NCBI GenBank assembly: GCA_016929395.1 | Contig: JAFGIX010000064.1 | Coordinates: 1 to 24,263, forward strand | Direction of reading: 5' to 3' | Length of the DNA: 24,263 bases | Source: Candidatus Zymogenus saltonus | GTDB lineage: Bacteria; Desulfobacterota; Zymogenia; Zymogenales; Zymogenaceae | Part shown: one piece after another, positions 1-24,263 of the stretch | Numbering within the stretch: the stretch's first letter is position 1 | Layout: each line of letters starts with the position of its first letter | Notes under the pieces: generated by a model | What the model was told of the DNA's origin: nothing | The model's database searches: none | What the model saw: the letters and a program-made list of their open reading frames with translations, nothing else | Position numbers and translations under genes: made by a program

Positions 1-172
1 ACCTGTTGAACTCCTCGATCGCCTCGCCGTAAAGCCCCTTCTGCGATTTCCTGATCCCCTCGTTGCTGGCCTTTTCCGCCTCGGTGAGGCAGGCGGTGAG
101 TAAAAAGCCGGTTATAATAGACAGAACAACTATCTTGATGACACCTCCAATCAAGCTCTTTGTACTCTTCAT
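1..172 (-). CDS. N-terminal fragment of a putative lipoprotein. The start codon is at 170-172 on the - strand and the gene runs off the left edge of the window.
   Basis: Reverse complement of 1-172 reads ATG AAG AGT ACA AAG ... with no stop. It encodes MKSTKSLIGGVIKIVVLSIITGFLLTACLTEAEKASNEGIRK...: a signal peptide with a lipobox-like LTAC. A GGAGG lies 6-7 nt upstream (complement of acctcc around 178-184). It is missing from the ORF track because it is partial and shorter than 60 codons. Confidence 0.45.
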   Translation of the reverse strand, partial: MKSTKSLIGGVIKIVVLSIITGFLLTACLTEAEKASNEGIRKSQKGLYGEAIEEFNR

Positions 173-336
173 CTTAAAACCTCCAATCCATTGTCCGATT
201 TTTACCTAAATTATTATAGTTATTAATTATTGTCATGTCAAAAAATATTATTTCACGAAACAACAAAATCCGGCCGCAAAAAATGAAGGGGCGCGATTCC
301 TCTTGCCCCCCCATAAATTTAAACTTACTGTGTCTC

Positions 337-1941
337 CTATCCCCCCCGGACCGTCTCCCCGCCTATGATCGTCATCTTTACCTCGATGTCCCTGATCTCG
401 TTCGGCCTCACATCCATCGGGTTTTTATCGAGGAGGACGAAGTCGGCAAGCTTGCCCTTGGAGATCGTCCCCCTGGCATCCTCCACAAACGAGGCATACG
501 CCGCCATCCTCGTGTAGAGGGAGACCGCCTCGAAGGGCGATAATGACTGATCGGCCGTGAAGCCCTCCCTTACCACCGCGGCCCATATGCCGGTCAGGAC
601 GCTTGGGTCTTCGATGGGGGAATCGGAGCCGCCGCATACAGGGATGCCGTAGTCCAGTATCGACCTTATAGGGTAGACCCTGTTGAGCCTCCCCCCAACC
701 CTCGACTCTATCCAGGAGCCCTCGGAGGCTATGAACGACGGCTGGAACGAACAGATCGCCCCCCCCTCCTTTATCGCCCCATAGTCCTCCGGGTTTATCA
801 TCCCGGCGTGCTCGATCCTGTGGCGGAGCGTTGTCTTGCCCCCCCCGATCTCGACCTCTTTGTGGGCGTCGCGGTATATCTTTGCCAGCTCGCTCACCGC
901 CCTGTCGCCGATGGCGTGGGTCGCCACCTGAACCCCCTCCCGCTGTGCGGCAAAGATCGTCTCTTTGATCTCCTCTATCGACTGGACCAGCATCCCCCTC
1001 TCGCCAGGGGAGTCGTGGTAGTCCTTGGTGAAGTAGGCAGTCCTGGAGCCGAACGTCCCGTCCAGAAAGAGCTTGAGCGCTCCGCCCCTCCACCTCCCGC
1101 CTGTCTTCTTTCCGCCGAAGTTGTCGGCAAGGGCCTTTGTGAACGTAGGGACGTCCGGGGCCGCGATCATCGGGTAGTTGCGGATCGGGAAGTCCCCCTC
1201 GAAGAGTTTGAATATAGGTATCTCGAAGGGCCCCAGGGCGCCGGAGGGCCCCTCCTCCCCGGTCTGCATGATGCCGTTCACGCCGGTGATCCCATAGGAC
1301 AAGATAAGGTCCGTGAACATCTTATGTCCCCTTTTAAACTCCTCTATCTCCGGCGTCGGGACCGCGCTCATTATCAGCTTCATGGCAAGCTCCTTCAAGA
1401 CGCCGGTGGGCCTGCCGCCGGCCTTCTCTATCAAACCGCCCTGAGGGTTCGGGGTGTCTGCCGTTATATTGGCTTCCTTCAAGGCGAGGGAGTTGACAAT
1501 TGCCGAGTGGCCGTCGTACCTCAAAAGGACCAAAGGGTTTTCCGGGGAGACGGAGTCGAGCTCCATAAGCGTTGGGGGCCTCTTCTCCGGGTAGTCGTCC
1601 TCCCTGAAGCGGAGCCCCATGATCCACTTCCCCTTCTCGGCGGCTTCGACCTCGCCCTTTACGGTTTTTAGGAACTCGTCGAGAGACCTTATCTTTGCTA
1701 GGTCGAGGTTCATCTTGAAGTACGCCGAGAGTATGACGTGGAGGTGGCAGTCGATAAATCCGGGAAGGAGCGCACCCCCTCCCAGGTCTACCTCGGCGTA
1801 ACCCTTTCCCAGCATATCCTTCATCTCGTCCATGCCGCCGACCCCGAGGATCTTATCGCCCTCGACCGCCAGCGCCTCGTGGAGGTCCCCCTCGGTCTCC
1901 ATGGTGACCACCGCTCCGTTTGTGTACAGCTGCTTCTTCAT
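337..1941 (-). CDS. Metal-dependent amidohydrolase-family hydrolase (amidohydrolase_3 / YtcJ-like), 534 aa
   Basis: Full-length ORF. HxH metal motif in GFIDCHLHV. Further motifs KLFLDGTFGSRTAY, HAIGDRAV, RIEHAGM and GGSDSPIE match the amidohydrolase TIM-barrel active-site pattern. Substrate cannot be assigned from sequence. Confidence 0.85.
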   Translation of the reverse strand: MKKQLYTNGAVVTMETEGDLHEALAVEGDKILGVGGMDEMKDMLGKGYAEVDLGGGALLPGFIDCHLHVILSAYFKMNLDLAKIRSLDEFLKTVKGEVEAAEKGKWIMGLRFREDDYPEKRPPTLMELDSVSPENPLVLLRYDGHSAIVNSLALKEANITADTPNPQGGLIEKAGGRPTGVLKELAMKLIMSAVPTPEIEEFKRGHKMFTDLILSYGITGVNGIMQTGEEGPSGALGPFEIPIFKLFEGDFPIRNYPMIAAPDVPTFTKALADNFGGKKTGGRWRGGALKLFLDGTFGSRTAYFTKDYHDSPGERGMLVQSIEEIKETIFAAQREGVQVATHAIGDRAVSELAKIYRDAHKEVEIGGGKTTLRHRIEHAGMINPEDYGAIKEGGAICSFQPSFIASEGSWIESRVGGRLNRVYPIRSILDYGIPVCGGSDSPIEDPSVLTGIWAAVVREGFTADQSLSPFEAVSLYTRMAAYASFVEDARGTISKGKLADFVLLDKNPMDVRPNEIRDIEVKMTIIGGETVRGG

Positions 1942-2188
1942 ATCTAGTTTACCTTAATCTTCCTGCAAAAAACCTTAGGTGAATATACCACTAATCATTA
2001 AATATTCCAAGGCCCGGTTTATTTATCGCAGACTTTTTTATATTAGTCTATTTCCTTAAAATATCCAGGATTTTTACTTTTGGTCCCGCTGAACAGCCAA
2101 AATCGGGCTATTTTTTTATCTTGACAGAAGATTTACTTAGTGGTAATTACTATCAGAATTTATCGTTCTTCCTCATTATTCTGGAGCA

Positions 2189-2902
2189 ATGAAGGCAAAT
2201 TCCATGAAATTGTCTATTGTCGTTCCGGTCTATAACGAGGAGAATACCATCGAAGAGATATTGAGGAGGGTCGATTCGGCCATAATCGAAACGGTAGCCG
2301 AAAGGGAGATTATCGTAGTCGATGATTTCTCCACGGACGGAACAAGGATTAAGTTGGAGGGGCTGGCAAGGAGCAGAAAAGACCTGAAGGTTTTATATCA
2401 CGACAAAAACAGGGGGAAGGGGGCCGCGTTGAGGACCGGATTTATGGCTTTAACCGGGGACTTGGTTGTAATTCAGGACGCAGATCTCGAATACGACCCA
2501 AGCGAGTACGGGAAGCTCCTGGGACCCATCGTCGACGGGATTGCGGACGTGGTGTACGGCTCGCGTTTTTTGGGAAGCCCCCAAGGGTCCATTTATTTCT
2601 GGCACTACAGAGCGAACAAGCTCCTTACGCTGCTTTCCAACACGATGAACAACATAAATCTCACGGACATGGAGACCTGCTACAAAGTCTTCAAAAGCGA
2701 GGTGTTGAGGGAGCTTACCTTCAGATCGAACAGGTTCGGCTTTGAGCCGGAGTTCACAGCCAAGATTACAAGAAGGAAACATAGGATATACGAGATTCCC
2801 ATCAGCTACTATGGGCGCACGTACAAGGAGGGTAAGAAAATCGGCTGGAGGGACGGGATTCTGGCTGTATTCTACATCATCTGGTACAGGTTTTTTAATT
2901 GA
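2189..2902 (+). CDS. Family-2 glycosyltransferase, polyprenyl-phosphate sugar synthase type (DPM1/ArnC/GtrB-like, soluble catalytic domain only), 237 aa
   Basis: KLSIVVPVYNEENTIEEIL ... VVDDFSTDGT ... VIQDADLEYDP (DxD) is a typical GT2 N-terminal fold. A downstream ATG at 2204 (MKLSIVV...) is an alternative start with a better-spaced AAGG. Confidence 0.85.
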   Translation: MKANSMKLSIVVPVYNEENTIEEILRRVDSAIIETVAEREIIVVDDFSTDGTRIKLEGLARSRKDLKVLYHDKNRGKGAALRTGFMALTGDLVVIQDADLEYDPSEYGKLLGPIVDGIADVVYGSRFLGSPQGSIYFWHYRANKLLTLLSNTMNNINLTDMETCYKVFKSEVLRELTFRSNRFGFEPEFTAKITRRKHRIYEIPISYYGRTYKEGKKIGWRDGILAVFYIIWYRFFN

Positions 2903-2920
2903 TGATCGAGTGCGAAAGGA

Positions 2921-4474
2921 ATGGGAGTCCCCTGGAGTGAGACGGGGAAAAAATTGATTTCCACCGTAAAGCGGATATATTTATCTGACAGGCTTCCTAT
3001 ATATGTTATCACCGTAGGCGCATTCCTTCGCATTTATCAGTATCTCTACTGCAAGTCCCTTTGGATCGACGAGGCCGCCCTTGCCCTAAATATCATCAAC
3101 AGGCCGTTTTCGGGGCTTATCGAGCATCTCGATTACAATCAGTACGCGCCGCTGGGCTTCCTCTTTGTGGAAAAGGCGATAACCCTCGTCTTCGGAAATT
3201 CCGAATATTCCCTGAGACTCTTTCCCCTTATCTGCGGCCTGATCTCGCTCCCCCTCTTTTATTCCCTCTCCAAAAAGGTCTTGAAGAAAGAGAGTGTTCC
3301 GGTCGCGCTTATTATCTTTATAACGACGTGGTCTCTCCTCTACTATTCGGTAGAGGCAAAACAGTACGCATGTGACGTGATGGCAACAATGCTCTTATAT
3401 CTGGCATTGTTGTATGCCGAAAAAAAAGAGTATGATTTAAAGACCTCGCTTGTTCTGGCCCTCCTCGGGAGTATCATGATCTGGTTTTCCCATCCCCTTA
3501 TATTCGTTATGGCTGGAGCAGGGACGACCCTCATAATATTCTCGATATGGGAAAGAGAGTGGAAAAAGCTCTACGCGGTCATCCCGATCCTTCTGTTTTG
3601 GCTGCTCTCCTTTGCCGCGGACTATTTCTCCTTTTCAACCGTCAAAAACGAGATGGACAAGAAGTGGCTCTTCGGCTACTGGTCGATTCACTTCGCCCCC
3701 TTTCCGATTACCTCCGCTTCGGACCTTATGTGGTACTATGAGCACTTTGTCTCTATATTTAAAAATAAGTTAATGCTCGGCATGTATCCCCTGTCGGGAT
3801 TCTGGATAGTCTTTTTTTTGATCGGCACATTTTCTCTGTTTCACAGAAATAAGAAGCTCATCTTATTTATGATTATGCCGTTTTTCTTTACCCTTGCGGC
3901 ATCGGCCCTTAAGCTCTATCCCTTTTACGAGAGGCTGCTCCTCTTTTTGATTCCCATACCGATCCTGCTGATTTCGGAGGGGATTGTCGAGACGCTGAAA
4001 AGGTGTGCGAAGTCTCGGGTCGCCACCGCCATTATGGCCCTTCTCCTGGTAACGCTTTTGATCTGCTCTTTTGTAAAGAAGGGAAACTACCTTTTTATCC
4101 CCATACAGCGAGAAGAGATAAGGCCCGTTTTGAACTATATGAAGGCGCATTGGGAGCCCGGAGACGTCATATATACCTATCATGGCGCCATCCACCAATT
4201 TCTATATTACGCGCCGCGATACGGATTTGATGACGAGCCTGTTTATTCCGACTCACTTATCCGCAAGAATCCATATATATACTCCTTTGAGCTAAATAGA
4301 ATCAGAGGCGAAAAGAGAGTCTGGGTCATATTCTCCCACATATACAGGGAGGAAACGATTGAGGAGATGAAAAGGAGCTATCTCGATCGTCTCGACAAGG
4401 CCGGAAGGAGGGTAGACTCCTTTAACAGCGTTGCCTCCTCGGTTTTTCTCTACGACCTTAGCGCTGATAAATAG
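2921..4474 (+). CDS. Multi-pass membrane glycosyltransferase of the GT-C superfamily (ArnT/PMT-like, GT39/GT83-type), 517 aa
   Basis: About 11-13 predicted hydrophobic helices, then a soluble C-terminal domain of about 150 aa. An acidic DE motif sits in the first loop (SLWIDEAALALN), as in PMT/ArnT-family enzymes. It is immediately downstream of, and probably co-transcribed with, the GT2 gene (classic ArnC/ArnT-type pairing). Family assignment is from architecture, not a search. Confidence 0.6.
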   Translation: MGVPWSETGKKLISTVKRIYLSDRLPIYVITVGAFLRIYQYLYCKSLWIDEAALALNIINRPFSGLIEHLDYNQYAPLGFLFVEKAITLVFGNSEYSLRLFPLICGLISLPLFYSLSKKVLKKESVPVALIIFITTWSLLYYSVEAKQYACDVMATMLLYLALLYAEKKEYDLKTSLVLALLGSIMIWFSHPLIFVMAGAGTTLIIFSIWEREWKKLYAVIPILLFWLLSFAADYFSFSTVKNEMDKKWLFGYWSIHFAPFPITSASDLMWYYEHFVSIFKNKLMLGMYPLSGFWIVFFLIGTFSLFHRNKKLILFMIMPFFFTLAASALKLYPFYERLLLFLIPIPILLISEGIVETLKRCAKSRVATAIMALLLVTLLICSFVKKGNYLFIPIQREEIRPVLNYMKAHWEPGDVIYTYHGAIHQFLYYAPRYGFDDEPVYSDSLIRKNPYIYSFELNRIRGEKRVWVIFSHIYREETIEEMKRSYLDRLDKAGRRVDSFNSVASSVFLYDLSADK

Positions 4475-4692
4475 ACAAGTAACATCGGGCTTTTCCGGTT
4501 TCATTAAGAAAGTGACCGTTGGTTTCCCCCTTAAGCCGGAAAGAGAAATTGATAGTGATTGCAATCGACGGATCAATTATATAGAATGTTTTAGACTATT
4601 GAGGCCTGCGGCCGGTTTTCTGAATAAGATAGTGTTTAAATTAAATAGGTAGCAAATTATTTTTATCAATCCATTTTGAGGGGATTATTTTT

Positions 4693-5667
4693 ATGACCAA
4701 ACTGAAAATCGACAGGGACCTCCTCATGAGGTTTGAGAGGGGACTGGACCCCAGGAATCCCGAGGATAACGAAGTTCCCACCAAGGTTCTCGGATACGGC
4801 GAGATGTCCACGGTCTTCACCATAACTGGGGAGGGTCAAGGTGACCTCGCCTACAAGAGGATGCCCATCTTCGAGGACATGGAGGAGGCCGAGAAGTACA
4901 GGGCGGTATACAATGAGTACAACGACCTGCTGAACAAGATAGGCATCACGGTCCCCCCCTTCGATTCCGTCGTGATCGAAAACGACGACGGCCAGATCGT
5001 GATGTTCGGCGTCCAGAAGATCCTCGACCCCGCGTCAATCGCCCACAAGATCATCCACTCGATAACAGACGATGAGATCATGTTGTTGGTAAGGCTCATA
5101 TTAAGGGAGATAAAGAAGACCTTCGATTTCAACAAGAAGAACAAGAAGCTCAATATCGTGCTCGACGCCCAGATATCCAACTGGGCGGTAAAGGGATTCG
5201 ATCCCAAAAGGCCGAAGATCACCGAAAAGACCGAGTTCTTCTTCATCGACACCACGACTCCCCTCTTCAGGAAGGACGGCGTGGAGCAGCTCGATCCGGA
5301 GCTGATCTTGAGGGCGGCCCCCTCCTTTCTCCTCTGGATTGTCCGCCTGTTGTTTGTCGAGGACGTGATCTCCCGCTACTACGACTTCCACCTCTCGACG
5401 ATCGACCTGGTCGCAAATTTCTACAAGGAACAGCGCTCCGACCTGATCCCCGCCCTCATCGACCTGGCGAACGATTTCTTTGAGACGGAGGCGAAAGACC
5501 TTAAAATAGAGCCTATCACCATGAAGAAGGTCAACAGCTATTACAGGGAGGACGTGTTGATATGGCGGCTGTGGCTGTTCTTCAGAAAAGTAGACCGCTT
5601 CATCAGGACGAAGATCACGAGAAAGGGCTACCCCTTTATCCTCCCCGGCAAGATAAAGAGATACTAA
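4693..5667 (+). CDS. Hypothetical cytoplasmic protein, 324 aa, with a possible divergent protein-kinase-like motif pattern
   Basis: Clean ORF. GAGGGGA lies 8 nt upstream of the ATG. Motifs in ePK-like order: VLGYGEMSTVF (Gly-rich loop-like), AYKRMP (possible AxK), IVLDAQISNWAV (D-x4-N catalytic-loop-like), FFFIDTTTP (possible metal-binding Asp). The spacing is imperfect, so the kinase call is low-confidence. Confidence 0.7.
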   Translation: MTKLKIDRDLLMRFERGLDPRNPEDNEVPTKVLGYGEMSTVFTITGEGQGDLAYKRMPIFEDMEEAEKYRAVYNEYNDLLNKIGITVPPFDSVVIENDDGQIVMFGVQKILDPASIAHKIIHSITDDEIMLLVRLILREIKKTFDFNKKNKKLNIVLDAQISNWAVKGFDPKRPKITEKTEFFFIDTTTPLFRKDGVEQLDPELILRAAPSFLLWIVRLLFVEDVISRYYDFHLSTIDLVANFYKEQRSDLIPALIDLANDFFETEAKDLKIEPITMKKVNSYYREDVLIWRLWLFFRKVDRFIRTKITRKGYPFILPGKIKRY

Positions 5668-5713
5668 AGGGAAATTTGACCTCAAGGATTTTTTACGTAA
5701 GCGTCTCGACATC

Positions 5714-5738
5714 GGGGACGGGCCTTGTGTCCGTCCCC
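5714..5738 (+). terminator. GC-rich hairpin downstream of the 4693-5667 gene; possible intrinsic terminator
   Basis: ggggacgg (5714-5721) pairs with ccgtcccc (5731-5738), an 8-bp perfect stem with a 9-nt loop, followed by tgttcatgt. There is no clean U-tract, so this is tentative. Confidence 0.35.
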
Positions 5739-5851
5739 TGTTCATGTAATAACCTCCATCTCCCTTTTCAAGGGCCGTCTTCCCTCGCCCAACCGGAGAC
5801 TCCGAGGGTCTAAAAGCGATGCCGATTTAGATGCACTTTTTAGATGAAACT

Positions 5852-5860
5852 TGCTATAAT
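5852..5860 (+). promoter_or_regulatory. Extended -10 promoter element (TGnTATAAT) upstream of the V4R-V4R-GRE cluster
   Basis: ttgcTATAATt: TG at 5852-5853, TATAAT at 5855-5860. No good -35. It would give a leader of about 150 nt to the 6022 start. Confidence 0.3.
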
Positions 5861-6021
5861 TATGCATATATATAGTGATACCGTTAAAGCAGATATGTAA
5901 TTTGTTGTTTGCCCCCACGGAAGCACACCCTCTCCGACCGGAAGTTGAGTCACTCAAAATTACATTTCAAATAAACTGACTTCTTAATAAACTTGCTTTT
6001 CATAACTTGAGGAACTTGACA

Positions 6022-6654
6022 ATGACAGAAGGGAAATCTCTAACTCATTTGTCTTATCGATCGGTCGTGGATGCAATAGAGGACATCTTGGGAAAAAGCG
6101 GTAAAAACTCCGTCCTGAACTTCGCCGGGTTGGGCTGGATGGTGAATAACCCGGTCGATTACGACCCCGAAGCCAGGGTCGCTTTCGATGATGTAACAAG
6201 GCTGTTTTACGGGGTCAGGGAGATCGTGGGGAATAAAGGATACGACATCATAATGTTCAGGGGGGGTGTAACCTCCGTAAAGAACATTGTAAAGCACTCC
6301 TTGCCCCTCCAAACCCTCATTACCATGAAATTAGACCCTATCGAAAAGCTAAAGTTGGGTTACCGGGCGTATATAACCAACGCAGGATACGATCCGGACA
6401 AGACGATGGAGCACTTCGGCGAGACCAGACAGATACTCATCCACAGGCCGGACTGCACGGAGTGTGAGATATACACCAAAGACAGTGAAAAACTAAAGGA
6501 ATTCAAGGAGCCTTCCTGCTCCTTTATTAAGGGCATTCTGTATGAGATCGGAAACATCTTCAAGGAAACAAAGGTGGCGGTGAATGAGGTGAAATGCAGG
6601 CTGCTGGGAGATGACGAGTGCCTCTATAAGATAGATTACGAGATCATCGGATAG
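6022..6654 (+). CDS. Cys-rich small protein with a V4R-like (putative small-hydrophobic-ligand-binding) C-terminal domain, 210 aa; paralog 1
   Basis: GAGGA lies 7 nt upstream of the ATG at 6022. The track start at 6007 is a TTG. C-terminal pattern CxxC...C...KC...GDDxC[LY]Y (DCTECEIY, PSCSF, VKCRLLGDDECLY) matches my recollection of the V4R domain (XylR/DmpR N-terminus, BchJ, COG1719). It is clearly paralogous to the next gene. Confidence 0.75.
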   Translation: MTEGKSLTHLSYRSVVDAIEDILGKSGKNSVLNFAGLGWMVNNPVDYDPEARVAFDDVTRLFYGVREIVGNKGYDIIMFRGGVTSVKNIVKHSLPLQTLITMKLDPIEKLKLGYRAYITNAGYDPDKTMEHFGETRQILIHRPDCTECEIYTKDSEKLKEFKEPSCSFIKGILYEIGNIFKETKVAVNEVKCRLLGDDECLYKIDYEIIG

Positions 6655-6822
6655 ATTTCAGCAGCGTTTAATTGACCTTGCAGGTCATTCTAAAGACGAG
6701 CTTGGGGGATCGATTTTACAAAGGGGTCTGTTTCTAAACATCTTTTTGTGCCTGCCGCAAAATGGCGCTCGCTGTCTTCTTGAACCGATATGGATATTAT
6801 CGGCAGGTCAAAGGAGGACAGG

Positions 6823-7410
6823 ATGGCCCAAGAGGGAATGGTCTCCAACATCACAATGAGATGCTCCATCGACGCCATAACCGAGATTTTGGGGGAGAAC
6901 GGGTGCAAGATAATCTTCAAGGGAGCCGGCATCCTTGACGTATTCGAGAATCCTCCCCCCTATGATTTCAATCCCTGTGTCACCGAGGGCAAGAGGGACA
7001 AAATGATTGCGGAGGTCGCAGATATTCTGGGACTCGAGGGCGCCCTGGGCGTTTGGAGACGCATAGGATTTACCGGAGCCAAATACGCGGTGGAGATAGG
7101 ACACGTCCTTGACGACAAGGAGGGACTCGAACCGGACGAGAAGTTCCTGAAGGCCCTCGAGCTGTGGAGCCTCGCCACCAGCGAGGGGAGAATAGTCATG
7201 CGCGACGACGGAAAGGCGGATTTTGACGTCTTCAACTGCCTTACCTGTATAAATTACAAATCCAAGAGGCCGATCTGCGCAACAACCGCGGGGGCGCTCC
7301 AATACATGTCGGACTGGGCCTACGGCGAGAAAAAGTATATAGTAAGGGAGATCAAGTGCAAGGCGATGGGGGACGATACCTGTTACTATACTTTGACGGA
7401 ACGGGATTAG
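6823..7410 (+). CDS. Cys-rich V4R-like small protein, 195 aa; paralog 2
   Basis: AAGGAGG at 6811-6817 lies 5 nt before the ATG at 6823. The track start at 6790 has no SD. Starting at 6823 makes the N-terminus colinear with paralog 1 (12 residues before Y/MRxxIDAIxEILG). The same five Cys are conserved (NCLTCINY, PICAT, IKCKAMGDDTCYY). Confidence 0.75.
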   Translation: MAQEGMVSNITMRCSIDAITEILGENGCKIIFKGAGILDVFENPPPYDFNPCVTEGKRDKMIAEVADILGLEGALGVWRRIGFTGAKYAVEIGHVLDDKEGLEPDEKFLKALELWSLATSEGRIVMRDDGKADFDVFNCLTCINYKSKRPICATTAGALQYMSDWAYGEKKYIVREIKCKAMGDDTCYYTLTERD

Positions 7411-7519
7411 CCGCACTTGATTAATGTCGTTGCCCCCGATTTTGAGTCTTGAGGAAATGACCCCCTCTAAAATGACACTTTAATATCAGCTGAAGACAGA
7501 AGATCAACAGTTTGCAAGG

Positions 7520-7557
7520 GGCAGGTCTCAAGAGCCGTCGCACCCCTTGAGCCTGCC
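7520..7557. promoter_or_regulatory. Inverted repeat between V4R paralog 2 and the GRE gene (ggcaggtctcaag / cttgagcctgcc, 13-nt loop)
   Basis: Arms at 7520-7532 and 7546-7557. An alternative aagggg/cccctt pairing (7515-7520 / 7543-7548) is possible. No U-tract. It sits 15 nt upstream of a -35 box. It could be an attenuator, a terminator or an operator. Confidence 0.3.
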
Positions 7558-7571
7558 GCTTTCCCCTGTCC

Positions 7572-7600
7572 TTGACTTTTGGCGCAATATCGACTATAAA
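7572..7600 (+). promoter_or_regulatory. Sigma-70-type promoter immediately upstream of the GRE gene (TTGACT-17-TATAAA)
   Basis: TTGACT at 7572-7577, a 17-nt spacer, TATAAA at 7595-7600, about 36 nt before the ATG at 7636. Confidence 0.4.
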
Positions 7601-7635
7601 CTAATTAAAAACCTGTAAACATTTGGGAGTTGACC

Positions 7636-10035
7636 ATGGAATCTGAGGCGTTAAATCTTAAAGAGAAGCTGAAGATCAAGGCGGTCAGGAACGTCAGGCG
7701 GGGATACGCGGAGGACGAGTCGGCGAGAGGCATGTACCGCCCCGGGATCACGCTGGACATACAGAGGTCGCGGCTGTTGACCGAATCGTACAGGGAGACC
7801 GAGGACGAGCCGATGGTGATGAGGCGGGCCAAGGGTCTCTACAACATCCTCTCAAAGATGGACATCTACATCCAGGACTGGGAGAGGATAGTAGGAAACA
7901 ACGTATCAACGCCTGAAGGCCTCTACTTTCCCATAGACATGAACTGGCGCTCAGTAAAGAGGGTGGTCAGCGGAAAGGAGGGGGAGGGTCTCCTTGACGA
8001 CGCCGGCAGGGAGGAGCTGGGGGAACTGGTCGATTACTGGCGCGGAAGATCGATGAGCGACATCCAGCAAAACACCTTCACCGGCGACGAGCTGAAGTAC
8101 TGGCGGTACGAGGGGACCTTCATGTGGACGCACTGGTCGGAGCTCGGAATCCCGAACTACGAAAAGATATTTAGGGTAGGCCTCAAGGGTATCATCGAGG
8201 AGGCGAGGAACCGCCTCGACGAGCTTGACCGGATTGTGCCTCTCGATTACGTCGATCAGAAGGAGTTTTTGCAGGCCGTTATAATATCTCTCAATGCAGT
8301 GATAAAGTTCGCCCACCGCTACGCCGAGCTTGCGGTAGAATTGCTCCTTAAGGCCAAAGATCCCGAGGACAGGCGGAGGCTTGAAAAAATTCAAAAGAGT
8401 TGCCTGTGGGTGCCGGAGAATCCCCCGCGAAACCTGGTCGAGGCCCTCCAGTCCTTCTTCTTCATACACGTCGTTCGATACATCGAGTATTCCACGCTGG
8501 GAATCGGGATTCGGTTCGACAAGATATTCGGCCCCTACTACGAGAGGGAGCTGAAAGAGGGAGCGATCACGAGAGAGGAGGGGCTGAAGCTTCTTCAGTT
8601 CCTCTGGGTCAAGTTTCACGAGCTGGGGCTCGTTTACTCCCCCATGCTGACCGCCGTATACGGAGGCGTGGCGTCCCTTCAGGCGATCACCCTTGGGGGT
8701 GTGGACGAAAACGGGGACGACGTCACAAACGAGATGACCTATCTCGTCCTGGATACGGCCGAGAGCATGAAGACGCTGGAGCCGAGCATCGCCCTGAGAT
8801 ACCACGACGGGACGCCGGACAAACTCCTCTCGAAGACGATAGATGTGATTCGTACCGGTATCGGCTATCCCTCCCTCTTCAACGACAAGTCGATTCTCCC
8901 CACCCTTACGGGGTGGGACGTCCCGGAGAGGGACGCCAGGGACTACGCGATCACCGGCTGCGTCTACCTGGAGCTTCCGGGCAAGAACATAGCCAGGAGG
9001 GCCTACGGAGGGATCCTCTTGACCAAGTGCCTCTGGTGGGCCCTTCACATGGGTAAAAATCCGGACACCGGGGAGCAGTGGGGCGCCCCCACCCCCGACC
9101 CGAGGTCCTTCAAATCGGCCGACGACCTGATGGACGCCTATCTCGAGCAGGTGCGCTTCTTCTTCGGGAAACTCAACAAGATCGAGAACACCTGCCGTAA
9201 CCTGTACGAAAAATACCTCCCCAGGCCATTCTACTCCGCCCTTCTGGACGGGTGCATCGAGAAGGGGATGGATTCGAGAAAGTGGGCTTATCCGTCGAGC
9301 GTCCACGACATCTGCATCATAATGGGCCCCACCAACACGGCCGACTCGATAACGGCGATCAAGAAGGTCGTCTTCGAGGACAAAAAGGTAACGATGGACG
9401 GGCTTATCAGGGCGATGGACAAGAACTGGGAGGGTTATGAAGAGATAAGACAGCTGATGCTGAACGCTCCTAAGTACGGAAACGACGACGATTACGCCGA
9501 CGAGATCGCTGTCCGGGTCCACCACGAGACCGCCCGGGTGATGGCGGAGTTCACCGACCGCTTCGGGAACCCCTGCCGTGGCGACGGGAGCGCCGTATCC
9601 GCCACCTACGGCGTCGCCATAAACACCCCCGCAACCCCGGACGGCAGGAGGGACGGGGAGGCCTTCAGCGACGCGACCCTCTCCCCGATTCAGGGGAGAG
9701 ACAGGAAGGGCCCAACGGCCGTCCTGAAATCCGCCTCAAAGATAGACACCACCAAGACCTACAACCACCTCCTGAACCAGAAGTTCCCCCCCTCGGCCCT
9801 GGAGGGGGAGATGAAGGAGGTGTTTAAGTCGTACATCAGGACATGGGGAGAACTCGGGGTCAGCCACGTCCAGTTCAACGTGGTAGACAAGGAGACTCTT
9901 TTGGACGCCCAGGAGAATCCCGGAAAATACCAGGACCTCATCGTCAGGGTGGCGGGGTACAGCGCCTATTTCGTCGACCTGAGCCGCGGACTCCAGGATT
10001 CGATCATATCGAGGACGCAGCAGGCCTTCAGCTGA
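7636..10035 (+). CDS. Glycyl radical enzyme (pyruvate formate-lyase superfamily, single-Cys PFL2/dehydratase-like class), 799 aa; substrate unknown
   Basis: GGGAG lies 6 nt upstream of the ATG at 7636. The track start at 7630 is a TTG. The C-terminal glycyl-radical fingerprint RVAGYSAYF has its Gly codon at 9955-9957 (residue 774, 25 from the end, the same offset as Gly734 in E. coli PflB). The mid-protein loop AITGCVYLELPG has a single candidate thiyl Cys (codon 8959-8961, residue 442). The size and N-terminal region fit GDH/CutC/HypD-like GREs rather than PFL itself. Confidence 0.9.
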   Translation: MESEALNLKEKLKIKAVRNVRRGYAEDESARGMYRPGITLDIQRSRLLTESYRETEDEPMVMRRAKGLYNILSKMDIYIQDWERIVGNNVSTPEGLYFPIDMNWRSVKRVVSGKEGEGLLDDAGREELGELVDYWRGRSMSDIQQNTFTGDELKYWRYEGTFMWTHWSELGIPNYEKIFRVGLKGIIEEARNRLDELDRIVPLDYVDQKEFLQAVIISLNAVIKFAHRYAELAVELLLKAKDPEDRRRLEKIQKSCLWVPENPPRNLVEALQSFFFIHVVRYIEYSTLGIGIRFDKIFGPYYERELKEGAITREEGLKLLQFLWVKFHELGLVYSPMLTAVYGGVASLQAITLGGVDENGDDVTNEMTYLVLDTAESMKTLEPSIALRYHDGTPDKLLSKTIDVIRTGIGYPSLFNDKSILPTLTGWDVPERDARDYAITGCVYLELPGKNIARRAYGGILLTKCLWWALHMGKNPDTGEQWGAPTPDPRSFKSADDLMDAYLEQVRFFFGKLNKIENTCRNLYEKYLPRPFYSALLDGCIEKGMDSRKWAYPSSVHDICIIMGPTNTADSITAIKKVVFEDKKVTMDGLIRAMDKNWEGYEEIRQLMLNAPKYGNDDDYADEIAVRVHHETARVMAEFTDRFGNPCRGDGSAVSATYGVAINTPATPDGRRDGEAFSDATLSPIQGRDRKGPTAVLKSASKIDTTKTYNHLLNQKFPPSALEGEMKEVFKSYIRTWGELGVSHVQFNVVDKETLLDAQENPGKYQDLIVRVAGYSAYFVDLSRGLQDSIISRTQQAFS

Positions 10036-10202
10036 TCCTCCCGGCATCGGATGCGCCCGAGAGATGGAGGGCCAACTTCATATCAAATGGGGGAGCTTTC
10101 CATCCGCCGGTCATCATTATCACCCCGAATTTCCTATTTCAATCGCCTTCCAATTGTCAATGAAACGAATCTTACAGGTCACACTTTCTTACAGGAGCTG
10201 AC

Positions 10203-11243
10203 ATGATGAAAAAGCTGTACATTTTATTTTTTCTCGTTATTTTTATCATTACCCTTTGCGCCCAAACAATGGCGGATGAGGCCGTAGGCTTTAAAGTCGT
10301 CACGGTTTCGGTTGGGGGCGAATATGAAATTTTATGCGGGGTATGGTACCCGGCCGCTGGAGGAAACGCCAGGGCTGCCTACGACTTCGGAAACGGCGCG
10401 GTTACGGGAAAGGCGATCAAAAACGCCGCCCCTAACAAAGATCTCGGCCCGCTTCCGATAATCGTATACTCCCACGGCTATTCGGGCTGCTCCCACTCGT
10501 CCGCCTTTCTTGTGGAGTCTCTTGCGGGGTCGGGATTCATCGTGATCGCCCCCGACCACACCGACGACCTGAAGGCGTGCAGCTTAAAGGAGGGCTTCGT
10601 AAGGGAGCGGGGATACGGATCCAAGCTCGCAAAAAGGGCGATACGATTAAGCCGGGCGCTCTCCAGCGGCGAATACGACACCGGCCACTTCAGATACAGG
10701 TACATGGAGGTGTCGGCCGCAATAGACTGGATAGTTAATGCGGGCGGTGATCCCGCGTCCCCCTTTTACGGCCTCGTGGACCCGGAAAAGATCGGGGCCG
10801 TCGGCCACTCCCTGGGGGCGTACAGCGTGCTTGCCGTATCGGGGGTAATCGATATCGCCCGCGATCCGAGGATCAGGGCGGTCGTTGCGATGTCGGGGCC
10901 GGGGGACAGGGTCTTTGCCTGCGACAAGATGACCGGTGTTAAGGTCCCCGCCATGCTGATGTACGGCGAAGACGAGAGGGGGCGAAAGGAAGAGGGATTA
11001 AACCTCCAGTATCGGTGTCTTGCTGAGCCGAAGTTCCTCCTTGTGATCTCGGGGGCGGATCACCTGACGTTTGCGGAGAGCAGTTTTAGGCGCAGAGACA
11101 GGGCCGCCGAGGAGAAGAGGCACACCGTTATAGCGAGGTACGTGGTTGTCTTCTTCGAGTATTTCATCAAGGGCCAAGAGGGGGCGAAGGGGGTGCTCAA
11201 AGTGCGGAATCCGGGCCTCGAACGGTACGATTTTAACTTTTGA
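10203..11243 (+). CDS. Secreted alpha/beta-hydrolase (dienelactone-hydrolase / PAF-acetylhydrolase / cutinase-like), 346 aa
   Basis: N-terminal signal peptide MMKKLYILFFLVIFIITLCAQTMA. Nucleophile elbow GHSLGA. VYSHGYSG oxyanion region. AGGAG lies 6 nt upstream. Confidence 0.8.
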   Translation: MMKKLYILFFLVIFIITLCAQTMADEAVGFKVVTVSVGGEYEILCGVWYPAAGGNARAAYDFGNGAVTGKAIKNAAPNKDLGPLPIIVYSHGYSGCSHSSAFLVESLAGSGFIVIAPDHTDDLKACSLKEGFVRERGYGSKLAKRAIRLSRALSSGEYDTGHFRYRYMEVSAAIDWIVNAGGDPASPFYGLVDPEKIGAVGHSLGAYSVLAVSGVIDIARDPRIRAVVAMSGPGDRVFACDKMTGVKVPAMLMYGEDERGRKEEGLNLQYRCLAEPKFLLVISGADHLTFAESSFRRRDRAAEEKRHTVIARYVVVFFEYFIKGQEGAKGVLKVRNPGLERYDFNF

Positions 11244-11307
11244 CATTTATCTCAAAGGAAAGTCGATCGATTCCAGACAAATCTCAAAAAAATTCCCTTA
11301 GGGGAGT

Positions 11308-11336
11308 TTACATATCCCCTCCATTAATGGTAGAAT
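11308..11336 (+). promoter_or_regulatory. Sigma-70-type promoter (TTACAT-17-TAGAAT) upstream of the lipoprotein gene
   Basis: TTACAT at 11308-11313, a 17-nt spacer, TAGAAT at 11331-11336, 35 nt before the ATG at 11372. Confidence 0.35.
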
Positions 11337-11371
11337 GCCCGAATTGTTCAGGGACCTATCTATAGCCAAGG

Positions 11372-12271
11372 ATGTTTAGAAACAAGTCAAAAACAGGACT
11401 GCTAAAGAGGGATGCCGAAGGCGCCCCGGCTGGCGCCCTTGTCTTATCCGCGATCTTTATACTCATCCTGTTTTCCTTCGTCTCATGCTCCGGGGGAGGG
11501 GAGAAAGTCGAGGACACCGCCGGTTCCCCGGGCACGGAAACTGGATTGACTCCGGAGACGGGGGAAGGCAGCACAGGCAATATTGACGATATGGTCGATG
11601 TGGGAGTCTTGAAGGGGGAGGAACTCTCCGGCCTTCGGCTCACCGCAAAGACGAGGCTGACCTACCTTGTCAACGGCGCCGTTGAGGAGGCCGAGGAGGG
11701 ATTCGTCGCAATCGACGGAAACAAGACAAGGTACGAGACGCCGAAGTGCGGGGAGCTTGGCTACAGCCACGTCACGGTCGACAGGGGGGACCTCAAGCTG
11801 ACATTTGTCCTCATACCGGAGAGGAGACGTTACTTCGAGATCAAGAGAGAAACAGGGAACGAGCGAAACAAAGACAATGCCGGGGACTATTCATCTTCGG
11901 GCAAAACCCCTTCCGGCCAGAGCCTCATCTTCGGCGGGACACTTGAGCCGTTCGGCCCCTCCGCAAACGAGGTCTCGAGGAAGTCCCTCGGAGTCGAGGA
12001 GGTTCGGGGTTACGCCTGCGAGAAATTCAGGGTCAAGGAGGAGTTTCTCGACGGAAGCTTCACCCGCTACACCGAATGGCTGGCCGCGGACCTGAATCAC
12101 CTCCCGATAAAGACGGAATACAGGCTCAAGGCGGGCTCCGACCTGTATATCACCAGGTGGGAGCTGATCGATATAAAGATGGGGGCACCCTCCCCCGATC
12201 TCTTCAACGTCCCCGATGGATACGTCAGGGTCAATAACATCTCCGAGGCGCTGAAGGAGGTAGCTCCCTGA
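11372..12271 (+). CDS. Hypothetical lipoprotein (possibly LolA/LppX-like beta-fold), 299 aa
   Basis: Signal peptide ending FSFVSCSGGG (lipobox-like), followed by a Gly/Thr/Glu-rich linker and a beta-rich domain. No catalytic motif recognised. Confidence 0.7.
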   Translation: MFRNKSKTGLLKRDAEGAPAGALVLSAIFILILFSFVSCSGGGEKVEDTAGSPGTETGLTPETGEGSTGNIDDMVDVGVLKGEELSGLRLTAKTRLTYLVNGAVEEAEEGFVAIDGNKTRYETPKCGELGYSHVTVDRGDLKLTFVLIPERRRYFEIKRETGNERNKDNAGDYSSSGKTPSGQSLIFGGTLEPFGPSANEVSRKSLGVEEVRGYACEKFRVKEEFLDGSFTRYTEWLAADLNHLPIKTEYRLKAGSDLYITRWELIDIKMGAPSPDLFNVPDGYVRVNNISEALKEVAP

Positions 12272-12355
12272 CGGATTTGATTGAAACCATTTACGGGTAA
12301 TATTAACTATTAACTCTAAGACTTAAATCTTGATTTGAAAAACGGAGGCAACTTA

Positions 12356-13408
12356 ATGGAAAAACTTATTGATTATCTCTCCCAGACTTATTTCGGCAAC
12401 ACCCTGGTTCAGTACCTATACTTCTTCCTTATCATCATCGGCTTCGCCATTCTGGCGAAGGCCATCTACTATACCTTCAAACACAAGATAAGTAAACTGA
12501 CCAATAAGACAGACACGAAGCTGGACAATATGATAATCGATTTCATCGAGGAGCCGATATCCTTGATTCTTGTCGTTGTCGGTTTCTGGGTGGCCTTTAA
12601 GACCTTGAATCTATCTGAGGAATTCGAGAAATTCATATCCCAGGTTTTGACCATTATCTTTCTCCTGATAGTCACGTGGCTCGTGGTCAGGCTCGTGGAC
12701 GTTGTGGTGAAGGGGTTTTTGTCCCCCCTCGTGGCAAAGTCGGAATCTAAGCTGGACGATCAGGTCATCCCGGTGATCTCCAACCTTGCGAAGATCGCCA
12801 TCTGGATAATGGTGATTATCGTCCTCCTTTCCGAGCTCGGCTACGACGTCTTATCCCTGGTTACCGGCCTCGGCCTCGGCGGTGTGGCCATCGCCATGGC
12901 GGCCAAGGACACGATAGGCCACATGTTCGGCGGCTTCAACATCTTTATGAACAAGCCCTTTCAGATTGACGACGTCGTCCTCTTTAAAGGTACTGAGGGA
13001 ACGATAGAGGAGGTCGGCCTGAGGATGAGCTCTCTCAGGACATGGGACGACACGAAGGTCTTTATCCCCAACAGCGAAATAGCGAACTCGGTGCTGGAAA
13101 ACATATCGGCGAGAAAGGCGAAAAGGGTGGTAAGCAATATCCACGTCGCCGTGGACGTAAACGCCGCATCCATCGAAAAGGCAACGGATACGATAATCAA
13201 GACCGTAAAGAGCATAGACGGCATAACGGAGAACGTCCGGTGCGACTTCTACGACTATCTCGACTTCTCCCTCATCTTCAGGCTGGAATACTGGATCGAG
13301 CTTGACAAGGACTATTTCAGGATGCGCAACAAGGTGAACACCGAGACAAAGAAGGTATTGGAGAAGATGAAAATCAGGCTTTCACATCCCCCCGGAGCAA
13401 AGGCGTGA
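12356..13408 (+). CDS. Small-conductance mechanosensitive channel, MscS family, about 350 aa
   Basis: GGAGG at 12343-12347 lies 8 nt upstream of the ATG at 12356. The track start at 12335 is a TTG. Three N-terminal TM helices, a Gly/Ala-rich pore helix (LVTGLGLGGVAIAMAAKD) and the conserved FIPNSEIAN segment of MscS channels. Confidence 0.85.
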   Translation: MEKLIDYLSQTYFGNTLVQYLYFFLIIIGFAILAKAIYYTFKHKISKLTNKTDTKLDNMIIDFIEEPISLILVVVGFWVAFKTLNLSEEFEKFISQVLTIIFLLIVTWLVVRLVDVVVKGFLSPLVAKSESKLDDQVIPVISNLAKIAIWIMVIIVLLSELGYDVLSLVTGLGLGGVAIAMAAKDTIGHMFGGFNIFMNKPFQIDDVVLFKGTEGTIEEVGLRMSSLRTWDDTKVFIPNSEIANSVLENISARKAKRVVSNIHVAVDVNAASIEKATDTIIKTVKSIDGITENVRCDFYDYLDFSLIFRLEYWIELDKDYFRMRNKVNTETKKVLEKMKIRLSHPPGAKA

Positions 13409-13410
13409 GG

Positions 13411-13851
13411 CTAATAGTTTCTAATGTGGGCCTTCTTCCTCCTGTAGTCGCTCAGGAAGTAGACGAACAGAGCCGCGAAGAGGAGGTCGACCGCGCCGAA
13501 GATGACAAGGATGAAGGTGAGTCCCCAGAAGAGTCCGGCGTAAACGAGGAAGATCCCGGCCCAGGCCCTTAGGGCGACCCCGAAGACCGGGATGTAGAAT
13601 TTGTACCTCTCGTAGCTTACGTAAGGGAAAACGTATCCGAGGCCGATAAATACTGAAAAGACGCCGTTCACCTTGAGCCAAGCCATCTCCAAGGATTTAT
13701 CCGGCGTCATCGGGAGGTTGGGGTCTATTGCGCTCATAAAAAGGTACAAAACGGCGTAAAGGAAAAATCCCGAAAGGCCCGCGAGAATGTCGTATGCGCC
13801 GGCGAAAAGTATAAAGAACCTGTAGGGACTGGATACGTATGGCGATTGCAT
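13411..13851 (-). CDS. Small integral membrane protein (4 predicted TM helices), 146 aa, function unknown
   Basis: Convergent with MscS; the two stop codons are 2 nt apart. Strongly hydrophobic and Tyr/Phe-rich. No obvious SD at the 13851 start, so the start is uncertain. Confidence 0.55.
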   Translation of the reverse strand: MQSPYVSSPYRFFILFAGAYDILAGLSGFFLYAVLYLFMSAIDPNLPMTPDKSLEMAWLKVNGVFSVFIGLGYVFPYVSYERYKFYIPVFGVALRAWAGIFLVYAGLFWGLTFILVIFGAVDLLFAALFVYFLSDYRRKKAHIRNY

Positions 13852-14014
13852 AATGGATTAAGGATAGCATGGAGAATTTGGGGGCGCAAGAAAAATTGTC
13901 GCCCGGTCTCCCTTCCCCGAAAATTCAGGAAACAACGACCCGCTTAATAAGAGCGGATTAAACAGCCGATCTTACCCTACAATTGCAATATCAATTTTTT
14001 TTCAAAGGATTATT

Positions 14015-15076
14015 ATGAAGGAACTGCTATTTAAAATGAGGCGTTTTTTTCTGATCGTATCCATCTTGGCATTCCTGATGCTCGTCTTTCTCGCATCATC
14101 GATAATCTTGGGGAGATGGGTATGCAAATCCAAACCCCCTAATTTTCTAGGAAACCACAAAAAGAACATCATGATGGTCAACGACGACGAAAAAATTATG
14201 GAGCCGTTCACCTTTCTCGTTGTCGGCGATATAGGATTAAAGAGACATTTTGTACACTTCATCGAGAATATCGAGTTCCACGAAACACCCGATTTCGGTT
14301 TTTTCCTGGGGGACTTCGTGAAAAATCCCGAGAAGGAGAACCACTGCTTTTTCAACTACCGGTACTCTAAAATAGAGCTGATGTTTCCTGTCTTCCTTCT
14401 CGCGGGAAATCACGATATCGCGCTGGGAAAATACAAATCAAAGCCGAACGCATTTTTTCTTGAGGACTTCGAGGAGACCTACGGCCCTGCAAATTTCTTC
14501 TTCAAGCATCACGGGTGTCTGTTTGTCGCCGCAAACGACTGCTACAACGACAACTATGTGGACTATCTGAGGGAGGTGCTCGCCAGGGAATCGAGAGACG
14601 CCGTTTTGACGTTCGTTTTGATGCACATCCCCCCGACTTCGATAATACCGGCCAAGAAATTTCGGCCCCTTGAGAGGGAGGAGGAGTTTCTCTCCTTGAT
14701 GAAGGAGTTCGATGTGGACTACTTCTTCAGCGGCGATTTCCACTCTTACTACAGGTTAAACAAGGACGGCGTGGACTACATCATCACGGGCGGGGGCGGC
14801 TCAAAGCTGTGCTATGACGAGAATAAATGCAGCTTTCACCACGTAATTGTGATCAGCGTGAATCCGAAAACGGGGAAAATTACCGAACGGGTGTATCCGA
14901 TCAGGGAAGTGTTTGACATCGTCTTCGACTATGAAAAGCTTGTCATCACAAAGGTCTACCCCGTTTTGAAAAGAAGCCCCCTCCTCTCATGGATCTCCAT
15001 TCTCGCAATTCTCCTCGTATTCATGGCCTCGACCATAGTCTACATCAGGATTGCAAGGAGAAAAAGGGAGTTTTGA
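14015..15076 (+). CDS. Membrane-anchored calcineurin-like metallophosphoesterase, 353 aa
   Basis: AAGGA lies 7 nt upstream. N- and C-terminal hydrophobic helices. Phosphoesterase motifs VVGDIG, LGDFV, AGNHD, MHIPP, GGGG. Confidence 0.8.
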   Translation: MKELLFKMRRFFLIVSILAFLMLVFLASSIILGRWVCKSKPPNFLGNHKKNIMMVNDDEKIMEPFTFLVVGDIGLKRHFVHFIENIEFHETPDFGFFLGDFVKNPEKENHCFFNYRYSKIELMFPVFLLAGNHDIALGKYKSKPNAFFLEDFEETYGPANFFFKHHGCLFVAANDCYNDNYVDYLREVLARESRDAVLTFVLMHIPPTSIIPAKKFRPLEREEEFLSLMKEFDVDYFFSGDFHSYYRLNKDGVDYIITGGGGSKLCYDENKCSFHHVIVISVNPKTGKITERVYPIREVFDIVFDYEKLVITKVYPVLKRSPLLSWISILAILLVFMASTIVYIRIARRKREF

Positions 15077-15308
15077 AATAGAGATAAAATCAGAGCGGCT
15101 GTCCCCTATGTAGCAATTGGTGGTCGATTCTTATCTAAAATCGAATACAAATCGAATATGATGGATATCAACTTCGGGGTGATAATCGGCCGCTTTCCCC
15201 ACCCTCTTAGTTCCCCAGCCTTCTCCCGTTCGCCGATCTGGTTTTGACTTGTTGCATCAAATAATATTTACAACTTGCCTTTATCATACCTGTAAGGTCG
15301 AAAAAAGC

Positions 15309-15337
15309 TTGATAAAGTCGTAAACATGTCCTACAAT
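15309..15337 (+). promoter_or_regulatory. Sigma-70-type promoter (TTGATA-17-TACAAT) for the sigma-54 activator gene
   Basis: TTGATA at 15309-15314, a 17-nt spacer, TACAAT at 15332-15337. The -10 is embedded in the palindrome cCTACaatacaGTAGg (15330-15345), suggesting autoregulation. Confidence 0.35.
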
Positions 15338-15378
15338 ACAGTAGGATAGTAGGTTAGATCATACCAAACGGTAGCTTT
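15330..15378. promoter_or_regulatory. Cluster of palindromic sites upstream of the activator gene: CTAC-N6-GTAG (15330-15345) and TACC-aaac-GGTA (15362-15373), the latter inside a 20-bp sequence repeated exactly at 16990-17009
   Basis: Direct reading. tcataccaaacggtagcttt at 15359-15378 is identical to 16990-17009. Confidence 0.4.
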
Positions 15379-15442
15379 TGGGCAAAACTCCATTTAAAGG
15401 TCGATCCAATCGAATTTAAGTCGGCTTTTTAAGGAAGAAGAG

Positions 15443-17005
15443 ATGGAGACATCAACGGAATATTCAAGGACAAGCAGGGAAACCACGGAGCTGAGCCTCA
15501 TCTACGAAATCAGCAAGACCCTCGACTCCAGCATGGAGATCGAGGATGTCCTGGGCCCTGTCCTCGAAAAGATGGCCACGCACATGGGGATGGTTCACGG
15601 CGCCATCACGCTTCTCGAGAGGCAGACCGGCGACATCTTCATCGACACCGCCTACGGCCTCTCCGATTCCCAGATGAAAAGGGGGAGATACAAGCTGGGC
15701 GAGGGAGTAACCGGAAGAGTCGTCCAGACCGGAAAGCCGGTTGTCGTCTCGCGAATCTCGGAGGAGCCCCAGTTCCTGAACAGGACCGGAGCGGGGAGGA
15801 GCTTCGCCGACAAGGACGTCTCCTTCATCTGCGTCCCCATAAAGCTGGAAAACGAGGTTATCGGCGCCCTGAGCTTCGACAGGCCCTACAGCGAAACGGC
15901 CCCCCTCGATGACGACATCCGAATACTCTCCATCATATCCTCCATGATAGCCCAGGCCGTCCACTTGAGGAGATCCGCCCAGGAGGAGCGCCAGAGACTC
16001 CTTGACGAGAATGTCAGGCTGAAGGAGGAGCTCAAGGACCGCTTTAAGCCCGACAACATCATAGGAAACTCCAAGGCGATGCAGGAGGTCTATGACCTGA
16101 TCATGCGGGTCTCCAAGACCAACGCGACGGTGCTGATCAAGGGGGAGAGCGGCACTGGAAAGGAGCTTGTCGCCCACGCCATCCATTTTCACAGCCAGAG
16201 GGCGAACAGCCCCTTCATAAAGGTCAACTGCGCGGCGCTGCCGGAGACGATCATAGAAAGCGAGCTCTTCGGCCACGAAAAGGGGGCCTTCACCGGCGCC
16301 CTCAAGACGAAGAAGGGGAGATTCGAGCTTGCCCACGGCGGGACCCTGTTCCTTGACGAGGTGGGGGACCTCTCCCAGGAGACCCAGATCAAGCTCTTGA
16401 GGGTCCTTCAGGAGCGGGAGTTCGAGAGGGTCGGGGGGACAGATACGATCAAGGTGAACGTCAGGATAATAACCGCCACAAACAGGGACATCGAGGCGCT
16501 GATAGAAAAAGGGAGCTTCAGGGAGGACTTATACTTTCGTCTGAACGTCTTTCCCATCCACATACCCCCGCTGAGAGACAGGAAAACGGACATCCTTCTT
16601 CTGGCCGACCACTTCGCCGAGAGGTACGGAAAAGAGAACAACAAGGCCATCAGGCGAATATCGACCCCCGCCATCGACATGTTGATGTGCTACCACTGGC
16701 CAGGAAACGTCCGTGAGCTCGAAAACACCATAGAGCGGGCCGTGATCCTGAGCAACAACAACGTTATCCACGGCCACCACCTCCCCCCCACCCTCCAGAC
16801 CGCCGAGGCCACGGGGACCCCCGTAAAGGCGACGCTTGGAGACGCCCTCGATTCGCTGGAGAGGGAGATGCTCCTGGACGCCCTTAAGTCCTCGAGGGGA
16901 AACAGGGCCGCCGCTGCGAGGCAGCTCGGCATATCGGAGAGGCTGATGGGGATACGCGTGAAAAAACACGGGATCGAGCCTGGAAGATTTCATACCAAAC
17001 GGTAG
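15443..17005 (+). CDS. Sigma-54-dependent transcriptional activator (bEBP) with N-terminal GAF domain, AAA+ core and C-terminal Fis-type HTH (NifA-like architecture), 520 aa
   Basis: Walker [15 protein letters not shown] motif in [15 protein letters not shown]. Arg-finger region. C-terminal [21 protein letters not shown]. The N-terminal roughly 170 aa is GAF-like. AAGGA lies 7 nt upstream. Confidence 0.9.
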
Positions 17006-17035
17006 CTTTATTAAGCTATTCCTACCATAAGGTAG
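16990..17035. promoter_or_regulatory. Putative enhancer (UAS) for the amtB sigma-54 promoter: TACC-aaac-GGTA (16993-17004, overlapping the activator stop codon) plus cTACC-ataa-GGTAg (17022-17035)
   Basis: Two TACC-N4-GGTA inverted repeats about 155-195 bp upstream of the -24/-12 element, the usual bEBP distance. The first lies within the 20-bp repeat shared with 15359-15378. Confidence 0.4.
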
Positions 17036-17186
17036 CATTTTTAAGCCTGACCGCCCCCATAATCCGCCAAACTTTCAAGATATTGGATCAATCCAAAAAA
17101 ACCGGATTTCATTTAAAACTATTAAATCAATAATATCAAGCCCTTATAAAACATCACCTCACTTTTAACGGCGACCTCCCGCCGCT

Positions 17187-17201
17187 TGGCACAAAACTTG
17201 C
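17187..17201 (+). promoter_or_regulatory. Sigma-54 (-24/-12) promoter TGGCAC-aaaac-TTGC driving amtB-glnK(-flotillin-glnA-nadE?)
   Basis: TGGCAC at 17187-17192, a 5-nt spacer, TTGC at 17198-17201. Exact match to the RpoN consensus. About 105 nt upstream of the amtB ATG and downstream of a bEBP gene. Confidence 0.6.
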
Positions 17202-17307
17202 GATAGTATCTCAATCAAGATTGAAAAGGGATATGCCGCAGGCATATCTCCCTATAGTGGCTCGCTACATAGGAAATCGGAACGGAATAACTTAAAGGAG
17301 GTTGTTT

Positions 17308-18828
17308 ATGAGAAGACTATTTGTTGGAAAGGCGATTCTCATGGTGATGCTTCTGCTGTTTACGGTACTCATTCCCATTTTCCCTGCGGCCGTGGCTCAG
17401 GAAGAGGGGGCGCCGGCGACGGAAGTGGTTACCACCGCAGAGGACACCGCTTCAGAGGCGGGAGATGCGGCGGAAGGGGCGGAGACCCCCACGGGAGAGG
17501 TCCCTCCTCCGGCGGTCGTCGATGAAGCCGCGGAAGACGGCGCCGACACCGCCGCGGAAGATAAGACCGAAGAGGCGACATACGTTACAAAGGCCGCCCT
17601 CGATACGGTCTGGGTGCTGATAGCCGGTGTGCTGGTCATGTTCATGCAGGCGGGGTTCGCAGTTTTAGAGGCGGGATTCGTCCGCGCCAAGAACTCCCTC
17701 AACGTCGTTATGAAGAACATAATGGATTTCTGCTTTGCAACCATAACGTACTGGGCGGTAGGCTTTGCGATCATGTTCGGGGCGGGGAACGCCCTGTTCG
17801 GCACCAGCGGCTTCTTCCTGAGCGATCCGACGGGGACGACGTTCGACTCGCTTAGCTGGACCATCGTCCCTCTCGAGGCGAAGTACTTCTTTCAGCTCGT
17901 CTTTTGCGCAACTTCGGCGACCATCGTTGCCGGGGCGGTGGCGGAGCGCACGAAGTTTGTAGCCTACATCATCTATTCCATCGTCATCTCCGCCGTGATA
18001 TACCCGGTGATCGGCCACTGGATCTGGGGAGGGGGCTGGCTGGGAAGCCTCGGAATGCTCGACTTTGCGGGATCGACCGTAGTTCACTCAACCGGCGGGT
18101 GGCTCTCCCTTGCGGGCGTCATCATCCTGGGACCAAGAGTGGGCAAGTATAAATCGGACGGGACACCAAAGGCCATTACGGGACACAACATACCCCTTGC
18201 CGCCCTGGGAGCCTTCATCCTATGGTTCGGGTGGTTCGGATTCAACGCGGGGAGCACAATGGCTGCTGACGCAGAGGATATCGCCCATATCGTAACCACC
18301 ACCAACCTCTCGGCCGGCGCCGGGGGGATTGCGGCGATGTTCACCTCATGGTGGATGTTTAAAAAGCCGGATATAAGCATGGCGATCAACGGCGCCCTGG
18401 CGGGGCTTGTGGGAATAACCGCCCCATGCGCCTTCGTGACCGCCGGCGGGGCCATCTGGATCGGGCTCTTTGCCGGGGTGCTTGTGGTCCTGGCGATACT
18501 CTTTCTTGACAAGGTCCTGAAGATCGACGATCCCGTGGGCGCCATCGCGGTCCACGGCGTAAACGGGGCCTGGGGCACCCTAGCCGTTGGGATCTTCGCC
18601 AAGGAGGGCGGTCTTCTCTACGGCGGCGGCTTCAAGCTGTTGGGTATCCAGGCGCTGGGCGTCGTCTCCGTGTTTGCCTTTGCGATGACCACGGGTCTTC
18701 TCCTCTTTTACGTGATCAAGCACCTGGTGGGATTCAGGGTTTCGAGGGAAGAGGAGCTGAGAGGCCTTGACATCGAAGAGCACGGCATGGAGTCGTATCC
18801 GAGCTTTCAGATCTTCACCACGGAATAA
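17308..18828 (+). CDS. amtB: Ammonium transporter Amt/MEP family, with signal peptide and an about 70-aa acidic Ala/Glu/Thr-rich N-terminal extension before TM1
   Basis: AAAGGAGG lies 6 nt upstream of the ATG at 17308. The track start at 17302 is a TTG. Amt signature DFAGSTVVHSTGG, the twin-His region, 11 TM helices. Followed directly by glnK. Confidence 0.9.
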   Translation: MRRLFVGKAILMVMLLLFTVLIPIFPAAVAQEEGAPATEVVTTAEDTASEAGDAAEGAETPTGEVPPPAVVDEAAEDGADTAAEDKTEEATYVTKAALDTVWVLIAGVLVMFMQAGFAVLEAGFVRAKNSLNVVMKNIMDFCFATITYWAVGFAIMFGAGNALFGTSGFFLSDPTGTTFDSLSWTIVPLEAKYFFQLVFCATSATIVAGAVAERTKFVAYIIYSIVISAVIYPVIGHWIWGGGWLGSLGMLDFAGSTVVHSTGGWLSLAGVIILGPRVGKYKSDGTPKAITGHNIPLAALGAFILWFGWFGFNAGSTMAADAEDIAHIVTTTNLSAGAGGIAAMFTSWWMFKKPDISMAINGALAGLVGITAPCAFVTAGGAIWIGLFAGVLVVLAILFLDKVLKIDDPVGAIAVHGVNGAWGTLAVGIFAKEGGLLYGGGFKLLGIQALGVVSVFAFAMTTGLLLFYVIKHLVGFRVSREEELRGLDIEEHGMESYPSFQIFTTE

Positions 18829-18843
18829 AAAAGGAGGTTAACA

Positions 18844-19185
18844 ATGAAACTTATCGTGGCGATAATACAGCCCCATAAACTCCCCGACGTCAAGCAGGCC
18901 CTCTACGAAAACGAGATTTATCTGATGACGGTATCAAACGCCCTCGGCTCCGGGAGGCAACTGGGATACAAAGAGGTCTACAGGGGTGTCCCCGAGGAAG
19001 TAAATCTTTTGAAAAAAATCAAACTCGAGATTGCGGTGAATGAAGAGTACGTGGAGCCGACGATCGACGCCATCATCAAGGGGGCGAAGACCGGAAACAT
19101 CGGTGACGGGAAGATATTCGTCCTCGACCTGCCGCAGGTCATCAGGATCAGGACGGGGGAGAGGGGAAGGTCGGCAATAGGTTAA
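18844..19185 (+). CDS. glnK: PII nitrogen regulatory protein (GlnK-type, amtB-linked), 113 aa
   Basis: [20 protein letters not shown]..., a T-loop [14 protein letters not shown], a C-terminal GDGKIFV. AAGGAGG lies 6 nt upstream. The position aligned to E. coli Tyr51 (RGAEY) reads RGVPE, so there is no uridylylatable Tyr. Confidence 0.9.
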
Positions 19186-19242
19186 AAGGAGTTAAAATAG
19201 TGAAAATCTTATCGAAGATCGACAGTTTACAAATTTTGACTT

Positions 19243-19271
19243 TTGACAAAAACAGTAAGGAGGCTTATAAT
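19243..19271 (+). promoter_or_regulatory. Perfect-consensus sigma-70-like element TTGACA-17-TATAAT whose -10 overlaps the flotillin start codon
   Basis: TTGACA at 19243-19248, a 17-nt spacer containing the flotillin SD TAAGGAGG (19256-19263), then TATAAT at 19266-19271. The ATG is at 19270-19272. A transcript from it would start inside the ORF, so its function is unclear. Confidence 0.25.
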
Positions 19272-20556
19272 GGATGTGCTGAGTCTAAAACCGGAAACGA
19301 TCGGTATATTGATAGCGATTGCCATAATTGCAATCGCCGTGATCATTGCGTTTATCAAGGCTAACCTTCATGTGTGTCCCCCGAACGAGCTTCTCATTTT
19401 CTCGGGCAAAAAGAGGAAGTTGAAGGACGGCACGATAGTGGGGTACAGGGCAATCAAGGGCGGAAGAGGACTCAAGATCCCGATTATCGAGTCGGTATCG
19501 AGGATGCCTCTCAATACCTTTACGGTGGATATGGAGCTGATCGGGGCGCTGACAAACGGGATCATCCCGATAAACATCGAGGCGATGGCAAACGTGAAGG
19601 TGGCCGGAAGCGAGTCGGAGGGAATCAACAACGCCCTGGAGCGTTTCCTCGGCAGGAACATGGGGGAGATATCTCAGGTCGCCAGGGAGACGATAGAGGG
19701 CTCCCTTCGGGGTGTCCTTGCCACACTGTCCCCCGAGGAGGCAAACCAGAAGAGGCTGGAGTTCGCCGAAAAGGTGTCCGACGAGGCAAGCGCTGACTTC
19801 AGGAAATTGGGGTTGGTCCTCGACACCTTCAAGATAAAGAACATATCCGACCCCGAGGGGTACATGGATAATATAGGGCGCAAGAAGAATGCGGAGGTCA
19901 AGAGGGACGCCATCATAGCGGAGGCGAAAACCGAGGCCGAATCGAGAATCGCCACGGCGGAGTCAAAGAGGAAGGGGAGCATAGCCGAATACGAGGCGGA
20001 GCTTGCTGTAATCGAGGCTGAAAACAGCTACAAGATAAAGAAGGCCAAGCTGGCCGAAGAGGTCAACAGGGCGGAGTCCAGGGCCAGCGTCGCGGGAGAC
20101 ATAGCGAGGGTGACCGAGGAGGAGAAGCTCGAAGACGCCAGGATAAAGATGAACAAGAAGAAATACGAGGCGGAAACCGTGGTCCCGGCCCAGGCGGACA
20201 AAGAGGCGAAGATCCTCTACGCCAAGGGAAAGGCGGCGCGGATCGTCGAGGACGGCAAGGCGATGGCGGAGTCTGTCAAACTCCTCAGGGAGGAATGGGA
20301 GAAGGACGAGACGAGAGAGCTGTTCCTCATCCAGCAGCTTCCCATGATCCTGGACAAGATAACGAGCGTCGTCAAGGATAACCTGAGGGTGGACAAGCTC
20401 ACGATCTTGGACAACGGCGACGGAAACGGCTTACCGACGCTTGTCAAGGGGCTCACGGGTTCGACTGCAGCCTTTTTCGAGGGGATAAAGAGCGCCACCG
20501 GACTCGACATCCCGGAGATCCTTCAACCCAAGAAGGGGAGTAAGAGCGCCGGTTAA
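19270..20556 (+). CDS. Flotillin-like SPFH/band-7 membrane-scaffold protein (YqiK/FloT-like), about 428 aa
   Basis: TAAGGAGG lies 6 nt upstream of the ATG at 19270. The track start at 19243 is a TTG. N-terminal TM helix IGILIAIAIIAIAVIIAFI, an SPFH domain, then a long Glu/Ala/Lys-rich coiled coil (AEAKTEAESRIATAESKRKG...) and a C-terminal flotillin tail. Confidence 0.85.
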   Translation: MDVLSLKPETIGILIAIAIIAIAVIIAFIKANLHVCPPNELLIFSGKKRKLKDGTIVGYRAIKGGRGLKIPIIESVSRMPLNTFTVDMELIGALTNGIIPINIEAMANVKVAGSESEGINNALERFLGRNMGEISQVARETIEGSLRGVLATLSPEEANQKRLEFAEKVSDEASADFRKLGLVLDTFKIKNISDPEGYMDNIGRKKNAEVKRDAIIAEAKTEAESRIATAESKRKGSIAEYEAELAVIEAENSYKIKKAKLAEEVNRAESRASVAGDIARVTEEEKLEDARIKMNKKKYEAETVVPAQADKEAKILYAKGKAARIVEDGKAMAESVKLLREEWEKDETRELFLIQQLPMILDKITSVVKDNLRVDKLTILDNGDGNGLPTLVKGLTGSTAAFFEGIKSATGLDIPEILQPKKGSKSAG

Positions 20557-20618
20557 AAACTACAACGATACAGTGCAAACTTGTCGAAAGGTTCGGCATA
20601 AAGACAAAGAAGAACCTA

Positions 20619-20661
20619 AATAACTGGGATTCAAGGATTTAATCCTAAAATCCCAGTTATT
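20619..20661. promoter_or_regulatory. 43-bp palindrome upstream of glnA (aATAACTGGGATT-caaggatttaatcctaa-AATCCCAGTTATt); candidate operator for a nitrogen regulator, or a structured terminator/leader
   Basis: 12-bp arms at 20620-20631 and 20649-20660. The centre holds nested GGATT/AATCC repeats. It ends immediately before a -10-like TACAAT (20661-20666) and 39 nt before the glnA ATG. Confidence 0.3.
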
Positions 20662-20699
20662 ACAATATTCTACACTCAAAACAGGATAAGGAAAAAACT

Positions 20700-22028
20700 A
20701 TGATTGTAAACACAAAGAGAGACGTGCTAAAAATCGTCAAGGAGAGGAACGTCAGCTTCATCCAGTTCTGGTTTACGGACATACTCGGATTTCTGAAGAG
20801 CTTTGCCGTCACCCCGTCCGAGCTGGAGGAGGGATTGTCCGAGGGAATGGGCTTTGACGGCTCTTCTATCGAGGGCTTTGCGAGGATCGAAGAGAGCGAC
20901 ATGATCGCAAAGCCGGATCCATCGACCTTTCAGTTCCTTCCCTGGAGGGACGAGGAAAGGCCGGTGGCAAGGATGTTCTGCGACATACTCGAGCCCACGG
21001 GCGAGCCTTACGCGGGCGATCCGAGACATGCATTCAAGAAGCTCCTCCAGAGGGCGAAGGACGAGGGCTATATATATTATATAGGCCCAGAGCCTGAGTT
21101 CTTCTATTTTGCCAGCAAGGACGAGCCGAAGACCCTGGATTCGGGCGGGTATTTCGACGCGACCCCCCTGGATCTGGCTTCGATGCTCAGGAGGGAGACG
21201 ATCTTCGCGCTCCAGAAGTTCGGGATCGACATAGAGTACAGCCACCACGAGGTCGCGCCGAGCCAGCACGAGATCGATCTCAGGTTCGACGAGGGCCTCA
21301 GGATGGCCGACAAGTTCATGACCCTAAGAACCACCGTCAAGGAGATCGCGAGACTCAACGGGTACCACGCAACGTTCATGCCCAAGCCGATCTTCGGGGA
21401 GAACGGGAGCGGGATGCACGTCCACCAGTCCCTCTTCAGGGATGACAGAAACGCCTTTTTCGACGCCAACGATCCGATGAGCCTTTCGGCCGAGGGGAAG
21501 AGCTACATAGCGGGAATCCTGAAGCACGCCAGGGAGATAACGGCCGTGTGCAACCAGTGGGTGAACTCCTACAAGCGCCTCGTCCCCGGCTACGAGGCCC
21601 CGGTCTACGTCAGCTGGGCGAGGCGAAACAGGTCGACGATGGTGAGGGTGCCCCAGTACAAGCCCGGAAAGGAGAAGGCCACGAGGATGGAGTTTCGCTC
21701 GCCGGACCCCGCCGCCAACCCGTACCTGGCCTTTGCGGTGATGCTGGCCGCGGGTCTCAAGGGCATCAAGGAGGGCTACACCCTTCCGGCTCCGATCGAG
21801 GAAGACCTGTATGAATTCAGCCCGGAGAAGAGGAGGGAGAGGGGTATCACCGAGCTTCCGGGAAACCTCTTCGAGGCGGTGGGCGAGCTCGAAAAGAGCG
21901 AGCTTGTAAGGGACGCCCTTGGCGATCACATATTTTACAAGTTTATCGAGAACAAGAAAATAGAGTGGGACAGGTACAGAATACACGTCAGCAAATACGA
22001 GATAGACAACTACCTCCCCATCATTTAA
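20700..22028 (+). CDS. glnA: Glutamine synthetase type I (probably GSI-alpha, not adenylylated), 442 aa
   Basis: GS signatures FDGSSIEGF and KPIFGENGSGMHVHQSLF, a beta-grasp N-domain. The region aligned to the E. coli adenylylation site NLYDLP reads LPGNLFEAVG (Phe, not Tyr). Confidence 0.92.
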   Translation: MIVNTKRDVLKIVKERNVSFIQFWFTDILGFLKSFAVTPSELEEGLSEGMGFDGSSIEGFARIEESDMIAKPDPSTFQFLPWRDEERPVARMFCDILEPTGEPYAGDPRHAFKKLLQRAKDEGYIYYIGPEPEFFYFASKDEPKTLDSGGYFDATPLDLASMLRRETIFALQKFGIDIEYSHHEVAPSQHEIDLRFDEGLRMADKFMTLRTTVKEIARLNGYHATFMPKPIFGENGSGMHVHQSLFRDDRNAFFDANDPMSLSAEGKSYIAGILKHAREITAVCNQWVNSYKRLVPGYEAPVYVSWARRNRSTMVRVPQYKPGKEKATRMEFRSPDPAANPYLAFAVMLAAGLKGIKEGYTLPAPIEEDLYEFSPEKRRERGITELPGNLFEAVGELEKSELVRDALGDHIFYKFIENKKIEWDRYRIHVSKYEIDNYLPII

Positions 22029-22058
22029 TCTTTTACCAACCGTTTTTTGGAAGGGAAA

Positions 22059-23786
22059 ATGGGCATTTTGAGAATCGCCCAGGCACAGATAAACACAACC
22101 GTTGGCGACCTTGGCGGCAACTCCGCCAAGGTCGCCTCTTACATTAAAAGGGCCGTAGACGCCGATGCGGACATCGTCACGTTCCCGGAACTCGCCATAA
22201 GCGGATACCCCCCGGAAGACATCCTCTTGAAGCCGCAATTTCTGAGGGACTGCAGAAAGGCGATCGAGAGCGTCTTCGAGTCCACGGACGGGATCGCCGC
22301 GGTCGTCGGCTTTCCCGACTTCGCAGGAGACAAGGTCTTCAACGCCGCCGCCCTTATTTATGACCGAAAACTGCTGGCGATATACCACAAGGTGGAGCTT
22401 CCCAACTACGGGGTGTTCGACGAGAAGCGCTATTTCACTAGCGGAAACGAGCCCCTGACCTTTCTCCTGAACGGCAAGCGCCTCATGGTGACAGTATGCG
22501 AGGATATCTGGATAGAGGGAAGCCCGGTGGAAAATTTCGCATTAGACAACGACGTGGACATCGCCCTCAACCTCTCCGGCTCCCCCTTCCACGCCGGGAA
22601 GATTGAGATCAGGAAAAAGATAGCGTCAAGCTTCGCCGTCAGGACTAACACCTTCGTCTGTTACAACAACCTCGTCGGCGGCCAGGACGAACTCGTATTC
22701 GACGGGACGAGCCTCGTAGTGAACAGGGAGGGAAACGTCATAGACATGGGGAAGAGGTTCGAAGAAGACCTCTTCATCACCGACTTCGCGGATACGGAGA
22801 TCGACACCGCCGTCCCGTTTCCGAGGAGGGAGGCCCAAGATGCGGAGATCGTTATTGAAACGGAGGGAGGCAAAAGAAAGACGGCTGAAGACAGGCCGAT
22901 CCCCGAGATCGCCAGAAGGAAGTATGAAAATCACGGCGAAATAGACGAGATATGGAGGGCCCTCGTCCTGGGAACCGGAGATTACGTGAGGAAAAACGGC
23001 TTCAAGAAGGTCGTGATCGGCCTCTCCGGCGGGATAGACTCCACGCTGACCGCCGCCGTGGCGGTAGCCGCCTTAGGCAAAGAAAACGTCATCGGCGTCA
23101 CGATGCCGTCCATGTACACCTCGGATGAGACATTCAAAGACTCTGACCTGACGGCGAAGAACCTCGGAATCAGGCTGATAACAGTGCCCATAGAGCCGAT
23201 ATTCATATCGTATCTCGATCTCCTCGAAGGCCCCTTCGGCGAGGGGGAGCCGGGGGTCGAGGCGGAGAACCTCCAGGCGAGAATCAGAGGGAATATCCTC
23301 ATGGCCCTTTCCAACAGGTTCGGCTGGCTCGTCCTGACCACCGGCAACAAGAGCGAGATGGCGGTCGGCTACGCGACCCTCTACGGAGACATGGCGGGCG
23401 GCTTCGCCGTTATCAAGGACGTCCCCAAGACGACCGTATATAAAGTCTCGGAATACGTCAACAAGATCGAAGGGAGAGAGGTAATCCCTAAGAGCGTCAT
23501 CGAGCGACCCCCTACCGCGGAGCTGAGGCCCGACCAGAAGGACGAGGACTCACTCCCCCCCTACGAGGTACTCGATCCGATCCTGTCCGCCTACGTAGAG
23601 GGAGACGAAGACCCGAAAGAGATCGCGAAAAGAGGATATGACATCGAGACCGTGCTTGACGTCGTGAAGATGGTCGATCGCAACGAATACAAGAGGAGGC
23701 AGGCCCCGCCTGGGGTAAAGATCACGCCTAAGGCCTTCGGCAGGGACAGGAGGCTCCCCATCACGAACAGGTACCCGAAGAGGTGA
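22059..23786 (+). CDS. nadE: Glutamine-dependent NAD+ synthetase (N-terminal nitrilase/CN-hydrolase glutaminase domain plus C-terminal NAD synthetase domain), about 575 aa
   Basis: GGAAGGGA SD before the ATG at 22059. The track start at 22047 is a TTG. CN-hydrolase features FPELAISGY and VTVCEDIW. PP-loop GLSGGIDST. 30-nt gap from glnA, so probably co-transcribed. Confidence 0.9.
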   Translation: MGILRIAQAQINTTVGDLGGNSAKVASYIKRAVDADADIVTFPELAISGYPPEDILLKPQFLRDCRKAIESVFESTDGIAAVVGFPDFAGDKVFNAAALIYDRKLLAIYHKVELPNYGVFDEKRYFTSGNEPLTFLLNGKRLMVTVCEDIWIEGSPVENFALDNDVDIALNLSGSPFHAGKIEIRKKIASSFAVRTNTFVCYNNLVGGQDELVFDGTSLVVNREGNVIDMGKRFEEDLFITDFADTEIDTAVPFPRREAQDAEIVIETEGGKRKTAEDRPIPEIARRKYENHGEIDEIWRALVLGTGDYVRKNGFKKVVIGLSGGIDSTLTAAVAVAALGKENVIGVTMPSMYTSDETFKDSDLTAKNLGIRLITVPIEPIFISYLDLLEGPFGEGEPGVEAENLQARIRGNILMALSNRFGWLVLTTGNKSEMAVGYATLYGDMAGGFAVIKDVPKTTVYKVSEYVNKIEGREVIPKSVIERPPTAELRPDQKDEDSLPPYEVLDPILSAYVEGDEDPKEIAKRGYDIETVLDVVKMVDRNEYKRRQAPPGVKITPKAFGRDRRLPITNRYPKR

Positions 23787-23865
23787 AGACGAGATTCTTT
23801 CACAGGGGGTCTTTTACAGGTGCAATATATGACGGCCCCTTCAACTCCCTAAGTATTGATATGCT

Positions 23866-24263
23866 GTCATTCCAAGCAATACAAAGGAATCCAGATAGAT
23901 ATTATTCACTGGATTCCCGTTTTCACGGGAATGACAAAATAGTCTTTCACTGGATTCCCGCTTCCCAATGGAATCTATACTGTCATTCCCAACCTGATTG
24001 GGAATCCAGATAGATATTATTCACTGGATTCCCGTTTTCACGGGAATGACAAAATAGTTATTTCAATGGATTCCCGCTTCCCAAGGGAATCTATACTGTC
24101 ATTCCCAACCTGATTGGGAATCCAGATAGATATTATTCACTGGATTCCCGCTTTCGCGGGAATGACAGAATAGTCTTTCACTGGATTCCCGTTTGCACGG
24201 GAATGACAAAATAGTTATTTCAATGGATTCCCGCTTCCCAAGGGAATCTATACTGTCATTCCC
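23866..24263. repeat. Complex tandem array of hairpin modules (REP/BIME-like) running off the right edge of the window. Not CRISPR.
   Basis: Composite units start at 23866, 23982, 24098 and 24255 (periods 116, 116, 157 bp). They are built from three roughly 40-bp hairpin modules sharing GGATTCCC/GGGAATCC cores: gtcattcccaacctgattgggaatcc; tcactggattcccgNNNNNNcgggaatgacaRaatag (a 41-bp module, duplicated in the third unit with loops ttttca/ctttcg/tttgca); and ggattcccgcttcccaagggaatc. A degenerate first copy begins at 23861. No unique spacers. Confidence 0.8.

Follow-up and report, generated by a model that had tools for sequence, protein, structure and literature searches.

A glycyl radical enzyme family with Tyr in place of the eliminase Glu and a possible relationship to X-succinate synthases

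Introduction

Glycyl radical enzymes (GREs) carry out chemically hard anaerobic reactions, including C-H activation of hydrocarbons and cleavage of C-N, C-S and C-O bonds. A gene for such an enzyme occurs in Candidatus Zymogenus saltonus, in a 24,263-nucleotide stretch of contig JAFGIX010000064.1 (positions 1 to 24,263; hereafter the window), and the loop around its putative catalytic Cys differs from that of eliminase-type GREs. Is this loop the peculiarity of one sequence or the property of a family, where would such a family belong among GREs, and what type of radical reaction could it catalyze? A first-pass annotation had suggested that the protein is not a simple homolog of diol dehydratases or C-N/C-S lyases and had associated it with neighboring V4R-domain proteins. 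Whole GRE clades are still unassigned (2026 review). Our literature search found no paper on a GRE family with a C-V-Y-x-E loop, and searches for uncharacterized GREs with CoA ligases or for new fumarate-addition clades returned general statements only.

Results and Discussion

An intact GRE gene with a conserved atypical Cys loop

The gene occupies positions 7636..10035 of the forward strand and, according to the open reading frame list and its translation, begins with ATG and encodes 799 amino acids. Its product is a 100% match to P0001 (MAG Deltaproteobacteria JW984_12725) and matched the Pfam families PFL-like (6e-161) and Gly_radical (2.7e-30). The AF2 model (pLDDT 86, pTM 0.88) has the GRE barrel fold with 10 strands and aligned with solved GREs at TM 0.86-0.91 in a Foldseek search against PDB. 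This search was also considered for assigning the protein to a class and was rejected for that use, all PFL2-type classes being equidistant within the same TM range. The open reading frame is intact, and every family-invariant residue is retained. A Shine-Dalgarno-like GGGAG (7625..7629, forward strand) was found in the sequence 6 nt ahead of the ATG at 7636, and a promoter-like TTGACT-17 nt-TATAAA element (7572..7600, forward strand) was recognized by eye. The consensus promoter/terminator scan ahead of the gene made no call; the scanner missed this element because its -10 hexamer ends in A. Its support is conservation at one other family locus, L002, where the remaining spacer differs.

The Cys loop, AITGCVYLELPG, is encoded at 8947..8982 (forward strand) and contains the codons of Cys442 (8959-8961), Tyr444 (8965-8967) and Glu446 (8971-8973). 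In both HMMER and MAFFT alignments, Cys442, counted from the ATG, fell in the same column as the catalytic Cys of GDH (Cys433), IseG (Cys468), BSS (Cys493) and MASS (Cys477), which supports its initial designation as the thiyl Cys. Tyr444 occupied the column of GDH Glu435 and IseG Glu470, the Glu of the CXE motif. Among 120 homologs (69-100% identity, forming one cluster at 50% identity), the C-V-Y-x-E-x-P-G pattern was invariant; C442, V443, Y444, E446, P448, G449 and R455 were identical in 120/120 sequences, compared to a mean column identity of 78%, and the loop is therefore no chance variant. Thus, the replacement of the CXE Glu by Tyr at Cys+2, with a Glu at Cys+4 (E446), proved to be a property of the family rather than of one sequence. 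Strand periodicity suggests that E446 lies on the same strand face as Y444. The earlier remark that X-succinate synthases (XSS) and PFL also depart from CXE was correct: these enzymes have C-M-S-P and C-C-V-S, respectively.

The glycyl radical loop RVAGYSAYF (9946..9972, forward strand; Gly774 codon at 9955-9957) was present in 120/120 homologs, and Gly774 aligned with GDH Gly763 and BSS Gly829. The C-terminal fingerprint of GREs, RVxG[FWY]x6-8[FL]x4Qx2[IV]x2R (PMC13450708), is exactly matched by R771-V-A-G774-Y-SAYFVD-L-SRGL-Q-DS-I-IS-R793, so that the motif is intact and its original numbering stands. Several polar residues at predicted active-site positions are also invariant, namely H166, E169, Y342, E446, D650 and S652, and give a hint of a polar or zwitterionic substrate.

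Relationship to eliminases and isomerases

All characterized GRE eliminases and isomerases keep the CXE motif, in which the Glu at Cys+2 forms a hydrogen bond with the substrate (PMC13450708), whereas Tyr444 is found at this position in 120/120 family members. The best NCBIfam match, TIGR01774, scored 538 bits against a cut-off of 678, and every cut-off was missed; the eliminase equivalogs (GDH/PFL2 subfamily, CutC, HypD, HpsG, HpfG and PflD) gave 385-535 bits against cut-offs of 1000-1109. Five of the six substrate ligands of GDH are replaced (H164 by L, S282 by G, Y339 by L, E435 by Y and D447 by A), and the column of GDH Y640 contains S. The sulfonate ligands of IseG, R189, Q193 and R678, correspond to H, L and D, and the substrate ligands of HypD are likewise not conserved in the family. 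Together with the tree described below, in which the family falls in a CXE-less branch with XSS, the missed cut-offs and replaced GDH ligands support the view that the protein does not belong to a characterized eliminase clade.

The strongest competing explanation, which we nevertheless regard as unlikely, is that the protein is a 1,2-eliminase or isomerase of an atypical kind, in which a Tyr444-Glu446 dyad or Glu169 would serve as the base and the carboxylate of a hydroxy or amino acid would be bound by R454/R455. The highest scores to solved structures were indeed those of IseG (442 bits, the best solved eliminase) and GDH (434 bits), Val follows the Cys and P-G-K comes after it as in the GDH/PD loop, the invariant E446 is only two residues past Y444 on the same strand, and a zwitterionic substrate would be suited by the invariant E169, D650 and H166 and by R454/R455. 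However, this explanation has to accommodate the retention of CXE by every characterized enzyme of this kind, the loss of the GDH, IseG and HypD substrate ligands, the failure to reach any equivalog cut-off, the grouping of the family with XSS rather than with CXE sequences, and the presence of an XSS-type loop 1.

A CXE-less branch shared with X-succinate synthases

The family is large and widespread: at 90% identity it comprises at least 120 clusters, and it extends over several phyla; its hosts are MAGs from anoxic sediment, soil and lake, assigned to Thermodesulfobacteriota, Syntrophales, Chloroflexi and Leptospirales. Its next relatives are merely 38-46% identical, and the nearest of them also do not have CXE. 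NCBIfam scans of ten neighboring representatives passed no cut-off. Placement was assessed with simple NJ trees, one of them rooted with PflB, which covered the 150 representatives with the highest similarity to the query and left out the named decarboxylase references HPAD, PAD, IAD and AAD. TutD and MasD sequences were taken from HMMER alignments and verified against published residue numbers, and BssA-like metagenome genes were retrieved with the bssA primer pattern; a tblastn search of plasmids for XSS reference sequences found none.

In the PflB-rooted tree, the family was located within a 22-taxon orphan clade with a bootstrap of 90% (87-94% across trees). This orphan clade grouped with the XSS clade at 74% (74-75% across trees), a moderate support obtained with sampling biased to the query. 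Glu at Cys+2 was present in 0 of the 38 sequences of the orphan and XSS union, compared to 64 of the 109 other non-outgroup sequences of the PflB-rooted tree. A similar relationship was evident from pairwise scores: P0138, an XSS-like protein with C-M-S-P-G whose best PDB matches are TutD and MasD, scored 525 bits to the query, versus 442 for the best solved eliminase.

The grouping of orphan and XSS clades is backed by three further features. The first is loop 1, an N-terminal insertion that the query (KAVRNVRRGY...RGMYRPG; residues 15-38, positions 7678..7749, forward strand) shares with the XSS clade. All 120 homologs have K15, V17, N19, R21, M33 and R35. Of the 36 sequences of the orphan and XSS superclade that could be scored, 33 have a segment of 15-37 residues here, whereas none of 110 others exceeds 11; the query has 27 and XSS have 15-16, a difference of about 10 residues. 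The segment corresponds to loop 1 of BSS (residues 55-65); in XSS, this loop touches the glycyl radical domain. The second feature is a candidate site for carboxylate binding, Arg454-Arg455 (8995..9000, forward strand), with which barrel strand beta6 begins. All 120 homologs have R455 and 116 of them have R454, and the two columns are [KR]-R in XSS-like representatives, in an alignment that is ambiguous by 1-2 positions. An Arg of strand beta6 binds fumarate in XSS (BSS R508, MASS R492; PMC12358834), and MasD Arg492 and Arg454 of the query both precede the conserved Lys in the following helix by 10 residues. The third is a hydrophobic, BSS-like pocket: the residues of the BSS toluene wall, I384, F385, L391, I617, V709 and L711, are I or V, Y, L, I or M, V and A in the family.

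Other elements of XSS are different. The BSS fumarate ligands Y197, S199, W613, N615 and Q707 correspond to S168, L170, I/F559, V/I561 and S652 and are thus not conserved; most of these positions also differ between MASS and BSS (PMC12358834). All characterized XSS need FeS accessory subunits (beta and gamma, plus delta in MASS), which are encoded beside alpha (PMC12358834). We searched for conserved ORFs of 35-130 aa within 3.5 kb of the GRE gene in 19 family loci and detected none, the only candidates being antisense shadows of large genes.

The best explanation as a whole, to which we give a little less than an even chance, is that the gene encodes an intact, stand-alone (alpha-only) and predicted functional GRE whose family is a member of a CXE-less branch that also holds the XSS.

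Genomic context

In other family loci, the GRE gene has recurrent neighbors: an activase gene within 2 kb in 11 of 16 loci, a TetR gene in about 12 of 16 and a ligase gene in at least 6 of 16. The family activase matched TIGR02494 (351 bits). The ligase is of the medium/long-chain acyl-CoA type, with A. fulgidus FadD-1 as its closest solved relative; malonyl-, feruloyl-, coumaroyl- and benzoyl-CoA ligases come next with similar scores, and these matches give no clue to the substrate.

These neighbors bear on a second explanation, that the family consists of decarboxylases or other C-C cleaving GREs acting on an aryl- or alkyl-acetate acid, with the carboxylate bound by R454/R455 and the proton supplied by Tyr444. 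A ligase resembling fatty-acid, coumarate and benzoate CoA ligases would fit the handling of such acids at the locus, the pocket is hydrophobic, and PAD (phenylacetate decarboxylase) also has no Glu at Cys+2, having Gln484 there and an essential aromatic residue (Trp) at Cys+13 (review), although the family has Arg at Cys+12/+13. Yet such an enzyme would face competition for its acid from a CoA ligase of its own operon, and a ligase would be superfluous if a hydrocarbon were formed. In addition, the NCBIfam decarboxylase models were far from their cut-offs (IAD 368 versus 1100 bits, HPAD 290 versus 1150), the PAD-like representative P0173 was placed outside the orphan and XSS superclade, and no HPAD-type small-subunit ORF was found within 3.5 kb of the GRE gene in the 19 family loci. 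We consider this explanation quite improbable, more so than an atypical eliminase.

Neither a radical-SAM activase nor a TetR or ligase gene was detected in the 24-kb window. Given its presence in 11 of 16 loci, the activase is thus a feature of the family and not of the window locus. It is very unlikely that the gene is a stranded copy, horizontally inserted between V4R and hydrolase genes without an activase and inactive in this genome: the three neighbors are indeed absent within 24 kb, L149 has V4R and hydrolase genes adjacent without the GRE, and L146 carries another solitary GRE copy, but the ORF is intact with all family-invariant residues, L002, whose protein is 93% identical, has kept both the arrangement and the promoter-like element, and activases are often encoded elsewhere in the genome, of which the window covers only 24 kb.

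The immediate neighbors in the window are two V4R-domain proteins, a (6007..6654; Pfam V4R, 4e-07) and b (6790..7410; 5e-09), for the latter of which just 8 homologs were found, and an alpha/beta hydrolase of the PAF-AH/PETase-like type (10203..11243; Pfam), all on the forward strand. The V4R genes had been proposed as partners of the GRE, a proposal that did not survive comparison of loci. They adjoin the GRE gene in only 2 of 16 informative loci, the window and L002 (93% identical protein), which are also the only loci where the hydrolase adjoins it. In L149, the ortholog of the V4R b gene and the same hydrolase gene are immediate neighbors without an intervening GRE gene, which suggests that the hydrolase belongs with the V4R gene and that the GRE gene, with its own promoter-like element, looks inserted in the window. 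Based on the infrequent adjacency, the L149 arrangement and the separate promoter-like element, we rejected the V4R proteins as functional partners and regard them as neighbors outside the conserved module. A literature search combining 'glycyl radical' and 'V4R' found no paper. GC content (55-61% for the GRE versus 44-60% for its flanks) was not decisive on horizontal transfer.

Possible reaction and significance

The closest relation to fumarate-adding enzymes, combined with the absence of the catalytic Glu, implies that the reaction is probably one not yet described. That the protein is an XSS-related GRE of a new functional type, which binds a carboxylate and is no eliminase, appears to us an evenly balanced proposition. 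The specific reading that we favor, XSS-like hydroalkylation without beta/gamma subunits, is unproven and should be viewed as possible but doubtful. In such a reaction, a radical-SAM activase encoded elsewhere in the genome would activate the GRE, the Gly774 radical would generate the Cys442 thiyl, and the latter would take a hydrogen from the substrate, which would be hydrophobic. R454/R455 and the backbone of the Cys loop may bind a carboxylate, that of fumarate or of the substrate itself; the hydrogen-bond or proton partner could be Tyr444, perhaps together with Glu446; and the acid product would then be thioesterified by the ligase. The long loop 1 perhaps assumes the capping role of the beta/gamma subunits. 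The bolder version, in which the family would be the first accessory-subunit-independent hydroalkylase, joining a hydrophobic substrate to fumarate or another unsaturated acid like it, with the extended, invariant loop 1 replacing the beta cap and Tyr444/Glu446 reshaping the fumarate site, is somewhat less likely again.

Several observations run against an XSS-like reaction: the Cys loop is C-V-Y and not C-M-S-P, the other fumarate ligands are changed, beta/gamma genes are absent, and the invariant polar residues listed above (H166, E169, Y342, E446, D650 and S652) hint at a polar or zwitterionic substrate. The window is also devoid of activase, ligase and TetR genes.

The family has a sharply defined active-site signature, C-V-Y-x-E...R-R, and is the nearest stand-alone relative of the multi-subunit XSS among those compared. 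The need for accessory subunits makes XSS difficult to reconstitute; if related C-C bond formation indeed proceeds without them, the family would offer an easier entry to the study and engineering of radical hydroalkylation. It would also imply that carbon in common anoxic habitats (soils, lakes and sediments), and not in oil-affected sites alone, is turned over by a route so far unrecognized. If the chemistry is other than this, the family would define a new GRE reaction class. In either case, it offers concrete residues (Y444, E446, R454/R455 and loop 1) and a minimal gene set (GRE, activase, ligase and TetR).

Comparison with known GREs

Among solved structures, the best pairwise matches were eliminases (31-34% identity, E values from 1e-131 to 1e-114); those compared were the B12-independent glycerol dehydratase GDH (1R8W), propanediol dehydratase (PD; 5I2A), the isethionate sulfite-lyase IseG (5YMR), CutC and HypD. 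Like them, the protein has the same length and fold and does without accessory subunits, family operons carry an activase of the eliminase type with two ferredoxin clusters, and the G-C-V...P-G-K context is similar to the GDH/PD loop. In contrast, eliminases have no loop 1.

PhdB (PAD), known to us by its description in the review, likewise has no Glu at Cys+2 and no accessory subunit and acts on a hydrophobic carboxylate substrate; its Trp at Cys+13 contrasts with the Arg of the query at Cys+12/+13. PFL is more distant: it has two adjacent Cys versus a single Cys in the query loop, its model TIGR01255 scored 101 bits against a cut-off of 994, and the query is about 27% identical to E. coli PflB.

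The closest relatives are the other orphan-clade clusters (P0122-P0130, P0133, P0134, P0139, P0157 and P0158), which are 38-46% identical to the query and have no CXE. Most of them have a long loop 1, although it has just 6 residues in P0158 and 12 in P0122, and several share with the family P-G-K-N-[IL]-x-[HR]-R after the Cys. Each cluster has its own residues at Cys+1 to Cys+4 (AVIT, MWPV, VTWF, VSWT, MIPT and others), and the Y-x-E pair occurs in none of them.

The XSS compared, the alpha subunits of benzylsuccinate synthase (BSS; TutD/BssA, 4PKC/5BWE) and (1-methylalkyl)succinate synthase (MASS; MasD, 9O8U), have the same GRE fold (TM 0.91), and the query is 29-31% identical to TutD and MasD. 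Their Cys loop is [LA]-C-M-S-P (TutD, MasD and metagenomic BssA) versus G-C-V-Y-L in the query, which has neither beta/gamma/delta subunit genes nor the N- and C-terminal subunit-binding extensions of XSS. Hosts and habitats of the family are not specifically hydrocarbon-rich. At the level of gene clusters, the family resembles the alkane (ass) clusters in having an acyl-CoA ligase gene near the GRE gene, the comparable gene there being assK.

Cys loop of the GRE family

The glycyl radical enzyme (GRE) gene lies at 7636-10035 on the forward strand (799 codons, ATG start, GGGAG 6 nt upstream). Its product matched PFL-like (6e-161) and Gly_radical (3e-30) in Pfam, and its C-terminus matched the published GRE fingerprint (PMC13450708). 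The Cys loop, encoded at 8947-8982, is translated as AITGCVYLELPG. In HMMER alignments with solved structures, Cys442 corresponded to the catalytic Cys of glycerol dehydratase (GDH; IIGCVEPQKPGKT) and isethionate sulfite-lyase (IseG; VSGCTEARMPNRD), and Tyr444 to GDH Glu435 and IseG Glu470. This translation and alignment confirmed the first-pass annotation, which had noted Tyr in place of Glu two residues after the Cys (Cys+2); its residue numbers, counted from the ATG, were also exact (Cys442, and Gly774 in RVAGYSAYF). A protein search identified at least 120 homologues (69-100% identity). Because C442, V443, Y444, E446, P448, G449 and R455 were identical in 120/120 of those compared, the alignment indicates that the loop is a family signature and not noise.

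The query was identical to an unnamed protein from a Deltaproteobacteria MAG. The family formed a single 50%-identity cluster, the next representatives being 38-46% identical. The query scored under every curated NCBIfam cut-off (538 bits vs 678 for the broad PFL2/glycerol-dehydratase subfamily), and none of ten neighbouring representatives passed any. Its AlphaFold2 model (pLDDT 86, pTM 0.88) was nearly equally close to all solved PFL2-type GREs (TM 0.86-0.91, 28-33% identity), so the predicted fold alone assigns no class.

Phylogenetic placement

The plasmid collection searched for references of X-succinate synthases (XSS) contained none. BssA-like genes were taken from metagenomes via the bssA primer pattern, and sequences of TutD (BSS; 4PKC) and MasD (MASS; 9O8U) were read from HMMER alignments. 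Numbering was verified against published BSS E189, Y197, S199, I384, F385, L391, C493 and R508, as well as G512/513, W613, N615, Q707 and G829, and against MASS W185, C477, R492, F600 and E690. XSS Cys loops read [LA]-C-M-S-P, which bears out the first-pass statement that these enzymes differ at Cys+2. The Cys loop was inspected in 128 near-full-length sequences from the 150 best representatives. Glu at Cys+2 (the CXE motif) was missing from almost all of the closest ones, with loops such as CAVITV, CMWPVV, CVTWFL, CVSWTI and CMIPTI, and CXE predominated in more distant ones.

In simple neighbor-joining trees restricted to the query's 150 nearest representatives, with named decarboxylase references left out (85 sequences unrooted; 149 rooted on E. 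coli PflB), bootstrap values were 97-100% for the family with representative P0121, 93-94% when P0122 was added, 87-94% for a 22-taxon orphan clade holding the family, and 74-75% for this clade with the XSS clade. The latter contained TutD, MasD, P0186, P0178, P0142, P0138, P0141, P0156, P0144 and a few others. Glu at Cys+2 occurred in 0/38 members of the combined group vs 64/109 other non-outgroup sequences. XSS-like P0138 (C-M-S-P-G loop; top PDB matches TutD and MasD) scored 525 bits against the query, exceeding every solved eliminase. Another member of the XSS-like clade, P0142 (829 aa; 38% identity with the query), carried a double Cys on its loop, E-G-C-C-V-S-H-C, in contrast to a 2026 review that limits two-Cys loops to PFL and TdcE (PMC13450708).

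An independent sequence character, an N-terminal insertion, supports the orphan-XSS grouping. The segment linking the first N-terminal helix to the conserved 'ERxRLxTES' helix spanned 15-16 residues in XSS-type sequences, 24-37 in most of the orphan clade and at most 11 (mode 6) in all 110 other GREs. The TutD insert (R55-I65) corresponds to loop 1, which in BSS and MASS structures contacts the glycyl radical domain and is shifted by the beta subunit (PMC12358834). In the query the insert comprises residues 15-38, with K15, V17, N19, R21, M33 and R35 invariant in 120/120.

Predicted active site

Active-site positions were mapped from alignments rather than coordinates. GDH H164/S282/Y339/E435/D447/Y640 corresponded to query L170/G289/L348/Y444/A456/S652, and IseG R189/Q193/R678 to H166/L170/D650; judged from these columns, the eliminase substrate ligands are lost. 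Polar residues H166, E169, Y342, E446, D650 and S652 were invariant at candidate active-site positions. On the predicted strand 444-446, the side chains of Y444 and E446 would face the same way, which makes a Tyr-Glu pair plausible. An eliminase using a relocated Tyr/Glu base is nevertheless unlikely, given the lost GDH and IseG ligands and the position of the family in a CXE-less group with XSS. The earlier proposal that the enzyme is not a simple eliminase homologue is supported by motif, ligand mapping and tree placement. A decarboxylase-type reaction appears somewhat less likely still. CXE is kept in eliminases and isomerases and in the decarboxylases HPAD and IAD, and PAD has Gln at Cys+2 (PMC13450708).

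BSS I384/F385/L391/I617/V709/L711 aligned with I,V341/Y342/L348/I,M563/V654/A656, suggesting that the toluene wall is kept in character in the family. Residues 332-345 (8629-8670), the only internal model segment with pLDDT < 50, include V341 and Y342, two candidate residues of the pocket, and may form a mobile active-site loop.

Genomic context

Sixteen informative family loci were obtained from GTDB genomes and assemblies. A GRE activase (TIGR02494, 351 bits) was present within 2 kb in 11 of them, a TetR regulator in about 12 and an AMP-forming acyl-CoA ligase in at least 6, most commonly as a divergent TetR gene followed by GRE, activase and ligase. The closest models of the ligase were long-chain fatty-acid-CoA ligases, its best solved relative being A. 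fulgidus FadD-1. No conserved small ORFs were found near GRE in family loci, so genes for beta or gamma subunits are lacking there. One locus (L144) had beta-oxidation genes nearby (two 3-hydroxyacyl-CoA dehydrogenases, one acyl-CoA dehydrogenase). Chloroflexi MAG VGOO01 carried two family genes on separate contigs (L004, L023), with TetR divergent and the activase downstream in each case. Upstream genes in L005 and L023 encode large secreted repeat proteins of about 520 and 950 aa with Pro/Thr-rich linkers. In L022 (8000-13600), GRE, activase and ligase were each broken into two or three ORFs, representing either decaying pseudogenes or frameshift errors of long-read assembly.

Only the window and L002 (93% identical) had a V4R pair and an alpha/beta hydrolase flanking GRE. 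V4R protein b had only 8 homologues; in L149 (8001-9807), its 69%-identical orthologue lay 158 bp upstream of the same PAF-AH/PETase-like hydrolase, with no GRE, and DUF6206 lay upstream of the V4R gene in both loci (compared window span 6790-11243). The suggested tie to hydrocarbon-binding V4R proteins is therefore not supported. A promoter-like TTGACT-17-TATAAA preceded GRE in both the window (7572-7600) and L002 (about 1130-1160), whose V4R-GRE spacer was longer by about 220 bases. With flanks limited to these two loci, V4R and hydrolase adjoining in L149 and the promoter-like element retained, GRE looks like an insertion between the V4R and hydrolase genes in the window lineage, apparently transcribed on its own. 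The window contained no activase, TetR or ligase gene, as would be expected of an inactive stranded GRE copy, a very improbable reading overall.

Upstream of the promoter-like element was an imperfect inverted repeat without a T-run (7520-7557). Both V4R proteins (6007-6654, 6790-7410) keep C-x2-C ... C ... C-x6-C in the C-terminal V4R domain and weakly matched the redox-sensing regulator MsvR in NCBIfam; neither had a recognisable DNA-binding domain. A nitrogen-assimilation cluster unrelated to GRE occupied 15443-23786 (sigma-54 activator with GAF domain, ammonium transporter, P-II, SPFH protein, glutamine synthetase, glutamine-dependent NAD synthase).

Comparison with X-succinate synthases

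Entire GRE clades still lack assigned function (PMC13450708). The best-supported reading of our sequence comparisons is that the query represents a new functional type of stand-alone GRE, within the branch that lacks CXE and contains XSS. A carboxylate probably binds to its R454/R455 beside a hydrophobic pocket, and the acid product is probably passed to the acyl-CoA ligase. As to the specific reaction, we tentatively favour XSS-like hydroalkylation without accessory subunits. The fumarate-binding Arg of XSS seems to be kept at R454/R455, an alignment uncertain by 1-2 residues: these columns hold [KR]-R in XSS-like representatives, and the next helix has its conserved Lys 10 residues after both MasD R492 and query R454, a spacing in which BSS has one additional residue. 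In contrast, BSS fumarate ligands Y197, S199, W613, N615 and Q707 are replaced by S, L, I/F, V/I and S in the family; MASS likewise departs from BSS at most of these other fumarate-ligand positions (PMC12358834).

Follow-up and report, generated by a model that had tools for sequence, protein, structure and literature searches.

Paired palindromes flanking a NifA-annotated sigma-54 activator gene: a predicted enhancer and autoregulatory operator for nitrogen assimilation

At the enteric glnA and glnL genes, NtrC activates nitrogen assimilation from paired palindromes upstream of a sigma-54 promoter, and NtrC sites that lie over the sigma-70 promoters glnAp1 and glnLp repress these promoters, resulting in autoregulation. 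NtrC itself belongs to a two-component system: it is a response regulator that carries a receiver domain, works with a partner kinase and is phosphorylated, and the motif that it recognizes is TGCACC-N5-GGTGCA. For a single-component activator of the Desulfovibrionales, DVU1949, comparative genomics (Kazakov et al. 2015, PMC4641369) has predicted control of amtB, glnA and gltB as well as of its own gene, through TTACA-N4-TGTAA sites that are often 30–32 bp apart and precede the gene by 100–300 bp. In the EbpA–RpoN system of Leptospira interrogans, experiments by Hu et al. 2017, as summarized in PMC12655853, showed that the GAF-type sigma-54 activator EbpA binds upstream of amtB and is required for amtB transcription and low-nitrogen growth. 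Apart from EbpA and the DVU1949 prediction, our literature search for a characterized NifA-like regulator of amtB returned nothing.

Here we describe a locus in which a sigma-54 activator gene is flanked on both sides by paired palindromes and is followed by a sigma-54 promoter and then by the genes amtB–glnK–SPFH–glnA–nadE. It lies in a 24,263-nucleotide stretch of Candidatus Zymogenus saltonus DNA, analysed as a whole and referred to below as the window. The features are as follows.

15309–15337, + strand: predicted sigma-70-type promoter of the regulator gene (TTGATA at 15309–15314, 17-bp spacer, TACAAT at 15332–15337; 10 of 12 matches in a promoter scan)
15331–15344, no strand assigned: site 1, proposed operator, CTACAATACAGTAG, a palindrome overlapping the −10 hexamer
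15361–15374, no strand assigned: site 2, proposed operator, ATACCAAACGGTAG, within the first copy of a 20-mer (15359–15378)
15443–17005, + strand: regulator gene, 520 amino acids, with GAF, sigma-54 AAA+, AAA lid and HTH_8 domains (Pfam and translation)
16992–17005, no strand assigned: site 3, proposed distal enhancer site, ATACCAAACGGTAG, within the second copy of the 20-mer (16990–17009)
17022–17035, no strand assigned: site 4, proposed proximal enhancer site, CTACCATAAGGTAG, 30 bp past site 3 and followed by a T-run
17134–17146, + strand: candidate bending site of IHF type, TATCAAGCCCTTA, in the interval that separates enhancer and promoter (weak evidence)
17187–17201, + strand: sigma-54 promoter, −24/−12, TGGCAC-N5-TTGC (TGGCACAAAACTTGC)
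17308–18828, + strand: amtB, from the ATG at 17308 (listed open reading frame from 17302; Pfam Ammonium_transp, 1e-124)
18844–19185, + strand: glnK/P-II gene (Pfam P-II, 1e-26)
19243–20556, + strand: SPFH/Band7 gene (Pfam)
20700–22028, + strand: glnA (Pfam)
22047–23786, + strand: glutamine-dependent nadE (Pfam)

The regulator has the hallmarks of a bEBP. Its sigma-54 activator domain matches PF00158 at 1.6e-75, the translation contains an intact Walker A motif (GESGTGKE) and a GAFTGA loop, and the C-terminal DNA-binding HTH corresponds to PF02954 (HTH_8) at residues 469–503; these accompany a −24/−12 promoter with paired palindromes in the range of about 80–250 bp upstream. Against the NCBIfam model TIGR01817 (nifA), the protein scores 551.4 bits (cut-off 528.85), although only over profile positions 3–438 of 534, whereas with TIGR01818, used as a test for NtrC, it reaches 370.8 against a cut-off of 558.6. 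Pfam annotation of the window revealed no kinase gene near the regulator.

An exact 20-bp direct repeat had been noticed on both sides of the activator gene in an earlier note on this DNA, and a sequence search of the window bears this out: TCATACCAAACGGTAGCTTT occurs in two copies, at 15359–15378 and 16990–17009. By our own arithmetic (~N^2/2 × 4^-20), any exact 20-mer direct repeat would arise by chance in 24 kb with a probability of about 3e-4. The palindrome TACC-N4-GGTA (TACCNNNNGGTA) starts at 15362, 16993 and 17023, that is, three matches in the 24-kb window against 0.16 expected (a count reached in 0 of 100 shuffles), and motifs of this type are limited to two places, one on either side of the regulator gene. 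Alignment on the centre of symmetry shows that site 1, at 15331–15344, shares the motif of sites 2–4, in the form CTAC-N6-GTAG. The four sites form two pairs, each with a centre-to-centre distance of exactly 30 bp, and the consensus of the four 14-bp palindromes is CTAC[C]-N4-[G]GTAG, with the core TAC-N6-GTA. The proposal that TACC-N4-GGTA is the binding motif of the activator is supported by conservation and by recurrence at other nitrogen loci (below), with a refinement: the predicted conserved core is TAC-N6-GTA with C/G flanks, and this clade favours C/G at the inner positions (TACC..GGTA), the spirochaete orthologues having CTACA-N4-TGTAG. A comparison of recognition-helix residues with the TACC/TACA difference gave no clean pattern that would tie the inner-base preference to a change in the helix. 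In relatives, the two copies of the 20-mer have only 7–13 exact bases in common and full 20-bp identity is particular to the window genome, where the direct repeat consists of two near-consensus site copies whose flanks happen to match.

The downstream pair lies where an enhancer would be expected. A search of the whole window for the sigma-54 consensus, with up to one mismatch allowed, returned TGGCACAAAACTTGC alone. Consistent with the 155–195 bp that had been given for the distance between the downstream pair and TGGCAC-N5-TTGC, sites 3 and 4 are centred 188 and 158 bp upstream of this promoter, at about −215 and −185 relative to the predicted transcription start. Among the four close relatives with 74–92% identity in the regulator protein (L081–L084), the promoter is identical in L081 and L082 and reads TGGCATGATACTTGC in L083 and TGGCAACAAATTTGC in L084, and site 4 is kept in all four. 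The candidate bending site matches WATCAANNNNTTR, the IHF consensus; its element TATCAAGCCTTTA is kept in L081 and L082 and not in L083 and L084. Together with its T-run, site 4 gives a terminator-like match that folds into a hairpin of only −5.5 kcal/mol, so a secondary role as a weak terminator is possible. An Rfam search of the window returned no known RNA family.

Past the promoter, amtB and glnK are most likely the first genes of the operon that we propose to be activated, and the SPFH–glnA–nadE genes, which lie on the same strand, possibly belong to the same transcription unit or regulon. The order of amtB and the P-II gene is the same in seven related loci (L081, L083–L085, L087, L003 and L013), and the synteny of SPFH–glnA–nadE extends to L081, L083 and L084. 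A scan of the window found neither a motif copy nor a sigma-54 promoter in front of glnA.

Site 3 is also part of the regulator's reading frame. It encodes the last codons (caT ACC AAA CGG) and the TAG stop at 17003–17005, and the surrounding 20-mer, which encodes ..F H T K R, includes this stop. The same overlap is found in L081–L084, L086, L087, L013 and L091, so the earlier observation of a stop codon embedded in the enhancer of the next operon is real and extends to relatives. The base preceding ACC is T in 8 of 8 loci (the window and seven relatives), the residue at this position being H, R or S. A T-x-x-stop ending is present in 80 of the 120 closest homologues; none of these 80 ends in a residue that lacks an NNG codon, compared with a background of 22.7%, and in 14 of them the last residue is Met. 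From these comparisons of sequence we conclude that site 3 and the stop codon have overlapped since ancient times, under a constraint that acts at the DNA level. It is conceivable, but improbable, that the last four codons and the stop form a dual-coding element that predates the divergence of several phyla, and that the bound activator may act as a roadblock to RNA polymerase before the stop, yielding truncated or non-stop transcripts and thereby a second, post-initiation autoregulatory loop.

The upstream pair coincides with the regulator's own promoter. cCTACaatacaGTAGg at 15330–15345 overlaps the −10 TACAAT at 15332–15337, as had been claimed for the second palindrome, and site 2 follows at a distance of 30 bp, at about position +23 relative to the predicted start. 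The promoter is kept as TTGACA/TTGATA-N17-TAC[AG]AT in L081–L084, and inspection by eye revealed matching −35/17/−10 geometry in L085–L087; in eight genomes the −10 TACAAT constitutes the left half of site 1. Site 1 is kept as ccTAC-N6-GTAgg in L081–L087, and site 2, as ATACCAAA[CTA]GGTA, is invariant in position in L081–L084. Because sites 1 and 2 cover the −10 hexamer and about +23, their occupancy should give negative autoregulation. The window scan found neither a second sigma-54 promoter nor a further motif copy upstream of the regulator gene; with no sigma-54 promoter there, the upstream pair would not serve as an enhancer for positive autoregulation in the window genome. The earlier suggestion of autoregulation through the sigma-70 promoter is thus strengthened by the conserved −35/17-bp/−10 geometry, and its repressive sign is deduced from the position of the sites.

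Conservation ties these elements together. In L081–L084, sites 1–4, the −35/−10 and the −24/−12 stand out as conserved islands in two otherwise diverged intergenic regions; the upstream copy, a check proposed earlier, is kept, and all four sites are in position with diverged spacers. Across 25 orthologous loci, the density of TAC-N6-GTA is 4.45 per kb next to the regulator gene (approximately the 220 bp ahead of it and the 130 bp past it) and 0.18 per kb elsewhere, a 24-fold difference (Poisson P ~1e-41). Among the 18 pairs in these loci with sites at most 120 bp apart, 14 are spaced by exactly 30 bp and 2 by 31 bp. A further check, whether the motif precedes other sigma-54 promoters of nitrogen genes, was answered by relatives: in more distant ones, extra pairs lie about 70–130 bp upstream of recognizable sigma-54 promoters of a second amtB (L085), of glnA (L086) and of amtB (L087), L086 having extra pairs ahead of both glnA and amtB, and in L164 a pair precedes a GS-like gene with no adjoining regulator. 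In L091 and L105, only about 31 nt separate the nearest site from the sigma-54-like promoter, a shorter distance than for a classical enhancer. When metagenomes were scanned for TACC-N4-GGTA pairs with 30-bp spacing, a sigma-54-like promoter lay within 300 nt in 5 of 80 loci, against about 0.4 expected; four of these five carry the full CTACC..GGTAG form, and of these four, one adjoins another orthologue and one precedes a GS-like gene. The rest of the scan was mostly noise, made up of tandem repeats and unrelated GGTACC/TTACC palindromes, with about 5 of the 80 loci informative.

We propose that the four palindromes are most likely the sites of the activator encoded between them, serving as the enhancer of the amtB operon and as an autoregulatory operator; adjacency and co-conservation with the regulator gene point to this protein as the binder. 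Activator dimers would occupy all four 14-bp palindromes. As 30 bp corresponds to about three helical turns, sites 3 and 4 would lie on one face of the DNA, where the activator would assemble on them as an enhancer and, through DNA looping and possibly an IHF-type bend, would contact the sigma-54 RNA polymerase at 17187–17201. When fixed nitrogen is scarce, this would open the promoter for amtB–glnK and probably also for SPFH–glnA–nadE. The GAF domain presumably reads the signal, candidates being 2-oxoglutarate and/or the operon's own P-II protein. Occupancy of sites 1 and 2 would block RNA polymerase at the sigma-70-type promoter of the regulator gene.

The palindromes might instead belong to a different, unlinked nitrogen regulator, such as a global repressor or a co-activator, with the adjacent activator using other, unrecognized sites. 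Recognition-helix differences do not follow the motif variants, and the position of sites 1 and 2 on a sigma-70 promoter would fit any repressor. However, the sites accompany the regulator gene on both flanks across Spirochaetota, Planctomycetota and Desulfomonile, and in most close homologues one of them is fused with the regulator's own stop codon. The pairs also stand at enhancer distance from sigma-54 promoters, which require an AAA+ activator, and a comparison of L081–L084 revealed no further conserved palindrome between the regulator gene and the sigma-54 promoter. We consider an unlinked regulator unlikely.

Two other explanations concern the palindromes as RNA elements and the repeat as a relic of recombination. 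That the palindromes act mainly in RNA, as hairpins with U-runs that terminate or attenuate the regulator transcript and with the upstream copy as a leader attenuator, is very improbable. T-rich tracts do follow sites 2, 3 and 4, site 4 scored as terminator-like and the segment 16985–17050 folds at −12.6 kcal/mol, but this fold has a z-score of only −1.55 and was equalled in stability by 14 of 200 shuffles, the palindrome stems are just 4–5 bp, and site 4 alone folds weakly, as given above. Moreover, site 1 coincides with the −10 hexamer and thus precedes any transcript, the equivalent pairs in L085–L087 and L164 precede promoters and do not follow genes, and strict 30-bp phasing is a property of a DNA face, not of RNA. 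We rejected the alternative raised in the earlier note, in which the 20-bp repeat would be a scar left by recombination or insertion, such as an att-like repeat or a target-site duplication, around a mobile regulator cassette. An exact 20-mer flanking one single gene would be in keeping with such a scar, yet relatives without the long repeat have the regulator in the same place with the same neighbours. In addition, one copy of the 20-mer is inside coding sequence, the gene content of the window includes no integrase or transposase near the repeat, and the 20-mer core is itself palindromic and recurs in diverged form at 17022–17035 and 15331–15344, which makes a mobile cassette hardly credible.

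Taken together, the locus is a well-supported candidate for the enhancer and autoregulatory operator of a NifA-annotated nitrogen-assimilation regulator. It provides a testable predicted motif, paired (C)TAC-N6-GTA(G) elements with 30-bp spacing, and a likely regulon of amtB–glnK, glnA and probably nadE. The regulator family is very widespread, with thousands of homologues in uncultured Planctomycetota, Desulfobacterota, Spirochaetota and others, and pipelines name these homologues 'nif-specific activator NifA' even when no nitrogenase genes are nearby; correcting this would improve the inference of nitrogen metabolism from metagenomes. The conserved fusion of an enhancer site with the regulator's stop also illustrates cleanly, in a natural gene, how a cis-regulatory element can constrain the C-terminal tail of a protein.

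Comparison with the known systems places the regulator as follows. NifA has the same GAF/AAA+/HTH_8 architecture, the score is above the NifA cut-off and homologues carry this name in public records, but the TIGR01817 match ends at position 438 of 534 and so misses the NifA linker and HTH. A true NifA adjoining nifH (L019) is 44% identical to the window regulator. No nif genes are present in the window or in L081–L087, where the neighbours are amtB, glnK and glnA, and the NifA upstream activator sequence TGT-N10-ACA has 0 matches in the 24-kb window; on these grounds we rejected an identity as NifA. EbpA is likewise a GAF-type sigma-54 activator that acts at amtB; it differs in being described as FhlA-like with two GAF domains. 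DVU1949, like the window regulator, is a single-component sigma-54 activator that lacks a receiver domain and has predicted control of amtB/glnA and of itself; its predicted targets include amtB–glnB, and its 12–16 bp AT-spaced palindrome has the same geometry as that of the window. The half-site spacing is shared by TTACA-N4-TGTAA (DVU1949), CTACC-N4-GGTAG (window) and CTACA-N4-TGTAG (spirochaete orthologues), whereas the conserved bases are ACA/TGT for DVU1949 and CTAC/GTAG for the window. The DNA-binding domains of the two proteins are 37% identical (15/41) and differ in recognition-helix signature, that of DVU1949 being of the classical NifA type (..GWIQ..LGLTPRQMGYR..), and do not qualify as orthologous; furthermore, DVU1949 is in an operon with DVU1952 and iorAB, whereas the window regulator adjoins amtB. 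The proposed circuit would work as that of NtrC does at glnA/glnL, although NtrC has a receiver domain and a kinase where the window regulator has a GAF N terminus and no nearby kinase gene in the window, and the motifs differ. Enhancer-dependent activation combined with autorepression is a textbook circuit; the twist here is that one site doubles as the last codons and stop of the gene.

The 20-bp direct repeat reported in the earlier note was located in both copies: TCATACCAAACGGTAGCTTT occurs exactly at 15359–15378 and at 16990–17009, and by our own arithmetic a 24-kb stretch has a chance of about 3e-4 of containing an exact direct repeat of this length. Its core, TACC-N4-GGTA, has three matches in the window (15362, 16993 and 17023) versus 0.16 expected, and three or more were reached by none of 100 shuffles. 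Palindromes therefore do lie on both sides of the sigma-54 activator gene (hereafter, the regulator gene), as had been claimed, whereas cCTACaatacaGTAGg (15330–15345), previously read as a separate palindrome, is the same element as the other sites when aligned by its centre. The pattern (C/A)TAC-N6-GTAG fits all four sites, which form two pairs, each with centres exactly 30 bp apart.

Features of the regulator–amtB region
15309–15337, predicted sigma-70-type promoter TTGATA-N17-TACAAT, a good match, upstream of the regulator gene
15331–15344 and 15361–15374, sites 1 and 2, proposed operators
15443–17005, regulator gene (520 aa; GAF, sigma-54 AAA+, AAA lid and HTH_8 domains)
16992–17005 and 17022–17035, sites 3 and 4, proposed enhancer
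17187–17201, predicted sigma-54 promoter TGGCACAAAACTTGC, the sole sigma-54 consensus match in the window
3′ of the regulator gene, same strand, amtB, a P-II gene (glnK), an SPFH/Band7 gene, glnA and a glutamine-dependent NAD synthetase gene

The translated regulator has an intact Walker A motif (GESGTGKE) and GAFTGA loop. Measured from TGGCACAAAACTTGC, site 3 is 188 bp and site 4 is 158 bp upstream; site 1 covers the −10 hexamer of the regulator's promoter, with site 2 at about +23. No GG-N10-GC element was found in the intergenic region upstream of the regulator gene. The remaining window genes encode an amidohydrolase, glycosyltransferases, V4R proteins, a glycyl-radical enzyme and others. 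At 6007–10035, two V4R-domain proteins adjoin the glycyl-radical enzyme (PFL-like, 801 aa), neighbours that indicate an anaerobe and are unrelated to the site finding.

The closest homologues of the regulator are metagenomic (P0001, P0002, P0003 and P0005; 92%, 87%, 85% and 74% identity), and the order regulator–amtB–glnK–SPFH–glnA is kept in the four orthologous loci, L081–L084. In alignments of these loci, the conserved islands of both intergenic regions are the −35 hexamer, site 1 with TAC[AG]AT, sites 2, 3 and 4, and the −24/−12 element; the spacers between them have diverged or carry indels. This phylogenetic footprint supports the main interpretation of the earlier note, that the sites are the activator's own motif, serving as enhancer and at its own promoter; loss of the upstream copy from orthologues, which would have spoken against it, was not seen in L081–L084. 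By contrast, the alternative that the repeat is a recombination scar around a mobile cassette is contradicted by the same relatives: their two copies share only 13, 7, 13 and 12 exact bases, respectively, so the 20-bp identity is not conserved and the direct repeat is a by-product of two near-consensus sites. The SPFH/Band7 membrane-scaffold gene between glnK and glnA (window, 19243–20556; L081, 4218–5504; L083, 4188–5471; L084, 6203–7468) is a surprising inclusion in a nitrogen-assimilation cluster.

Site 3 contains the stop codon of the regulator gene, and tails of the same form recur in other loci.

Last codons of the regulator gene
Window: ..caT ACC AAA CGG TAG
L081–L083: cgT ACC/ACT AAA CGG TAG
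L084: agT ACC AAA AGG TAG
L086 (more distant): cgT ACC GGC GCG TAG
L087 (more distant): cgT ACC ATT TCG TAA
L013 (Treponema): cgT ACA AAA ATG TAA
L091 (metagenome scan): cgT ACC GAC TGG TAA

The residue preceding Thr is H, R or S, and its codon ends in T every time, as predicted by a constraint on the DNA rather than on the protein. In a protein-only test of the 120 closest homologues, 60 of which have exactly 520 residues, 80 end in T-x-x-stop. None of these 80 ends in a residue lacking an NNG codon, versus 18 expected (background 22.7%; P ~1e-9), and 14 end in Met. Much of the family thus forms the right half-site (G TAR) from the third base of the last codon plus the stop. This deep conservation of a gene's last codons and stop in dual use as half of a proposed enhancer is one of two points with some originality.

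Beyond the close relatives, the best GTDB genome matches are spirochaete metagenome-assembled genomes (MAGs; 62–68%) and a Treponema (52%), and relatives of ~50–58% come from MAGs assigned to Acidobacteriota, Bacteroidota, Deltaproteobacteria (Desulfobacterota) and Verrucomicrobiota. In the spirochaete loci, CTACA-N4-TGTAG stands at equivalent places, before the gene and just past or on its stop, often as 30-bp pairs. Across 25 loci, TAC-N6-GTA occurs at 4.45 per kb in the two regulator-flanking zones versus 0.18 per kb elsewhere, a 24-fold enrichment (Poisson P ~1e-41) that is inflated somewhat by AT-rich intergenic composition; 16 of 18 match pairs at most 120 bp apart are spaced by 30 or 31 bp. 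Extra sites or pairs precede nitrogen-assimilation genes: a second amtB–glnK (L085), glnA and an upstream amtB (L086), and amtB plus an unidentified gene (L087), with recognisable sigma-54 promoters ~70–130 bp downstream at the second amtB, the L086 glnA and the L087 amtB. A metagenome scan for paired TACC-N4-GGTA gave mostly noise; of 80 loci, five had a sigma-54-like promoter no more than 300 nt away (~0.4 expected, our own arithmetic), four of them with the full CTACC..GGTAG form (L091, L102, L105 and L164). The L091 site adjoins another regulator orthologue, again on the stop codon, and the L164 site precedes a GS-like gene that has no regulator gene beside it. At the sequence level, these loci partially back the motif as that of a regulon. 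In L091 (~4600–4710) and L105 (~3990–4065) the promoter starts only ~31 nt past the nearest site (window, ~150 bp). L086, from a Planctomycetes relative, also encodes a stand-alone 138-aa HTH_8 protein between glnA and nadE (11038–11454), which might compete for the regulator's sites.

We propose that regulator dimers would bind the palindromes through HTH_8, and that paired sites three helical turns apart would seed the active oligomer. From about −215/−185, this oligomer would loop to the sigma-54 holoenzyme, possibly helped by an IHF-type site, TATCAAGCCCTTA (17134–17146), which lies ~40 bp upstream of the −24 element and matches the IHF consensus, WATCAANNNNTTR; its TATCAAGCCTTTA is found in L081 and L082 and is absent from L083 and L084. 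The GAF domain is presumably the sensor of nitrogen status, and the co-regulated P-II protein would complete a feedback loop. Occupancy of sites 1 and 2 should repress the regulator's own promoter, much as NtrC represses at glnAp1 and glnLp; the underlying geometry (−35, 17-bp spacer, −10 embedded in site 1) is seen in eight genomes.

Binding of the palindromes by a protein other than the adjacent regulator is disfavoured by their co-inheritance with its gene, their enhancer geometry and the fusion of one site to the gene's end. The case for a terminator or attenuator is weak: a T-run adjoins site 4, which may aid termination of the regulator transcript, but the stems are just 4–5 bp, site 4 alone reaches −5.5 kcal/mol, the z-score of the 16985–17050 region is −1.55, and site 1 and the promoter-proximal pairs in other loci are left unexplained.

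Other palindromes occur nearby. An 8-bp hairpin, GATATGCC-gca-GGCATATC (17230–17248), sits in the amtB leader, after the sigma-54 promoter and before the start codon. L081 and L082 retain it with both arms changed (GTC/GAC in L082); it had no match in an Rfam search, and could act in RNA stability or regulation or as another protein's operator. A perfect 13-bp inverted repeat, AATAACTGGGATT ... AATCCCAGTTATT, surrounds a second palindrome (aggatttaatcct) at 20619–20661, in the 143-bp gap before glnA, where neither a copy of the regulator motif nor a sigma-54 promoter was found.

The regulator scores above the cut-off of the NCBIfam NifA equivalog (551 versus 529), but aligns only at profile positions 3–438 of 534, no nif gene is encoded in the window and TGT-N10-ACA is absent from it; a true NifA adjoining nifH (L019) is 44% identical. 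Proteins ~70% identical to the regulator are labelled 'NifA' in Planctomycetota or Desulfomonile, and records from these groups name the homologues P0017, P0018, P0035, P0048 and P0120 'nif-specific transcriptional activator NifA'. The loci examined contain amtB, glnK and glnA instead of nif genes. Given the partial profile match and the lack of nif context and TGT-N10-ACA, the label is probably a systematic over-annotation, and assigning a motif and regulon to this widespread, misnamed family is the other original point. Among published systems, the closest analogue is the nitrogen regulon predicted for DVU1949 in Desulfovibrionales, which would target amtB, glnA and gltB, include autoregulation and use TTACA-N4-TGTAA sites (PMC4641369); the DVU1949 DNA-binding domain is of the classical NifA type and only 37% identical to the regulator's, so orthology is not established. 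Leptospira EbpA is a GAF-type amtB activator with experimental support and, unlike the regulator, has two GAF domains (PMC12655853). As read from the DNA, the regulator and its sites are an uncharacterised example of a well-known circuit type.

Follow-up and report, generated by a model that had tools for sequence, protein, structure and literature searches.

The window analysed here is an entire contig of 24,263 bp from a MAG of Candidatus Zymogenus saltonus, an uncultured bacterium related to sulfate reducers (Desulfobacterota, class Ca. Zymogenia; JAFGIX000000000, Illumina reads assembled with MegaHit). It carries a block comprising the genes for a sigma-54 activator, amtB, glnB, an SPFH protein, glnA and, as its final gene, nadE, whose product is 100% identical to MBN1574063.1 of Ca. 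Z. saltonus. An array of short hairpin modules starts 80 bp past the nadE stop codon and runs to the end of the contig, where it stops in the middle of a module (Table 1). This is a genuine contig end and not a cut made by the window, and the assembly did break on the repeat, as a first-pass annotation of the sequence had proposed. Since a short-read contig genuinely ends within a module, the number of units counted is a minimum, and perhaps not a reliable one. Many other contigs in our sampled scans likewise end at such hairpins.

The direct-repeat spacings of 116, 116 and 41 bp resolve the array into units of 116, 116 and 157 bp, the same units that the first-pass annotation had read from about position 23866. 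Tandem Repeats Finder gave a period of 116 with 2.7 copies and 94% matches over 23886-24191 and, nested at 24136-24236, one of 41 bp, confirming this layout as well as the duplication of one module in the last unit, which accounts for the extra module A4. The palindromic core ATTCCC-N6-12-GGGAAT occurs eight times, always within 23913-24247, against an expected 0.02, and GTCATTCCC occurs seven times against an expectation of 0.34. No sequence similar to the array was found in the rest of the window.

Table 1. Position, strand and character of nadE and of the hairpin modules on the contig
Feature	Position	Strand	Sequence	Remarks
nadE (glutamine-dependent NAD+ synthetase)	22059..23786	+		Pfam NAD_synthase + CN_hydrolase
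Whole hairpin array	23866..24263			Order C'(decayed)-A-B / C-A-B / C-A-A-B / C(truncated); cut by contig end
C', decayed C-type module	23866..23894	+	GTCATTCCAAGCAATACAAAGGAATCCAG	Left array edge; read from sequence
A1, NTS-type hairpin	23909..23936	-	TGTCATTCCCGTGAAAACGGGAATCCAG	SRM match; 3 mismatches to NTS; dRS3 N8 consensus present
B1, decayed	23950..23977	-	TAGATTCCATTGGGAAGCGGGAATCCAG	GTC flank and one stem base lost; weak fold, z = -1.46
C1	23981..24009	+	TGTCATTCCCAACCTGATTGGGAATCCAG	Both NTS flanks; 9-nt centre (AA/TT inner stem, CCTGA loop); no match to SRM pattern
A2	24024..24051	-	TGTCATTCCCGTGAAAACGGGAATCCAG	SRM match; fold -7.8 kcal/mol
B2, decayed third subtype	24066..24094	-	ATAGATTCCCTTGGGAAGCGGGAATCCAT	Without GTC flank; weak fold, z = -1.88
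C2	24097..24125	+	as C1	Motif match and fold
A3, canonical NTS	24140..24167	-	TGTCATTCCCGCGAAAGCGGGAATCCAG	One mismatch to CGTCATTCCCGCGMAVGCGGGAATCYRG; -10.4 kcal/mol, z = -4.56
A4, extra 41-bp module	24181..24208	-	TGTCATTCCCGTGCAAACGGGAATCCAG	Repeat spacing, SRM match, fold
B3, decayed	24223..24251	-	as B2	Motif read
C3, start	24254..24263	+	TGTCATTCCC	Truncated at contig end; retains only 5' GTC flank

Three module types, which have half-sites in common, make up the array. Module A is present in four copies on the minus strand and reads TGTCATTCCC-G[YG..RM]C-GGGAATCCAG. Module C, found on the plus strand in two complete, one truncated and one decayed copy, reads TGTCATTCCC-AACCTGATT-GGGAATCCAG, while the three minus-strand copies of module B follow (A)TAGATTCC(C/A)-TTGGGAAGC-GGGAATCCA(T/G) and have lost the GTC flank. 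Intact B-type copies with both flanks exist at three other loci of our sample (L132, L137 and L138). In addition, a decayed first module resembling C' of the window lies at positions 10780-10808 of locus L001. The 41-bp module that corresponds to A does recur four times (at 23913, 24028, 24144 and 24185, with the inner sequences GTTTTCAC, GTTTTCAC, GCTTTCGC and GTTTGCAC), as the first-pass annotation had stated; what it described as a varying 6-nt loop is however a 4-nt loop plus one compensatory stem pair (T-A to C-G). The hairpin cores of the array have a GC content of 48% compared with 37% for the spacers, which measure 10-22 bp with one exception of 52 bp. With eight cores per 400 bp, as opposed to a maximum of four among 120 genome loci sampled (a Neisseria lactamica locus included) and six at the best of the viral loci sampled, the array is denser than any other sampled locus, and it combines three hairpin subtypes within one tandemly amplified unit.

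In Neisseria, the element dRS3 (20 bp, consensus ATTCCC-N8-GGGAAT) separates the RS elements of NIME arrays (Parkhill 2000; Bentley et al. 2007, PMC1797815). About half of the dRS3 copies belong to a 28-nt oriented element termed NTS, CGTCATTCCCGCGMAVGCGGGAATCYRG, and NTS-like 'Ssn-related motifs' (SRM) are present in many bacteria (Chenal et al. 2025, PMC11893778). The strict dRS3 consensus has four exact matches in the window, at the four positions of the 41-bp module given above, all of them A modules; modules B and C possess N9 centres and therefore fall outside it. Defining NTS as CGTCATTCCCGCGMAVGCGGGAATCYRG with at most one mismatch (PMC11893778), the minus-strand copy at 24140-24167 is an NTS with a single mismatch and the other three A copies have three mismatches, whereas shuffled sequences gave no matches even when up to six mismatches were allowed. 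The SRM pattern, HGTCWYN(0-2)YYVSBRHN(0-5)WNVSBRGN(0-2)RNCYNB (PMC11893778), likewise matched four times, always an A module on the minus strand, against a shuffle mean of 0.2. Modules C and B did not match this pattern, in the case of module C solely because its inner stem and loop differ. Both key flanks, the 5' GTC and the 3' C, are present in all four A modules and in both complete C modules, and the GTC is missing from all three copies of B. The identity of the repeat as NTS/SRM-type can thus be regarded as secure, and the extended, oriented form of dRS3, as judged from its sequence, is found outside Neisseria in a Desulfobacterota MAG, although the family as such was already known.

Computed as single-stranded DNA, the whole array folds far better than shuffled sequence (z = -10.7 for the plus and -8.1 for the minus strand). 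Modules A and C are predicted to form 8-bp stems with loops of 4-5 nt at z = -3.2 to -4.6, with energies of -7.8 to -10.4 kcal/mol for module A and of -8.7 kcal/mol for C1 (z = -3.76), while module B folds weakly (z = -1.5 to -1.9). An alternative long-range pairing of C with A, for which -18.9 kcal/mol is predicted, agrees with the earlier proposal that adjacent modules can pair with each other. Among 396 sampled copies of the hairpin, the inner two stem pairs are Watson-Crick in 97-98.5% and the third inner position is unpaired. Compensatory double changes were seen from G-C to A-T in 33 and from C-G to T-A in 16 of these copies, and together with the Watson-Crick inner pairs they show that the hairpin fold is under selection.

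The closest relative, with 88% DNA identity over 8.4 kb and 88% identity of NadE, has kept the same operon but has a plain spacer of 237 bp and no array after nadE; homology between the window and this sister lineage stops at 23781. The relative carries a C-A-B-C-A composite 2 kb further on, and we have considered that the window array might be orthologous to it, the intervening sequence having been deleted; the junction sequences do not align however, and on the right the flank is cut off by the end of the contig. When metagenomes were scanned with the lineage-specific spacer, 18 contigs representing about ten independent array loci of the sister lineage were found, at some of which the 157-bp C-A-B-C unit can be aligned over its whole length with 80-83% identity. 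These arrays are mosaics in which a conserved C-A doublet is combined with B-type hairpins that are intact, with decayed copies and with a second, unrelated palindrome (CCACTGACAAGC...GCTTGTCAGTG), which was not found in the window. Between two nearly identical contigs from other Desulfobacterota MAGs, L148 and L149, the difference is a single additional 33-nt spacer plus NTS. The suspicion of the first-pass annotation that the modules belong to a dispersed multi-copy family was therefore well founded, both for the composite in the sister lineage and for the core hairpin, which occurs across many phyla.

To follow the extended hairpin beyond this lineage, the pattern CTGGATTCCC-N8/9-GGGAATGAC with 19 fixed bases was scanned against one genome per species (596 Gb), where about nine chance matches are expected by our own uniform-composition arithmetic. 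At least 120 matches were obtained in the genome collection and at least 120 in a collection of viral contigs, in many phyla. Among the matches listed are Chloroflexota (closed chromosomes included), Nitrospirota, Planctomycetota, several Desulfobacterota and Patescibacteria, Campylobacterota, Gemmatimonadota and many Proteobacteria, among them isolates and Neisseria. All copy numbers and lists of taxa drawn from these scans are to be read as samples and not as censuses. The commonest hairpin centres in the sample, GCGCAGGC, GCGAAGGC and GCGAAAGC, fit the NTS consensus, and both the GTGAAAAC centre of the window and the 9-nt centre of the C type recur in sampled copies from other phyla. Neighbouring hairpins in the genome sample are spaced by 23-91 bp and are arranged mostly as '+-' (30 cases, as opposed to five '-+' and one same-strand pair); the viral sample shows a less pronounced bias (35 '+-', 17 '++', 15 '-+' and 12 '--').

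The known partner protein of NTS is SsnA, the product of ssnA, a 94-aa single-domain GIY-YIG gene (cd10448) that is spatially associated with SRM (PMC11893778). SsnA binds the NTS hairpin solely as single-stranded DNA and on one of the two strands, its cut falling a few nucleotides upstream; cleavage requires the GTC 5' of the palindrome and binding the C 3' of it, and RNA is not bound (PMC11893778). In N. meningitidis the system reduces transformation by NTS-containing DNA (PMC11893778). Activity is lost when the sequence of the palindrome is altered even though the hairpin is kept (PMC11893778), so that the C- and B-type modules may not be substrates of the enzyme acting on A.

A tblastn search of the window contig and of sister-lineage contigs totalling about 150 kb found no homolog of Ssn. 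A 93-aa GIY-YIG gene (PF01541) was present in 9 of 240 loci which had been sampled only for the hairpin, and it was nearly always abutted by hairpins. In about 2 Mb of sampled loci, a GIY-YIG gene of 93-97 aa was the sole cargo fitting exactly between a forward and the next reverse hairpin 100-3000 bp apart, and no transposase was found in this position. A homology search with one such protein yielded 4,894 relatives of 93-101 aa, the best 120 of which share 61-72% identity across phyla and include MAGs labelled Desulfobacterota, Desulfomonilaceae and Deltaproteobacteria. On the contigs of these three MAG groups (L148-L158), 11 nt separate the end of the forward NTS from the start codon of ssn, and the reverse NTS begins 1-2 nt past the stop codon. 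The flanks of these bracketing hairpins in the Desulfobacterota/Deltaproteobacteria MAGs, TGTCATTCCC...GGGAATCCAG, are those of the window modules, and their '+-' orientation is that of the C-A pair in the window. We infer with moderate confidence that Ca. Z. saltonus encodes an Ssn protein which acts here; that modules A and C are cleaved, and that this has a biological consequence, is likewise what we infer.

Taken together, the region is likely to be a NIME-like mosaic of NTS/SRM hairpin sites for an Ssn-type GIY-YIG nuclease that has been amplified locally, and this is the best explanation we can offer. The NTS/SRM sequence identity of the modules, their fold, their dispersal, the presence or absence of the array between close relatives and the hairpin-bracketed ssn genes in the same phylum are established. 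The unit consists of a tail-to-tail doublet, with C on the plus and A on the minus strand 22 bp apart, together with a decayed module B, and this 116-bp unit has been amplified in tandem. The extra A was most likely gained by unequal recombination in the 14-mer tcaCTGGATTCCCG that is common to A and B. Whenever the DNA turns single-stranded, e.g. while it is replicated, repaired, taken up or transferred, each module of type A or C would fold into an 8-bp stem with a loop of 4-5 nt. The cognate Ssn of about 95 aa would then bind the hairpin and the following C on the strand reading GTCATTCCC...GGGAATCCAG and would nick it a few nucleotides 5' of the GTC. As the plus strand carries a C module every 116-157 nt and the minus strand four A modules, Ssn would chop single-stranded copies of the locus into short pieces, and such cutting would limit or redirect recombination at the locus. 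The repeat family has most likely spread as a selfish (or domesticated) NTS-ssn-NTS unit along with gene-less doublet derivatives.

Other enzymes have been weighed as partners of the array. RAYT-associated REPs are marked by a 5' GT[AG]G head, and neither GTAG nor GTGG nor their complements occur anywhere in 23866-24263. The first-pass annotation had likened the region to a REP/BIME cluster maintained by a RAYT, i.e. an IS200/IS605-like Y1 transposase, and as to the class of repeat it was right: the array is intergenic and mosaic, its imperfect palindromes alternate in orientation, and it has REPIN-like doublets (in the genome sample, '+-' 30 vs 5 and 1) and a variable number of modules, and an analogy to REP/BIME has also been drawn by Chenal et al. 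(PMC11893778). The family and the enzyme are others however, since the modules match NTS/SRM instead, the Y1_Tnp domain is absent from all 18 large ORFs of the contig, and the exact-fit cargo between hairpins at the hairpin-sampled loci is always GIY-YIG and never a Y1 transposase; with the GIY-YIG nuclease Ssn as the demonstrated partner, upkeep by a RAYT is very improbable. A MITE pile-up as the source of the C-A doublet is unproven. It is also unlikely, if somewhat less remote, that the array is a landing pad for a site-specific recombinase and has grown by repeated integration and excision. dRS3 is indeed the target of the transposase/recombinase of Neisseria filamentous prophages (PMC1797815, PMC11893778), hairpins abound on contigs predicted to be viral or prophage, and the new spacer plus NTS that L149 carries beside an existing NTS, when compared with L148, looks site-directed and unlike simple slippage. 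There are however no recombinase or phage genes near the array on the contig, and the near-identical tandem units are more simply explained by unequal recombination. Such a landing pad and recognition by Ssn would be mutually compatible.

A role at the RNA level, with the array as a structured 3' UTR of the glnA-nadE transcript (a stabiliser or attenuator) or as a source of small RNA, has in its favour the short distance to nadE with no terminator predicted in between, as well as the fact that the hairpins would fold in RNA too and that the verified Francisella sRNA FtrB has an NTS-type hairpin. We consider this improbable, as the hairpins lie in both orientations, the unpaired flanks (GTC, CCAG) are conserved although an RNA stem does not require them, no stem is followed by a U-tract, the closest relative has the same operon without the array, and SsnA does not bind RNA (PMC11893778); at best, an RNA-level role would be a side effect. 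Homology to FtrB (RF02748) itself was rejected because the Rfam scores of 22-24 bits compare with a gathering threshold of 66 and only the hairpin is in common, which explains the weak matches. An intrinsic terminator was rejected as well, there being no GC-rich stem with a T-run in the array on either strand, and so was a promoter reading of the array. CRISPR was dismissed already in the first-pass annotation for lack of unique spacers, and we agree, given that the spacers are themselves repeated and that the hairpins lie in both orientations. It could finally be argued that dispersed repeats were mis-assembled into a tandem at the contig end, the MAG being a short-read MegaHit assembly whose contig ends within a module, as other contigs also end at hairpins. 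The units differ however by specific substitutions in a consistent pattern, and the same composite order including the spacers is present in independent assemblies of other samples, which makes an artefact hardly credible; the modules are certainly real and their copy number alone is uncertain.

The NIME-like mosaic of Ssn sites which we favour leads to a further and rather doubtful suggestion, namely that the C(+)/A(-) doublet is a REPIN-like gene-less derivative of a compact NTS-ssn-NTS unit of about 360 bp and that Ssn mobilises or amplifies hairpins besides restricting single-stranded DNA. Hints in this direction are the 30:5:1 bias for '+-', the same orientation of the hairpins around ssn, the 61-72% identity across phyla among the best 120 of the 4,894 relatives, and the differences in presence or absence and in module number. 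Excision by Ssn alone is hard to picture, since only one end of a '+-' unit can be cleaved per strand, and no target-site signature was seen. If true, this would constitute a class of mobile element driven by a GIY-YIG nuclease and based on single-stranded DNA, in parallel to RAYT/REPIN and IS200/IS605. In any case, the bias among doublets and the close fit of the hairpins around ssn bear on the question, raised by PMC11893778, of whether NTS-ssn-NTS is a mobile element.

Thus, a puzzling contig-end repeat gains a known molecular identity and a candidate partner enzyme, and NIME-like arrays, which were held to be Neisseria-specific by Bentley et al. 2007 (PMC1797815), are extended to an uncultured class of Desulfobacterota. 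Being compact and containing three hairpin subtypes with identical flanks, the array also represents a natural test set for the stem and loop specificity of Ssn. From a practical point of view, NTS-type hairpins interrupt assemblies from short reads and give rise to spurious database ORFs, such as those for the peptides LDSRFHGNDK, WIPVFTGMT and VIPVKTGIQ.

Among known systems, the likeness to Francisella FtrB (RF02748) consists in the GTCATTCCCGCGTAGGCGGGAATC hairpin which FtrB contains, and the window modules score weakly on the FtrB model. With REP/BIME and REPIN-RAYT of E. coli and Pseudomonas the array shares short imperfect palindromes, inverted doublets and intergenic arrays; in the NTS-Ssn system, as in theirs, the repeats are recognised as hairpins of single-stranded DNA and copies of them flank the partner gene. 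The array differs in belonging to another sequence family without the GT[AG]G head and in its associated protein, which is a GIY-YIG nuclease and not an HUH/Y1 transposase. The dRS3/NIME arrays of Neisseria (PMC1797815) resemble it in the ATTCCC-N8-GGGAAT core (here in the four A modules), in the lower-GC spacers that produce a GC wave, in the varying array length between relatives and in the mosaic composition seen at the sister loci. The name NIME is however defined for Neisseria, outside which such arrays were not seen according to Bentley et al. 2007 (PMC1797815); its RS elements are about 50-150 bp long (range 19-214 bp; PMC1797815), compared with spacers of 10-52 bp in the window, which apart from the one of 52 bp lie at or below the lower limit of that range, and they belong to many RS families, whereas the units here are near-identical tandem copies. 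Unlike the NTS/SRM-SsnA system as described (PMC11893778), the window comes from an uncultured Desulfobacterota class, has spacers mostly of 10-22 bp and no ssn on the contig, and combines the canonical A with C and B, which have 9-nt centres and fall outside the SRM pattern, in one 116-bp unit. With that system it shares a 28-nt oriented hairpin whose flanks and stem are the same, the 8-bp stem and a GNRR-type loop, the multi-copy (in the sister lineage), intergenic and clustered occurrence, and, in the same phylum, ssn genes bracketed by hairpins with identical flanks.

Proteins resembling Ssn, the single-domain GIY-YIG nuclease that partners the hairpins, are 93-101 aa long and share 61-72% identity between MAGs of different phyla (best 120 of 4,894 relatives), the MAGs being labelled as Patescibacteria, Chloroflexota, Poribacteria, Omnitrophota, Bacteroidetes, Desulfobacterota and Proteobacteria. 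Because this identity far exceeds that of housekeeping proteins at comparable distances, the sequence comparison suggests frequent horizontal transfer of Ssn-like genes.

Dense NTS arrays are also found on predicted viral or prophage contigs from IMG/VR, where the hairpins may belong either to the phage or to flanking host DNA, and some of these arrays are mostly in a single orientation. Among the matches listed, 6 of 120 viral loci carry Ssn-like genes. In addition, the extended hairpin occurs on contigs binned as a Nanoarchaeota MAG (L059) and a Klebsiella pneumoniae MAG (L011), which may be either binning contaminants or real transfers.

Two otherwise near-identical Desulfobacterota-related contigs with a hairpin-bracketed ssn gene (L148 and L149) differ by one extra unit consisting of a 33-nt novel spacer and an NTS, located directly after ssn. 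Besides tandem slippage, arrays seem to grow when NTS-containing segments are added beside an NTS already in place.

Within the window, the array has weak Rfam matches to FtrB, an sRNA of Francisella. An NTS-type hairpin is present in the Northern probe published for FtrB, GAGATTCCCGCCTACGCGGGAATGACTACCGACG, so that a verified 115-nt Francisella sRNA embeds an NTS-type repeat; this sequence likeness suggests that FtrB could be an SRM element that is transcribed. Spurious ORFs run across the array as well, encoding among others the peptides LDSRFHGNDK, HWIPVFTGMT, VIPVKTGIQ, SFPCKRESS and CHSRESGNP. Since strings of this kind are common among the 'hypothetical proteins' of many bacteria, the NTS-type repeat family probably contaminates protein databases.

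Elsewhere in the window, a direct repeat straddles the boundary between the sigma-54 activator gene (at its 3' end) and the spacer that precedes amtB, and is possibly a pair of regulatory binding sites. The gene for a glycyl-radical enzyme (PFL-like plus Gly_radical) has two V4R-domain protein genes immediately upstream, and the window ORFs scanned included no recognisable activating enzyme.

Coordinates of the features discussed
Locus	Position	Feature
Window	6007-10035	V4R and glycyl-radical genes
Window	16989-17046	direct repeat, 30 bp, 1.9 copies, TTCATACCAAAAGGTAGCATTATTAAGCTA
Window	23783-24209	spurious ORFs
Window	23897-24177 (-)	FtrB matches, 22-24 bits (gathering score 66)
L148	2883-2910	compared with L149
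L149	780-868	compared with L148
L171		NTS array, predicted viral or prophage contig with 23 cores
L202	2371-3035	NTS array, predicted viral or prophage contig
L225, L227, L268		NTS arrays, predicted viral or prophage contigs
L138	8610-8655	second palindrome
L001	10955-11010	second palindrome
L134, L143, L146		second palindrome
L140	1480-1760	hairpin type with GTCATTGCGAG head, e.g. ttgtcattgcgagcctgccaaaggcaggcgtggcaatc

In L140, another type of hairpin, with the head GTCATTGCGAG, adjoins NTS-type modules; it may be a further SRM variant that has an Ssn specificity of its own. The window lacks a second palindromic repeat, approximately CCACTGACAAGCARGAGCTTGTCAGTGSCACCCRACGCA, that recurs within the hairpin arrays of the sister lineage, where it resembles an RS element in a NIME, the Neisseria array of dRS3 and RS elements.
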